From assembly GCA_963699535.1 (NCBI GenBank), contig CAVOUJ010000031.1, positions 51,086 through 115,085 of the forward strand: a DNA stretch of 64,000 nucleotides, given 5' to 3'. The DNA is from an uncultured beta proteobacterium (GTDB lineage: Bacteria > Pseudomonadota > Gammaproteobacteria > Burkholderiales > SG8-39). Positions 1 to 64,000 of this stretch are shown here, piece after piece. A model generated the notes under the pieces. It was not told the origin of the DNA and did no database searches. It was given only the letters and a program-made list of their open reading frames with translations. Made by a program: the position numbers and the translations under genes. Each line of letters starts with the position of its first letter. The stretch's first letter is position 1.

Positions 1-2
1 GC

Positions 3-293
3 GGTTGGCGCGGAATCGCGGAGCACGCGATCACCAGCAGCTTGATCATGCTGGCGATGCTCGAAGTAATAAGGACGCTCCAGTCCTACCTTCAGGTCGG
101 GCGGGTGCGCGTAACATTCATCCTCGATACCGCGCTCGTCGTGCTGATTGGGGAACTGATCGGGCTTTGGTTCAAGGAGTACAGCGCGGAAAAAGTCCTG
201 CTCGGTCTTGGCGTGATCGTGACGCTCGTCCTACTCCGCATCGCTACCGGACGCTTTTCCCCCGAGCCCGAGGCAAGCGAGCAACCTCTGTAG
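3..293 (+). CDS. PsiE-family-like inner membrane protein, C-terminal part (5' end outside the window)
   Basis: Frame 3 is open from the window edge to TAG at 291-293. The translated tail ..LIMLAMLEVIRTLQSYLQVGRVRVTFILDTALVVLIGELIGLWF.. forms hydrophobic helices resembling the phosphate-starvation-inducible PsiE family. The family call is tentative. Confidence 0.4.
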   Translation, partial: GWRGIAEHAITSSLIMLAMLEVIRTLQSYLQVGRVRVTFILDTALVVLIGELIGLWFKEYSAEKVLLGLGVIVTLVLLRIATGRFSPEPEASEQPL

Positions 294-397
294 GACCGTC
301 CGCGTGGCGATCCTGTAACAATGGCTACGCCCGCGGCGAAGGGTACGACCACAACGCTCACGCTATGTTGAACCCATCCTAGCCGAGCTCAGGGCGA

Positions 398-1186
398 ATG
401 AGGCACGCGGAGGAGATGGAGCAGCCAGGTCCGAACGCCGAACATCCGAGGCTGCTGGCGTTGCGCCGCCGCGGCTTCTACCTCCTGCCCAATCTGTTCA
501 CGACCGCTGCGCTGTTCGCCGGCTTCTACGCCATCGTGCAGGCGATGAACGGCCGCTTCGAGCACGCCGCAATCGCGATCTTCGTCGCCATGGTGCTCGA
601 CGGTCTGGACGGCCGCGTCGCACGATTGACACACACGCAGAGCGAGTTCGGCGCCCGGTACGACAGCCTGTCCGACATGGTGTCGTTTGGCGCGGCCCCT
701 GCTCTAGTCGTGTACGAATGGGCGCTGAAGGACCTCGGCACGGCAGGGTGGGTCGCCGCCTTCGTCCACTGCGCCGGTGCGGCGCTGCGCCTGGGGCGCT
801 TCAACGTCAACATCGACGTCGTCGACAAGCGCTACTTCCAGGGCATTCCGAGCCCCGCCGCCGCCGCGCTGCTTGCCGGCCTCGTCTGGGCTTTCGACGA
901 CCTCGGGATCGAGCGCGAGCCCTGGCTCAACTTCATCGCCTGGGGCTTCACGATGTTTGCGGGCATCACCATGGTCACTAACGTACCGTTCTACAGCTTC
1001 AAGGAACTCAATCTGAAGAAGGCCGTGCCGTTCTGGGTCATGCTGCTCTTGGTCGGCGGGCTCGCTGTGGTGTCGCTGCGGCCCCCCGTTGTGCTGTTTC
1101 TCGCCTGTCTGGCTTTCTCCCTGTCGGGCTACGTGCTTTGGGGCATGGGCGTCCGCGTGCGCCGTCTGTCCGACGCGCCGCACTAG
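398..1186 (+). CDS. pssA: CDP-diacylglycerol--serine O-phosphatidyltransferase
   Basis: 262-aa ORF with a complete CDP-alcohol phosphatidyltransferase motif (DGRVAR-x8-G-x3-D-x3-D in ..VLDGLDGRVARLTHTQSEFGARYDSLSDMV..) and several TM helices. Confidence 0.9.
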   Translation: MRHAEEMEQPGPNAEHPRLLALRRRGFYLLPNLFTTAALFAGFYAIVQAMNGRFEHAAIAIFVAMVLDGLDGRVARLTHTQSEFGARYDSLSDMVSFGAAPALVVYEWALKDLGTAGWVAAFVHCAGAALRLGRFNVNIDVVDKRYFQGIPSPAAAALLAGLVWAFDDLGIEREPWLNFIAWGFTMFAGITMVTNVPFYSFKELNLKKAVPFWVMLLLVGGLAVVSLRPPVVLFLACLAFSLSGYVLWGMGVRVRRLSDAPH

Positions 1187-1299
1187 AAGACCGCAGAGGC
1201 TTCCACTACAAACTGGGTTAACCGAGCCAGCGGACACGACGTGCGGGGCCCAGCGGCTCCATGACGGTGTGATTGCGGTTCGGAGATTCGGGAATTTCA

Positions 1300-1339
1300 C
1301 TGTAGTCTTAATGTCATCAATTCGTCGCGATTCTGTAGC
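1300..1339 (+). promoter_or_regulatory. Pho-box-like array: four heptamers in exact 11-bp register (CTGTAGT ctta ATGTCAT caat TCGTCGC gatt CTGTAGC)
   Basis: Read directly from an AT-richer intergenic patch about 60-100 nt upstream of the GTG at 1399. The 7+4 periodicity and the TGT(A/C)A core match the enterobacterial PhoB box CTGTCAT-N4-CTGTCAT. A possible -10 (TAGGGT, 1350-1355) lies 10 nt downstream. Confidence 0.4.
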
Positions 1340-1398
1340 AAATCCTTCGTAGGGTACGCCTCGGTACGGGGACTCTTCCCCGCAGACGAGGAGAACGC

Positions 1399-2010
1399 GT
1401 GATCAAGAGCTTTCTGGAGGCCCTTCAAACGCAGCGCTGGGACGACCATCGCTACTATCACCACAGCAGAATCAACCAGACTCTGCATTTCGTGAGCGCG
1501 TCGAGCTTCCTGTGCGCATACGTCATGCTGTTTTTCTACCCTGTGGCGGCCGCCCTGGTCGGATGGCTGGTGGCGATGACCACGCGGCAGGCAGGGCACT
1601 TCTTCTTCGAGCCGAAGGGCTTCGACCAAGTCAACCAGGTCACGCACGAATACAAGGAGGAAATCAAGGTCGGCTACAACTTGCGGCGCAAGATCGTCCT
1701 GCTGTCGATATGGGCCTTGTCCCCGGCCGTCCTGCTCGTCGACCCGACGCTGCTGGGTGCGTTCGAGCGTGCCGCGGACGCCCCGGGCTTCGTGCACCAC
1801 GTGGGCAAGATCTGGCTTGTGATCGGCGCGAGCGGACTTGTATTTCGGACAGTGCACCTCTTCTTCATCAGGGACGTGCAGACGGGCCTCGTCTGGATGA
1901 CCAAGATCCTGACCGATCCGTTCCACGACCTGAAGCTCTACCACAAGGCGCCGCTCGCCTTGATGCGCGGCGAGCTGATCGACCCGACGCTGCGGGCGCA
2001 GCGCGGCTAG
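1399..2010 (+). CDS. DUF962/Mpo1-like membrane protein (tentative family)
   Basis: 203-aa ORF with a GTG start preceded by GAGGAG. It has about 4 predicted TM helices. The N-terminal H-x4-N-x3-H spacing (HHSRINQTLH) matches what I recall for the DUF962 (yeast Mpo1) family. Confidence 0.55.
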   Translation: MIKSFLEALQTQRWDDHRYYHHSRINQTLHFVSASSFLCAYVMLFFYPVAAALVGWLVAMTTRQAGHFFFEPKGFDQVNQVTHEYKEEIKVGYNLRRKIVLLSIWALSPAVLLVDPTLLGAFERAADAPGFVHHVGKIWLVIGASGLVFRTVHLFFIRDVQTGLVWMTKILTDPFHDLKLYHKAPLALMRGELIDPTLRAQRG

Positions 2011-3653
2011 AAGCGTTGCGCGATCATCTCGCGCAGGATCCCGCGCTTGATCGCCCGGTTGGAGAGGGTCGGATCGGACCACCACCACCCATCCCGTTCC
2101 ATCGCCCGCGCGGCGGCGACGAACCGGTCGCACACCGCGGCGAAATCCGCCTCCGAGTAGTTGAGGCTGAAGATCAGCCGTCCGGTTCCGACCCAGCTGA
2201 GCGCGAGACCCTCCGCGCGCAGGTAGTACTGCAGCATCCAGTTGTAGCGCGAGGGCCGCGTATAGCAAACGGTCCAGATCGAGGACAGGTTGGCGACCCG
2301 CGCCGGCAACCGCGCGTTCTCGAGATGCGCGTTCAGCGCCCTCGCGCGGTTGTCCCAAAGGTCGTCGAGCCCCTGATACAGGCCGCGGAATGCCGGCGTC
2401 TCGATGCGCTCGAGAAACACCTGCATCGCGCCCATCACGTAGGGATGCGAGTTGAAGGTCCCGCGTGCGAAGCAAATGTCCGCCGGCCGGTCCTCGCGAT
2501 ATCGCCGCATCAGATCGGTACGCCCGCACACCACGCCGACGGGGAAACCGCCGCCGAGAGTCTTTCCGTAGGTCACCATATCGGCGCGCACCCCGTAGTA
2601 CTCCTGCGCGCCGCCGGGGGCGAGGCGGAAGCCGACGAAGACCTCATCGAAGATCAGCACGATGCCGCGCGCCGTGCAGACCTCGCGCAGGCGCCTCAGC
2701 CAGGTGGCGTAGGCTTCGCGATCGAAGTGCGCGCTGCGCGCGCTGTCGACCAGGGATCCGTCCGAGGGTGCGTTGACGTTGGGGTGCAGCGCCTGCAACG
2801 GATTCACCAGCACGCAGGCGATGTCGCGGCGCCGGCGCAGCACGCGCAGCGAGTCCTCGTCCATATCCTTGAGCGTGTAGGTCTCGCGCTGGATCACCGG
2901 GTTGCCGATACCAGGCTGCACGCCCTCCCACCAGCCGTGGTACGCGCCGCAGAACCGAACGAGATGCGTGCGCCGGGTGTGAAAGCGGGCGAGGCGCACC
3001 GCCTGCATCACCGCCTCGGTGCCGGACATGTGGAACGACACCTCGTCCAGCCCGGATATCTCGCGCAGACGGCGCACGTTGTAGGCGACCGAAGGATGGT
3101 AAGCGCCCAGCACCGGGCCCAGGTCGGCGGCGCGCGCGCTGCCCTCAGCCATGCAGGTCTTGTAGAAATCGTGGCCGAAGAGGTTCACGCCATACGAGCC
3201 GGCGAGGTCGTAGAAGCGGTTGCCGTCGAGGTCGGTCACCGTGACCCCGTCGGAGGATTGCAGGAAGGCGCCTGCCTTCATGTGCTCGCGCACGTACCGG
3301 CTGTACTGAAACGGCACTCGATAGCGGCTGGTGAACTGCAGGTCGGAGATCGCGTTCTCCGCCTCCGCGGTGAGGGCGGCGCCGCGCGCATAGTGCCGTC
3401 CATAGAACTCCGCCAGCTTCGCGAACCCGGCGCGCCGCCGTTCCACGACTTCGGCGGGCGCGGCGTCGGAGCGGAAGAAGCGCTCCTCGTCGTAGGCGTA
3501 GTACGGGACCAGCGCCGCCACGCGCCGCGCGATACGCGCGTGGCCCGAGAGCGATGGGTGTTTGGCCCTGGAAAGCTCCAGCCGCAGGCGCAGAGCCGGC
3601 AGCAAGAACGCCACTGCCGCCGCCAGTCCAACCCAAATTGCGGTTTGCTGCAT
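2007..3653 (-). CDS. Class-III PLP aminotransferase / glutamate-1-semialdehyde aminomutase-like enzyme with an N-terminal TM anchor
   Basis: 548-aa ORF. It has SGTEAV and PLP-lysine contexts (..MVTYGKTLGGGFPVG..) typical of the GSA-aminomutase/class-III fold. There is an N-terminal hydrophobic helix (AIWVGLAAAVAFLLPAL) and an AAGGA RBS. Its 3' end overlaps the convergent gene by 4 nt. Confidence 0.85.
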   Translation of the reverse strand: MQQTAIWVGLAAAVAFLLPALRLRLELSRAKHPSLSGHARIARRVAALVPYYAYDEERFFRSDAAPAEVVERRRAGFAKLAEFYGRHYARGAALTAEAENAISDLQFTSRYRVPFQYSRYVREHMKAGAFLQSSDGVTVTDLDGNRFYDLAGSYGVNLFGHDFYKTCMAEGSARAADLGPVLGAYHPSVAYNVRRLREISGLDEVSFHMSGTEAVMQAVRLARFHTRRTHLVRFCGAYHGWWEGVQPGIGNPVIQRETYTLKDMDEDSLRVLRRRRDIACVLVNPLQALHPNVNAPSDGSLVDSARSAHFDREAYATWLRRLREVCTARGIVLIFDEVFVGFRLAPGGAQEYYGVRADMVTYGKTLGGGFPVGVVCGRTDLMRRYREDRPADICFARGTFNSHPYVMGAMQVFLERIETPAFRGLYQGLDDLWDNRARALNAHLENARLPARVANLSSIWTVCYTRPSRYNWMLQYYLRAEGLALSWVGTGRLIFSLNYSEADFAAVCDRFVAAARAMERDGWWWSDPTLSNRAIKRGILREMIAQRF

Positions 3654-3675
3654 ACAGAATCCTTTTCCGATCTTT

Positions 3676-3693
3676 ACTACAGGAGCGTTACAG
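3676..3693 (-). promoter_or_regulatory. Pho-box-like direct repeat CTGTAAC gctc CTGTAGT in the 44-nt divergent intergenic region
   Basis: Two heptamers spaced 11 bp apart, read on the minus strand. It uses the same CTGTAGT half-site as at 1300. It overlaps the RBS of the PSD gene and lies 22 nt from the aminotransferase ATG. Confidence 0.3.
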
Positions 3694-3697
3694 TCCC

Positions 3698-4564
3698 ATG
3701 ACGGTTGGCGCCGTAATGCGACACATCTTCCAGCAGGAAGACGTCAACTTCCTGCTGACCAACCGGATCCCACGGCAGGCGCTCACCCGGTTCATGGGCT
3801 GGTTCAGCCAGATCGAGCAGCCGCTGGTGAGTGAGCTTTCGATCGCGACCTGGCGCCTGTTCGCCGACCTGCGCCTCGGGGAAGCGAAAAAACAGCGCTT
3901 CTCCAGCCTGCACGACTGCTTTACCCGCGAGCTCAAACCCGGCGTGCGCCCGGTCTGCGACGACCCCGGCGTCCTGGTAAGTCCCTGCGACGCAATCGTC
4001 GGCGCCTGCGGCCGGCTCGACGGAATCCAGGTGCTGCAGGCAAAGGGATTCCGCTACACGCTGTACGACCTGCTCGGCGATCCCGAGCTGGTGCGCGCCT
4101 ACCGGGACGCAGCTTACGCGACGCTGCGCATTACCTCGAGCATGTACCACCGCTTCCACGCGCCGCACGATTGCCGCGTGCAGCAGCTGACCTATTTTTC
4201 GGGGGACACCTGGAACGTCAATCCGATCGCGCTCAGGCGCGTGGAGAGGCTCTTCTGCAAGAACGAGCGCGCGATGATCAGAACTCGGCTAGAAGCGGGC
4301 GGCCACGAGGTGTTGCTGGTTCCGGTCGCCGCGGTGCTGGTCGCGAGCATCCGGCTGCATTTCCTGGACGTGCTCCTGCACCTGCGCTATCGCGGTCCGA
4401 ACGTCATCCCCTGCGACGCGCGATTCGCCAAAGGCCAGGAGATGGGTTGGTTCCAGCACGGCTCGACCATCCTCGTATTCGCGCCGCGCGGTTTCACGCT
4501 GCACGAGCGGGTGCGCGAGGGCGTTCGTATCCATGCGGGCGAACCCCTGATGCGGCTGCCCTGA
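3698..4564 (+). CDS. psd: Phosphatidylserine decarboxylase family proenzyme
   Basis: ATG at 3698 preceded by AGGAG (3681-3685). PSD-family sequence with an intact self-cleavage motif (..GWFQHGSTILVF..), LSPxDYHR-like (ITSSMYHRFHAP) and FxKNER blocks. The longer ORF starting at 3554 is rejected. Confidence 0.85.
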   Translation: MTVGAVMRHIFQQEDVNFLLTNRIPRQALTRFMGWFSQIEQPLVSELSIATWRLFADLRLGEAKKQRFSSLHDCFTRELKPGVRPVCDDPGVLVSPCDAIVGACGRLDGIQVLQAKGFRYTLYDLLGDPELVRAYRDAAYATLRITSSMYHRFHAPHDCRVQQLTYFSGDTWNVNPIALRRVERLFCKNERAMIRTRLEAGGHEVLLVPVAAVLVASIRLHFLDVLLHLRYRGPNVIPCDARFAKGQEMGWFQHGSTILVFAPRGFTLHERVREGVRIHAGEPLMRLP

Positions 4565-4565
4565 G

Positions 4566-5363
4566 ATGCAGGGCCCGCTCCTCGCATGGTGGCTGGCGCT
4601 GTGCTCGGCGGCCGTCGTCAATGTCCTCCTTTGGGCATGGTCGGCGCGGCGGCTGGCGGGCCGTGCTGCGCAGATGCCCGCGGACCTCTACGCCTCGCGC
4701 CGGGTCCTCCTGTGGCTGTCGGCCGTCTACGTTCTCGGTTGTGCCTTCAGGTCGATCTTTCCCATGGTCGACGCGCCGCGTATCTGCCTGCACGACACCT
4801 GGATCTCCCGCATCGTCGTCGGGCGCACGCTGGCCACCGCTGCGGAATTGTGCTTCGCCCTTCAATGGGCACTGCTGCTGCGGGAGGCGGGGGCGGGCAA
4901 TCGCACAGCGGCTCTCGTCGGACACCTGATCGTCCCGATCATCGTTCTAGCCGAACTCGCCTGCTGGGTCGCGGTGCTGACCTCGAACTACCTGCCCCAT
5001 GCGATTGAAAACTCGCTCTGGACGCTCGTAGCAGCGCTCGCGCTCGCGGCATTCCTGTCCTTGCGTCCACGCGCCGAAGGCGGGGTGGCGCGATTCCTCG
5101 AAGCCGCCAGCGTGTGCGCGGTGATCTATCTGGCGTTCATGGTGACGGTGGACGTGCCGATGTACCTGTCGCGCTGGCAGTCAGCCGAAGGCGGCAGCCT
5201 GGCGTTCGGGGACGGGCTGCGCACCCTGTTCGGGCGCTGCGTCGTGGAGCGCGAATGGGACGTATGGCGCCAAGACGCGCTATGGCAGTCGCCCTATTTC
5301 AGCGTCGTGGTATGGACCAGCATCGCGCTTGCGCATGCGCCGCGGCTCAGGACTTCGACATGA
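4566..5363 (+). CDS. Uncharacterised polytopic membrane protein
   Basis: 265-aa ORF starting 1 nt after the PSD stop (TGA g ATG). It has 6-7 hydrophobic helices and coding-like codon usage. I do not recognise the family. Confidence 0.6.
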   Translation: MQGPLLAWWLALCSAAVVNVLLWAWSARRLAGRAAQMPADLYASRRVLLWLSAVYVLGCAFRSIFPMVDAPRICLHDTWISRIVVGRTLATAAELCFALQWALLLREAGAGNRTAALVGHLIVPIIVLAELACWVAVLTSNYLPHAIENSLWTLVAALALAAFLSLRPRAEGGVARFLEAASVCAVIYLAFMVTVDVPMYLSRWQSAEGGSLAFGDGLRTLFGRCVVEREWDVWRQDALWQSPYFSVVVWTSIALAHAPRLRTST

Positions 5364-5409
5364 GCGTTCCGGGTCGCTGCGGCTGAAACTCCTGCGCGCC
5401 TGTCCGGAA

Positions 5410-7293
5410 CTACTTGAGCGCCCGCGGCAGCCACGTGGAAAGCACCGGCACGTAAGTGATCACGAGGACGCCCAGCGCGAGCACGCCCAGCGCCGGCAGC
5501 ACCGAGCGGACGACTTCGCTCACCGGCTTCCCGAAGCGATAGGAAGCGAAGAACAGGTTCATGCCCACGGGCGGCAGGAGGAATCCCAATTCCATGTTGG
5601 CGAGGAAGATGATGCCCAGATGCAGCGGGTCGATCCCGAAGGCGAGGCCGACCGGCACGAGGAGCGGGGTCACGACGATGATCGCCGAGAAGATATCCAT
5701 AAAGGCGCCGACAAGTAACAGCAGCAGATTCAGTGCGAACAGGAACACCCAGGGCGAAGAAATGGCGGTGCGCACCCATTCCGTGGCATTGTCGGGAATC
5801 TGGGCGTCGAACAGAAAATTCGTGAACCCGAGGGCCATGCCCAGGATGAGAATGATGCCGCCGACAAGTAGGCCGCACTCGGTCATCACTCTGGGTGCGT
5901 CGCGCGCAAAGGACAGATCGCGGTAGAGCGCAACTTCAACGACAAAGGCGTAGAACGCCGTTAAAGCCGCGGTCTCGGTGGGCGTGACATAGCCGCTGAT
6001 CAAGCCGCCGAAGACTACGAACGGAGTGGCGAGCTCCCACTTTGCGTCCCAGATCGCCGTGCGGGCTTCGCGCCAATCGAAAGGACTCGGCGCCGCGTCC
6101 CTGGGCTGCCGCTGAACTCCGAGCCAACCGAGCAGGCCCGTCATTACGGCGGCAGGCAGCAGAGCCGCGAGAAACATGGTTTCGATGGGCTGGCGCGCAA
6201 TGATGGCGTAGAGGATGAGCGGCAGCGAAGGCGGGAGCAGGACGCCCAGCGAACAGCTGCTCGTGATCAGCCCGATGCTTGCGCGTTCGGGGTACTTGAC
6301 GCCCAGAAGGAGGGGCATCAGCAGGCCGCCGAGAGCGACGATGGTCACGCCGGACGCGCCTGTAAACGATGTGAAGAATGCGGTCAAAAGCACCGAGACT
6401 AGGGCCGCCCCTCCGCGGAAGCCGCCGAACAAGGCCTTGAAGACGCGGATGAACCGGCGCGGCGCGCCCCCCTCCGCAAGGAAATATCCCGCCAGGGCGA
6501 AGAGCGGAATCGCCGGCAGCGACGAATTGACGGTGAGGCGGTATTGATTCAAGGGAACAGTCGCGATGGGCAGGTCTGCGCCGGCAAAAAGGACCAGCGC
6601 GGCACCGCCGAGCGCGATGAAGACGGGCGCACCGAAGACTGCAGCGAGGAGAACCACGGCGAGGCCCGGTCCCGCCAGCGCTCCCGGATGGGAGGCGAGC
6701 AGTACGGCGGCGGCCGCGAGGAGCCCGGCGAGAACCACCGCCGCGGTGCGAAGTGCAAGGCTCTCCGCAGCCTGGACCACGAGCCGCAAGGCAACGATGG
6801 CGAAACCGAGCGGCATGACCGACTGAACAACCCAAAGTGGAATTCCGTAGGCGACGATGCCTCCACCCGCGCGCTCGGCAAGCGCGAAGTCGCAGCTGGC
6901 GACAAGCAGGAAACCGGTGACCGCGACTGCGACACCAGCCGCGAAGGCCCGGACGATCGCGCGCGCAGCAGTCGGGAGAACATCGCCCAGACTCGCGAGC
7001 GAGAGCAGGCGAGCTTCGCGCGCCGCCACGGCGGCACCGAGCATGCCCACCACGAGAACCAGGTGCTGCACCAAGGTGGCGGCATTGGCTATTCCAATGC
7101 CGAAAGCGCCGCGCAGCAGGATCTCCGCAAGTGGCAGGACCACCATTGCGCCGAGAACCAGGGACAAGCCCAGGTCTTCGGCACGGTGGAGGATCTTCCG
7201 CCGTCCCAGCCGCCCCAGGCGATCTTGAGAGTGGACGGGATCGCTCGCCCGCGTCAACGGCGGATCACTTGGAGGAGCCGGCCCGGTAGTCAC
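5410..7293 (-). CDS. TRAP transporter fused small/large permease (DctQ-DctM fusion)
   Basis: 627-aa highly hydrophobic ORF. The N-terminal ~170 aa are DctQ-like and the remainder is DctM-like (..GGFRGGAALVSVLLTAFFTSFTGASGVTIVALG..). Confidence 0.9.
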   Translation of the reverse strand: MTTGPAPPSDPPLTRASDPVHSQDRLGRLGRRKILHRAEDLGLSLVLGAMVVLPLAEILLRGAFGIGIANAATLVQHLVLVVGMLGAAVAAREARLLSLASLGDVLPTAARAIVRAFAAGVAVAVTGFLLVASCDFALAERAGGGIVAYGIPLWVVQSVMPLGFAIVALRLVVQAAESLALRTAAVVLAGLLAAAAVLLASHPGALAGPGLAVVLLAAVFGAPVFIALGGAALVLFAGADLPIATVPLNQYRLTVNSSLPAIPLFALAGYFLAEGGAPRRFIRVFKALFGGFRGGAALVSVLLTAFFTSFTGASGVTIVALGGLLMPLLLGVKYPERASIGLITSSCSLGVLLPPSLPLILYAIIARQPIETMFLAALLPAAVMTGLLGWLGVQRQPRDAAPSPFDWREARTAIWDAKWELATPFVVFGGLISGYVTPTETAALTAFYAFVVEVALYRDLSFARDAPRVMTECGLLVGGIILILGMALGFTNFLFDAQIPDNATEWVRTAISSPWVFLFALNLLLLLVGAFMDIFSAIIVVTPLLVPVGLAFGIDPLHLGIIFLANMELGFLLPPVGMNLFFASYRFGKPVSEVVRSVLPALGVLALGVLVITYVPVLSTWLPRALK

Positions 7294-8281
7294 GAAGCAG
7301 GCGCGTGACTTCGTCGAAGGTTTCCGCAGACACCAGCGTCCCCCGGATCCTCGGATAGACGCTCTCGGCGAACCTGCGCCATTCGGACTCCAGGTCGGGG
7401 GTCAGCTTCGTCACCTGGAGTCCCCGCTTCTGCATGGCGGCGACCGCTTCGTCGACTTCCGCCCGCGCCCTGGAGCGCATCTGTGCGCCCGAGGTCACGG
7501 CCGCGACTTTCAGGGCTTCGCGGCCCGCCGGACTCATGGCATTCCAGGCCTTGGCCGTGATCACCAGCGCGCCCACGATGGGCGCCCAATTGAGATCGAG
7601 CATGTGGGGCGCAGGTCCGTTCAACTGAGCTGCGAGGGCATAGTAGGGAGTAGCAGGCACGGCGTTGATCAGTCCGGTCTGAAGGGCGGGAAGGATGTCC
7701 GCGGTCTCAAGGGCGACCGGCTGATAACCCAGGCTCTTCATGATCTGCATCTGCTCGGGTTCGCCCGCCCAGGCAAACATCTTCATGCGCTTGTAGTCCT
7801 CCGGACGGCGCGCGGGTTCATGGGAGAAGAAACGGACCCAGCCGGCGTCGCCCCATAGGAGCACGACGAAGCCCTTCTCCAGAAACTTCTTCTCCAGCGC
7901 GGGCCTCATTTTTTCGCGGACGTAGTCCAGTTCGTCCCAGTCGCGAAACATGAGGGGCAGGCTCTGCAGGGCGGAGACCGCGGTATCGATTTCGCGCAGT
8001 CCGACGACGGTGATGAGGCCGGCGTTCAACTGACCGATGCGCATGCGCTTCACGGTGTCGATTTCACCGCCCTGGGTGCCGTCCGTGTACGCCGTGAAGG
8101 TCGAGCCGTCGTTCTGCGCTTTCTTCCAGACCTCCCCCATTTCGAGAAGGGCCCGGTGGTAGAGGGAATTCTTGGGTATCAGGGTACCCAAACGCAGCTT
8201 GACCGGCTCCGCAAGCGCGGCGTGGCCGAACACAAGCGAAGCCGCGGCAAGCAGGAGCGCGGACCGGTTGAGCCAGTGCAT
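7265..8281 (-). CDS. TRAP transporter DctP-type periplasmic solute-binding protein
   Basis: 338-aa ORF with a signal peptide (..LLLAAASLVFGHAALA-EP) and DctP-family sequence. It overlaps the permease start by 29 nt. Confidence 0.9.
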   Translation of the reverse strand: MHWLNRSALLLAAASLVFGHAALAEPVKLRLGTLIPKNSLYHRALLEMGEVWKKAQNDGSTFTAYTDGTQGGEIDTVKRMRIGQLNAGLITVVGLREIDTAVSALQSLPLMFRDWDELDYVREKMRPALEKKFLEKGFVVLLWGDAGWVRFFSHEPARRPEDYKRMKMFAWAGEPEQMQIMKSLGYQPVALETADILPALQTGLINAVPATPYYALAAQLNGPAPHMLDLNWAPIVGALVITAKAWNAMSPAGREALKVAAVTSGAQMRSRARAEVDEAVAAMQKRGLQVTKLTPDLESEWRRFAESVYPRIRGTLVSAETFDEVTRLLRDYRAGSSK

Positions 8282-8284
8282 GGT

Positions 8285-9274
8285 CTACTCCGTAAAGAAC
8301 TCGTCTGCCCGCTCGAGCAGCCACCTCGCCCGGCGTTGCATGACGAGGTTGGCGAGACGCCACTCTGGCGCTGCGTCGGGATCCACACTCAGCGCTTTTC
8401 GCAGCAGGGCCACGAATTCACCTCGATTTCGGGTCGGCACCGACACCGCTTCGGCAAGGGAAACATGAGGCGCGGCCTGGCGTCCCCCGGACAGTTCGAG
8501 CGCACGGCGGTAGTGGTCGCGCGCCGCGGATTCCGGCCTGCCACCCCCACGGGCCATTTCGAAGGTGATCATGAAGACATGAAGCGCGCCGTGATCGAAG
8601 GCTTCGTCCAGCGCGAGGGCGCGTTCGGCGATGGGTCCGAGGAGCGGCGCATCGGCAACCGCTTCCGGATCGTCTTTCGCCAATGCCACCATCGCGGCCC
8701 ACGAGGCCCCGGTCCAATAGAGGCCCGGCACGTCCTCCCGGGCCATCGCGGCGAGCGCCTCGGCCGGGTTCCTTGCCAGGGCCGCTCCGAAGCCGGGGTG
8801 GTTCACTTCGAGCGCGCGGAGCCCGTAGTCGCGCGCTCGCCGATAGAGTTTTCGCGCGCGTTCGCGCAGCCGGTGGGCGGCAGCGACGTCCCTGTCCTCG
8901 ATCTCGTCCGCATCCTGTTGAACGAAGGCATAGGCGTACTGCGTGAAAGCCCTGGCGGTCGCGACGAGCAGGCCGGAGTGGTCCGGCCGCTCGACGAGTA
9001 CGCTTTCCATGAGCTTGAGCGAGAAAGGCGCAGCGGCCCGCACGAGCTCCGGATCGTCGTCCGAAGCGTAGGCCCCACCGCCGGCACCGAGGGTGTCTCC
9101 GAGGCCGCTGACGCCAAGCTGTCGGAACGAGCAGCCGCCTGCCGCCGCAAGAGGCAGCAACAGAGCGAGGAAAGCCAGACAGCGCAAGCGACCCGGGAGA
9201 GGCCGCGACGCGGGAATCAAGCAACTCGGTCGGCGTGCGATCCAACGTCCATCGACCTGAAGGCCATTAGCCAA
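8285..9274 (-). CDS. TatT-family TPR lipoprotein associated with a TRAP transporter
   Basis: TatT-like C-terminal sequence (..AERALALDEAFDHGALHVFMITFEMARGG..SLAEAVSVP..ANLVMQRRARWLL..). Lipobox LAAAGGC. An alternative TTG start at 9187 would give a clean lipoprotein signal (RCLAFLALLLPLAAAGGCS). Confidence 0.75.
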   Translation of the reverse strand: MANGLQVDGRWIARRPSCLIPASRPLPGRLRCLAFLALLLPLAAAGGCSFRQLGVSGLGDTLGAGGGAYASDDDPELVRAAAPFSLKLMESVLVERPDHSGLLVATARAFTQYAYAFVQQDADEIEDRDVAAAHRLRERARKLYRRARDYGLRALEVNHPGFGAALARNPAEALAAMAREDVPGLYWTGASWAAMVALAKDDPEAVADAPLLGPIAERALALDEAFDHGALHVFMITFEMARGGGRPESAARDHYRRALELSGGRQAAPHVSLAEAVSVPTRNRGEFVALLRKALSVDPDAAPEWRLANLVMQRRARWLLERADEFFTE

Positions 9275-9300
9275 GGTGGGGGCATGGTAGGCATGGCGTG

Positions 9301-10565
9301 TTAAGGTCGTGTGACGGCAAGTCCTGGGTTCGCGCGGGTCCTCGCGGAAGGATTCGACGCCGCTTCAAACAGCGCCGCCTCGAGCTCCGGAAGCTTGTCT
9401 TCCCAGGGGATCGCCTTTGCGACGCGCCGGGCCTCGCGGCCGAGCGCGTGCCGCAGGGCGGGGTCGCGCGCGAGCAATTCGGCGAGGTGCGTAAGCAGTT
9501 GAGCGTCTCCGCGAGGAGCCAGCAGGCCGCTCTCCGCGTGGACGATGTGCTGCCGGGCGGCCGCGTCGTCGTACGCGACCACCGCGAGCCCGCTCGCCAT
9601 CGCCTCCAGCACGACGTTGCCGAAGGTTTCTGTGATGCTCGGAAAGAGGAATACGTCGGCGGAGGCGTAATGCGCGGCGAGGTCCTCGCCGGCCCGCGCA
9701 CCGGTGAAGCGGAATTCCGGATTGCGCCTCTGGAGCCCGTCCCGCCGCGGTCCGTCGCCGACGACCACCACCCGTATCCTCGGGTCGATCCTCTGCATCG
9801 AACGCGCGGCGCTCGCGAAGAGCTCCAGCCCCTTCTCGGGCGCGACCCGGCCCACCGAAACGACCACCAACTCGTCGCCCGAGCAACCCCATTCTCGCCG
9901 CAGTCCTGCGCTGCGCCGGGCCGGGTTGAACAGCGCCGCATCCACGCCCCGGCCGGCGACGCGCAGGCGCTCGATGCCCAGGTGATCGAGTTCCGACTTC
10001 AGCTGTTCTGTCGGCACCAGCGTGCATTCGGTGCGGTTGTGCAGTCGCCGCAGGTAGCCCGCGACCGCACCTTGCATCCAGCCGAAGCCGTAGTGAGCGC
10101 TGTAGGCGTGGAAATTGGTGTGGAAGTCCGAGGTCAGGGGAATGCCAAGCGCGTCCGCGGCCGATATCGCGGCCCAGCCCAGCGGTCCCTCGGTGACGAC
10201 ATGCACGAGGTCGGGCCGCATCGAGCGCCAGTGCGCAGAGAGCCGGCCCGGCAGGGCGAAGCCCAGCTGCACCTGCCACCGGGGAACGACGACGCCTAGG
10301 GTGAGCGTTTCACGAGACCGGGATGCGGGGCGCGGACGGGTTCGCGGCGCTGCCGCGGCCGTACCAGCTCGACCGCGTGTCCGCGCGCCAAGAGCCAGTC
10401 GACCGTCAGCCCGATGGTGCGGGCGACGCCGTTGATCTCGGGGGGATAGGTCTCGGTGACTACCGCGATACGGAGGCGCCGCGGCGGGCCCGGGTTTGCG
10501 CCGCCGCCGGGGATCTCGGCGGCATCTCTCTCCTCCGACATGGCGGCGAAGTGTTGCAGTGCCAT
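9301..10565 (-). pseudogene. GT4-family (GT-B) glycosyltransferase, frameshifted near 10315-10330
   Basis: The N-terminal fragment (10296-10565, ..RIAVVTETYPPEINGVARTI..) and the C-terminal fragment (9301-10272, ..FLFPSITETFGNVVLEAMASGLAVVAY..) lie in different frames. The upstream extension of the C-terminal frame reads ETLTLGVVVPRWQVQLGF. Confidence 0.8.
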
Positions 10566-10682
10566 GTTACGAAAGGATAAGGCTTGTGTGAAGGATCGAT
10601 GAAACCAGCGAGCCCACCGGGCTGCAGCGCGCCAACGAGCCCTTCAGCGATTGATTCTGCAATCCTTTGGCGGGGTCACAGG

Positions 10683-11414
10683 CTACGCGAGATTGCGCCG
10701 GAAGCGGTAACCCGTTCCCCGGACCGTTTCCACGAGACGATCGTGCCCGGTCCGTTCCAGCGCCTGTCGCAACCTGCGGATGTGGACGTCCACTGTGCGT
10801 TCCTCGACGAACACGTGGTCGCCCCATACCTCATCGAGCAGCTGGGTTCGGCTGTAGACGCGCTCCGTATGGGTCATGAAGAAATGCAGCATCCTGAACT
10901 CGGTAGGCCCCAAGTCAATGTTGGCCCCCGCGGCGCTGACGCGGTGCGCGACGGGATCGAGCCCGAGTCCTCCGATTTCCACGACGTCGTCGGTGAGCTG
11001 AGGCGCGCGCCTCCTCATCACGGCCTTGATGCGCGCCAGGAGCTCCCGCGGCGAAAACGGCTTGGTGACGTAGTCGTCAGCCCCGCCCTCGAGTCCGGCA
11101 ACGGTGTCCTGTTCCTGGGCGCGAGCCGTCAGCATGATGATCGGGATGTCCTTGGTGCGCTGATCCGACCGCAGCTGGCGCGCGAAGTTCAGCCCTGGAG
11201 GCCCGGGGAGCATCCAGTCGAGCAGGACCAGATCGGGCAGGATCTCGCGCACGAGCGCCTCGGCCTCCGGGACATTCGCAGCGCGCAGCACCTGATGGCC
11301 GGCGTGCTCGAGGTTGACGGCGATCAGCTCCTGAATCGCAGGCTCATCTTCGACGACGAGGATCGCGCCGCCCATGGCTGCCCTGTTCGGAATTTCGTTC
11401 CACGCCGAGCGCAT
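10683..11414 (-). CDS. phoB: Phosphate regulon response regulator PhoB
   Basis: OmpR-family receiver plus winged-helix domains (..[38 protein letters not shown]..). The ATG overlaps the phoU stop (ATGA-type). An alternative start lies at 11375. Confidence 0.9.
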
Positions 11415-12121
11415 CAGCTGAGTGCCTCGCGCTCAATCACCTCGACCGCAGTGTGGCGGACATCGGTGCCCTTCACGATGTAGATCACGTCTTCCGCGAT
11501 GTTCTTGGCATGATCCCCGATGCGTTCGATGGCCTTGGCAATCCACACGGTTTCCAGGGCGGTGGAGATTGTTCGCGGATCCTCCATCATGAACGTGACG
11601 AGCTGCCGCAGGATAGAGCGGAACTCCGTATCGATCGCCCTGTCATCGCGGATGATCCCTGCGGCCTGGGCCGCGTCCAGGCGCGCAAAGGCATCGAGCG
11701 CCCGGCGCAGCATCGATATGGCGATGTCGGCGGCGTGACGGATGTTTGGAAAGCGCTGCGGGTTCATCCGCCCGCGTTCGTGGATTTGCTTGGACATGCG
11801 CGCGATCTTCTCGGCTTCGTCACCGATGCGCTCCAGATCGGTGACCGCCTTGCTGATCGCCATGATGAGACGCAGGTCATTCGCCGCCGGTTGGCGTTTG
11901 ACGATGATATGGCTGCAGTCGTTGTCGATGGTGACCTCGCACTCGTTCACCCGGGCCTCGCTCGCGATCACCTGGTCGATGAGGTCCGTGTTCCCGCTGG
12001 AAAAGGCATCGATGGCGCCGCGGATCTGCGCTTCGACCAAGCCGCCCATCTGCAGCACGCCCGAACGCAGCGTTTCCAGATCCTGGTCGTATTTCTTGGA
12101 AAGATGATCGGTCTGCACCAT
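11414..12121 (-). CDS. phoU: Phosphate signalling complex protein PhoU
   Basis: Two PhoU repeats (..[11 protein letters not shown].. and ..[16 protein letters not shown]..). Start chosen at [15 protein letters not shown]. Confidence 0.9.
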
Positions 12122-12131
12122 GAGGACTCCT

Positions 12132-12923
12132 TCAGCCGAAGCGGCCGGTGATGTAGTCTTCGGTTTCCTTCTTCTTCGGCTTGATGAAGACTTCATCGGT
12201 CACGCCGAACTCGATCAGCTCGCCGAGATACATGTAGGCAGTGTAGTCCGAAACGCGCGCCGCCTGTTGCATGTTGTGAGTCACGATCACTATCGTGTAG
12301 TCGTTCTTCAGCTCGTGAACGAGCTCTTCGATCCTGCCAGTGGAAATCGGGTCGAGCGCCGAGCACGGCTCATCGAGCAGCAAGACCTCGGGTTTGACGG
12401 CTATGCCGCGCGCGATGCACAAGCGCTGCTGCTGACCGCCCGACAAACTCGTGCCACTCTGCTTCAGCTTGTCCTTCGCCTCCTCCCAAAGTGCGGCCTT
12501 GCGCAGCGCCCACTCGACGCGCTCATCCATTTCCCTCAGGGTGAGAGTCTCGTAGAGGCGCACGCCGAATGCGATGTTGTCGTAGATCGACATCGGAAAA
12601 GGCGTCGGCTTCTGGAAAACCATGCCGACTTTCGCGCGCAGGCGGTTCAAGTCATGGCTCGGAGCCAGAACGTTTTCCCCATCCAGCAGGATTTCACCCT
12701 GCGCCTCCTGACCCGGATACAGCGCGTACATCCGGTTAAGGGTGCGCAGCAGCGTCGATTTCCCGCAGCCCGAGGGGCCGATGAACGCGGTCACCTTTCG
12801 TTCGGGAACCTCGAGGTTGATCTCTTTCAGGGCATGGAAGGTGCCGTAGTAGAAATTCAGATTCCTCACCAGGATTTTTTGTGCAACGGCCTCGTCGACC
12901 GGTTGCAGGACGGCGGCGTTCAT
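12132..12923 (-). CDS. pstB: Phosphate ABC transporter ATP-binding protein PstB
   Basis: Walker [10 protein letters not shown], signature LSGGQQQRL and Walker B LLLDEP. Start at MNAAVLQPV, just after the pstA stop. Confidence 0.95.
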
Positions 12924-12927
12924 AGTT

Positions 12928-13773
12928 TCAATATGTTGGGGTTCGTTCACGGAAGAATACGCGAGCCAGCACGTTGAGGACAAGCACGCTGAACGTGATG
13001 AGGAGCGCGCCCGCCCATGCGAGTTGCTGCCAGCTTTCGTACGGACTCATCGCGAACTGAAAGATGACCACGGGAAGGTTGGCCATGGGGGCGTTCATGT
13101 TGAGAGACCAGAATTGATTGTTCAGCGCCGTGAACAGCAGCGGCGCGGTCTCGCCGCTGATGCGTGCCACGGCGAGCAGAATGCCGGTGATGATACCGGC
13201 CTTGGCGGCGCGCACGGTTACGAACAGGATCACCTTCCATTGGGGTGCGCCCAGCGCCGCGGCCGCTTCGCGCAGGCTGTCGGGCACGAGGCGAAGCATG
13301 TTCTCAGTGGTCCGGATCACGACCGGGATGACGATCAAGGCGAGCGCCATGATCCCCGCCCATGCCGAGAAATGCTTGACGCGCACTACGTATGCCTCGT
13401 AGATGAACAAGCCGATCACGATGGAAGGCGCAGAGAGCAGGATGTCGTTGATGAAGCGTGTCGCCGGGGCAAGCCAGCCGCGGCTTCCGTATTCGCCGAG
13501 ATAGATCCCGGCCATGATGCCGATCGGCGTTCCGAGCAGCGTGCCCGCCGCGGCCATGATCAAGCTGCCCGCAATCGCATTCAGGAGCCCTCCGCTGCTG
13601 CCCGGGGGCGGCGTCGTCAGCAGAACCAGGTCCGGGCTGATCGCCCTGAACCCCGCCTCGAAGAGCGTGATCAAGATCCAGCCCAGCCAGAACAGCCCGA
13701 ACACCATCGCCAGCAACGACACGATCAGGTTGAAGCGGTTGATGAACAGCCGGCGCGTGTAGAGGCTCATCAT
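12928..13773 (-). CDS. pstA: Phosphate ABC transporter permease PstA
   Basis: 281-aa permease with an EAA-loop (..[17 protein letters not shown]..) in the pstSCAB context. Confidence 0.95.
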
Positions 13774-13783
13774 CGCGGCAAGC

Positions 13784-14803
13784 TCACGTCTTCTGCCCTT
13801 CCGCCTTTGCGAGCTGCATGAGAAGCAGCTTGGAGCAGGCCAGCACCACGAACGTGATCAGGAAAAGGATGAGGCCGAGCTCGATCAGCGAGGAAAAGTA
13901 GAGATCGCCTACGGCTTCGGTAAATTCATTGGCGAGCGTGGAGGCGATGCTGCTGCCCGGCGCCATCAGTGAGGTGGCGAGCCCATGGGCGTTGCCGATG
14001 ACGAACGTGACGGCCATGGTCTCGCCCAGGGCCCGGCCCAAGCCCAGCATGATTCCGCCGATCACGCCGACCTTGGTGTAGGGGAGCACCACGTGCCAGA
14101 CGACTTCCCAGGTCGTCGAGCCGAGCGCGTAAGCCGATTCCTTCAGCACTGCCGGCACGATATCGAACACGTCCCGCATCACCGAAGCGATGAACGGGAT
14201 GACCATGATGGCGAGAATGATGCCCGCCGTGAGAATGCCTATCCCCATCGGAGGTCCCTGGAACAGGCTGCCCGCAAGCGGGACCGCGCCCAGTGTGCTG
14301 GTGAGCGCCGGCTGAACGTAAGTCGCGAACACCGGGGCGAAGACAAACAGCCCCCACATGCCGTAGATGATGCTCGGAATCGCGGCCAGGAGCTCGATTG
14401 CAGTTCCCAGCGGCCGCCTCAGCCAGACCGGCGACAGTTCCGTAAGGAACAATGCGATGCCGAAACTCACCGGAATGCCGATCAGGAGGGCAATCAAGGA
14501 AGTCACCAGGGTGCCCACGATCGGCACCAAGGCACCGAATTCCTCGGTGACGGGGTTCCAGTGGGAGGTTGCGAGGAACTTGATGCCGAACGCGTTGAGC
14601 GCCGGCAGGCTGCCGACGATCAGCGTAATGATGATACCGGCGAGCAGAGCGAGGACGAGGAACGCAAACACGCGCGTCGCGTGGCGGAACGCGTGGTCAA
14701 GCCAGTACTGCCTTCTGAGACGCGCTTTTGAGATCGACACCGTGGAAATGTCGGAGAGGCCGCGGGGAAGCCTCTCCATCACGTTGTTGGCCACGGTGCT
14801 CAT
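13784..14803 (-). CDS. pstC: Phosphate ABC transporter permease PstC
   Basis: 339-aa permease (..[22 protein letters not shown]..) in the pstSCAB context. Confidence 0.95.
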
Positions 14804-14837
14804 TCTAGTCGCTCCGGTCGCCCCGCGCGGTTGCCCG

Positions 14838-15896
14838 CTACCAGATCGCTTTGCCGCCCGCGTCCTTGATCTGGCTCCTCCAAGCCGACTCCACCAGCTT
14901 CACGACGTCGTCGGGCATGGGAATGTAGTCGAGCTCGAGCGCCATTTGGTCACCGCTCTGGAAGGCCCAACTGAAGAACTTCAGCACCTCTTTCGCCCTG
15001 TCGGGATTGGCCTGAGACTTGTGCATCAGGATGAAAGTGGCGCCGGTGATGGGCCAGCTGTTCTTGCCGGGCTCGTCAGTGAGGATCTCGTAGAATCCCG
15101 GCGCGTTCTTCCAGTCGGCGCCTGCCGCCGCAGACTGGAAGGTCTTGTCGTTCGGCGCCACGAATGCTCCTTCCTTGTTCTGCAGCAGGGTGTACGCCAT
15201 CTTGTTCTGTTTGGCGTAGGCGTACTCGACGTAGCCGATCGCGCCTTTGATGCGTTGCACGAAGGAGGCGACGCCTTCGTTGCCTTTGCCGCCCGAGCTC
15301 GTCGGTGCCGGCCACGACACTGACGCGTTGTTGCCGACCTTGTTCTTCCACTCGGCGCTCACTTTGGACAGGTAGTTCGTGAAGATGAAGGTGGTTCCCG
15401 AGCCGTCCGCCCGATGGACGACGGTTATCGCCTGGTCCGGCAACCTGAGGTCGCTGTTGAGGCTGGCGATCCGGGAATCGTTCCACTTACTGATCTTGCC
15501 GAGATAGATGTCGGCGAGCACGTTCCCGGTCAGTTTCATCTGGCCAGGTTTCACGCCCTCGATATTCACCACGGGCACCACGCCGCCCATGACCATCGGA
15601 AACTGTACGAGGCCGTCTTTGGCGAGTTCGTCGGCTTTCAGGGGGGCGTCCGAAGCGCCAAAATCAACCGTCTTTGCTCGGATCTGCTTGATGCCGCCGC
15701 CGGACCCGATCGACTGGTAGTTCATTCCTACGCCTGTCTTTTGCCTGTAGGCCTCCGCCCATTTGGCGTAAATCGGGTAGGGGAACGTCGCTCCGGCGCC
15801 GGTGATGTCGGCGGCCGAGCCGACTGGGCTCAGCAGGCCCAGCGCGATCGCCGAGGCGGCGAGGAAACGTGTTTTGCGAAGATGTGTGATTTGCAT
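14838..15896 (-). CDS. pstS: Phosphate ABC transporter substrate-binding protein PstS
   Basis: PstS sequence (..[22 protein letters not shown]..) with a signal peptide. Start at MQITHLRK, preceded by GGAGG. The longer ORF to 15974 is rejected. Confidence 0.9.
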
Positions 15897-15952
15897 GGAA
15901 CCTCCAAGAAATGTCAGAACTGTGGGAAGCTCATGCATCGTACTGAACCGAT

Positions 15953-15970
15953 ATTTCAGAAAAATTACAT
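15953..15970 (-). promoter_or_regulatory. Candidate Pho box ATGTAAT tttt CTGAAAT upstream of pstS
   Basis: Located in the AT-rich 15897-16079 spacer. It matches CTGTCAT-N4-CTGTCAT at 11 of 14 positions with correct 7+4+7 spacing. A possible -10 (TACGAT) lies 10 nt downstream, and the box is about 57 nt from the ATG. Confidence 0.4.
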
Positions 15971-16079
15971 TCACAATAAATAAATATTTGAATCCTTAGT
16001 CAATACATTCAATAGCTTGCGTTCTCTTGGAGTCGCGTCAGCAACTGCTGAGTGTTTCGAGGGGGATCGCCGAGAGCCG

Positions 16080-17138
16080 TCACCGCACCTTGATTTCTAT
16101 CCACATGCGGTTCAGAAGCCGCCGCTGCCTGCGGTCGAGATCGTGAAGCATCTCCATGCGCTCGATCGCGGCCTTGTCGGGGAACACCGCCCGGTTTTGC
16201 GCGATATCGGGGTGGATGTACTGCATCGCGTCGGCGTTGGGATTGCCGGCGCCGATGGCATTGGTCAGCTCCGCCGAATTGCGGCCGTCGAGCATGAAGT
16301 CCATGAAGCGGTGCGCGAGGTCCGGGCGCGGGCCGCTCTTGTGCAGCACCATGTTGTCGAGCGCGAGCACCGCGCCTTCCTTCGGCGTCGAGTAGCCGAT
16401 GGTGAACTTCCGGCCGGCGGCCTTGGCGTCCTGGGCCGCGGTGAACATGTCGTTCGAATAGCCGTGCGCGAGCCAGATGTTGCCGACGGTCAGCTCCTTG
16501 ATGTAGGAAGCCGCGTTGAACGCCGCCCAATAGGGCTTGGCGCGCAGGATCAGGTCGCGCGCCTTCTTCCAGTGCGCCTCGTCGACGTCGTTCACCGAGT
16601 AGCCGAGGTATTTCAGCGCGGCGGCGATGAGCTCCCTCTGGCTGTCGAGCACGGTGACCTTGCCCTTGATGCGCTCCAGGTACCTCGGCTCGAAAATCGC
16701 CGCCCAGGTGTCGGTGGGAATACCTCGCTCTTTCATCTTCTCGACGTTGTAGCCGAGGAGCGTCACCGAGTAGGCGTAAGGGACCGAGTATTGGTTTCCG
16801 GGATCGAAGAACTCGCCCATGAATGCGGGCTTGATGTTCTTCAGATTGGGCAGGAGGCGCTTGTCCAGGGGCCGCAGGGCGCCTTGCTGGATGAGGTTCT
16901 GGACCGCGTTGCCGGTGGGCACCAGGATGTCGTAGCCGGTCGCCCCGGCGGCGAGCTTGGCGAGCATCTCCTCGTTGTCGGCGTAGTAGTCCTGCACGAG
17001 CTTGCAGCCGCAGGACTTCTCGAAACGCCTGACCGTATCCGGCGTGATGTAATTGTTCCAGTTGTACAGGTGCAGCACGTCCGCGGCCGCTGCGGGCAGG
17101 GCCGCAAGGAGCGCCGGAACCCAAAGCCACGAGCGCAC
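16080..17138 (-). CDS. potD: Spermidine/putrescine ABC transporter periplasmic binding protein
   Basis: PotD/PotF-family sequence (..LHLYNWNNYITPDT..YDILVPTGN..). GTG start at 17138, just after the potC stop. The long ORF to 17909 is an out-of-frame read-through artefact. Confidence 0.85.
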   Translation of the reverse strand: MRSWLWVPALLAALPAAAADVLHLYNWNNYITPDTVRRFEKSCGCKLVQDYYADNEEMLAKLAAGATGYDILVPTGNAVQNLIQQGALRPLDKRLLPNLKNIKPAFMGEFFDPGNQYSVPYAYSVTLLGYNVEKMKERGIPTDTWAAIFEPRYLERIKGKVTVLDSQRELIAAALKYLGYSVNDVDEAHWKKARDLILRAKPYWAAFNAASYIKELTVGNIWLAHGYSNDMFTAAQDAKAAGRKFTIGYSTPKEGAVLALDNMVLHKSGPRPDLAHRFMDFMLDGRNSAELTNAIGAGNPNADAMQYIHPDIAQNRAVFPDKAAIERMEMLHDLDRRQRRLLNRMWIEIKVR

Positions 17139-17143
17139 GCGCT

Positions 17144-17923
17144 TCAGCCTTCTCCGCGCAGCACGTCCGGCGCGAGGCGCGAGGCGATCACGATCATGGT
17201 GAGCGTGAGGACCATGAGGAGCGTCGAGACGGCGTTCACTTCCGGGGTTACGGCCACCTTGATCATGGTGTAGATCTGCAGCGGCAGGGTCGAGACGCCG
17301 ACGCCGGTGGTGAAGAAGGTGATGACGAAGTCGTCGATCGAGAGGGTGAAGCTCATCAGCGCCCCGGCGATCACGCCCGGCATGATGAGCGGCAGGGTGA
17401 CCAGCCTGAAGGTCTGCCAGGGGGTGGCGCCCAGGTCGCGCGCGGCCTCGAAAATCGATTCGTCCATGCCCGCGAGGCGCGCGCGCACGACGATGGCGAC
17501 GAAGCCGATGCAGAAAGTGATGTGGGCGATGATGACCGTGCCCAGGCTCAGGGACTGCTCGCCGAACACCGAGATGAAGAAGACGAGGAGCGACACGCCG
17601 AGCAGGATCTCCGGCATCGCCACCGGAGTGAGCACCATGAAGGGCAGGAACCGCGGCTTGTAGCGGTGCATGGCGATGCCCGCCATGGTGCCGAGGACCG
17701 TCGCGACGATCGAGGCGGTGACGGCGATGAAGAGCGAGTTTCGCGCGGCGGCTAGCATGGCCTCGTCGGCGAAAAGCGTCTGGTACCAGCTCCAGGTGAA
17801 GCCTACCCATTCGGCGTTCAGCTTCGAGTCGTTGAACGAGAAGAGCACCACGATGGCGAGCGGAACGTAGAGGAACGCGTACACGCCGAGCGACGCGCCC
17901 CACAGCCACCAGGATCTACGCAC
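17144..17923 (-). CDS. potC: Spermidine/putrescine ABC transporter permease PotC
   Basis: 259-aa permease with an EAA loop (..FEAARDLGATPWQTFRLVTLP..). Confidence 0.9.
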   Translation of the reverse strand: MRRSWWLWGASLGVYAFLYVPLAIVVLFSFNDSKLNAEWVGFTWSWYQTLFADEAMLAAARNSLFIAVTASIVATVLGTMAGIAMHRYKPRFLPFMVLTPVAMPEILLGVSLLVFFISVFGEQSLSLGTVIIAHITFCIGFVAIVVRARLAGMDESIFEAARDLGATPWQTFRLVTLPLIMPGVIAGALMSFTLSIDDFVITFFTTGVGVSTLPLQIYTMIKVAVTPEVNAVSTLLMVLTLTMIVIASRLAPDVLRGEG

Positions 17924-18829
17924 GCGCCGTTCCTTTCTTCGCCAGCCACGCGGCCGCCGCCGCCACCGCGAGCACCGCGAGCGTGAGCATGATCGACAGC
18001 ATCGAGCCGAAGGGCCAGTCGCGCGTTCCGAGAAAGGCCTCCTTGATCATGTTTCCGACCATCCAGTCGTCCTTGCCGCCGAGGATCTCCGGGATCGCGA
18101 ACATGCCGAGCACCGGGATGAATACCAGCGCTGCGCCGGAAAAGACGCCGGGCAGCGACAGCGGAAAGGTCACGCGCCAGAAGCGGCTCCAAGCGTTCGC
18201 GCCCAGGTCCTGCGCGGCGTCGAGCAGCACCGGGTCGTGCTTCTCGAGGTTGGTGTAGAGCGGCAGGATCATGAAGGGCAGGTGCACGTAGACCATGCCG
18301 ACGACCACGGCGAACCCCGAGAAGAGCAGCGACAGGGGCTCGATGCCGCGTGCGCAAGGATGTAGTTGACCGGCCGCAGGAAGACCGACTGATCGCCGAG
18401 GATGATCATCCAGGCGTACACGCGCACCAGGAAGTTGCTCGCGAACGGCAGCACGACGAGCAGCACCATGAAGTCGCGGTGGCGCTTGGGGCTGCGCGCG
18501 ATCAGGAGCGCGAGCGGATAGGCCATCACGAGGCACACGAGCGTCGTCAGCAGCGCGACGCCGAAGGATTTGGCCAGGATCTGGAAGTAGATCGAGTCGC
18601 CGAAGAATATCCCGTAGTTCTCGGCCGTGAGCCCCGCATCCTCGCCGGGACGGGTGGCGGCGAGCGGCGCGAGCCCGCCGAACTCCCCGGGATAGCGGAA
18701 CGAGGCGACCACCATGATGAGCGAAGGCAGCGCGAAGAAGACGAGCAGGAACAGGAACGGCGGCCCGGTCACGAGCCAGCGGGTGACGCTCTCCGGGTTC
18801 GGCTTGATCATCAGATTGCGAGGGGACAT
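17916..18829 (-). pseudogene. potB: Spermidine/putrescine ABC transporter permease PotB, frameshifted near 18345-18355
   Basis: The N-terminal part (18269-18829 frame, ..VNYILAHA) and the C-terminal part (17916-18872 frame, GIEPLSLLF..LDAAQDLGANAWSRFWRVTFP..) join only after a 1-nt shift. Confidence 0.85.
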
Positions 18830-18868
18830 CTCCCCTCGTGCCCTCCCGGCATGGTGGAGCGGGTTCTT

Positions 18869-19955
18869 TCAATCACGCAGAAAGCTTCCGGCGTCGTGTC
18901 GCCAGCTCACGCGCACCGCGTCGCCGACCTCGAAGAAGGTGGCCCGGCCGGGGGCGGAGTTCGGCAGCAGCGCCTCGATGCGCGTGCCGTTGGGCAGCTC
19001 GACGATGTAGGTCGTGACGTCGCCGATGTACAGGAGATCGTGCACCCTGCCCGTGAAATGATTCTTCAGGTCGTGCTGCGCGTCGGGCTCGCCGATGCGC
19101 ACCTGCTCCGGCCTGAGCGCGAGCACGCCGCGCTCGCCCGCTCGCGCGCCCTCGCGCGGCGGCGCCGTCACCTCGCCGAGGCCCTTCACCTCGAGCCTGA
19201 GCCCGGACGCGGACGCCTCGATGACGTCCGCTTCGAGGATGTTGCACTTGCCGATGAAATCGGCGACGAAGCGGTTCACGGGAAGTCCGTAGATCTTGGA
19301 GGGTTCGTCCAGCTGCTCGATTCGACCTTCGTTCATCACCGCGATGCGGTGCGACAGCGCCAGGGCCTCGGACTGCGCATGCGTGACGAACACGAAGGTG
19401 ACACCGACGTCCCGCTGCAGCGCGATCAGCTCGAGCTGCATCTCCTCGCGCAGCTTGGCGTCGAGGGCGCCCAGCGGCTCGTCGAGCAGCAGCACGCGCG
19501 GCCGGTTGACGAGCGAGCGGGCGAGCGCCACGCGCTGCTTCTGGCCGCCGGAGAGCTCGTGCGGCAGGTGTCCGCCCTTGTCCTCGAGGTGAACCAGGCC
19601 GAGCGCCTCCCTGACTTTCGCCTGGGTCTCCTCGGGTGATTTGCCGGCCATCTTGAGCGGGAAGGCGATGTTCTGCGATACCGTCATGTGCGGGAAGAGC
19701 GCGTAGCTCTGGAACACGGTGTGGATGGGGCGCTTCTCCGGCGGAGTGCCGACCATGTCGCGGCCATCGAGGAAAATCGGCCCCGGCGTCGGGCAGGTCG
19801 AAGCCCGCGATCATGCGCAGGAGCGTGGTCTTGCCGCAGCCCGAAGGCCCGAGCAGGGTGAAGAACTCGCCTGCTTCGATGGCGATGCTGACGTTGTCGA
19901 CGGCGACGAGCGCCCCGAAACGGCGCGTGACCTTCCTGATCTCGAGAAGCGCCAT
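18869..19955 (-). pseudogene. potA: Spermidine/putrescine ABC transporter ATPase PotA, frameshifted at the C-run 19781-19784
   Basis: Walker [10 protein letters not shown] is in one frame. The Q-loop, [13 protein letters not shown] and LLLDEP are in the other. Removing one G from GCCGGGGCC restores ..[24 protein letters not shown].. Confidence 0.9.
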
Positions 19956-19959
19956 GGGC

Positions 19960-21480
19960 TTAGATCTTACCGATCAGCGCCCATATCAGGGCGATCGCGG
20001 CGATCGCAGCGATCGTGACTGCGATTGCCATCATTCTGTTGCGCCGGCGCTCGACCGCGAGCAGCTCGTCGAGCGCGCGCTCGATGCGCTCGACGCGGTC
20101 GTCGGCGAGCGCCCGGTGCAACAGGCGCGGCAGCTGCGGCAGCATCGTCGCCCAGCGCGGCGCCTCGTTGCGCAGCGCGCGCAGCAGACCCTTCAGGCCC
20201 ACCTGCTCGCGCATCCAGTTCTCGAGGAACGGCTTCGCGGTGGTCCACAGGTCGAGGTCGGGGTCGAGCTGGCGCCCCAGCCCTTCGATATTGAGGAGGG
20301 TCTTCTGCAGCATGACGAGCTGCGGCTGGATCTCGACGTTGAAGCGGCGCGAGGTCTGGAACAGGCGCAGCAGCGCCCGCCCGAAGGAGATTTCCTTGAG
20401 CGGCCGGTCGAAGAACGGCTCGCACACCGCGCGAATCGCGCCCTTCGAACTCGTCCATGCGCGTGTCGGCCGGCACCCAGCCCGCCTCGAGGTGCGCCCG
20501 CGCCACGCGCGCGTAGTCTCGCTGGAAGAAACCCGAGGAAGTTCTGCGCGAGATACTGCTTGTCCACTTCCGTGAGCGTGCCCATGATGCCGAAATCGAG
20601 CGCCACGTAGCGGCCTTCGGGCGTGACCAGAATGTTGCCCGGATGCATGTCGGCGTGAAAGAAGGCGTCGCGGAACACCTGGGTGAAAAAGATCTCGACG
20701 CCGGTGCGCGCGAGCTTCGGGATGTCCACGCCCTGCCGGCGCAGCTCCTCGACTTGGCTCACCGGCGTGCCGTGCATCCGCTGCATGGTCATGACGGTGT
20801 TCGTGCACCAGTCCCAGTAGACCTCGGGCACGGCAAGCAGCGGCGAGTCCAGGAAGTTGCGGCGAAGCTGGCTTGCATGCGCCGCCTCGCGCATGAGGTC
20901 GAGCTCCTCGAACAAATGTCGTGCGAATTCGGCGACGACTTCGCGCGGCTTGAGGCGCCTGCCGTCGGCCCAGAAGCGCTCGACGAGGCCCGCTGCCGCG
21001 TCCATCAGCGCGAGGTCTTTCGCAATCACCGGCATCATTCCCGGGCGCAGGATCTTGACTGCAGCCTCGGTGCCTCCTGGAAGCACGGCGACGTGCACCT
21101 GCGCGACCGAGGCGCTCGCGATGGGCTGCGGCTCGAACTTCTCGAAGACCTTTGCGATCGGCTTGCCGAAGGCGCGTTCGACTTCGGCAATGGCGAGCTC
21201 GGCTGCGAACGGCGGCACCTGATCCTGCAGCTTCGCCAGCTCGTCGGCGATATCCGGGGGCAGGAGGTCGCGGCGCGTCGAGAGCACCTGGCCGAACTTG
21301 ACGAAAATCGGGCCGAGCGCCTCGAGCGCGCGGCGCAGCCTCACGCCGCGCGGCTCGCTTCAGCGACCGAAAAAAGAGAACCGCGTTGACCGCGCGCGCC
21401 AGGCGGCTCCCCGAGGCGAGCGCGAACTCGTCCAACCCGAAGCGCAGGGTTATCCAGAAGATCTTGACGAGGCGGAGCAA
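19960..21480 (-). pseudogene. ubiB: Ubiquinone biosynthesis regulatory kinase UbiB (ABC1 family), at least 3 frameshifts
   Basis: UbiB sequence is spread over three frames: [19 protein letters not shown]..; ..[35 protein letters not shown]..; ..[21 protein letters not shown]; [19 protein letters not shown]..(C-terminal TM). Shifts lie near 21350, 20520 and 20440. Confidence 0.9.
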
Positions 21481-21555
21481 GGAGTTGAGACGACCCCGAG
21501 AGAAGGGGCCAATTTACCAGAATTGGTCACAGCCCCCTTCTCCAGCAAGCTCCTC

Positions 21556-22141
21556 TTATCGCTGGCGCGCGCTCTCCAGGCGCTCGATGCGCTTCTCCAA
21601 GCGCGCGGCATCCTCGCGCAGGGCATCCGCCTCGCGGGAGAGCTTCTCGACGTCGGCGGGACGCGCAAGCAGCGGCTGCTCCTCGGTGAGGTACTCGGCC
21701 AGGTTCCCGGCGAGGCGCGTCGCGGCCTCGCTCTGCCATGCTGCGAACGCCCTGCCTCCCTCCGCCAGGCGGTGGGCGACGACGTCGGGGAAGAGACGGG
21801 AGAGATCTTCCTCGATGTCCCAGGCGAGGTGGCGGAAAAGGTGCTGCACCGCTGCTGCGAGCTCCGCCGAGCCTTCGATTTCGATCTTGCTTCAACGCCG
21901 CCTCGTCGCGCGCGAGCACGAGCGGCAAAGCGGACGGCGTGAGCTTCACGACGAGTGCGCTTGCGGCGTCTGCAGGTGCTTCCTCGACGAGGCCGCTTTC
22001 GAGGATCGCCAGGCGCAAATCGGGAAAGGGCGGGCAGCGGAATTCCGCGCACTGGCCCGCGAACACCTTGAGGCGCGCGGCGGCCCAGGGCTGCTGCGCG
22101 AGCAGGTGGTTCAGGCCCGCGGCGGCGCCGCGTTCAAGCAT
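21556..22141 (-). pseudogene. ubiJ: Ubiquinone biosynthesis accessory factor UbiJ (SCP2 domain), frameshifted near 21880-21895
   Basis: The N-terminal part (..LNHLLAQQPWAAARLKVFAGQ..) and the C-terminal part (..AAAVQHLFRHLAWDIEEDLSRLFPDVVAHRL.. plus a coiled coil) are in different frames. The gene sits between the Tim44-like gene and ubiB. Confidence 0.7.
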
Positions 22142-22168
22142 GGAGCCGCCGCGATTCGAGGCGTTCGT

Positions 22169-23026
22169 TCAGTTGACCTGCTGGATCCCGGCGAGCAGCC
22201 AGCCCGAGGAGCCGTCCACCGGCTTTTGCAGGTGCCAGACTTCCTCGAACGGTTCGGCCTGGGCGCCCGCATGCTCCCGGATCGATCCCGAGAAGCGCAC
22301 GCTCGCCCAATGCAGGCGGCCTTCGGTGACCACTTCAATGAGCGACGCGTCCAGGGTCACGACGTCCGTCTGATCCTGGCCGACCTGGGCAGCGAGGTCG
22401 CCTTGCAGCGTCTCGAACATCTCCGGGGTCGTCACCGAGCGCAGCAACTCGAGGTCGCCCCGGTCATTGGCTTCCTGCAGCATCAGGAAATTGCGCCGGG
22501 CCTGCTTGAGGAAGGCCGGGACGTCGAAGCCCGAGGGAATATTCGGGACGAACTGGCCGCGATAGTCGGGTTGGGCACCGGCGCTGCCCGGCAACTGCGA
22601 AGGCGGCGGAGCGGCGACCGTTTCGCTGCCGAGGCCCGCGTACTGCGCCAGTGGCGCGTGCGCGCGGCGCTGCGCGAACAGCCGAAACACGGCGAACGCC
22701 ACTGCGGCGGCGGCGAGGGCCATCAGCATCGCGGCGACCGCGGCGCCGAAGCCGCCTTGCGCGAGCAGCCATCCGAGGCCCAAGCCTGCGGCAAGTCCTG
22801 CGAGAGGTCCGAGCCAGCGGGAGCCCGCAGCCTGGGGAGCGGTGGCCGGGGCGGCAGATTGAGCGGACTGTTGCGCGGGGGCGGCAGCCGGCTTTTGCGG
22901 AGGCAGCGCCTGACGCTGGGCACCGAGGCTTCGTCCTCCGCCGAGGCGGGTCCTCGCTTCGGTATCTTCGGGCATCAAGCCGATGCCCAGAAGGAGCGTG
23001 AAAATCGCGACGGTGAGTTTTTTCAT
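22169..23026 (-). CDS. Tim44-domain-containing membrane-associated protein
   Basis: Start at MKKLTVAIF with an AGGAG-like RBS. It has a signal/anchor, a low-complexity Ala/Gly/Gln linker and a C-terminal Tim44-like domain (..FDVPAFLKQARRNFLMLQEANDRGDLELLRSVTTPEMF..WHLQKP..WLLAGIQQ). Confidence 0.75.
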   Translation of the reverse strand: MKKLTVAIFTLLLGIGLMPEDTEARTRLGGGRSLGAQRQALPPQKPAAAPAQQSAQSAAPATAPQAAGSRWLGPLAGLAAGLGLGWLLAQGGFGAAVAAMLMALAAAAVAFAVFRLFAQRRAHAPLAQYAGLGSETVAAPPPSQLPGSAGAQPDYRGQFVPNIPSGFDVPAFLKQARRNFLMLQEANDRGDLELLRSVTTPEMFETLQGDLAAQVGQDQTDVVTLDASLIEVVTEGRLHWASVRFSGSIREHAGAQAEPFEEVWHLQKPVDGSSGWLLAGIQQVN

Positions 23027-23039
23027 AGGTTCTCCTCGG

Positions 23040-23771
23040 TCAGTACTTGTAGCCCCGGTGCAGCGCGACGACGCCGGCAGCCAGGTTGAAGTATTCGACA
23101 TCCTCGAGCCCGGCCCGTTCCAGCATGCCCTTCAGGCGTTCCTGGTCGGGATGCATGCGGATCGACTCGGCGAGATAACGGTAGGCGGCCTCGTCGCCCG
23201 CGACCTTCTTTCCCAGCCACGGAAGCACGTTGAAAGAATACCAGTCGTAGAGCTTCGCAAGCGGAGGCCAGATGCGCGAGAACTCCAGCACGAGGAGCCG
23301 CCCTCCCGGCTTCAACACGCGCTGCATCTCGGCAAGCGCCGAGTCCTTGCGGGTCATGTTGCGCAGGCCGAATGCCACGCTCACGCAATCGAAATAACCC
23401 TGGGGAAACGGCAGCTGCTCCGCGTCGCACTGAACCGCGGGGAGCGCCCGGCCGCGGTCGAGCAGGCGGTCGCGCCCGCGCCCGAGCATCGCGCCGTTGA
23501 TGTCGGTGAGCCACACCTCTCCGGTCGGTCCTGCCGCTTTCGAGAATTCGAACGCCAGATCGCCGGAACCGGCCGCGACATCGAGCACCCTCTCGCCCTT
23601 GCGCACTCCGGCGATCGCCACCGCGAACGCCTTCCACAGCCGGTGCAGCCCTCCCGACATCAAGTCGTTCATCAGGTCGTACTTGCCGGCGACCGATGAA
23701 AAAACGCCGGCCACCCGGGCCGCTTTTTCGGCCTCGCCGACGCTCTGGTATCCGAAGTCCGTTTGACTCAC
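23040..23771 (-). CDS. ubiE: Ubiquinone/menaquinone C-methyltransferase UbiE
   Basis: GTG start giving [39 protein letters not shown].. SAM motif [11 protein letters not shown]. The upstream part of the ORF lies inside the repeat element and is rejected. Confidence 0.9.
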
Positions 23772-23799
23772 GCGGGCAATGCTAGCAGGTTGGCGAGCA

Positions 23800-23941
23800 G
23801 GTGGGCTATCTTGCCCTTGCTCCTGGCGCGGCAACGACACGCTACGGGTACCCGGCCGCTTGCGCCTCCAATGAAGCGGTCGGCGCGCGGCCACCCGTAA
23901 CGCGTGTCGCCGCGCAAGTCGCCCATGCAGGATAGCCCACC
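23800..23941. repeat. 142-nt imperfect-hairpin intergenic repeat, copy 1 (inverted relative to copy 2 at 57183-57323)
   Basis: The terminal inverted repeat GGTGGGCTATC...GATAGCCCACC is 11 bp and perfect. The core GCGACTTGCGCGGCGAC.CGCGT.ACGGGTGGCCGCGCGCCGACCGC.TCA.TGGAGGCGC.AGCGGCCGGGTACCCGTAGCG.GTCGTT is shared with copy 2 at about 90 percent identity, aligned by eye. Confidence 0.8.
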
Positions 23942-23943
23942 CG

Positions 23944-24312
23944 CTAAGGCTCGCGGCGTGCCCCGGCCGCTTCGAGCCGCTTGAGATAGTCCTGCCACAT
24001 CGAGGCGCGATTGGCGCCGATCTCGTAGAGGTAGTCCCAGGAATAGATTCCGGTGGCGTGCCCGTCGGAAAAATGCGGCTGCACTGCGTAGCTGCCCACG
24101 GGCTCCAGACTCAGGATATCGACCTCTTTCTTCCCGACCTGAAGGACTTCCTGCCCCGGGCCGTGGCCGCGGACCTCCGCCGAGGGCGAGTAGACGCGCA
24201 GGAATTCGTAGGGCAGTTCGAAACGGCTGCCGTCCGAGAAAGAAATCTCGAGCACGCGGGATTTCTGGTGCAGCTTGATTTCGGTGGGAGTCGGTTTTTC
24301 AGCGGCGGCCAT
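23944..24312 (-). CDS. DUF971 domain protein (gamma-butyrobetaine hydroxylase N-terminal-like)
   Basis: 122-aa ORF from [62 protein letters not shown]. This matches the DUF971 pattern. The long ORF extending upstream is rejected. Confidence 0.75.
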
Positions 24313-24317
24313 GTCGG

Positions 24318-25918
24318 CTATATCGTCTTGAAGCTTACGCGCTCGAAATCGGCGCCGCGGTTCACGACCGAGACGAGCTGAACTCGAAGTGTGCCCTCCC
24401 TCTGGACTTCGATCACGCGGTCCGGCTTGAACCAGCCGGTGGGCAGGACCAGGGATTCGGAGGACTGAAGCGCCGCAACCGAAGGAAGCATGAAAGCGGG
24501 AGTGTATTGCTCGCTTGCGGCCATGTCCGGCCGTATCGCGATCCCGAGCGGCACCCCGGGAAGGATCTGAACGCCGACGCGCAGCTCGAAATCTTCGGAC
24601 ACGGAGATCCAGCGGACGGCGCACAGGAGAAAGCTCTTCGCGTCGGCCGGCCGAACCCCGAGCAACTGATCCAGAACGAGGCGCGAGTTCGCTGCAGGAT
24701 CGATGCGTTGCAGGCGCAGTCCCGGGGCGCTCTCGTCCTTGATCTGCCAGGTCTCCAGGGGAAAACTCGGGGGGGCGACGGCGAGTTCTTCGTGGCGAGT
24801 GGCGACCCGCCCGAAAGTCGCGATCTCCTCGTGCTGTGTCTTGGTGAGTTCGCGGGGTGCCCCGCGGAACGCCTGGCCGGTGACGAAGTAGTGTATGGCA
24901 GCCATCCCCGAGCAGATCTGCGCCGTGCCGCTGGTGCTGCGGCGCGGATGCGCCCGCGATTCCTTGTCCTCGCACCAGCGCCGATACAGCATCACCAGAA
25001 GGCTTTCCGCCAGCGAAGCGGTGACGTCCTCGCCCAGCCCCAGCGCGGCGGGCGTTTCGCCCTTTCGCAAGAGACCCACGCGCTTGCGCACGCGACCTGC
25101 CGACTTCGCGGATCTCGAGGTGGCGCACATCCCCTCCCTGCAGCCGGCCGATGCGTCGCGCCGGCCGCATGGCTGAGATCGACGGCGAGGGGGGCGAGGC
25201 CCTCCGCCGCGGGAGGCGGTTCCGGCCGGATCGAGACCTTCGGGGTCCAGCTCTCGAGCCATTGCATGATGAGCTCGATCTGGCGTGGCGTGAGCTTTCC
25301 CGGATTGGCGAGGTGCAGGAGCAGGACCTGCGCGTAGGTTTCCGTGCAGGTGGTCTTGGTCTTGTCCTTGTGGAGCGGATGACTGACCGGGTCATCCACG
25401 GCGTCCCGCTCCTCGGCGAACGCATAGACGTGGTGCAGCACCTTCCAATCGTCTTCGGCCACATTCTGATAGGCCTGGTAGTGGTCCACCATCTTTTGCC
25501 CGGCACACCAGAGCGCGCGCTGGCAGATGAGCGCGATTTGCCCGTTCATGCCGGTTGCACCCTCGATGATCGCCTGCAGGCAGTGTTGGTAGCCGAGCGA
25601 TAGCGCGCTCCACAAGGCGTTGACGTTGTGGAAGACCTCGCGCTCGGCCTTGGCGAGGGGCGCCGGGCGGTTCGAGAATTTCTTGGATTGCTCCTTCTGC
25701 ACGAAGCTTATGGGCTCGCGCAGGATCTCCAGGATCTTCAGCCTCTCCGGCGGTGCGAGTTTGCAGGCATTCAACTGATCGAGCTGATCGAGAAGGCGAA
25801 CGTGCGACGGAGCGACGTTGATGAGGGGGAGCGCCTTGACCCATTTGGCGCAGCCGGCCGAGTCCGTGAACTCCGGCGCGGCATCCGGCCTGATGACGGG
25901 AAGCTCGAATCCCGACAC
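24318..25918 (-). pseudogene. Large uncharacterised protein with a C-terminal PilZ-like domain, 2 frameshifts around 25105-25165
   Basis: The N-terminal ~250 aa are in frame 24992-25918. A short middle piece (..RRIGRLQGGDVRHLEI) is in a third frame. The C-terminal part is in frame 24318-25262 and carries RxxxR (RAHPRR) and D-x-S-x-x-G (DESAPG) PilZ signatures. Confidence 0.55.
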
Positions 25919-25921
25919 GGG

Positions 25922-26338
25922 CTAATCCAGCCTCTGCCTCAAGGCGCGCGACAGGGAGCCTGCATCCGGGCCCGGCCGACGCGGCGCCTCCGCGCGCAGG
26001 GGCTCGGCCCAGACCGGGCGGGGAAAGTGACGATCGTCCCGGTGGCGCGGGATTACGTGCCAGTGCAGGTGCGGGGTAACGTTGCCGAGGCTCGCGATGT
26101 TGATCTTGTGCGGGTCGAGGAGTTCGCGGAGCACGGCCTCGGTCGCGAACACCGCGTTCATGAACCGCACACGCTCGGCAGGCTCAAGATCGGTCATCTC
26201 CCTCACGTGCCGCTTGAGGACCACCCGGCAGAAGCCGGGGTAGTCCGGATCGTCGATCAGGACGACGCGGCAGAAGCCGTCCTGCCAGAGCGGCTCCCCG
26301 CCCGGGGAATCGCACAGCTCGCATGGATTCTCGCTCAA
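25922..26338 (-). CDS. HIT-family nucleotide hydrolase/transferase
   Basis: 138-aa ORF with a histidine-triad motif (..TPHLHWHVIPR..). Confidence 0.85.
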   Translation of the reverse strand: MSENPCELCDSPGGEPLWQDGFCRVVLIDDPDYPGFCRVVLKRHVREMTDLEPAERVRFMNAVFATEAVLRELLDPHKINIASLGNVTPHLHWHVIPRHRDDRHFPRPVWAEPLRAEAPRRPGPDAGSLSRALRQRLD

Positions 26339-26406
26339 GATCTTTGCGCTCGGCCAAATCCCTACGGGGCGCGGCTCTCGCGAAGGATAGCAGAATCGAA
26401 GTCAGG

Positions 26407-27198
26407 CTAAGGGCTGGCTGGAGGCAGAGAAGGTTCGCCCGGACCGGGCTTGTCCGGAAAGATGTCGCGGTAGCTCGCGTAACAGCTCCCGAATACCGCG
26501 GGCAGCATGAAAAGCACGAATAGCTGGGCGATGAAGGCCAGCGTCTGCAGTTGTACACGGAACAGGATCGCCGCGAACGTAACGAGCACGAGAAAACCCG
26601 CGATCACGAGCGCGAGCACGGCCCCGTATACGAAGAAAGCTCGCCAGTTCCGCCAGACGGAGAAGAAACTGTAGAAGAGCGACTGGACGGTGCCCATCCG
26701 ATCCCAGGCCGCGAGCACCGGCGCGAACCAGAAGGCCATGAGCACGGGTGCGCTGGCCAGGGCGGCAAGGAGCAGCGCCCGCGAGACGCTGCCGTCGCTG
26801 AGGGCTTCGGTGGAGGGTTGCTCTCCGGAAAGCATCCACCTCAGGAGGGCGCCGGAGTCCGCGAGCGAGGAAAGGGCGAGCGTGGCCACGATCGCGAAAA
26901 GGTATGCGGCGCCGAGGGCAACCAGCGTCGCCAGCCCCTGGCGGAAACCCGCGACGAGCAGCACGGGCTGCAATACCCCGCCGCGATCGAGCACCGCGCA
27001 CATGACCATGAAACTGACCGAGAAGGCGGGCAGCAGCACGGTGGAGGCGGCGGGGCCGACGTAGCGGATCTGGCCGAGGAGCGTGACGGCGATCCAGTAC
27101 GTGAATATCAGAAACATCCACATCAGCGGGTTCCTGCGGAAGAGAGCAAAGCCCTTCAGAAGCCAGAACCATCCGTTTTTGGCAGGGACCGTTCGCAT
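26407..27198 (-). CDS. Conserved polytopic membrane protein (BPSS1780-like family, tentative)
   Basis: 263-aa ORF with 6 or more TM helices. The N-terminus is MRTVPAKNGWFWLLKGFALFRRNPLMW. Confidence 0.6.
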   Translation of the reverse strand: MRTVPAKNGWFWLLKGFALFRRNPLMWMFLIFTYWIAVTLLGQIRYVGPAASTVLLPAFSVSFMVMCAVLDRGGVLQPVLLVAGFRQGLATLVALGAAYLFAIVATLALSSLADSGALLRWMLSGEQPSTEALSDGSVSRALLLAALASAPVLMAFWFAPVLAAWDRMGTVQSLFYSFFSVWRNWRAFFVYGAVLALVIAGFLVLVTFAAILFRVQLQTLAFIAQLFVLFMLPAVFGSCYASYRDIFPDKPGPGEPSLPPASP

Positions 27199-27256
27199 GC
27201 CTATGCCTTGCGGCGTTTCACGTCAAATGGGCGCAAGTGTGGCGCGATTGACCGTT

Positions 27257-28195
27257 TCAAACAAGGGAAAAGGGGCGCGCGCGGCGAGCCTCGAGCACCC
27301 TGCGAAAGTGCTCCGGGTCGTGCGCGTGAACGAGCTCGCCCGCGCGCGGCAGGTAGAAGTCGTACAGGCGCGACAGCCAGAAGCGCAGCGCCGCCGCGCG
27401 CAGAAGCACCGACCAGGCTTCCCGCTCGGAGGGAGTGAACTCGCGTGTGCCACGATAGGCGGCGAGCAGCGCGTTCGCGCGCGCCGGGTCGATCTCGCCC
27501 GCAGCATCGATGCACCAGTCGTTGACCGCGACCGCGACGTCGAACAGGAGCGCGTCGAGTCCCGCGAAGTAGAAGTCGATCACTCCTCCGATGCGGTCTC
27601 TCTCGAACAGCACGTTGTCGCGGAAGAGATCCGCATGCACCGGGCCGCGAGGCAAATCGAGCGCGCGGTGCTGCGCCTGAAACCCGAGTTCGGAGGCGAG
27701 CAGCTCCCTGCGTGCCGGGTCGAGGAAGGGCTCGACCCTGGGCGCCGCTTCGCGCCACCATTTCGGCCCGCGCGGATTCTCCAGCTTCCCGTTGTAGCCC
27801 CGCCCCGCGAGGTGCATGTCGGCGAGCATGGCGCCGACGCGCTCGCAATGACGGACCTGCGGTGCGGTCACCGGCGCGCCGGGCAGGCAGGTGACGAGCG
27901 TGGCGGGCTTGCCGTTCAGGATCCCGAGATACTTCTCCCCCTGGTCGGCGATCGGCGCGGGGCAGGGAATACCGCGGCGGGCGAGATGCGCCATGAGGTT
28001 CAGGTAGAAGGGGAGTTCCGCCGTCGTCAGCTTCTCGAAGAGCGTCAGGACGAAGCGCCCGTGCGTGGTCGTGACGAAGTAGTTGGTGTTCTCTATGCCT
28101 GCGGCGATCCCCTGAAGATCGGCGAGCGTGCCGATGGCGTAGCGCTTCAACCAGGCCGACAGTTCCTCGGCGGTGATGCGCGTGAAGACGGACAT
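27257..28195 (-). CDS. thrB: Homoserine kinase (ThrB, aminoglycoside-phosphotransferase-fold type)
   Basis: MSVFTRITAEELSAWLKRYAIGTLADLQGIAAGIENTNYFVTT.. and the kinase motif HADLFRDNVLF. Confidence 0.9.
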   Translation of the reverse strand: MSVFTRITAEELSAWLKRYAIGTLADLQGIAAGIENTNYFVTTTHGRFVLTLFEKLTTAELPFYLNLMAHLARRGIPCPAPIADQGEKYLGILNGKPATLVTCLPGAPVTAPQVRHCERVGAMLADMHLAGRGYNGKLENPRGPKWWREAAPRVEPFLDPARRELLASELGFQAQHRALDLPRGPVHADLFRDNVLFERDRIGGVIDFYFAGLDALLFDVAVAVNDWCIDAAGEIDPARANALLAAYRGTREFTPSEREAWSVLLRAAALRFWLSRLYDFYLPRAGELVHAHDPEHFRRVLEARRARPFSLV

Positions 28196-28235
28196 GATCG
28201 TGGCGCCGCGGCGATATGCAGCGCTCGCGGGCGCC

Positions 28236-28568
28236 TCAGAATCGGCGGATCACCCAGAGCGGGACCCGCACGCCGGTGTCGAGGCTCTCGTTTCGCACTC
28301 CTGCGCCGTCGCCCAGATCCTCGATCAGCCAGTACTCGAGGCCGGCGGGCGTGACGACTCGCACCACACGCCGGCCGTCGATGACCTGTTCTTCCACCTC
28401 GTCGCCCCCACCCGGGCGGATGCTTACGGGGGATTCATCCGGCTGATCGACGGAAATCCCTGGAGGCGGGGGTGCGGGCTCGGGAAGCGGGTCGAGCCTG
28501 GGCGGCTGCTGCGCCGCGACCGGCAGGGCGATGGCGAGCAGGGCGGAGGCGAGAATTCGGCGCGGCAT
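28236..28568 (-). CDS. DUF2782 periplasmic protein
   Basis: Start at MPRRILASALLAIALPVAA (signal peptide). Pro-rich region followed by ..EEQVIDGRRVVRVVTPAGLEYWLIED.. Confidence 0.65.
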   Translation of the reverse strand: MPRRILASALLAIALPVAAQQPPRLDPLPEPAPPPPGISVDQPDESPVSIRPGGGDEVEEQVIDGRRVVRVVTPAGLEYWLIEDLGDGAGVRNESLDTGVRVPLWVIRRF

Positions 28569-28617
28569 AAGGCGGAAGAACCCTGAGACGGAGCGAGTCT
28601 GGCGACTGTCATGCATT

Positions 28618-31371
28618 ATGTCAGAATTCTTCCAGAAATCTTCTCGCCCATCATTTCCCTTGGAAAAAACGCTGCTGTTGGTTGACGGGTCCTCGTACCT
28701 GTACCGGGCCTTTCACGCGCTTGCCCGACCTGCGCAACGCCGCGGGCGAGCCGACCGGCGCGATCTACGGCGTGCTCAACATGCTGCGGAAGCTCCTCGC
28801 CGACTACAGGGCCGATTATCTCGCTTGCGTGTTCGACGCGAAGGGCAAGACCTTCCGCGACGAGCTGTACGCGCAATACAAGGCGAATCGCGCGCCCATG
28901 CCCGATGACCTGGGCGCGCAGATCGAGCCGCTGTTCGAGGCGATCCGGGCGCTCGGATGGCCTTTGCTGCAGATCGAAGGCGTCGAGGCTGACGACGTCA
29001 TCGGCACGCTCGCGCGGGAGGCCGAAAGGCACGAAATGCGCTGCGTCATCTCCACGGGCGACAAGGACCTCGCGCAGCTCGTGAGCGATCGCGTCACCCT
29101 GGTCAACACGATGACGAACGAGCGCCTCGACCCCGATGGGGTGAAGGCGAAGTTCGGCGTGCCGCCCGAGCGTTTTCTCGACTATCTGACCCTGGTCGGC
29201 GACTCCGTGGACAACGTGCCCGGCGTCGACAAGGTCGGCCCGAAGACCGCGGGGAAGTGGCTCTCCGAGTACGGTTCGCTCGAAAGCCTGGTTGCGAACG
29301 CCGCCAAGATCGGCGGCACCGTGGGGGAAAACCTGCGCAAGGCGCTCGACTGGTTGCCCCAGGGGCGCGCGCTGCTCGCGGTCAAGTGCGACGTGGAACT
29401 ACCGCTGAGAATGGAGGAACTGAAGCTCGCGCCGCGCGACGAAAAGCGTGTGGCGGCAGCTGTTCTCGCACTTCGGTTTCAAGAGCTGGTCGAAGGACGT
29501 CGCGGGACAATCGGGCGAGGCGCCTGCCTCGGGTCCTGCCGAATCGCCTCTCAAACCGGTTCCCGAGCGCATCATCGAGACGCTCTTCACGGACTCCGAT
29601 CTGAAGCGCTGGCTCAATGCCATGGAGGCCGCGGCGCTGGTTTCCTTCGATATCGAGACGACGAGCCCCGATCCGATGCAGGCGCAGCTCGTGGGCCTCG
29701 CTTTTTGCGCCGCCGCGGGCCGCGCCGCCTATCTGCCGCTCGCGCACAACTACGCCGGGGCGCCGCCGCAGTTGGGCGTCGAGCCGGCGCTTGCGATCCT
29801 GAAGCCGTGGCTGGAGAGCGAAACGCACCGGAAGGTCGGCCGAAACGTCAAATTTCACGAGCACGTGTTCGCCAACCACGGCATCGCCTTGCGGGGCATC
29901 GCGCACGACACGCTGCTCGAATCATACGTGCTCGAAAGCCACATGCGCCACGACCTGGAAAGTCTCGCCTCGCGCCATCTCGGCGCGAAGACGATCGGCT
30001 ACGACGAGGTGACCGGGACCGGAGCGCAGCGCATCCCGTTCGAGCAGGTCGATGTCGCGCGGGCCGCGGCGTATGCCGCCGAAGGCGCCGACCTCGGCCT
30101 GCAGATCCACGATGCGCTTTTCCCGAGGATCCAGGCGGAAGCCGGGCTCGCCCACGTTTACGGCTCGATCGAGATGCCGGTGCGCGAGGTCCTCTTCAGG
30201 ATGGAAAGGGAAGGGCGTGCTCATCGAGGCGAGGCAACTCGAGGCGATGAGCCACGAGCTGGGACAGAAAATGCTCGAGCTCGAAGCGAAAGCCCACAAG
30301 GAGGCCGGGCAACCCTTCAACCTGGGCTCGCCCAAGCAGATCGCCGAGATCTTCTTCGAGAAGAAAGGGATGCCGGTGATCAAGAAGACGCCCTCCGGCG
30401 CGCCCTCCACCGACGAGGACGTGCTGGAAAAACTCGCCCTCGACCACCCCTTGGCGAAAATGCTGCTCGACCACCGGGAGATTTCTAAGCTCAAGTCCAC
30501 CTACACGGACAAGCTGCCGAGGATGGTGAATGCGCGCACCGGCCGGGTGCACACCACCTACGGCCAGGCGACCGCGGTCACCGGGCGCCTCGCTTCCAAC
30601 GATCCCAACCTGCAGAACATTCCGGTGAGGACTCCCGAGGGCCGGCGCATCCGCGAAGCCTTCGTGGCGCCCAGGGGGCGCGTGATCGTCAGCGCCGACT
30701 ATTCGCAAGTGGAGCTGCGCATCATGGCGCACATCTCCGGAGACGAGAACCTGCTGCGCGCCTTCGAAGGAGGCGAGGACGTCCATCGCGCCACCGCGGC
30801 GGAGGTGTTCGGCCGGTCGCTCAAGGAAGTGACACCCGAGGAGCGCCGATACGCCAAAGTGATCAACTTCGGCCTCATTTACGGGATGTCGGCGTTCGGC
30901 CTGGCACAGCAGCTGGGACTTGAGCGGGCCACCGCGCAGGCCTACATCAACAGCTACTTCATGCGCTATCCGGGCGTGGACCGCTACATGAAGGAAACGC
31001 GCGCTCTTGCGAAGGAGCGTGGCTACGTGGAGACCGTGTTCGGCAGGCGCCTATGGCTTCCGGAGATCAACGCTGGGAACACCGCGCGCCGAAGCGGAGC
31101 GGAGCGCGCGGCGATCAACGCCCCGATGCAGGGCACGGCCGCGGACCTGATCAAGCTCGCGATGATCGCAGTGCAGCATTGGCTCGACCGCGAAAGGCTT
31201 TCCACGCGCCTCATCATGCAGGTACACGACGAGCTCGTGCTCGAGGCGCCTGATGCGGAGCTCGCGCGCGTGAAGGCGGAACTGCCGGGCCTGATGAGCG
31301 GCGTGGCGAAGCTGAAGACGCCGCTTGTCGTGGATATCGGGTCGGGCGAGAATTGGGAAAAGGCGCATTGA
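28618..31371 (+). pseudogene. polA: DNA polymerase I, 3 frameshifts (about 28717, 29445 and 30213)
   Basis: The 5'-nuclease domain (..LLLVDGSSYLYRAFHAL | PDLRNAAGEPTGAIYG..), the 3'-5' exonuclease domain (..SFDIETTS..) and the polymerase domain (..DYSQVELRIMAH..QVHDELV..) occur in order but across four frame segments. The third shift is an extra G in GGG at 30213-30215. Confidence 0.95.
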
Positions 31372-31396
31372 GCGCCTGATCGTAGGGAGGGGACGC

Positions 31397-32056
31397 GTGA
31401 CACAAGATTCCTTGGCGGGAGGAGAGACCTCGCGCGACGTCATCCGGCACCTCGCGCTGCTAGGCGATGCTCTGCAAAACATCGATCTTGGAGAAGGGAC
31501 CCCGGAAAGCGCGCTGGTTCCTCAGCCGCGTAATCCGTGGAAGCTGACGATCCTTCAGCCGGACGAGGTGCTGGAGCGCGGCCCGACGCGCGCGGTACCG
31601 CGCGATGCCACCCACATCGGGATCGCCATCGACGGCGGCTGGGCGATAGAGACGAGCGGCTTGCTGACGGGCAGCGCGCTCTCGATCCGCGGCGCCCTGG
31701 AAACGCTGGCCTCGGCGGCCGATGAGTTCGACAAGGTATTTGCCCGCCTGATCGACTCCGCCCTGGAAACCGGATTGCCGACGATCGTGTGCACGCTCGT
31801 TCCGTCGCGGCACGTCGAGCCCGTTCGGCAGCAGGTGGCGGCGACGGCGCTCGCCATTTTCAACGACCGCATCCTGAAAAGGGCGTTCGCCGCGCGGCTC
31901 TCGATCGTGGAGCTGCGCCTGGTGTGCGACGATGACGGCGACTACGCCACCGAGACGCTCTTGTCGCGGACCGGCGTACGCAAGGTCGCCAACGTGGCGC
32001 GCTCGGCGCTCTACGAGATTTCGCAGGAGCCCGGGAGGACGCGGGTGTATTTCTAG
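31397..32056 (+). CDS. Hypothetical protein, possibly a degenerate SGNH/GDSL-like fold
   Basis: GTG at 31397 preceded by GGAGG. Coding-like codon usage. LLGDAL sits where GDSL would be, with Ser replaced by Ala. No confident family assignment. Confidence 0.4.
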   Translation: MTQDSLAGGETSRDVIRHLALLGDALQNIDLGEGTPESALVPQPRNPWKLTILQPDEVLERGPTRAVPRDATHIGIAIDGGWAIETSGLLTGSALSIRGALETLASAADEFDKVFARLIDSALETGLPTIVCTLVPSRHVEPVRQQVAATALAIFNDRILKRAFAARLSIVELRLVCDDDGDYATETLLSRTGVRKVANVARSALYEISQEPGRTRVYF

Positions 32057-32094
32057 ATCTGTCCGGCGGGCGGGCTCTCCGAGCGCCTCCTGCT

Positions 32095-33076
32095 TCAGTC
32101 GGCGTATACCCCGGCCTTACGGATGATCGGTGCCCACTTGTCGATCTCAGCCTTGAAGAAGGTGCGCAGCGCTTCCGGATTCGCCTTGGCCACTGCGACG
32201 GGCTCGCCGCCGAAGTCGTTGACCCGGGCCTTGAATGCCGGATCGACGACCGCCGATTGCAGCCCGGCGACGAGTTTGTCGAACACCGGCTTGGGCAGTC
32301 CCTTGGGCGCCCACAGTGCGAACCAGACGAGGATCTCGAAACGTTCAGCCCCTGCTCGTCGAACGTCGGCACGTCGGGCAGCAGGGACACGCGCTCCTTC
32401 GACGTGACGCCGTAGACCTTGACCGTGCCGCCCTTGATCTGCGGCGCAGTCACCGTCGTCTGATCGCACAGGAGGTCGATATGGCCTCCAACCACGTCCT
32501 TCAGCGCCGGCGCCGTGCCTTTGTACGCCACCAGCGTGAGCTCCTCCTGGATGGCGTTTGTGAAAAGCAGCGCGCACAGATGCGAGGCCGACCCGGGACC
32601 GGCGTGGCCCAGGTGACCGATTGCTTCCCGGCTCTGATGTGGGCGAGCAGTTCCTTGAAATTGTTCGGCGCCAATCCTTTCTTTCCGACGATCACCATGG
32701 GCACGTCGGCGACCCGCCCGATGTGATCGAAGTCGTCGATGACGTTGTAGGGGAGATTGCGGTAGAGCGTCGGCGCCGTGGACATGCCGATGTTCATGAT
32801 GAGCAGGGTGTAGCCGTCGGGCCTGGACCTGGCCACCTTGTTGATGCCGATGGTGCCGCCGGCGCCCGAGGGGTTTTCGACCACGATCTGCTGCTTCAGC
32901 GCTGCGCTCATGGCCGTGCCGAGATGGCGCGCCATCGTATCGCCCGGCCCGCCGGCCGCGAACGGCATGATGAGCGCGATCGGTTTGGCCGGGTAGTCCT
33001 GGGCTCGTGCAGCGGTTGCGGCGGCAAGGGCAATCAACAGAAGCACAGCAGTCGGATTCACACGAGTCTTCGCCAT
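32095..33076 (-). pseudogene. Tripartite tricarboxylate transporter (Bug/TctC) substrate-binding protein, 2 frameshifts (about 32600 and 32340)
   Basis: Signal peptide plus ..DYPAKPIALIMPFAAGGPGDTMAR..ENPSGAGGTIG..; then ..LVAYKGTAPALKDVVGGHIDLLCD..; then ..ALWAPKGLPKPVFDKL.. These lie in three frames. Confidence 0.8.
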
Positions 33077-33103
33077 GTTGCCTCCCTTGTTGTCCTAGTT
33101 CCG

Positions 33104-33782
33104 TCAGCGCCCCGAACACCTTCCTGATGATCGACGAGGCCGCTGCCGCGGGATCCTGGCGGATCTTCTTTTCTTCTTCGGCAATGACCACGAACAGTCC
33201 GTCGAGGGTCTTGCGCGTGACGTAGTCTTCCAGGTTCGCCTCTTCTTCTTTCACGAGCCCGAACCTCGCGCCGCTTGCCGCGATCTCGTTGTACTTTTCC
33301 GCGAGCTTCACTTTCGCCATCGCCTTCTTGACGATCGGCTGGAATTGCTTCGCGAGCGGCTCGGAAGTGGTGCGCTTGAAGTATTGCGTTGCGGCGTCAT
33401 CGCCGCCGGTGAGTATGCCTTTCGCGTCCTGCACGCTCATTTTCTTCGACGGCGTTGGTGAGGAGACGTCTTCGCCTGCGGCACCGCCGCTTCGGCGGCG
33501 CGGTTCATGCGCAGCACGAGTTCGTCGGCCTGCGTGCCCATGCCGATCGAGCGGATCACCGCCTCGGCGCTTCGGAGCGAAGGCGGCAACCCGATCCTGA
33601 CGCTGTTGTTCTTCGAAAAATCCGTCCTCGACTCCGAGCCGCGCGACCGCGGCCTGGGAGCCTCGGGTCAGCGCGTCCTTCAGTCCATTGACGGCGTCGC
33701 GGTTGGAGATGTCGGCGAGGCCGGCAGCCGACACCGAGGTGGCGGTGGCGAGCACGGCGGCGGACCCGAGAATGCGGAGCAT
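33104..33782 (-). pseudogene. DUF4197 periplasmic protein, at least 4 frame disruptions
   Basis: [45 protein letters not shown] | [48 protein letters not shown] | ..LLTNAV | KKMSVQDAKGILTGG..IAEEEKKIR..RKVFG. Removing one C from the C-run at 33110-33113 gives a stop at 33104-33106. Confidence 0.65.
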
Positions 33783-33791
33783 GCCGAGCCC

Positions 33792-34734
33792 CTAGCTCAC
33801 GCCCGCCGCGTGGGCCTGCCGGTCGGCGTGGTAGGAGGAGCGCACCATCGGCGCCGACCGCGGCGTGGGTGAATCCGAGTCTTCGCGCTTCGCGCTCGAA
33901 CATCGCGAACGTCTCCGGGTGGCACGTAGCGCTCGACCGGCAGGTGGCGCGGCAGACGGCTGAAGGTACTGCCCGATGGTGAGCATGTCGACGTCGTGCG
34001 CGCGCAGGTCGCGCATCACCTCCAGGATCTCGTCGTCGGTCTCGCCCAGGCCCACCATCAATCCCGACTTGGTCGGGACCTGCGGATGGCGCGCCTTGAA
34101 GTCCGGCAGCAGCTTGAGCGAGTGCGGATAGTTGCCGCCCGGCCGCGCGCGCCGGTAGAGCCGCGGCACGGTCTCGAGGTTGTGGTTCATCACGTCGGGC
34201 AGCGCGGCATCCAGCACGCCGAGCGCGCGCTCCAGGCGCCCCCGGAAATCGGGTACGAGGATCTCGATCTTCGTCTGCGGCGAGCGCGTCGCGCACGGCG
34301 CGGATGCAATCGACGAAATGCTTCGCGCCGCCGTCCTTCAGATCGTCGCGGTCCACGCTGGTGATGACGACATAGGAGAGTCCGAGCGCCGCGATCGTCT
34401 GCGCGAGATGCCCGGGCTCCTCGGGGTCGGGCGCGAGCGGCCGGCCGTGGGCGACGTCGCAGAACGGGCAGCGCCGCGTGCACAGGTCGCCGAGGATCAT
34501 GAAGGTCGCCGTGCCCTTGCCGAAGCACTCGCCGATGTTGGGGCAGGAAGCCTCCTCGCACACGGTGTGAAGATTGTTCTCGCGGAGGATCCGCTTGATC
34601 TCGTGAAAGCGCGATCCGGCTGAGGCCGCGCGGACGCGGATCCAGTCAGGCTTGGCGAGCCGTTCGGCCGGAACGAGCGCGATCGGGATGCGCGTCTTCG
34701 CCGCGCCTTTCTTCTTCAGGGAGGTCGTCGTCAT
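33792..34734 (-). pseudogene. lipA: Lipoyl synthase LipA, at least 3 frameshifts (about 34275, 33960 and 33850)
   Basis: Radical-SAM and auxiliary clusters (..[22 protein letters not shown]..), then ..[42 protein letters not shown], ..[24 protein letters not shown] and [12 protein letters not shown]. These lie in alternating frames. Confidence 0.9.
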
Positions 34735-35428
34735 CGCTCGATAAGCCGGGAGATTCGCTCGGCCAGCGCCCGGCCGATCTGCTCCGTGCTCGCGGCGACC
34801 CCGAGCGCCGAAGTCTGGGTGACCGGCGAGGCCCGGATAGCCGCAGGGGTCGATTGCTCGAGAAAGGCGCGAGGTCCATGTTCACGTTGAGCGCGACGCC
34901 GTGGTAGCAGCAGCCGCGGCGCACCCGCAGGCCGAGCGCGGCGATTTTCGCCCCGTTCACGTAGACGCCCGGGGCCCCGCTTTTTCGCTCGGCCGCGACA
35001 TCGTGCACGGCGAGCACGTCGATCACCGCCTGCTCGATCGCCGTCACCATCGCCCGCACCGTCAGGCCGCGCCGCGCGAGATCGACGAGCGCGTACACGA
35101 TCGCCTGGCCCGGCCCGTGATAGGTGATCTGCCCGCCGCGGTCGATGCGTTCGATCGGAATCTCCGTGCGGCTCGGGAAATGCTCTTTGCGTCCGGCCAC
35201 GCCCACGGTGTATACGGGCGGATGCTCGAGCACCCACAGCTCGTCGGGCGTCGCCGGCCCCCGCGCTTCGGTGAAGCGGCGCATGGCTTCGTAGGTCGGC
35301 GTGTACGGGACGACGCCGAGGACCTTGACGATCGGCGGTTGAATCCGGATTCCCCCGGGAGGGGAGAAGGGGCCCCTCCCCCTTCTGGGCGCGGGAATCA
35401 CGGAAACAGATGTTGCGGCGGCTTGCAT
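34731..35428 (-). pseudogene. lipB: Octanoyltransferase LipB, frameshifted near 34860; start uncertain
   Basis: ..VVPYTPTYEAMRRFTEAR..LWVLEHPPVYTVG..RGGQITYHGPGQ..GVYVNGAKIAALGLRV.. lies in one frame. The tail ..[30 protein letters not shown] lies in another. The N-terminal 28 aa encoded from 35428 contain a G/C hairpin and may be non-coding. Confidence 0.85.
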
Positions 35429-35437
35429 CGGGTTCGA

Positions 35438-35707
35438 TCAGAGCACCATCGTCACCATCGGATGATCGCACAGTTCCCGGTACAGATCGTCCAGCTGCTC
35501 GCGCGATACCGCGTGGATGTTGCAGGTGAGGGAGAGGTATTTTCCCTCGCGGCTGGAGCGCATGCCGAGCGTCGCCGGATCGAAGTCGGGCGCATGGCGC
35601 TTCACGACCTCGGTCACCGCCTGCGCGAAGCCGGCCTGGGTTCTTCCCATGACCTTGATGGGGAACTCGCAGGGGAAGGCGAGGAGTGGCGCGTCTTGTT
35701 CAGGCAT
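35438..35707 (-). CDS. ybeD: DUF493 (YbeD-like) protein
   Basis: MPEQDAPLLAFPCEFPIKVMGRTQAGFAQAVTEVVKRH.. The start overlaps the dat stop by 8 nt. Confidence 0.8.
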   Translation of the reverse strand: MPEQDAPLLAFPCEFPIKVMGRTQAGFAQAVTEVVKRHAPDFDPATLGMRSSREGKYLSLTCNIHAVSREQLDDLYRELCDHPMVTMVL

Positions 35708-36557
35708 GGATGGGGGCACGCATGACTTGGGCCTTGTATTGCTGGTAGAGCGCATGGACGCGCTCGCCGAGCGGGCCGGGCTTGCCGCTGCCGACGCGCT
35801 TTCCATCGAGCGTGGTGATGGCGAGGACCTCCCTGGAAGAGGAGGTCACCCAGACTTCTTCGGCGGAGCGCAGCTCGGCCTCCGTGACCGGCCGTACTTC
35901 GTGGGCGATGGAATTCTCGCGCAGGATCTCGAGCACGACGTCGTAGGTAATTCCGGGCAATATCAGATGAGACTTGGGCGGGGTGAGAACGGTTCCGTTC
36001 TTCACGATGAAGACGTTGCTCGCGGAGGCTTCGGTAAGCATGCCCTCGCGCACGAGGATCGCCTCGGCGCAGCCCTGGTCGGCGGCGACGGTGCGCAGCA
36101 TGCAGTTTCCCAGGAGAGAGACGGACTTGATGTCGCAGCGCAGCCAGCGGTGGTCAGGCAGAACGATCGCTTTGGCGCCGCTTTTCACCAGCTCGGCTGA
36201 CGGCGGCACGAGCTCGCTCGCCATCATGAACAGCGTCGGCTTCACGCCCTTCGGGAAGACGTGGTCGCGCTTCGCCGCACCGCGGGTGATCTGCAGATAG
36301 ACGGCCTGGTCCTCCCAGGGGTTGCCGGCGACGATCTTTCCGACGAGCTCGGTCCACTTCGGGGCTGGGTGCGGATTGACAAGGCGTATCGCGTCCAGGC
36401 TCGCCTGAAGGCGCACCAGGTGTTCGGCGAGGCGGAATGGCCGGCGCGAGTAGACCGGGATCACTTCGTAGACGCCGTCGCCGAAAATGAAGCCCCGGTC
36501 CAGGACCGAGATCTTCGCCTGCTCGATCGGCAGGAACTCTCCATTGAGGTACACCAT
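35700..36557 (-). CDS. dat: D-amino-acid aminotransferase (fold-type IV PLP enzyme)
   Basis: MVYLNGEFLPIEQAKISVLDRGFIFGDGVYEVIPVY..CDIKSVSLLGN..TEASASNVFIV..ILPGITY. Confidence 0.85.
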   Translation of the reverse strand: MVYLNGEFLPIEQAKISVLDRGFIFGDGVYEVIPVYSRRPFRLAEHLVRLQASLDAIRLVNPHPAPKWTELVGKIVAGNPWEDQAVYLQITRGAAKRDHVFPKGVKPTLFMMASELVPPSAELVKSGAKAIVLPDHRWLRCDIKSVSLLGNCMLRTVAADQGCAEAILVREGMLTEASASNVFIVKNGTVLTPPKSHLILPGITYDVVLEILRENSIAHEVRPVTEAELRSAEEVWVTSSSREVLAITTLDGKRVGSGKPGPLGERVHALYQQYKAQVMRAPIHA

Positions 36558-36567
36558 TGTCCGACCT

Positions 36568-37710
36568 CTATCTGAACGTCACCCTTACCGCGTCCCAGGC
36601 GCGGGCGAGAAACCCCGCGACGGGGACAGTCTCGAGCGCCACGACAGGATACTCGCCGATGAGCCTCTCATCGTGCAACAGGCGCAGCGTCGCGACGCTC
36701 TGGCCCCGGGCAAGCGGCGCGAGAAGAGGTTGGCGGCTGACGAGCTCGGCCTTGAGCTTGTCCGCGCTGCCTCTGGGAACCGTGACGTAGACGTCCGCAG
36801 CAACCCCGGCCCTTATTTCGGGCTTGGCGCCCTTCCACACTTGCAGCTTTCCGATCGTCTCGTCCTTCTGGAACAGGCGCAGGCCATCATAGGACTGGAA
36901 CCCGAAGTTGAGCAGCTTCTGGCTCTCCTGGGCGCGCAGGCGGTCCGAGGCGGCGCCGACCACCACCGAGAGGAGCCGGCGCCCGCCACGCCTTGCCGAA
37001 GCGATGAGGCAGTATCCCGCGCTCTCGCTGTAGCCGGTCTTGATGCCGTCGACGTTCGGATCCAGCCACAGAAGCCGATTGCGGTTTTGCTGGTTGATAT
37101 CGTTGTAGCGGAACTCGCGCTCCGAGTACAGCTTGTAGTAGTCGGGGTGATCGCGGATCAGCGCGGCGGCGAGCAGGGCGAGATCGCTCGCGGTGGAGTA
37201 GTGCCCGGGCGCGGGCAGCCCCGTCGAATTGACGAAGCGAGTGTCCTTCAGGCCCAGGCGGGCCGCTTCCTGGTTCATCCTCTCGACAAACGCGGCCTCC
37301 GAGCCTGCGATCGCTTCGGCGAGCGCGATGCAGGCGTCGTTGCCCGACTGCACGACCAGGCCGCGCAGCAGTTCCTCGACCGTGACCGGCTTTTTCGGCT
37401 CGATGAACATGCGGGAGCCGCCCGATCGCAAGGCGCGCTCCGACACTGTCACGCTCTGGGTAAGCGCAAGCGATTTGGCCTTCAGCGCCGAGAATGCGAG
37501 GTACGCGGTCATGAGCTTGGTGAGCGATGCCGGTTCGACGCGCTCGTCGGGACTGCGGCTCGCGATCGTCTGGCCGCTCGTCAGGTCCATGAGCAGCCAG
37601 GCGCGCGCCGCCACGGCGGGTGCCTGAGGCTCGGCAGCGAAAGCCGCGCAGGCGAGCATGGCGGCCATGGCGCCGGATATTCGCATCAGGAGATACCCGA
37701 TCCGAGTCAT
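36568..37710 (-). CDS. D-alanyl-D-alanine carboxypeptidase (PBP5/6 family)
   Basis: Start at MTRIGYLL. Signal peptide, and SxxK (ASLTK), SGN and KTG motifs. The ATG overlaps the rlpA stop (ATGA). Confidence 0.9.
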   Translation of the reverse strand: MTRIGYLLMRISGAMAAMLACAAFAAEPQAPAVAARAWLLMDLTSGQTIASRSPDERVEPASLTKLMTAYLAFSALKAKSLALTQSVTVSERALRSGGSRMFIEPKKPVTVEELLRGLVVQSGNDACIALAEAIAGSEAAFVERMNQEAARLGLKDTRFVNSTGLPAPGHYSTASDLALLAAALIRDHPDYYKLYSEREFRYNDINQQNRNRLLWLDPNVDGIKTGYSESAGYCLIASARRGGRRLLSVVVGAASDRLRAQESQKLLNFGFQSYDGLRLFQKDETIGKLQVWKGAKPEIRAGVAADVYVTVPRGSADKLKAELVSRQPLLAPLARGQSVATLRLLHDERLIGEYPVVALETVPVAGFLARAWDAVRVTFR

Positions 37711-38258
37711 TCCGATGCCGCGACCTTTCCCGGCAAAATGGTCTCTACTTCCACTCGCGCGCTCCCGGCGCCGACGATACCGAGCTTGTGTGCGGCGGCG
37801 TAGGAGAGATCGATGATCCGGTCGGGGTGAAAGGGCCCGCGATCGTTGATGCGGACGACGACCGAGCGCCCGGTGCCGAGATGCGTCACGCGCGCGTAGC
37901 TCGGGATCGGCAGCACCGTGTGCGCCGCGGTCATCGCGTACATGTCGTAGCGCTCGCCGCTCGAAGTCCGCTTGCCGTGAAACTTCCGGCCGTACCAGCT
38001 CGCGATGCCGCGCGCGCGGTACGGCTGCAGCGATCTTTGGGGAACGTAGCGCTTGCCTTGCACCGTGTAAGGATTGTTGGCGCCCGGATGAAGCGGCTCG
38101 ACCCTGGGCTTGGCGTCGGCGACCCGGTCGAGATCGACCGGCGGAGAGCCTGCAGGAGGCCCGTCGCGTCCGGTGCTCGCGCACGCGGCGAGGAGCGCCA
38201 GCGCCGCTGCCAGCCACGCCCGACGCGGCGATGGTGAGGCGCGAAGAACCTCCAGCAC
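37707..38258 (-). CDS. rlpA: Septal ring lytic transglycosylase RlpA family lipoprotein
   Basis: GTG start at 38258. Lipobox LLAACAS. DPBB domain (..ASWYGRKFHGKRTSSGERYDMYAMTAAH..VVVRINDRGPF..). Confidence 0.8.
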   Translation of the reverse strand: MLEVLRASPSPRRAWLAAALALLAACASTGRDGPPAGSPPVDLDRVADAKPRVEPLHPGANNPYTVQGKRYVPQRSLQPYRARGIASWYGRKFHGKRTSSGERYDMYAMTAAHTVLPIPSYARVTHLGTGRSVVVRINDRGPFHPDRIIDLSYAAAHKLGIVGAGSARVEVETILPGKVAASE

Positions 38259-38266
38259 CGGCCCGC

Positions 38267-39361
38267 TCAGGTCTGGACCAGGGTGCGGTTGTGCTGGATG
38301 CTCATCAGTATCCCCAGGCCCAGGCACAGCGTCACGATGGATGTGCCGCCGTAGCTCACCAGGGGCAGCGGCACTCCGACGACGGGGAGCAGCCCGCTCA
38401 CCATGCCCATGTTGACTACGGCATAGGTGAAGAAGATGAGCGCGATCGAGCCGGCGACCAGCCGAGTGAACAGGGTAGGTGCGTTGGCGGCGATCATCAG
38501 GCCACGCATGATGAGAGCGAGGTACAGCACGAGAAGCACACTGTTGCCGATCAGACCGAACTCCTCGGAATAGACGGCGAAGATGAAATCCGTGGCGCGC
38601 TCCGGGATGAACTCGAGGTGCGTCTGCGTGCCCGACAGCCAGCCCTTGCCGCTGAAGCCGCCCGATCCCACGGCGATGGTGGACTGGATGATGTGGTAGC
38701 CGGCCCCGAGCGGATCCGAGGACGGATCGATCAGAGTGAGAAAGCGCTTGCGCTGGTAGTCGCGCATCGCGCCCCACAGGATGGGAAGGCTCGCGAGGAT
38801 CAGGGCCGACCCGCCGGCGATGATCTTCCAGGAGAGCCCCGCGAGAAAAATCACGTAGACGCCCGAAGCGGCGACGAGCAATGCGGTGCCGAGGTCGGGC
38901 TGGCGAGCGATGAGCCAGGTCGGCAGCGCGATCAGCATCGCGGCGACCGCGTAGTCGCGCAAGCGGAGCGTCGTCTGGCGCCCCTGGAAATATCGCGCGA
39001 GCAGGAGCGGCATCGCGAGCTTCATCAGCTCCGAGGGTTGGATGCTCGTGAAACCCAGCGGCAGCCACCGCCGCGCGTTGTTCCTCACGTCGCCGAAGAC
39101 CGCGACGGCGACGAGCATCGCGAGAACCACGACAAAGACCGGGATCGCGTAGCGCATGAGAACCTGCGGAGGCACCTGCGCCGCGGTCCACATGAGCGCG
39201 AGCGCGAAGAGCACGTTGAGCGCCTGTGCGCCGACGCGCCCGGGCGCCTGGTAGGCGGCGCTGTAGAGCGTGGCAAGGCCTAGGACGAGGATGCAGCAGG
39301 CGATGGCGAAAAGCGGCCCGTCGATTCCCTCGGCAAGTCGCGCGTAGAGCCGCCTAAGCAT
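38267..39361 (-). CDS. rodA: Peptidoglycan glycosyltransferase RodA (SEDS)
   Basis: 364-aa SEDS protein (..IQPSELMKL..TDFIFAVYSEEFG..GVPLPLVSYGGTS..). Confidence 0.95.
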   Translation of the reverse strand: MLRRLYARLAEGIDGPLFAIACCILVLGLATLYSAAYQAPGRVGAQALNVLFALALMWTAAQVPPQVLMRYAIPVFVVVLAMLVAVAVFGDVRNNARRWLPLGFTSIQPSELMKLAMPLLLARYFQGRQTTLRLRDYAVAAMLIALPTWLIARQPDLGTALLVAASGVYVIFLAGLSWKIIAGGSALILASLPILWGAMRDYQRKRFLTLIDPSSDPLGAGYHIIQSTIAVGSGGFSGKGWLSGTQTHLEFIPERATDFIFAVYSEEFGLIGNSVLLVLYLALIMRGLMIAANAPTLFTRLVAGSIALIFFTYAVVNMGMVSGLLPVVGVPLPLVSYGGTSIVTLCLGLGILMSIQHNRTLVQT

Positions 39362-41287
39362 CGCTTGCGCCTTTCTTTGTGGCGGGCACAGGCTGGGCGG
39401 GCTTGTCGCGCTTGCCTGCCAGATAGTAGTCGAGCACCTTGCGCGCGATGGGCGCCGCCGCGCGTGCCCCGAATCCGGCGTTCTCCACCACCACCGCGAG
39501 CGCGATTTTCGGGTTCTCTACCGGCGCGAACGCGATGAAGAGCGCGTGGTCGCGCAGATATTCATCGACCTGCGATTCGACGTATTTCTCGCCCGCCTTG
39601 AGCGCCACCACCTGGGCGGTACCGGTCTTGCCGCGCGCTGGTGTAGCTCGCCCCTCTGAAGGAGCCCGCGCCCGTGCCCTCCTTGTTGACCCCGGCCATG
39701 GCGCGCTTGATGACTTCGAGGTTCTCGGCCTTGAGCGGGATGGTCTTGAGCGTCTGAGGGCTCGCGTGCGTGCGCTCGCCCGTCCTCGGATTCTCGACAT
39801 AGTCCACCAGGCGCGGACGCATCATCACTCCGTCGTTGGCGATCGCGGCAACGGCCATCGCGAGCTGAAGCGGCGTGTAGGCGTGATAGCCCTGGCCGAT
39901 GCCGATGCTGATGGTCTCGCCCGCGTACCACCTCTGCTGCTCCGGAGTCTTGAAGTACTTCTTCTTCCATTCCTGTGAAGGCAGCACTCCCGCCGACTTC
40001 GCCCTCCAGGTCGATTCCGGTGCGGGCGCCGAACCCGAACTGGCTCATGAAGCTCGCGATATTGTCGATGCCGAGGTCGTTGGCGAGCACGTAGTAATAG
40101 GTGTCGCAGGACACGACGATCGACTTCACCATGTCCACGTAGCCGTGGCCGTCGGCCTTGAAGTCGCGGAAGCGGTTGTTGCCCAGCGTGAAGTAGCCGG
40201 GATCGAAAGTGAGCTGATTGGGAGTTCTCGCGCCGAGCTCGAGGGCGGCGAGCGCCATGAAGGGCTTGAAGGTGGACCCCGGCGCGTAGAGGCCGGTCAG
40301 CGCGCGGTTGTTCAGGGGATGGTCGGGCGAATTGTTGAGTGCGTCCCAGTTGGCCGGGTCGATGCCGTCGACGAAGAGATTCGGGTCGTAGCCGGGCTTG
40401 GAGACGAATGCGAGTATCGCTCCGGTCGACGGTTCGATCGCCACCATGGCGCCGCGCCTCTCGCCGAAAGCGCGCTCGACGGTCTCCTGAAGGCCGATAT
40501 CGAGCGTAAGCCGCAGATCGTTGCCCGATTCGGCCGGCGCGGCGCGCCGCAGGAGCTTCACGATTCGTCCGCCGGCGTCGGTCACGATTCGTCCGCCGGC
40601 GTCGGTCTCGACTTCGTCGAACCCCGTGGTCCCGTGCAGCGCGGTCTCGTAGCTGCGCTCCAGTCCGGTCTTGCCGATGTGGTCCGACCCTTTGTAGTTT
40701 CCCCGGGCATCGGCCTCGTCGAGGCGCTCGAGATCGCGATCGTCGATCCGCCCGATGTACCCGACCACGTGCGAGCCGAGCTCGCCCAGAGGATACTGGC
40801 GAAACAGCTTTCCCTTGATGTCCATCCCGGGAAAGCGGTGCCTGTTGACCGCGAGCCTCGCGACTTCCTCGTCGGTCAGGCGGGTGCGCAGGGGCAAAGT
40901 GTCCAGGCCCTTGCTTTCCTCGCGCAGCTTGCGAAAGCGCCTGCGATCTTTCGGCTGGATATCGACCAGGGCGGAGAGCGCTTCGATGGTGCCCTCGAGG
41001 TCGGGGATCTTGGAAAGCGTGAGCTCGAGCGTATAGGCGGAATAGTTGCGGGCAAGCACGACGCCGTTGCGATCGACGATGAGCCCGCGATTGGGCGGAA
41101 TCGGCATGATGAAGATGCGGTTATCCTCGGCCCGGGTTGCGTAGTATTCGCTCTGGATGACCTGGAGGTAGAAAAAACGCCCGAACAGGACCGCGAACGC
41201 CCCGAGCACGATCGCTCCGGCGATGCCCAGGCGCAGCTGGAAGTAGTACAGCTCGCGCTGGGTGTTCCGGATTTCGGCGAAACGCAT
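39354..41287 (-). pseudogene. mrdA: Penicillin-binding protein 2 (MrdA), 2 frameshifts (about 39990 and 39650) plus an in-frame 24-bp duplication
   Basis: MRFAEIRNTQRELYYFQLRL..; SxxK (GSTFKP); ..VLPSQEWKKKYF..ISIGIGQGY.. and ..GKTGTAQV..FAPVENPKIA.. lie in three frames. Confidence 0.9.
40558..40607. repeat. Perfect tandem duplication of a 24-bp unit (TCACGATTCGTCCGCCGGCGTCGG x2.08) inside mrdA
   Basis: Read directly from the sequence. It encodes ..ETDAGGRIVTDAGGRIVKLL.., an in-frame 8-aa duplication. Confidence 0.85.
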
Positions 41288-41292
41288 GGCGC

Positions 41293-41811
41293 CTATATCG
41301 GCCGGTTCCGGTCCACGCTCTCGGGCCTGCGCTGCGGCAGCAGAAGGAGGAACGTGGCGGTCGGCCAAAGCGCGGCCGCGATGAGGCTCCCGCCAAAGTA
41401 GGAAAAGCCCGGGAATACGTCGCCAGCGACAAGGCGCACGCCGACCATCAGGGCCTGACACGCGAGCAGCAGCACGAGAACATGCGCCGCCTGCTGCCAA
41501 GGCGAAAACCACAAGATGCGCCTGTGCAGCCCGATCGCGGCAAAGGCCAGAACGGCGTAGGCAAAGGCGTGCTGGCCGAGCAGCGCACCGCTCCCCGCAT
41601 CCATGACGAGGCCCAAGAACCAGGCGACGCCGATGCCCACCTTCCGGGGCTGGTGCACGCACCAGAAAGCGAGCACGAGCGCAAGCATGTCGGGCAGCCA
41701 GCCGGCGTCGGGCCAGGGCAGCAGGTTGAAGAGCAGCGCGAGCGCCAGCGTGAGCGCCATGAAGGCGGGCTTCACGGGCAGCAGGATGCGCTGCGGTTCG
41801 AGCGATGCCAT
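41293..41811 (-). CDS. mreD: Rod shape-determining protein MreD
   Basis: 172-aa hydrophobic ORF between mreC and mrdA. Confidence 0.85.
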   Translation of the reverse strand: MASLEPQRILLPVKPAFMALTLALALLFNLLPWPDAGWLPDMLALVLAFWCVHQPRKVGIGVAWFLGLVMDAGSGALLGQHAFAYAVLAFAAIGLHRRILWFSPWQQAAHVLVLLLACQALMVGVRLVAGDVFPGFSYFGGSLIAAALWPTATFLLLLPQRRPESVDRNRPI

Positions 41812-41827
41812 CAGACCGGGTAAGCGC

Positions 41828-44156
<2,329 letters not shown>

Positions 44157-44185
44157 ACGGGATTCAGGCCTGAATCCTGAGTCCC

Positions 44186-45648
44186 ATGCACAACGCCTCG
44201 CTCAAAGAGCTTTCCGCCGCACTCGCGCAAAGGAAAGCATCGAGCGTCGATCTGACGAAGCTCTTTCTGGACCGAGTCCAGAAAACGAACGGCGCGCTCA
44301 ACGCGTTCATCACCGTCGACGCGGAAAAGAGCCTTGCCCAGGCGCGCGCGGCCGACGAGCGCATCGCCAAGGGCGACGCGAAGCCGCTCACCGGGATCCC
44401 GGTCGCGCACAAGGACATCTTCGTCGCGCAAGGGCTGGCTCACCACCTGCGGCTCGAAGATCCTCTCGAATTTCGTCAGTCCCTACGACGCGCATGTGAT
44501 CGAGCGCTTCAACGCGGCGGGGGCGGTGCTTCTCGGCAAGACCAACATGGACGAGTTCGCGATGGGCTCCTCCAGCGAGAACTCGTTCTACGGCCCGGTG
44601 AAGAATCCCTGGGACACGACGTGCGTACCGGGAGGCTCCTCCGGCGGATCGGCGGCCGCGATCGCGGCACGCATGGCGCCCGCTGCCACCGGCACCGATA
44701 CGGGCGGCTCGATCCGCCAGCCCGCCGCGCTTTCGGGCGTCTCCGGCCTGAAGCCGACTTACGGCCTGGTGTCGCGCTACGGGATGATCGCGTTCGCGTC
44801 CAGCCTCGACCAGGGAGGGCCGATCGCAAGAAGCGCCGAGGACCTCGCGCTGCTTCTGAACGTGATGGTCGGTTTCGACAAGCGCGATTCCACCTCGATC
44901 GAGCGTGCCGCCGAAGACTACGCCCGGGATCTCGAAAAGCCGCTCGCGGGATTGCGCATCGGCGTTGCGAAGGAGCATTTCGGCGAAGGCCTTGCCGCCG
45001 ACGTCGGCAAGGCCGTCGAGGCGGCGATCGCGCAATTCGAGAAGCTCGGCGCAAAGCGCGTAGCGATCAGTCTGCCGAACAGCGGCCTGTCGGTGCCGGC
45101 GTACTACGTGATCGCACCCGCCGAGGCCTCGTCGAATCTGTCGCGCTTCGACGGCGCGCGCTACGGCTACCGCGCGAGCGGCTATCGCGACCTCGCCGAC
45201 ATGTACCGCAAGACCCGCGCCGAAGGCTTCGGCGCGGAGGTCAGGCGCCGCATCCTGATCGGGACGTACGTGCTCTCGCACGGCTACTACGACGCCTACT
45301 ACCTGAAGGCGCAGAAGATCCGGCGCCTGATCGCGCAGGACTTCGTCGAGGCCTTCAAGCAATGCGACCTGGTGATCGGCCCGACCTCGCCGACGGCGGC
45401 GTTCAAGATCGGCGCGAAGGCCGCCGATCCGGTGCAGATGTACCTGAACGACATCTACACGACCCCGGCCAATCTCGCCGGGATTGCCCGCGATGTCCAT
45501 TCCTTGCGGATTCGGGAACGACAAGCTGCCGGTCGGGCTGCACATCACCGGCGACTATTTTTCCGAGGCGAGGATGCTGAACGCCGCGCACCAGTACCAG
45601 AAGGCGACCGACTGGCATGCGCGGCGCCCTCCCGGGATCGAGCCATGA
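44186..45648 (+). pseudogene. gatA: Asp/Glu-tRNA amidotransferase subunit A, 2 frameshifts (GGG at 44432-44434; about 45484)
   Basis: Amidase signature (..[24 protein letters not shown]..). The tail ..[40 protein letters not shown].. is in a third frame. The stop overlaps the gatB ATG (ATGA). Confidence 0.95.
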
Positions 45649-47102
45649 ACTGGGAAATCGTGATCGGCCTGGAAACGCACGCGCAGCTTTCCACCGCGTC
45701 CAAGATGTTCTCGGGAGCGTCCACCGCGTTCGGCGCGGCGCCCAACACCCAGGCGAGCGCGGTGGATATCGCGCTGCCGGGCGTGCTGCCGGTGGCGAAC
45801 AAGGGCGCGGTCGAGCGCGCGATCCGGTTCGGGCTCGCGGTCGGCGGAGAAAAGGTGATCAATCGGCGCTCGGTTTTTGCGCGGAAGAACTACTTCTACC
45901 CGGATCTTCCCAAGGGCTACCAGATCAGCCAGTTCGAGCTGCCGATCGTGAAGGGCGGGGAGATTCCCATCGTTTCGCCGACGCGCGGTGAAATCAGGAT
46001 ACGACTCACCCGCGCTCATCTCGAGGAGGACGCGGGCAAGTCGCTGCACGAGGATTTCCACGGCATGACCGGCATCGACCTGAACCGCGCGGGCGTGCCG
46101 CTGCTGGAGATCGTCTCGGAGCCCGACATGCGCTCGGCCGAGGAGGCGGTGGCCTACGCCAAGGCGCTGCATTCGCTCGTCCGCTGGATCGACATCTGCG
46201 ACGGCAACATGCAGGAGGGGCTCGTTCCGCTGCGACGCCAACGTCTCGGTGCGGCGGCCGGGCGCGCCGCTCGGCACGCGCTGCGAGATCAAGAACCTCA
46301 ATTCGTTCCGGTTCATGGAGCGCGCGATCGAGTTCGAGGCCAAGCGCCAGATCGAGATTCTGGAAGACGGCGGAAAGATCGTGCAGGAGACCCGCCTGTA
46401 CGATTCCGACAAGGACGAGACGCGCTCGCTGCGCATCAAGGAGGAGGCGCACGACTACCGCTACTTTCCGGATCCGGATCTGCTGCCGCTCGGTCGTGAC
46501 GGACGAATGGATAGAGCAGATCAAGACGTCGATGCCAGAATCGCTGCAAACTCAGGACGCGACAAGCTCATCGAGTATCGGCTCCCTTCGGCAACAGGCC
46601 GACGCAGTTGACGACAAGTCGAGCTACGTCGACATTTGCGTTGTCAACTTTGGAGAGCGCGCCGTGAACGAGCAGGCTACCGACTCTGCCAACTGGATCC
46701 TCGGCGCACTTAGCGCGAAGCTGAACGAGGAGAATCTCGACTTTAAGACAGCAAGGTGACGACCAGATCAGCTGAGAGGCTCTGTCGAGACTCGTTGCCG
46801 ATGGAACGATATCCAGCACAGCCGCGACAACGATAGTGTTGCCCGCTCGATGTGGGATGGGGAAGGTAGTCCGTAGACGAGATCATTGAGAAGCGAGGGC
46901 TCAAGCAGATCAGCGACACCGGCGAAATCGAGAAGGATCGTCAATGAAGTTCTCGCAGCGAAATCGCAAGCAAGTCGAGGACTACCGCGCCGGGAAGGAA
47001 AAGGCCTTCAACTCGCTCGTCGGCCAGGTGATGAAGGCGACCAAGGGCAAGGCCAACCCCGCCCAAGTGAGCGAAATCCTGAAACGCAAGTTGTCGAGTT
47101 GA
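45645..47102 (+). pseudogene. gatB: Asp/Glu-tRNA amidotransferase subunit B; two G-run frameshifts (46217-46220, about 46490) and a heavily disrupted, lower-GC 3' third
   Basis: [20 protein letters not shown] | [38 protein letters not shown] | [11 protein letters not shown].. From about 46540 to 47102 the GatB tail (..RDKLIEY.., ..ANWILGALSAKLNEENL.., ..DGTISS.., ..MWDGEGSP.., ..[19 protein letters not shown].., ..[42 protein letters not shown]) is recoverable only by hopping frames at least 7 times. Confidence 0.9.
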
Positions 47103-47153
47103 CCGGCCGATCTCGCCGGCCGTCCGCAGCGGACCCGCGTAACCAAGTTATAG

Positions 47154-47423
47154 ATGCGTTTTACCTGGGATCCCAACAAGGAACGTCGCAACAAGCGGGA
47201 TCACGGGATTGGGTTTCAAGAGGCCACAACCGTATTTGGGGATTCACTGGCCGCTACGGTCTCCGACCCAGATCACTCAATTGGCCAGGAGCGGTTCGTC
47301 ACCATTGGGTACTCCAGCTCAGGAACTCTTCTGGTTGTGTGCCATACGCAACAAGGGGATACCATTCGCATTATTTCGGCTCGCCGAGCCACAGCTCATG
47401 AACGAAGGGACTATGAAGCTTAA
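47154..47423 (+). CDS. brnT: BrnT-family (DUF497) type II toxin
   Basis: 89 aa: MRFTWDPNKERRNKRDHGIGFQEATTVFGDSLAATVSDPDHSIGQERFVTIGYSSSGTLLVVCHTQQGDTIRIISARRATAHERRDYE. This is the classic BrnT pattern. Confidence 0.85.
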   Translation: MRFTWDPNKERRNKRDHGIGFQEATTVFGDSLAATVSDPDHSIGQERFVTIGYSSSGTLLVVCHTQQGDTIRIISARRATAHERRDYEA

Positions 47424-47670
47424 GGCCAAGGAACCAGAAATGCGTCCTGAGTACGACTTCTCGGGCGGTGTTCGTGGAAAGTACTATCAACGCTACATGG
47501 AGAGCAGCAACGTTGTCGTGCTTGAACCCGATGTCCACAGGCGTTTCAGGAACTCGAGCGCGGTGAACAAGGCACTTCGTTCACTCATGCGCGCAGAAGA
47601 AACGCAACGCGGTCCAACAAAGCGGTCTGCACGGGCACGCCCAAAGGCGGCGCGCGCCGGTAACCGCTGA
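47413..47670 (+). CDS. brnA: BrnA-like antitoxin (start ambiguous: 47398, 47413 or 47440)
   Basis: It overlaps the brnT 3' end. ..MRPEYDFSGGVRGKYYQRY..VVVLEPDVHRRFRNSSAVNKALRSLM is the motif set seen in antitoxins encoded downstream of BrnT. Confidence 0.65.
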   Translation: MKLKAKEPEMRPEYDFSGGVRGKYYQRYMESSNVVVLEPDVHRRFRNSSAVNKALRSLMRAEETQRGPTKRSARARPKAARAGNR

Positions 47671-47694
47671 CGGTAGCGGGTCAAGATTGCCGGG

Positions 47695-48504
47695 ATGCTC
47701 AACACCATGACTGAACCCGTCGTCCTGACCGCCACGCGCGACGCCGTCGCGACCATCACGCTCAACCGGCCGGCGGCGCTGAATGCGCTCAACCGCGAGC
47801 TGACGCTCGCCCTGCGCGACGCGGTGTTCGCCGCCGAGCACGACCGAGAGGTGCGCTGCGTGGTGATCCGCGGCGGCGAGCATTTCATGGCGGGCGGCGA
47901 TCTGAAGTGGTTCAACGAGCGGCTCGCCACGATCTCGGGCGCGGAGGCCCGGGTGCAGTTCGAGGGTTTCATCCAGGAAGTTCACGCCTTGATCGTCAGC
48001 CTGCGGCGCATGCAGAAGCCCGTGGTCGCGAGCGTGAGCGGCGCCGCCGCGGGATTCGGCATGAGCCTGATGATGGCCTGCGACCTTGCGCTCGCCGCGG
48101 ACAGCGCCTATTTCACGCTCGCCTACACGCTGATCGGCGTGACTCCCGACGGCGGCTCGACCTACGCGCTGCCGCGCATCGTCGGGCTGAAGAAGGCGAT
48201 GGAGATCGCTCTCCTCGGCGAGCGTTTCGACGCCGCCACCGCGGAGCGCCTCGGTCTCGTCAACCGCGTCGTGCCCGCCGCGGTGCTCGAAGCGGAGACA
48301 CAGAAGCTCGCGGCGCGGCTCGCAAGCGGCCCGACTGCCGTATATGGCCGCACCAAGGCGCTCATCAATCGCGCGCTCGAGAATTCGCTCGAAACCCAGC
48401 TGCAGCGCGAAGCCGAGGCCTTCGCGCAGAGCGCATCCGAGCCTGACTTCGCTGCGGGACTCAAGGCCTTCATCGAAAAGCGCAAGCCCCAATGGAATCG
48501 CTGA
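47695..48504 (+). CDS. Enoyl-CoA hydratase/isomerase family protein
   Basis: Crotonase fold (..ATITLNRPAALNAL..VVIRGGEHFMAGGDLK..GAAAGFGMSLMMACD..). Confidence 0.85.
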   Translation: MLNTMTEPVVLTATRDAVATITLNRPAALNALNRELTLALRDAVFAAEHDREVRCVVIRGGEHFMAGGDLKWFNERLATISGAEARVQFEGFIQEVHALIVSLRRMQKPVVASVSGAAAGFGMSLMMACDLALAADSAYFTLAYTLIGVTPDGGSTYALPRIVGLKKAMEIALLGERFDAATAERLGLVNRVVPAAVLEAETQKLAARLASGPTAVYGRTKALINRALENSLETQLQREAEAFAQSASEPDFAAGLKAFIEKRKPQWNR

Positions 48505-49310
48505 AAGGCAGGACGCTCTTCATCACCGGCGGCAGCCGCGGCATCGGCCTCGCCATCGCGCTGCGTGCTGCGGCCGACGGCGCGAATATCGTCATCGCGG
48601 CCAAGACCGCCGAGCCGAATCCCAGGCTTCCCGGCACGATCTTCAGCGCCGCGGGCGAAATCGAGGCGGCAGGCGGCCAGTGCCTGCCGGTGCGGTGCGA
48701 CATCCGCGACGAGACGCAGATTGCGAAGGCGGTGGCCGCCGGCGCCGAGCGCTTCGGCGGCATCGACGTCCTGGTCAACAACGCGAGCGCGATCAGCCTC
48801 ACCGGCACGATGGAAACGCCGATGAAGCGCTTCGACCTGATGTTCGGCGTCAACGTGCGCGGCACCTACGCGGCGTCGCAGGCCTGCATCCCGCACCTCA
48901 AGAAGGCCGCGAACCCGCATATCCTCACGCTCGCCTCGCCGATCAACCTCAAACCGGCCTGGTTCAAGCGCCACGTCGCCTACACCATGGCGAAGTACGG
49001 CATGAGCATGTGCGTGCTCGGCATGGCGGAGGAGTTCCGCGAAGCTGGGATCGCGGTCAACGCCCTGTGGCCGCGCACCATCATCGCCACGGCGGCGCTG
49101 CAGATGATTCCCGGAGTCGATCCCGGCCGCGGAAGAAAGCCCGAGATCATGGCGGACGCCGCGCACTGGATCCTCACCCAGCCCGCGCGCGGCTGCAGCG
49201 GCAATTTCTTCATCGACGAAGACGTCCTGCGGCGCGCCGGCACTGCAGATTTCGGGAAGTACGCGGTCGATCCGGCGAAGACCCTGCTGCCCGATCTCTT
49301 CCTGGATTGA
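48492..49310 (+). CDS. Short-chain dehydrogenase/reductase (SDR) family oxidoreductase
   Basis: TGGSRGIG cofactor motif, NNAS and YxxxK (YTMAKYG). It overlaps the upstream gene by 13 nt. Confidence 0.85.
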   Translation: MESLKGRTLFITGGSRGIGLAIALRAAADGANIVIAAKTAEPNPRLPGTIFSAAGEIEAAGGQCLPVRCDIRDETQIAKAVAAGAERFGGIDVLVNNASAISLTGTMETPMKRFDLMFGVNVRGTYAASQACIPHLKKAANPHILTLASPINLKPAWFKRHVAYTMAKYGMSMCVLGMAEEFREAGIAVNALWPRTIIATAALQMIPGVDPGRGRKPEIMADAAHWILTQPARGCSGNFFIDEDVLRRAGTADFGKYAVDPAKTLLPDLFLD

Positions 49311-49365
49311 CGCTGCGCCGGACCGGATCCGGTCACTCAGGCCGATTCTGCCGGCGCGAAGGAAG

Positions 49366-49992
49366 CTACTTTTTCTGCGCGGCCTTGGTGTTCAGCTCGG
49401 CATAGCGCCGTTTCTCTTCGTCGTACTTCGCGTTGATGGCGCCGATCTCTTTTTTCTTCGCGTCGAGCAGGGCAGTCTGGTTCTTGATGTCGATCTCGTT
49501 GTTCGTGATTTCCTGCTTGAGCTTCGCCGGCAGGGGCTTCTTGACGAAGAACTCCTTCTCGGATTCCAGCTCTTTCTTGCGCTTCTGCGCGTTGGCGACG
49601 CGCTTCTCGGTTTCGGCGATGGCCGCTTCGGCCTCCTTCAAGGCGCGGGAGCGGGCTTCCTCGATGTCCTTTTCGCTCGGATAGGTGGCGAGCAGTGCTT
49701 GAGCCCTGCGGCGTTCCTCCCGGGTCTTCTCGTCTTCTTCCAGCTTCTTCTTGCTCGCTTCCTCGCGCGCCCTGATTTCCGCAGGCGACGGCGGACGCTC
49801 GGATTTTTTCAGTATTCCCGCCTTGTTCAGCTCCTGCGTGTCGCGGCCGAGGCACTCGGGGGGAGGTATTTGCGTGTAGTAGGTCTTGCCCTTGGAGTCG
49901 ACGCATTTGTACATGCGCTGCGGCTGCTGCGCTGGAGCGGGCGCCGCTGCGAGCGCGGTGAGACACAGGAACACGACTGTTTGGCTACGCAT
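49366..49992 (-). CDS. DUF4124 domain protein with a long Lys/Glu-rich coiled coil
   Basis: Signal peptide followed by MYKCVDSKGKTYYTQIPPPEC (DUF4124-like), then a charged coiled-coil region. Confidence 0.7.
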   Translation of the reverse strand: MRSQTVVFLCLTALAAAPAPAQQPQRMYKCVDSKGKTYYTQIPPPECLGRDTQELNKAGILKKSERPPSPAEIRAREEASKKKLEEDEKTREERRRAQALLATYPSEKDIEEARSRALKEAEAAIAETEKRVANAQKRKKELESEKEFFVKKPLPAKLKQEITNNEIDIKNQTALLDAKKKEIGAINAKYDEEKRRYAELNTKAAQKK

Positions 49993-50636
49993 GCTGAACG
50001 ATCCCATAAAGTTGCCGGTACTCCGCGATCGAACTCAGATTCTGCCGAAACTCGGCGCTCTTCTGTAGCCATTCGACCAGGTCGTCGAGAGTGGCTATGG
50101 AAATCACCGGTATTCCATGGCGCTGCTCGATCTCCTGGACCGCCGAAAGATTTCCGGCGCCGCGCTCCATCCTGTCCAGCGAGATCACGACCCCGGCGGG
50201 GGCCGCGCCGTGAGCGGCGATAATGGCGAGCGACTCGCCCACCGCGGTGCCGGCCGTCAGCACATCATCCACGATCAGTACCCGGCCGGCAAGCGGGGCG
50301 CCGATCAGATCGCCGCCCTCGCCGTGATTTTTTGCCTCCTTACGGTTGAAAGCGAAAGGCACGTTGCGGCCTTCGCGCGACAGGGCGATCGCGGTGCTAG
50401 CGGCGAGCACGATGCCCTTGTACGCGGGGCCGAACAGCATGTCGAACTTCGCGCCCGAAGCGAGGATGGCTTTTGCGTAGAATTGCGCCAGGCGCTCGAG
50501 CGCCGCGCCGGTGTTGAAGAGGCCCAGCGTTGAGGAAATACGGAGTCGTGCGTCCCGATTTGGTCACGAAGCGGCCGAACTTGAGCACGCCCTGCTCGAT
50601 GCAGAAAGCGATGAACTCCTTGCGAAAATCGGCCAC
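49985..50636 (-). pseudogene. pyrE: Orotate phosphoribosyltransferase, frameshifted at the C-run 50522-50524
   Basis: [38 protein letters not shown] | [50 protein letters not shown].. Removing one G from GCTGGGCCT restores the frame. Confidence 0.9.
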
Positions 50637-50663
50637 CTGAGAGCGCTCGGGAGAGTTGGCGAA

Positions 50664-51443
50664 ATGTTACGCATTATCACGCTCAACCTCAACGGCATAC
50701 GCTCGGCGCTCGCCAAGGGCTTTCCGCGGTGGCTCGCCCGGCAGCGAGCCGACGTCGTGTGTCTTCAGGAAATCAAGGCGCAGGAGGCGGACCTGGCCGA
50801 CCTCGCTCTGGTCCCCAGGGGATTTCACGGCCACTATCACTGCTGCGCGACAAAGAAGGGCTACAGCGGCGTCGGGCTTTACTCCAGGGTGAAACCGGAC
50901 AGCGTGTCCTGCGGCTACGGCAGCCGCGAATTCGACCCGGAGGGAAGGTTTCTTCGCGCGGACTTCGGCAAGCTCTCGGTGGTGTCGGTGTATCTGCCTT
51001 CGGGATCGAGCGGGGAGGAAAGGCAGAAAGCCAAGTTCCGCTTCCTCGAGGAGTTCATGCCGGTGCTGAAGAAACTCAGCGCGAGCGGCCGCGAGTTCGT
51101 CATCTGCGGCGACTGGAACATCGCCCACAAGGAAATCGACCTGAAGAACTGGCGCGGGAACCGCAAGAACTCCGGCTTCCTTCCCGAGGAGCGCGCCTGG
51201 CTCACCGAGGTGTTCGACAGCGTCGGCTGGGTGGACGTGTTCCGGCGCGTCGATTCCCGGCCCGAGCGCTATACGTGGTGGTCGAACCGCGGCCAGGCCT
51301 GGGCCAAGAACGTCGGCTGGCGCATCGACTACCAGATCGCGACGCCGGGAATCGCGGCGAAGGCGAAGAAGGCCGCGATCTACAAGGCGAAGCGCTTCTC
51401 GGATCACGCGCCGCTGACGATAGACTACGACGCGCGCCTGTAG
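50664..51443 (+). CDS. xth: Exodeoxyribonuclease III
   Basis: Start at [41 protein letters not shown]. Confidence 0.9.
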
Positions 51444-51480
51444 CGGCGAAGCGCATCCCCGGGCGCGTATACAATCGCGC

Positions 51481-52731
51481 ATGCCCTCGCCCTACCTCCA
51501 GGTTTTTCGCAGCCCGCGGGTCGCGGCAATACTGGTTCTCGGCTTCTCCTCGGGCCTGCCGCTCGCGCTCACCGGGAGCACCCTGCAGGCCTGGCTTACG
51601 GTCTCCGGCATCGACATCAGGACCATCGCGTGGTTCTCCTGGATCGGGATTCCGTACCTGCTGAAATTCCTCTGGTCGCCTCTACTCGACCGCTATGTGC
51701 CGCCTTTCCTCGGGCGGCGACGCGGCTGGATGCTGATCACCCAGGTAGCGCTCGTCATCGGTATCGCAGCGATGGGCACCGCTTCTCTCGGACACGATAT
51801 CTGGATCATCGGCAGCTTTGCGCTGTGGGTGGCGCTCGCCTCGGCTTCGCAAGACATCGTTGTCGATGCCTATCGCACCGATCTGCTGCCTCCGAAGGAG
51901 CGCGGCATGGGCGCGGCGGTCGGCGTGCTCGGCTACCGTATCGCGATGCTCGCCTCGGGCGGGTTGGCGCTGATCCTCGCCGATCAGATCGGCTGGCGTT
52001 CGACCTATTTCATCATGGCTGCGCTGATGGGCGTGGGCGTGCTGACCTCGTTTCTCGCCCCCGAACCCGAGACTCCACCCGACACACCGCGCTCCCTCGC
52101 GATTGCGGTGGTGGCACCGCTGAAGGACTTCTTCTCCCGCCGCGGCGCGGTCAGCCTGCTCTTGCTCATTGTTCTCTACAAGTTCGGCGACGCGCTTGCG
52201 GGCACGCTCACCACCGCGTTCCTGATCCGCGGCGTCGGATTCGATCTCACCGACGTCGGCGTGGTGAACAAGTGGTTCGGCTTCGCTTCACTCGTCGGGG
52301 GAGCGCTCCTTGGCGGGCTGCTCATGACCAACATGAGCCTGTACCGCGCGCTCTTCCTTTTCGGGGTGCTCCAGGCGGTGTCGAACCTCTCCTTCGCCGT
52401 TCTCGCCTGGGCGGGGAAGAGCTACGCGCTCCTCGTGTTCACGGTGGCTTTCGAGAACCTCGCAAGCGGGATGGGCACGGCGGCATTCGTCGCTTTCGCG
52501 ATGGCACTCTGCAACCACCGGTTCTCGGCCACGCAGTACGCGCTCATCTCGGCACTTGCGTCGCTGGGACGCATCATGTTCGGGCCGGTCACCGGCGAGC
52601 TGGTCGCGCTCGTGGACTGGGCTAATTTCTTCGTGGTAACTTTCCTCGCGGCGCTCCCCGGGCTCGCGCTGGTGTGGCTGCTGCGCGAGGAGATCGCCAC
52701 GGCGGAGTCCTCTGCACCGGCGCCGGCTTGA
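51481..52731 (+). CDS. ampG: AmpG-family muropeptide MFS permease
   Basis: 416-aa ORF with 12+ TM helices (..LGFSSGLPLALTGSTLQAWL..RRRGWMLITQ..). Confidence 0.85.
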   Translation: MPSPYLQVFRSPRVAAILVLGFSSGLPLALTGSTLQAWLTVSGIDIRTIAWFSWIGIPYLLKFLWSPLLDRYVPPFLGRRRGWMLITQVALVIGIAAMGTASLGHDIWIIGSFALWVALASASQDIVVDAYRTDLLPPKERGMGAAVGVLGYRIAMLASGGLALILADQIGWRSTYFIMAALMGVGVLTSFLAPEPETPPDTPRSLAIAVVAPLKDFFSRRGAVSLLLLIVLYKFGDALAGTLTTAFLIRGVGFDLTDVGVVNKWFGFASLVGGALLGGLLMTNMSLYRALFLFGVLQAVSNLSFAVLAWAGKSYALLVFTVAFENLASGMGTAAFVAFAMALCNHRFSATQYALISALASLGRIMFGPVTGELVALVDWANFFVVTFLAALPGLALVWLLREEIATAESSAPAPA

Positions 52732-52764
52732 GGGAACCGCGTGTTCGGATGTTCCGGAGGCAAA

Positions 52765-53624
52765 ATGGCAGAAGCTGACTTACACAAACGGCGCCTGTTG
52801 TTGGCGTTTGCGCTCGCACCGGCGCTTGCGTGGGCCCAGAACGCAAAGGAAGAGTTCAAGCCACGAGTGGGCCAGGCGGGCAAGGACGTGATCTGGGTGC
52901 CGACTCCGGAGCGCTCGGTCGAGCGCATGCTGCAGATGGCCCAGGCGGGACCGAAGGACTTCGTGGTAGACCTCGGGTCGGGCGACGGCCGCACCGTGAT
53001 CACGGCGGCGAAGAAATTCGGCGCGAAGAGCCTCGGCGTCGAATTCAATCCCGATATGGTGGCGCTCTCGCGGCGCAACGCCGAAAAGGAAGGCGTTGTC
53101 GAGTCGGCGAAGTTCGTCGAGGGCGACATCTTCAAGACCGATTTCTCGAGCGCGACGGTCGTGACCCTATACCTGCTCGACGATCTCAACCTCGCGCTCC
53201 GGCCGAAGCTCCTCGAAATGAAGCCGGGAACGCGAATCGCCTCGCACGACTTCAACATGGGGGATTGGGAGCCCGACGACCGGTCGAGCCTCGACGACCA
53301 CACCACCTACTTATGGATCGTTCCCGCCAAGGTTGGGGGAGACTGGAAGCTCGGGGTCGATCTCGGGGAGACCGAGGACGCGGTCCTGAAACTCTCGCAG
53401 AAGTTCCAGAAGATCGAAGGCACTCTCGTTTCGAAGTCGAGCCAGATCAGCCTGCGCGAGCCGAGCCTGCGTGGGGACTGGATCAAATTCAGCTTGTGGA
53501 TTATCGCGGCGTGCTGCGCGAATTCTCCGGGCGCGTGCGCGGCGGCGTGATTTCGGGTTCGGTGAGGGCGGACGGGAAACCGGCCGGGCAGTTCCGCGCC
53601 AGGAGGGTTACTGCAACAAAGTAG
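52765..53624 (+). pseudogene. Class I SAM-dependent methyltransferase with an N-terminal signal peptide, frameshifted near 53490-53500
   Basis: ATG at 52765 after GGAGG. Signal-like N-terminus MAEADLHKRRLLLAFALAPALAWA-Q. SAM motif VVDLGSGDGR. The C-terminal beta-rich part continues in another frame (..GDWIKFSL | VDYRGVLREFSGRVRGGVISGSV..). Confidence 0.7.
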
Positions 53625-53665
53625 TTCCGGCCGAAACCGAAGGGGACCGCAGAGGTCGCGTCACA

Positions 53666-55252
53666 TCACTTCCGCAAGTCCCTCAGGATCTCCCGCGCCG
53701 CGTTGTGGCCCGGCGCTCCCGTGACCCCGCCGCCCGGGTGTGCGCCCGCGCCGCAGAGGTAGAGCCCGCGCACGGGCGAGCGATAGTCCGCGTAGCCAAG
53801 GACCGGCCGCGCGGAGAAAAGCTGGTCGAGGGTGAGCGCGCCGTGGAAGATGTCCCCGCCGGTCATGCCGAACTCGCGCTCCAGGTCGAGCGGCGAGAGG
53901 ATGCGGCGCGCGAGGATGCTCGAGTTGAAATTCGGCGCGTAGCGGTTGACCGTCTCGACGATCGCGTCGGCGGCGGATTCCTTGACGTCGTCCCAGCTTT
54001 TTCCATCCGGAAGATTCGGGTCGAAGTGCTGGCAGAAAAGGCTGGCGACGTGCTTGCCGGGCGGCGCAAGGCTCGGATCCACGGTGCTCGGTATCAGCAT
54101 CTCGACGATGGGCTCGCGCGAGAAGCCGCCCGTGCGCGCCTCGAAATACGCGCGCTCCATGTAGCCGAGCGACGGCGCCATGATGATTCCCGAGCTGTGG
54201 TGGGGCATTGCGCTCCTGCCGGGCGCGCACGCAAAATCCGGAAGCTCGGAGAGCGCGACGTTCATGCGGAACGAGCCCGAGGCGCACCTCCAGCGCTCGA
54301 TCCGCGAGCGGAATTCCGGATCGAGCGCCTGCGGCTCCACCAGTTTCAGATAGAGGAGCTTCGGATTGACGCCGGCAGCGACGGCGCGCGCATCGATCTC
54401 GTGGCCGTCGGCGAGCGCGACGCCAGCCGCGTGCCCGGCTTTCACGCGCACCGCGGCGACCTCGGCGCCGGTGGTGATCTCCACCCCGCGGGCGCGCGCT
54501 TCCTTTTCCATCGCCTGGCTGATCGCGCCCATTCCGCCCAGCGCATGTCCCCAGGTGCCGCGCTTTCCGTTCACATCGCCGAAGGCGTGATGCAGCAGCA
54601 CGTAGGCCGAGCCGGGCGAATAGGGGCTGGCGAAGTGCCCGACCTGGGCGTCGAAGCCGAACGCCGCCTTGAGGGGATCGCTCTCGAACCACCAGTCGAG
54701 CATCTCGCCTGCGCTGCGCGTGACGAGCTCCCACAGGTCGCGCTGCTCGGCCCGTGACAGGCACACGAAGCGGCCGCCGAGACCGAGCGCGCGCAGCCAG
54801 TCGCGCCAGCCGCCGCCGATGTTGGGCGGGGTCTCGAGGACCAGCGCGCGCAGCGTGTCTGCCGCCGTTTCGATCGTCCGGTAGTAGTCGGGCAGACGCT
54901 CGGCGTCGCGCGAAGAGAACTTCGCAAGCTCCTTCTGCGTGTCGGCGAACGTCGGGCCGAGCTTGAACGATCGCCCGTCGGTGAGCGGCAGGAAGTTGGC
55001 GAACGGGCGCTCGACGAGCTTGAGGCCGTGCGCGGCGAGCCTCAAGTCGCGGACGACCTTCGGATTGAGGAGGCTCACCGTATACGCGGCGGTGGAATTG
55101 CGGAAACCCGGCGCGAATTCCTCGGTGACCGCCGCCCCGCCGACGACAGTGCGGCGCTCGAGCACGCGCACCTTGAGTCCCGCGCCGGCGAGATAGCAGG
55201 CGCAGGTGAGGCCGTTGTGGCCGCCGCCGACGATGACGACGTCGTAGGGCAC
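53666..55252 (-). CDS. Phytoene-desaturase-family (CrtI-like) NAD(P)/FAD-dependent oxidoreductase
   Basis: GTG start giving VPYDVVIVGGGHNGLTCACYLAGAGLKVRVLERR.. (Rossmann GxGxxG), with a CrtI-like C-terminus. The upstream part of the 646-aa ORF overlaps metW and is rejected. Confidence 0.8.
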   Translation of the reverse strand: MPYDVVIVGGGHNGLTCACYLAGAGLKVRVLERRTVVGGAAVTEEFAPGFRNSTAAYTVSLLNPKVVRDLRLAAHGLKLVERPFANFLPLTDGRSFKLGPTFADTQKELAKFSSRDAERLPDYYRTIETAADTLRALVLETPPNIGGGWRDWLRALGLGGRFVCLSRAEQRDLWELVTRSAGEMLDWWFESDPLKAAFGFDAQVGHFASPYSPGSAYVLLHHAFGDVNGKRGTWGHALGGMGAISQAMEKEARARGVEITTGAEVAAVRVKAGHAAGVALADGHEIDARAVAAGVNPKLLYLKLVEPQALDPEFRSRIERWRCASGSFRMNVALSELPDFACAPGRSAMPHHSSGIIMAPSLGYMERAYFEARTGGFSREPIVEMLIPSTVDPSLAPPGKHVASLFCQHFDPNLPDGKSWDDVKESAADAIVETVNRYAPNFNSSILARRILSPLDLEREFGMTGGDIFHGALTLDQLFSARPVLGYADYRSPVRGLYLCGAGAHPGGGVTGAPGHNAAREILRDLRK

Positions 55253-55256
55253 GGCG

Positions 55257-55865
55257 CTAGCGCCGCTTCTCGACGCGGTACACGGCGAGACTGCCGAAGA
55301 AATTGGCGAAGGTCCTGCACCGGCCGGCCGCGGTGCAGCGTGACGCGCTCGAGCACGCGGATGCCGTGCTCGGCGCAGAACGATTCGAAATCGGCGATCG
55401 TGAAGAGGTGCACGTTGGGCGTGTTGTACCACTGGTAGGGCAGCTCCGGCGACATCGGCATCCTGCCCAGCGCGATCTGCAGCCGCAGGTCCCAGCGGCC
55501 GAAGTTGGGAAAGGAGACGATCGCCTCGCGCCCCACGCGCAGCATCTCCAGGACGATCTCCTCGGTATGGCGCACCGCCTGCAGCGTCTGCGACAGGATC
55601 ACGCAATCGAACGACCCGGCGTCGAAGCCGGCGAGCCCGCGCTCGAGGTCGCTCTGGATGACGTTGACGCCGTTCTTGACGCAGGCGAGCACGTTGGCGT
55701 CGGCGATGTCGATGCCGTAGCCGCGCGACGTTGCGGGTCTGCTTCAGGAACTGGAGCAGCAGCCCGTCGCCGCAGCCCAGGTCGAGGACCGTCGAGTCGG
55801 GCTTGACCCAGGCCGCGATCGCCTGGAAATCGGAGCGATCCGACAGCGCAGCTCTGAGCAGTCAC
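55257..55865 (-). pseudogene. metW: Methionine biosynthesis protein MetW, at least 2-3 frameshifts (about 55850, 55725 and 55315)
   Basis: ..[38 protein letters not shown] | YGIDIADANVLACVKNGVNVIQSDLERGL..FPNFGRW..YQWYNTPNVH.. | ..FANFFGSLAVYRVEKRR stop (TAG at 55257-55259). Confidence 0.8.
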
Positions 55866-57012
55866 GGGCGTTCGAAAATGCCGTCGAAGTAGGCGCGCAC
55901 CAGCGCGTGGTAGCGCGGGTCGTCGAGGAGAAACGCGTCGTGCCCGTGGGGCGCGTCGATCTCGGCGTAGGAAACGTCGGCGCGGTTGTCGAGCAGCGCC
56001 TTGACGATCTCGCGCGAACGCTCGGGCGCAAAGCGCCAGTCGGAAGTGAACGACACGACCAGGAACCTCGAGCTCGCGCCGTGGCGAGGGCCCGCTTGAG
56101 GTCGCCGCCGTGCTCCGCCGCCGGGTCGAAGTAGTCGAGCGCGCGGGTGATGAGCAGGTAGGTGTTCGCGTCGAAGTACTCGGAGAACTTGTCGCCCTGG
56201 TAGCGCAGGTAGGACTCGATCTCGAAATCGACGTCGAAATGAAAACCGATCGATCCCGAGCGCAGCGCGCGGCCGAATTTCTCCATCATCACGTCGTCGG
56301 AAAGGTAGGTGATGTGGCCGATCATGCGCGCAAGCCGCAGGCCCCGGCGCGGAACGACGCCGTGCTCGTAGTAGTCGCCGCCGTGGAAATCGGGATCGGT
56401 GGTGATCGCCTGGCGCGCGACCTCGTTGAAGGCGATGTTCTGCGCCGAGAGCTTGGGCGCCGCCGCGACCACGACCGCGTTGCGGATGCGGGAAGGAAAG
56501 CTCATCGTCCATTGCAGGGCCTGCATCGCCCCGAGGCTTCCGCCCATCACCGCGGCGAAGGAATCGATCCCGAGCCGGTCCGCGAGGCGCGCCTGGGTGT
56601 TCACCCAGTCCTCGACCGTGACGACGGGGAACGACGACCCATAGGGCTTCCCCGTCTTCGGATTCAGGCTCTTCGGCCCGGTCGAGCCGAAGCAGCCGCC
56701 GACGTTGTTGACCCCGATGACGAAGAATTTCTCGGTGTCGACGGGCTTGCCCGGCCCGATCATGTTGTCCCACCAGCCGACGTTCTGCGGATCGTCGGCG
56801 TAGTAGCCCGCGACGTGGTGGGCGGCGTTCAACGCATGACAGACGAGCACCGCGTTCGATTTCGACGCGTTCAGCGTCCCATACGTCTCGTACACGAGAT
56901 CGTAGGAATCGAGCGGCGCGCCGCTCTTGAAGCGCAGCGGCTCCGCAAAGTGCAGCGTCTGCGGCTTGACCGCCCCGACCGAGCGCGGCTCGATGTGGTT
57001 TCTCGGCGCCAT
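55862..57012 (-). pseudogene. metX: Homoserine O-acyltransferase MetX, frameshifted near 56075
   Basis: [43 protein letters not shown].. lies in one frame. The tail ..[29 protein letters not shown].. lies in another. Confidence 0.9.
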
Positions 57013-57021
57013 AAAATGCAA

Positions 57022-57067
57022 AACCCGCTTAGCCTGCCTGCTAAACGGGTTGCCCTCGCTTTAGCAA
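57022..57067 (-). promoter_or_regulatory. Structured metX leader: a terminator/sequestor-like hairpin and a competing upstream helix
   Basis: On the minus-strand RNA, AACCCGUUUAGC-AGGCAG-GCUAAGCGGGUU forms a 12-bp stem with one G-U pair. It is followed by UUUUGCAUUUUAUG, which includes the start codon. Upstream, UGCUAAA can pair with the UUUAGCA of the 5' arm instead. Confidence 0.3.
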
Positions 57068-57182
57068 TATTTGTTTTACGCCCCACGGAGCGGGGCGGCG
57101 CCTGCAAGCTGATCGTCAAATCGGCGCGAGCGAGAAAGGTACCTGAGCGGGGCGGCGGCGTCAATTCCGGCGGCGAGGTGAA

Positions 57183-57323
57183 GTGGGCAGCTTTGCCTGA
57201 GCGACTTGCGCGGCGACGCGCGTGACGGGTGGCCGCGCGCCGACCGCCTCAATGGAGGCGCGAGCGGCCGGGTACCCGTAGCGCGTCGTTTGCCGTGCCC
57301 GGAGCGAAGGCAAAGCTGCCCAC
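57183..57323. repeat. 141-nt imperfect-hairpin intergenic repeat, copy 2
   Basis: The terminal inverted repeat GTGGGCAGCTTTGCC...GGCAAAGCTGCCCAC is 15 bp and perfect. The core matches the reverse complement of 23800-23941. Confidence 0.8.
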
Positions 57324-57328
57324 AAACT

Positions 57329-59083
57329 TCAGGCATTCAGCTTGTCGAGCAGCGCCCGCGCCTTCGCCGGATCGTGCGCGCGGGCGACCCGCGCGGCGAG
57401 CGCCTCCGCCTCCCGCAGCCGGGTCTGCAGGACCCGCTGCTTGATCGCGAGCAGCTGCGCCGGATGCATCGAAAACTCGCGCAGCCCGAAGCCGAGCAGG
57501 AGGCGTGTCATGGTCACGTCGCCGGCCATCTCCCCGCACACCGCGACCGGGATCCTGGCGCGCTTCGCCGCCCGTATGGTGTGCGCGACCAGTTGCAGCA
57601 CCGCCGGGTGCAGCGGATCGTACAGGTGCGCCACCGTGTCGTCGGTGCGGTCGATCGCGAGCGTGTACTGGATCAGGTCGTTGGTGCCGATCGACAGAAA
57701 ATCCAGGTTGCCCGCAAAGTAGTTGAGCGACAGCGCCGCGGCTGGCACTTCTATCATGCCGCCGATCTCGATGCGCTGGTCGTAGCGGACCTTCTGGCGG
57801 TCTAGCGTCTCCTTCGCCTGGCGCACGGCGGCGAGCGTCTGCTCGACTTCGTGCGCGTGGGCGAGCATCGGGATCAGCAGGCGTATCTTTCCGTAGCGCG
57901 AGGCGCGCAGGATCGCACGCAGCTGCGTCTGGAACATCTGCGGCTCGGCCAGGCAAAAACGTATCGCGCGAAGTCCGAGCGCCGGATTCGGGCCGCCGCG
58001 ATCGGCGCCGTTGATGGTCTTGTCCGCGCCGAGGTCGAGCGTGCGTACCGTGACCGGCCGGCCGTCCATCGCGTCGGCGACCTCGCGGTAGGCCTCGAAC
58101 TGCTCGTCCTCGGAGGGCAGATCGTCGCGGTTGAGAAACAGGAACTCGCTGCGGAACAGCCCGACTCCGGCAGCGCCCGCTTCCTTGGCCTTTTTCACGT
58201 CCTGCGGCACTTCGATGTTGGCCTGGAGCTCCACCGTGACCCCGTCCAGGGTGGCCGAACGAGCGGTGCGCAGGTGCTTGAGCTTGCCGCGCTCGATGTC
58301 GATTTCCCGGCTGCGCGCCCGGTACTCGTCGAGCACCCGCTCTCCGGGATTGACGATGAGCACGCCCTCGCGGCCGTCAACGATCAGGACCTCGCCCTCC
58401 CTGATCATGCTGCGAGCGTGATGCAGGCCGACGATCGCGGGAATGTTGAGGCTCCGCGCGACGATCGCGGTGTGCGAGGTGACCCCGCCGAGGTCGGTGA
58501 CAAAACCTGCGTAGTGGTGCTGCTTGAAGAGGATCATGTCGGCGGGCGACAGGTCGTGTGCCACCACGATCAGGTTCTTCTCCGGTGATGGCGCGGAAGG
58601 CGCATGCCCGGTGCCGAGCATGGCCTTGAGCACGCGCTCGACGACCTGCACGATATCCTGCTTGCGCTCGCGCAGGTAAGGGTCCTCGATCCCTTCGAAC
58701 TGGGAAGTGAGGAAATCCATCTGCAGTACCAGCGCCCACTCGGCGTTGCAGCCGCGACTGCGGATCAGGTCGCGGGGCACCGAGGAGAGGTTGGCGTCGT
58801 TCAGCAGCATCGCGTGCAGGCCGACGATCGCCTTCATCTCCGCGAGTGCCCCGGCAAGCAGGCCGGTTTGCAGGGCCGTGAGTTCGCCGCGGACCTGAGC
58901 GACCGCGCGGTCAAAGCGCTCGACCTCGGCTTCGATTTCCTGCGCCGCGATCTGGTAGTGGGCGACCTCCATGCGCGCGCTCGAAACCAGATGCGCGTGA
59001 CCGATCGCGATTCCTCCCGACACGCCGGCGCCGTGCAGCGTGAAGCTCGCGGCGGCCGTCTTCGAGATCTCGGCGGGCTTCAC
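57329..59083 (-). CDS. ptsI: Phosphoenolpyruvate-protein phosphotransferase (PTS Enzyme I)
   Basis: 584 aa, with no GAF domain. Active-site region ..GGVTSHTAIVARSLNIPAIVG.. and a PEP-utilising C-terminus (..SIGTNDLIQYTLA..). Confidence 0.9.
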   Translation of the reverse strand: MKPAEISKTAAASFTLHGAGVSGGIAIGHAHLVSSARMEVAHYQIAAQEIEAEVERFDRAVAQVRGELTALQTGLLAGALAEMKAIVGLHAMLLNDANLSSVPRDLIRSRGCNAEWALVLQMDFLTSQFEGIEDPYLRERKQDIVQVVERVLKAMLGTGHAPSAPSPEKNLIVVAHDLSPADMILFKQHHYAGFVTDLGGVTSHTAIVARSLNIPAIVGLHHARSMIREGEVLIVDGREGVLIVNPGERVLDEYRARSREIDIERGKLKHLRTARSATLDGVTVELQANIEVPQDVKKAKEAGAAGVGLFRSEFLFLNRDDLPSEDEQFEAYREVADAMDGRPVTVRTLDLGADKTINGADRGGPNPALGLRAIRFCLAEPQMFQTQLRAILRASRYGKIRLLIPMLAHAHEVEQTLAAVRQAKETLDRQKVRYDQRIEIGGMIEVPAAALSLNYFAGNLDFLSIGTNDLIQYTLAIDRTDDTVAHLYDPLHPAVLQLVAHTIRAAKRARIPVAVCGEMAGDVTMTRLLLGFGLREFSMHPAQLLAIKQRVLQTRLREAEALAARVARAHDPAKARALLDKLNA

Positions 59084-59349
59084 TCCGCCTCTCCAAAGCG
59101 CTCCGCGACGAGCCGCGCGAGCGCCGCAAGCGCGCCTTCGGCGTCCGAGCCGTCCGCTTCGATCGTGATACGGCTTCCCTTGCCCGCGGCGAGCATCATC
59201 ACGCCCATGATGCTCTTCGCATTGACGCGCCGCCCGTTGCGCGTCAGGAACACCTCTGCCGCGAAGCCGCCCGCGACCTGCGTGAGCTTCGCCGCTGCAC
59301 GCGCGTGCAGCCCGAGCTTGTTGACGACCTCAACCTCGACTTGCGGCAT
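59080..59349 (-). CDS. ptsH: Phosphocarrier protein HPr
   Basis: 89 aa with a His15 context (GLHARAA) and a Ser46 context (NAKSIMGVM). A 4-nt overlap with ptsI. Confidence 0.9.
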   Translation of the reverse strand: MPQVEVEVVNKLGLHARAAAKLTQVAGGFAAEVFLTRNGRRVNAKSIMGVMMLAAGKGSRITIEADGSDAEGALAALARLVAERFGEAE

Positions 59350-59743
59350 GGGAGGAATCGGGGCTCAGCCTGACCACGCCCTCGCGGCCACCGCTCAGCG
59401 CTTTTTCGACTACGCCGGCCAGCGGCGCGTCGCGGTAGGTCAGCGCGCGGATGAGCATCGGCAGGCTCGCTCCGGATGCGCCTTCGACCTTGCCGGGCTT
59501 CAGAAGGCGTGTTCCGATATTCGAGGGCGTCGCGCCGAGAATGTCGGTGAGGACCAGAACGCCCTGGCCGCTGTCGAGCTGGCGCACCAATTCCAGCGCC
59601 TGCGGGAGGATCGCCTCGGGATCATCGTGCACGGTCACGCCGAGCTGCTGAACCTGGAGGGGGCGCTTGCCGAGGACGTGGCTCGCCCCGTGAATGAGCG
59701 CTTCGCCGAAGGCGCCGTGAGCGACGATGAGAATGCCTACCAT
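59330..59743 (-). CDS. PTS EIIA component, mannose/fructose class
   Basis: MVGILIVAHGAFGEAL.. (phospho-His in IVAHG). 137 aa. A 20-nt overlap with ptsH. Confidence 0.85.
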   Translation of the reverse strand: MVGILIVAHGAFGEALIHGASHVLGKRPLQVQQLGVTVHDDPEAILPQALELVRQLDSGQGVLVLTDILGATPSNIGTRLLKPGKVEGASGASLPMLIRALTYRDAPLAGVVEKALSGGREGVVRLSPDSSHAASRG

Positions 59744-59792
59744 GCCCTATTTTGCAGCGGCGCCGGGAATTCGGTAAGAGGGCCAGATCAAA

Positions 59793-60740
59793 CTACGCCG
59801 CGCAAGCCGCCTCGAGAGCATCGAGGAACATGCCCGCGACGTTGAAGCCGGTCTGCTGGGTGATTTCGACGAAGCAGGTGGGACTGGTGACGTTGATCTC
59901 GGTGAGCCAGTCGCCGATCACGTCCAGTCCCACCAGAAGCAGGCCGCGGCTCGCGAGCACGGGCCCCAGAGAATTCGCGATCTCCAGATCGCGAGCCGAA
60001 AGCGGTCTCGCCACGCCGGTCCCGCCGGCGGCGAGATTGCCGCGCGTCTCCCCGGGCTTGGGGATGCGCGCGAGGCAGTGAGGCACCGGTTTCCCCGCGA
60101 TCAGCAGGATGCGCTTGTCGCCGTCGCGGATCTCCGGGATATAGCGCTGCGCCATGATCGAGACGGCGCCGTAGCCGGTGAGCGTTTCGATGATGACGTT
60201 GCGGTTGGGATCGCGGTCTGTGACGCGGAACACCGAGTGCCCGCCCATTGCATCGAGCGGCTTGAGCACCACATCGCCGTTCGCGTCGATGAATTCCTGC
60301 AATTCGCGCTCCAGGCGCGTGACCAGCGTCGGCGCCGCGAACTTCGGGAACTCCGCGATGGCGAGCTTCTCGCTGTGGTCGCGCAGCGCGCGGGGATGGT
60401 TGAACACCCTCGCGCCCTGCCTCTGCGCGAGCTCCAGCAGCCACGTGCTGGTGAGGTACTCGGCGTCGAAGGGCGGGTCCTTGCGCATCAGCACGGCGTC
60501 GAACTCGGAAAGAGGTTGCTGCCGCGGAGAACCGCCGGCCTGATACCAGTCGTCCTTCCTTCCCGTGAGGGTCAGCGGGCAGTATTCACCGATTACGAGG
60601 CCACCCTTCCACATCACGCCATCCTGCATCAGGAAAAAGAGATCGTGGCCGCGCCTCGCGGCCTCACCCATCATCGCGTAGGTCGAGTCCTTGTGGATCT
60701 TGAACGAAGCCAGAGGATCGACGATGAAGGCTATTCTCAT
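59793..60740 (-). CDS. gshB: Glutathione synthetase
   Basis: MRIAFIVDPLASFKIHKDSTYAMM..MRKDPPFD..ATP-grasp..EINVTSPT. Confidence 0.95.
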   Translation of the reverse strand: MRIAFIVDPLASFKIHKDSTYAMMGEAARRGHDLFFLMQDGVMWKGGLVIGEYCPLTLTGRKDDWYQAGGSPRQQPLSEFDAVLMRKDPPFDAEYLTSTWLLELAQRQGARVFNHPRALRDHSEKLAIAEFPKFAAPTLVTRLERELQEFIDANGDVVLKPLDAMGGHSVFRVTDRDPNRNVIIETLTGYGAVSIMAQRYIPEIRDGDKRILLIAGKPVPHCLARIPKPGETRGNLAAGGTGVARPLSARDLEIANSLGPVLASRGLLLVGLDVIGDWLTEINVTSPTCFVEITQQTGFNVAGMFLDALEAACAA

Positions 60741-60866
60741 TTGCGAAGCGCGCGAAACCTCCGCGCCTCAAGCGACGGGAAGGGACGAAGAAATTCTAGC
60801 CCATACGGCGCGCAGCGTCAGTACGATGGAACGCTTGCCGGGCGCGGTGATAGCGACTGGGCGCGC

Positions 60867-62829
60867 CTAGCTCGCCGGCTGGGCCTGCAGTCCGCCCTTG
60901 GGCGGCGCGACGTGGCGGTGGCGCCAGACGCCGACGATTATCGCGGCCAGCACGAACGCGGCTGTAGCGGCCGAAACGTTATCGTCGGGGTAGAACAGCG
61001 CAACGAAGGCCACGATTAGAAGCAACGCTCGCAGCAGGATGTCTCCGGCCGGATTCTCAACGAGCCGCCCGAACATTGCGAGGGCAGTCCCGCACGTGCC
61101 GATCGTCACGACCAGCGTACTGAAGACTTGCGTCCAGCCGGGGTGTACCACCATTTCGGCTCGCGAGAATATGGCGAAGGTCATGAGCGTGATCGGCAGG
61201 CAGATCTTCAACGCGACCCACATGGTCTGCATGAAGGAGGCCTGGGCGATGCGCGCGGAGATCGCGGCCGTGAGCGAAGTCGGCGGCGACAGCTCGCCCC
61301 AGACCGACATCAGGAAGACGAAGAAGTGCGCGACCCAGGGATTGACGCCGAGCTTGGTCAGGGGAGCCACGATGACGACCGCGCCGATGATGTAGGTCGC
61401 CGTCGGCGGCAGGCCCATGCCGACCAGCCAAGCCGAAAACGAAGGACATGAGAATCAGGGCGATGATGTTCCAGGAGCCGAGGTCGAGCAGCATGCCCCC
61501 CATGCGGTTGATGAAGCCGGTCACGGTGAAGAGCCCGATCATGATGCCGAGGGTCGCGAGCAGGAGCGTCAGATAGGACGTCATGTCCGCGTGGGTCTCG
61601 ATGGAGAGGCGCACGTTGCCGAGGAAAGTCTCCTGCGCGGCCGCCGGATCCTTCAGCACGTGCTTGAAGTACAGGAAGTTGAGGAGCAGGAGAACGAACA
61701 TGAAGGCCGCGGTATAGAGCGCCGCGAGCAACTCCCCCATGCCGATCCAGCCCATCATCGCCATGAGAAACAGGACTCCGAGGAAGAAAATCGAGGTCTT
61801 GACCTGGTTGTAGGCCGACACCTTGGGCGCCTCGATCGATTCGCGCGGCATCAGGCGCACGGCGAGAAGGTAGACGGCCAGGGCGAGCGACACGTAGTAG
61901 ACGAACGCGAGGGCGAACCCGCGGACCACCACGTCCCAGTAGGGCACGCCGAGGAACTCCGACATCAGGAACGCGCCGACACCCATCATGGGCGGCATGA
62001 TCAGGCCGCCCATCGAAGCCGCGGTCTCGACCGCGGCGGCGAAGGTTCCCGGCACGCCGTAGCGCTTCATCAGCGGAATGGTGATGGTGCCGACCACGAC
62101 CGCATTGGCCGAGCCGCTGCCGCTCACCATGCCGATCGCCATCGACCCCATTACCGCCGCTTGCGGCACCATTTGCCGCGAGCGGCCGGCCAGCCGCTGC
62201 ATGAAATGGATCATCGCGCTCTGCGCGCCGAACCCGTTCCCGATGGAAGCAAGCAGCAGGAAGGCCGAGATCAGGGTCAGTGCGATCTGGCCGTAGAGCC
62301 CGTAGATCCCGTTCGACATCTCGACCGTGCTGGAAGTGACCACGCGATAGAAACTCGTGCCCGGATGCCAGAAGAAGTCGATCGGGCTCAGGTAGCCGAA
62401 CAGCGTGTAGAGCACGAGCACGATATTGACCCAGAACAGAGTGGGATGGGCCAGCCGCGACAGTTCCATCACCAGCAGGAACATGAGCAGGCCGACGACG
62501 AAATCCTGCTTCGTATAGGAGCCCTGCCGCCAGATCGCGATGTCTTCGTACTGATAGAGGAAGTAGACAAAGGCGTAGACGCAGATGGCGATGTAGAACA
62601 CCACCAGTGCGTGGTTTGCGATCCTGGGCAGCCACCGGTAGAGAAGATCCTTCTGGTACATGAAGAGGATCTGCAGGACCAGCGCGATCGGCAGCAACCG
62701 GGACACCAGTTCCTGCGCGCCGCCGTAGCCGGTGTAGCAGTACCACACCACCCAGACGAACAGGACGAGCGAGAAGCCGAAGGTCAGATTCTTGAGGTTG
62801 GCGTGAGTCTTGAGCCAGTCACTCGACAC
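60867..62829 (-). pseudogene. TAXI-type TRAP transporter fused permease, frameshifted near 61420-61430
   Basis: 590-aa hydrophobic ORF. It continues in frame 60867-61418 (..GMGLPPTATYIIGAVVIVAPLTKLGVNPWVAHFFVF..). Confidence 0.85.
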
Positions 62830-62982
62830 GGTTGTCCCTCCTGGGGCGGAAGCGCTCGGATTGCGACGCTCAGCGGCCGGCTGAGCGGTCCGCCCGACCC
62901 TGTCTTGAAAAACCCGCGAGCGCGCGGGACGGGAGCCGCAAGGTCTCGAGGCTCCCGTTTCTCCGATGACTCGCTCAGTCGC

Positions 62983-64000
62983 CTATTTCGCGATCTTCCA
63001 CTTGTTGTTCCAGGCTTTTTGCTCTTTCAGGAACTTGGCGAGGCCCGCGTGCACGGGAATATCCGGATTGGCGTTGATCCCCTGCACCTGCATGCCGACG
63101 AAGTCCTTGGCCATCGGCGTGAATCCCGGATCGGCCTGCGCGAGCTGTGTCCTTGTTCTTGTAGAAGGCACTCACCATCTTGTAGACGACATCCTCAGGC
63201 ATGTCCGGGCGTACGTTGTAGGCGAACAGGATCGGCACGCCGTGGATCTGCGTGACCCCGACGTCCTTGCTGAAGGCATCCTTCGGATTCACGTCCACGA
63301 CCGCGAGGCCGGCCGCCTTCAGCTTGGCGACCTCTTCGGGGCAGGGGTTGATCACCTTCACGTCCATGCGCACCTCGGTCTCCTTCCAGTAGGGCGCAAG
63401 CGAGCGGCCGGCGGTCGTGTACGCGACCGAGCCGGCGATCGTGCCGGCCTGCAAGGCGTCGGTCTGGCTCTTGGCGTCGATCTGGACGTGCTTGAACTGG
63501 TAGCCGAGCGTCTTGTAGATGCGCTGGAAGTTCAGCCAGTTCATGAAACCGGCTGTCGTGTAGAACACCGGCTTGCCGCTGAAGTCGCCCCAGCACCTGT
63601 ACTTGCCGGCGTCCTTGGCCGCGACGGCCATGAAGGATTCCATCGGATAGGCGTACCAGGCATGCACCAGCTTCGCCTTGGCGGGCGTGTAGTCCTTGAA
63701 TCCCCCTTCGCCGGCATAGAGCTGCGTCATGCCGACGTCGGCCGTGTAGCCGATCTCGCCGGTGCCGTCCATCGCCGCTTTCATGGCGCCGGTGGTCGAC
63801 GGGTAGGGGTTGACGGTGACGGTGTATTGGCCGCCGAGCGCGTCTTCGACGATCTTCACCATCGAGGCGGCGACCTTGTATCCGTAGGAATCCACGCTGG
63901 ACGTGGCCCAGCGGATCGACTTGCGCTCCTGCGCGGAGGCCGTTCCGATCGCCATGACCGCGAACAAGGCGGTAAGGGCCGCCGCGGATACCGACAGGCT
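62983..64000 (-). pseudogene. TAXI-family TRAP transporter solute-binding protein, frameshifted near 63160; 5' end outside the window
   Basis: ..SIRWATSSVDSYGYKVAASMVKI..PYPSTTGAMKA.. lies in one frame and the tail ..LAQADPGFTPMAKDFVG..HAGLAKFLKEQKAW.. in another. The signal peptide runs off the window edge. Confidence 0.85.

Follow-up and report, generated by a model that had tools for sequence, protein, structure and literature searches.

What might a membrane-anchored class-III aminotransferase do beside a phospholipid head-group decarboxylase? The question was raised by five closely packed genes in the window, as we call the whole 64-kb stretch of DNA that was analyzed. An initial annotation had stated that no role was described for an aminotransferase in this position, and our literature search agreed, since it yielded no paper on the three central genes and no published role for the aminotransferase-decarboxylase pair.

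Gene content and the conserved unit

When the open reading frames were re-read in the sequence, the five genes, their spacings and the G-S-T motif of the decarboxylase were as first described. A pssA-like gene for a CDP-diacylglycerol--serine O-phosphatidyltransferase of 262 aa (398..1186, + strand; PF01066, 76.6 bits; TIGR00473, 111.7 bits with a cut-off of 107) is followed by the gene for a DUF962/Mpo1-like, histidine-rich membrane protein of 203 aa (1399..2010, +), which converges, with an overlap of 4 nt, on the gene for a membrane-anchored class-III-fold PLP enzyme of 548 aa, here called the aminotransferase (2007..3653, −; PF00202, 117.9 bits). A gap of 44 nt (3654-3697) separates the latter from the divergent gene for a phosphatidylserine decarboxylase (PSD) family proenzyme of 288 aa (3698..4564, +; PF02666, 179 bits; TIGR00163, 151.5 bits with a cut-off of 111.75), and one nucleotide lies between the end of that gene and the start of the open reading frame for a 265-aa polytopic membrane protein (4566..5363, +). 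For context, a PsiE-like (phosphate-starvation-inducible E) gene, of which the window start leaves only the 3' part, is represented at 42..293 (+; PF06146, 32.8 bits with a cut-off of 23.9). On the other side lie a TatT-type TRAP transporter operon (5410..9274, −; TatT 8285-9274, DctP 7265-8281, fused DctQM 5410-7293; PF16811, 271.6 bits, PF03480, PF04290 and PF06808), a GT4 lipid-type glycosyltransferase gene in two reading frames (9301..10565, −; PF00534 and PF13439), and a phosphate regulator and high-affinity uptake operon (10683..15896, −), identified from open reading frames and translations and including the pstS start: phoB 10683-11414, phoU 11414-12196, pstB, pstA, pstC and pstS 14838-15896.

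The five genes had been taken to form one cluster, and in this respect comparison with approximately 85 related loci gave a different result: the trio of DUF962-like protein, aminotransferase and PSD was kept, and pssA and the 265-aa protein were not fixed. The conserved unit is this trio, usually with a GT4 gene, in a block in which the GT4 gene diverges from the DUF962-like gene, the latter converges on the aminotransferase gene, and the aminotransferase and PSD genes diverge. PSD was found nearby in all 27 distinct loci carrying the aminotransferase and the DUF962-like gene in 24 of them, the three exceptions being contig ends or frameshifted contigs. An intact trio is present even in Sphingomonas parapaucimobilis (55-62% identity). 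Within one family the trio is patchy, occurring in Rhodoferax and Rhizobacter loci and not near the marker in Malikia and Limnohabitans, a pattern unlike that of an essential housekeeping gene.

These distributions bear on the simplest explanation, that PSD and pssA are ordinary genes of PE synthesis, that the aminotransferase and DUF962-like protein are unrelated to them, and that the proximity of pst and phoB is coincidental. Both PSD and pssA do score like ordinary family members, and a second copy of either is lacking in the 64-kb window. We nevertheless regard this explanation as very improbable, because the three genes co-occur strictly in Betaproteobacteria, Gammaproteobacteria and Sphingomonas (Alphaproteobacteria), in otherwise differing neighborhoods, and because their presence among close relatives is so uneven.

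The remaining two genes of the original five are associated less closely. A pssA homolog adjoins the module only in the window and in one relative (L001-L003, 78% identity), and pssA is a loose associate. Profile searches placed the 265-aa protein in no Pfam or NCBIfam family; it has 1409 relatives, every one named 'hypothetical', and 49 residues of the family are invariant. Its AlphaFold2 (AF2) model is a confident 7-helix bundle (pLDDT 91.6) with no solved relative in the PDB, the best match being to rhodopsins (E = 0.011, TM ~0.5). The protein is carried by 479 species, and the trio was absent from most of the 80 loci fetched; homologs stand beside TatT, DctP and DctQM in seven loci (L008, L032, L033, L036, L043, L044 and L072). 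Both this protein and the TatT-TRAP transporter are Pho-associated neighbors in their own right and take no step in the pathway proposed below.

Pho boxes and lipid-remodeling neighbors

The whole 64 kb was scanned with the fixed E. coli Pho-box consensus CTGTCATnnnnCTGTCAT, and mismatches were counted. Only two matches with three or fewer mismatches were found, one per promoter region, at 1300-1317 (+) and 3687-3704 (−). The first, with three mismatches, lies in an array that precedes the DUF962-like gene and has four 11-bp repeats (1300..1343, +; CTGTAGTcttaATGTCATcaatTCGTCGCgattCTGTAGCaaat); this array is also present in L006 and L001. The second, also with three mismatches, is part of an array with three such repeats (3672..3704, −; minus-strand sequence CCGTCATgggaCTGTAACgctcCTGTAGTaaag) that separates the aminotransferase gene from the PSD gene and contains another match, with four mismatches, at 3676-3693; this array faces the aminotransferase gene, overlaps the PSD start codon with its first repeat, and is conserved in L001, L006 and L004. 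Upstream of pssA the same scan gave no site comparable to these two.

As two matches per window is no excess over the 2.24 expected from shuffled sequence, their number alone would suit a coincidental grouping of ordinary genes. Against this, both matches sit in promoter DNA of only ~260 nt, and related loci show the boxes to be conserved and enriched: boxes with four or fewer mismatches were found in 18 of 32 regions upstream of the DUF962-like gene and in 8 of 11 aminotransferase-PSD intergenic regions, versus 5-6% of random segments (5% for the intergenic comparison). Phosphate-type neighborhoods also recur; phoBR, pst, ppk/ppx, PhoD, PhoX and GDPD genes are shared neighbors on very different contigs, and in L015, L049, L065 and L077 the module has homologs of phoB, phoU and pstB close by. 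The Pho-box-like repeats reported earlier in both promoter regions were thus borne out, and the link to phosphate limitation and membrane-lipid remodeling proposed with them appears sound as judged from sequence comparison.

Remodeling genes are the other recurrent neighbors. The window GT4 gene is a homolog of the one flanking the trio elsewhere, split into two frames near 10272-10296, with intact homologs aligning in frames −1 and −3; the NCBIfam models it matches best describe lipid glycosyltransferases, and each score is under the cut-off. A GT4 gene adjoins the DUF962-like gene in ~21 loci. In L020 its position is occupied by BtaA (DUF3419, 381.7 bits), indicating that the phosphorus-free lipid synthase is interchangeable and the trio constant. 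A PlcP-like (LpxH-like) metallophosphoesterase gene was found in seven trio loci and not in the 64-kb window; LplT (481 bits), UDP-glucose dehydrogenase, PAP2 and DAG kinase are further neighbors in related loci. The trio accompanies genes for replacing phospholipids by phosphorus-free lipids in many bacteria of soil and freshwater.

Candidate chemistry of the three proteins

The PSD is a typical one. It aligns with E. coli PSD (6L06, 94.7 bits; also 7CNW) at the active-site Asp and both His, and the G-S-T self-cleavage motif is at residues 255-257 (nt 4460-4468). Like the E. coli PssA/Psd pathway, the window has pssA and PSD both over curated cut-offs; unlike it, the PSD gene here diverges from that of a PLP enzyme, with a Pho-box array between the two, and is part of starvation islands.

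The aminotransferase consists of an N-terminal hydrophobic segment, a conserved basic motif, RLELSRAKHPSLxGHxRxARR, and a catalytic domain with the PLP lysine at Lys364 in YGKTLGGG. The transmembrane helix assigned to it earlier was recovered as a hydrophobic segment kept in 22 homologs. A HemL identity was rejected, as all hemL models scored far under their cut-offs (167.7 versus 527.3). The nearest solved relative was the aminotransferase domain (AMT) of mycosubtilin synthase MycA (6KFM, 165 bits), whereas glutamate-1-semialdehyde aminomutases scored 136 bits or less; by sequence, then, the enzyme seems closest to those acting on tethered or non-standard substrates rather than to HemL. It shares with MycA and HemL the class-III branch and the lysine motif YGKxxGGG, but it is free-standing, has a 125-residue N-terminal extension with the membrane anchor, and has no carrier-protein or NRPS context around it.

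The class-III fold also includes ethanolamine-phosphate phospho-lyase (ETNPPL/AGXT2L1), a lyase that sets a precedent for removal of an ethanolamine head group with release of the phosphate-bearing moiety. The PLP enzyme might, by analogy, act on a soluble head-group fragment, for example as a phosphoethanolamine phospho-lyase/transaminase freeing phosphate from PlcP-released phosphoethanolamine, with the anchor merely holding it near the membrane and PSD raising the flux from PS to PE. A starving cell clearly needs to recover Pi from phosphoethanolamine, PlcP-like enzymes accompany some trios, and by the positive-inside rule the positively charged residues that follow the hydrophobic segment would put the catalytic domain in the cytoplasm. 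We consider this unlikely, however, because the anchor and adjoining basic interfacial motif are kept in every homolog, both partners of the enzyme are membrane proteins, and the DUF962-like protein would be left without a role. The aminotransferase, moreover, belongs to the GSA-aminomutase/AMT branch, outside the AGXT2L branch holding the known phospho-lyases and with no sequence affinity to it, and its best solved relative uses a carrier-tethered acyl chain; lyase chemistry here is hypothetical.

The DUF962-like protein proved a weaker member of its family than first stated. It does match PF06127 (residues 14-72 with profile positions 8-67 of 95), but at 22.9 bits, under the Pfam cut-off of 24, and all tested relatives also fall below it, five of nine representatives giving comparable sub-threshold matches; even its oxygenase nature is therefore uncertain. 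The family comprises 781 representative clusters, and the protein is present in 32 related loci. Its AF2 model (pLDDT 76.6) found no match in the PDB. Yeast Mpo1 (PF06127, DUF962) is an Fe(II)-dependent 2-hydroxy fatty acid dioxygenase. The N-terminal His-rich region, including His17, His21, His22, His30 and His67, aligns with this family, whereas the model does not reach the C-terminal two thirds, and the partners are head-group enzymes (GT4, BtaA, PmtA-like), with no fatty-acid enzymes among them. In L013, L032, L036, L044, L048 and L057 the gene has GT4, BtaA or the 265-aa gene as a neighbor while aminotransferase and PSD are absent, so its substrate cannot be solely the aminotransferase product. 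In Sphingomonas and in fusion protein P0370 it is joined to a PmtA-like phospholipid N-methyltransferase.

We tentatively propose, as the possibility that best accommodates these observations, that the trio is the functional core of a module under PhoB control, within a membrane-lipid remodeling island, by which the amine head groups of PS and PE are processed at the membrane and diacylglycerol is supplied for making glycolipids or betaine lipids. In phosphate starvation PhoB would bind both Pho-box arrays and turn the genes on. PSD, fed here by the neighboring pssA, would, on strong homology, convert the serine-type head group to the ethanolamine type. From the cytoplasmic side of the inner membrane the PLP enzyme may then strip the primary amine, either through transamination or through a 1,2-elimination of the kind that ethanolamine-phosphate phospho-lyase performs; more speculatively, the DUF962-like protein could carry out an O2/Fe-dependent oxidation of the resulting carbonyl head group. 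These last two activities we infer. The net effect would be conversion of amino-phospholipid to phosphatidate and diacylglycerol with phosphate freed, and the diacylglycerol could become phosphorus-free lipid through the neighboring GT4, or BtaA in other genomes. A difficulty for this proposal is that a PlcP-like enzyme converts PE to diacylglycerol in one step, which makes a second route look redundant.

Alternatively, the trio might build a new amine-bearing surrogate lipid instead of dismantling PE. The DUF962-like protein would oxidize a serine/homoserine-type head group on a phosphorus-free lipid (such as the BtaA product diacylglyceryl-homoserine) or an oxidized GT4 glycolipid, and the aminotransferase would aminate it and/or the PSD-like enzyme decarboxylate it, giving a zwitterionic or cationic PE substitute, N-methylated in Sphingomonas. 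Organisms with solely neutral or anionic glycolipids would have no PE-like surrogate, a gap that such a lipid would fill. The close association of the trio with GT4, and with BtaA in L020 and L013, the nearby UDP-glucose dehydrogenase, the PmtA-like methyltransferase fused or operonic with the DUF962-like protein, and the presence among solved relatives of a class-III enzyme aminating sugar C-6' aldehydes (7LM0) are all consistent with it. We find it doubtful, because the PSD exceeds the equivalog cut-off for ordinary PS decarboxylases with all catalytic residues kept, and pssA is adjacent in two loci. Chemical reasoning points the same way: a pyruvoyl decarboxylase requires an alpha-amino acid, which a pyranosyl glucuronide does not offer, so that the glycolipid version cannot employ all three enzymes. 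Finally, one trio accompanies both GT4 and BtaA, whose head groups are chemically unrelated. In our preferred proposal, breakdown of PS and PE, the trio would act on the shared phospholipid side, as the BtaA/GT4 swap suggests, and the PmtA-like protein would be another PE-acting enzyme joined to the DUF962-like one.

Comparison with known phosphorus-stress systems

Remodeling under phosphorus stress by PlcP-Agt or BtaAB is known from Sinorhizobium, Agrobacterium, SAR11, Pseudomonas and Methylosinus (PMC4796936; PMC9239053; PMC8528852; PMC5082522). Like those systems, the locus has a GT4 lipid glycosyltransferase, lies beside pst/phoB-type genes and is predicted from its Pho boxes to be Pho-regulated, and related loci of the trio add an LpxH-like metallophosphoesterase, UDP-glucose dehydrogenase, DAG kinase or BtaA. 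Unlike them, the window lacks a PlcP-like gene and its GT4 is frameshifted. The four papers mention no aminotransferase or decarboxylase in the system; the trio of PSD, class-III PLP enzyme and DUF962-like protein is an addition here, and its travelling with the genes that exchange phospholipid for phosphorus-free lipid suggests that this exchange includes a step not yet described.

Enzymes of the trio

All five open reading frames claimed by the initial annotation were recovered, at 398-1186 (+), 1399-2010 (+), 2007-3653 (−), 3698-4564 (+), and 4566-5363 (+), with the spacings it had given: a convergent overlap of 4 nt, a divergent gap of 44 nt, and then a gap of 1 nt. In order, they encode a pssA-like CDP-alcohol phosphatidyltransferase, a DUF962-like protein, a 548-aa class-III aminotransferase, a phosphatidylserine decarboxylase-family enzyme (PSD), and a 265-aa polytopic membrane protein; the middle three are called the trio. 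The PsiE-like gene expected upstream was present as a fragment at 42-293, and on the other side lay a TatT-DctP-DctQM TRAP operon (5410-9274, −), a gene for a lipid-type glycosyltransferase (GT4) split into two frames (9301-10565, −), and the anticipated phosphate locus, phoB-phoU-pstBACS (10683-15896, −). The window assembly probably contains indel errors, the split GT4 gene and several truncated genes being examples. At 16080-19756 and 30052-31371 several genes looked truncated or fragmented, consistent with such errors; these included an ABC ATPase beginning only at profile position 58, an ORF for a solute-binding protein with a 290-residue N-terminus outside the profile, and a lone DNA polymerase A domain in a 439-aa ORF. 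Scanning the window for Rfam families and for tRNAs gave no matches.

The PSD-family call was upheld by profile scores above the curated cut-offs (PF02666, 179.1 bits versus 22; TIGR00163, 151.5 versus 111.75) and by an intact G-S-T motif at residues 255-257. Self-cleavage at G-S-T in this family yields the pyruvoyl group. The motifs PCDA and YHRFHAP aligned with PADG and YHRVHMP of E. coli PSD, keeping the active-site Asp and two His (D90, H144, and H147 of the E. coli enzyme in mature numbering), with active-site roles presumed from 6L06 and 7CNW. Homology shows a standard self-processing decarboxylase whose predicted substrate is phosphatidylserine (PS). The pssA call also held, by a narrow margin, as the product scored 111.7 bits against an equivalog cut-off of 107 (TIGR00473); homology shows an enzyme that should be able to supply PS. 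A family HMM search found no second PSD or pssA within the 64-kb window.

The assignment of the third enzyme as a class-III aminotransferase was equally sound (PF00202, 117.9 bits; cut-off 30.5), as was its N-terminal membrane segment: in 22 of 22 full-length homologues examined, a hydrophobic N-terminal segment was followed by the basic motif RLELSRAKHPSLxGHxRxARR. Because this motif follows the hydrophobic segment, the positive-inside rule predicts a cytoplasmic catalytic domain. The PLP-binding Lys364 lies in YGKTLGGG, which aligned with YGKIIGGG of the AMT domain of mycosubtilin synthase MycA; this domain was the nearest solved relative (6KFM, 165 bits), followed at lower rank by HemL enzymes, beta-transaminases, and a sugar C-6' aminotransferase. 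HemL (glutamate-1-semialdehyde 2,1-aminomutase) was rejected as an identity, since every hemL model fell far short (TIGR00713, 167.7 bits versus 527.3; NF000818, 180.3 versus 398); moreover, HemL is soluble and has about 430 aa, whereas the window protein has 548 aa and a conserved membrane anchor. Homology thus shows an aminotransferase-fold PLP enzyme, predicted to be held at the membrane.

For the DUF962/Mpo1-like call the similarity stood and family membership did not, as PF06127 matched residues 14-72 only, with 22.9 bits against a gathering cut-off of 24. The DUF962-like family comprised 781 representative clusters. Among nine representatives, five gave sub-threshold PF06127 matches (16.4-19.4 bits) in the same histidine-rich region and four gave none; a close homologue of the window protein (P0340) carries a precomputed PF06127 match. 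The AF2 model (pLDDT 76.6) had no match in the PDB. The protein is best treated as a putative distant relative of Mpo1/PF06127, not as a member. Mpo1 is an Fe(II)-dependent dioxygenase acting on 2-hydroxy acids, to which the window protein is likened by sub-threshold sequence similarity.

A 420-aa representative (P0370) consists of a PmtA-like methyltransferase fused to a DUF962-like domain, and at 13834-15107 of the Sphingomonas parapaucimobilis locus (L087) the two genes are adjacent in one operon and translationally coupled, which suggests that the methyltransferase and the DUF962-like protein act on the same lipid. The Sphingomonas methyltransferase gave a full-length match to the PmtA model (136 bits, under the cut-off of 390), whereas its similarity to two BtaB proteins (31-33% identity) was limited to the SAM motif; for this reason we treated it as PmtA-like and rejected BtaB. 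The hypothetical gene that follows btaAB in Chondrinema was not DUF962-like.

Conservation of the trio and a second, candidate unit

Related loci, most of them on MAG contigs, were gathered through close homologues and through a profile scan for the 265-aa protein (one genome per species), from which the best 80 loci of 479 species were kept; they were mapped by tblastn and clustering of GC3-filtered ORFs. A recurrent block emerged, in which GT4 and the DUF962-like gene are divergent, the DUF962-like gene and the aminotransferase gene converge, and the aminotransferase gene and PSD diverge. PSD was present in all 27 distinct aminotransferase loci, usually divergent and 30-150 bp away, and the DUF962-like gene in 24 of the 27, the three exceptions being contig ends or frameshifted long-read contigs. 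The neighbourhood of the whole cluster was conserved in part: the trio stayed together, and pssA and the 265-aa protein were not part of the block. Outside this window, L001-L003 were the only mapped loci where pssA adjoined the trio. It is very improbable that the trio consists of housekeeping genes placed together by coincidence. This PSD may be a paralogue or a sole copy.

Carriers of the trio were found in Burkholderiales (including Rhodoferax and Rhizobacter MAGs), Gallionellaceae, Thioalkalispiraceae, Ectothiorhodospiraceae, and Thiotrichaceae, and tblastn of plasmid records added S. parapaucimobilis YK209 at 55-62% identity. The 385-kb 'plasmid' in question (NZ_CP155753.1) carries lptFG, that is, core envelope genes. 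Some 3-10 kb away from the trio, at 16278-25572 of this locus, is a group of genes reminiscent of those for sphingolipids in bacteria. A class I/II aminotransferase gene there adjoins genes for an acyl carrier protein and an NAD(P)H-binding protein, and the group also encodes a fatty acid desaturase and an N-acetyltransferase of the GNAT type. Such candidate sphingolipid genes (spt, acp, and a reductase, 10 kb from the trio) were confined to Sphingomonas and were absent from the other loci compared.

The 265-aa protein, reported initially as having no assignable family, matched nothing in Pfam or NCBIfam. Structure prediction, which had been proposed as a check, returned a confident helical bundle (AF2, pLDDT 91.6) with no solved relative, the top Foldseek hit having an E-value of 0.011 and a TM of about 0.5 to rhodopsins; 49 residues are invariant. 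The protein occurred in 479 species in the profile scan (one genome per species), far more commonly than the trio, and often stood alone or with a TatT-type TRAP transporter, a low-molecular-weight phosphatase, and PhoD. The TPR-protein-associated TatT-DctP-DctQM genes lie beside it in the window and in seven related loci (L008, L032, L033, L036, L043, L044, and L072); in such loci the low-molecular-weight phosphatase and PhoD are frequent, independently of the aminotransferase-PSD pair. The 265-aa protein and the TatT-type TRAP transporter may form a second, separate Pho-associated unit. In L004 and L005 (10963-11388, −, in both) and in L021, a 123-aa glyoxalase-fold (bleomycin-resistance-like) gene lies between the 265-aa gene and PSD.

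Pho boxes and lipid-remodelling neighbours

Pho boxes, which are CTGTCAT-type 11-bp repeats in tandem, were scored with a consensus fixed a priori from E. coli. At three mismatches or fewer, the 64 kb contained only two matches, one upstream of the DUF962-like gene (1300-1317, +) and one between the aminotransferase and PSD genes (3687-3704, −). Two is not above the 2.24 expected by chance; the signal is their placement, as both lie in promoter sequence amounting to about 260 nt. The two matches belong to longer arrays of 11-bp repeats (1300-1343, +, and 3672-3704, −), in agreement with the Pho-box-like repeats first noted in both promoter regions, and the arrays are kept in L001, L004, and L006. 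With four mismatches allowed, sites were found in 18 of 32 regions upstream of DUF962-like genes and in 8 of 11 aminotransferase-PSD intergenic regions, versus 5-6% of random segments. A locus-trained PWM gave a strong signal but was circular, and we used the fixed-consensus test instead. No site comparable to the two arrays was present upstream of pssA. The AT-rich pstS promoter region (15897-15990, −) has a weak match with four mismatches at 15953-15970, poorer than the two trio sites.

Neighbourhoods of the module varied by contig, yet were repeatedly of Pho type, with phoB/phoR, pst, ppk/ppx, PhoD, and PhoX, as well as GDPD, S1/P1 nuclease, PF04185 phosphoesterase, and PPK2. We infer that the trio is probably induced by PhoB.

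Lipid-remodelling genes were also neighbours. An LpxH-like metallophosphoesterase, the kind to which PlcP belongs, accompanied the trio in seven related loci; others were LplT (481.6 bits; cut-off 297), UDP-glucose dehydrogenase, PAP2, DAG kinase, and, in L020 and L013, BtaA (DUF3419, 381.7 bits). BtaA adjoins the DUF962-like gene where GT4 usually sits, at 7649-8899 in L020 and as a 413-aa homologue in L013; no BtaB-type methyltransferase was identified beside the L020 gene. Within the 64-kb window we found no genes for PlcP-like, LplT, Ugd, BtaA, PPK, or Ppx proteins. The window GT4 gene, downstream of phoB, is broken near 10272-10296, where intact homologues in L006, L009, and L072 span the break, and is either a pseudogene or the product of an assembly indel.

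Proposed route and comparison with known systems

We consider it highly probable that these genes form a lipid head-group module that is regulated by Pho and centred on the trio. The trio is predicted to act on the phospholipid side of remodelling, because the adjoining phosphorus-free lipid synthase is interchangeable (GT4 in most loci, BtaA in L020) and because the other partner, the PmtA-like methyltransferase, also acts on phosphatidylethanolamine (PE). In the route that we tentatively prefer, which has a real chance of being correct but rather less than an even one, PSD would decarboxylate PS to PE, the PLP enzyme would strip the PE amine by transamination or elimination, and the DUF962-like protein would oxidatively process the resulting head group; the lipid would be led toward phosphatidate and diacylglycerol, freeing phosphate and feeding glycolipid or betaine-lipid synthesis. 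Class-III ethanolamine-phosphate phospho-lyase is a precedent for elimination; processing of soluble phosphoethanolamine by the PLP enzyme, held as it appears to be at the membrane, seems to us distinctly improbable. Against the amine-stripping route are its redundancy with PlcP, the two possible standings of this PSD, and the occurrence of the DUF962-like gene without aminotransferase and PSD, beside GT4, BtaA, or the 265-aa gene (L013, L032, L036, L044, L048, and L057).

The MycA AMT domain aminates a carrier-tethered beta-ketoacyl chain, and Ralstonia NRPS/PKS domains were the next-best matches after Sphingomonas when plasmid records were searched with the aminotransferase. The possibility that the trio makes a new amine-bearing surrogate lipid is an unlikely one in our estimate. 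A glycolipid route, with all three enzymes acting on pyranosyl glucuronosyl-diacylglycerol, was rejected for a chemical reason: a pyruvoyl decarboxylase would find no alpha-amino acid there to act on. It is possible, though short of an even chance, that the trio constitutes an undescribed phosphate-starvation head-group pathway, comprising either in-membrane, PLP- and oxygen-dependent amine stripping of PS/PE or synthesis of a new nitrogen-containing surrogate lipid. Amine stripping, if it occurs, would be an alternative to phospholipase-C-type cleavage, and under either variant action of the PLP enzyme on an intact membrane-lipid head group would have no known precedent among aminotransferase-fold enzymes.

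The PlcP-Agt system pairs the PlcP metallophosphoesterase with an Agt-type GT4. The window has a frameshifted GT4, a candidate counterpart of Agt, and no PlcP-like gene; the LpxH-like metallophosphoesterase of the seven related loci is a candidate counterpart of PlcP. Papers on Pho-dependent remodelling systems of the PlcP-Agt and BtaAB types (PMC4796936, PMC9239053, PMC8528852, PMC5082522) do not mention an aminotransferase or a decarboxylase. Full-text literature searches yielded no description of the trio. Phosphate-stress lipid remodelling is known; what would be new, judged from sequence, is an uncharacterised enzyme trio within such islands. For bacteria of soil, freshwater, and the sea, the exchange of phospholipids for phosphorus-free lipids is a major means of surviving when phosphate is scarce; this exchange alters antibiotic tolerance as well. 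The known toolkit consists of PlcP, Agt, BtaAB, and OlsBA and, to our knowledge, leaves the handling of amine head groups and a sustained diacylglycerol flux unexplained. Set beside it, the Pho-box-bearing trio, conserved in the remodelling islands of three proteobacterial classes, is a concrete candidate for a missing step, and its function would give a first role to the large DUF962-related family and to the membrane-anchored aminotransferase subfamily.
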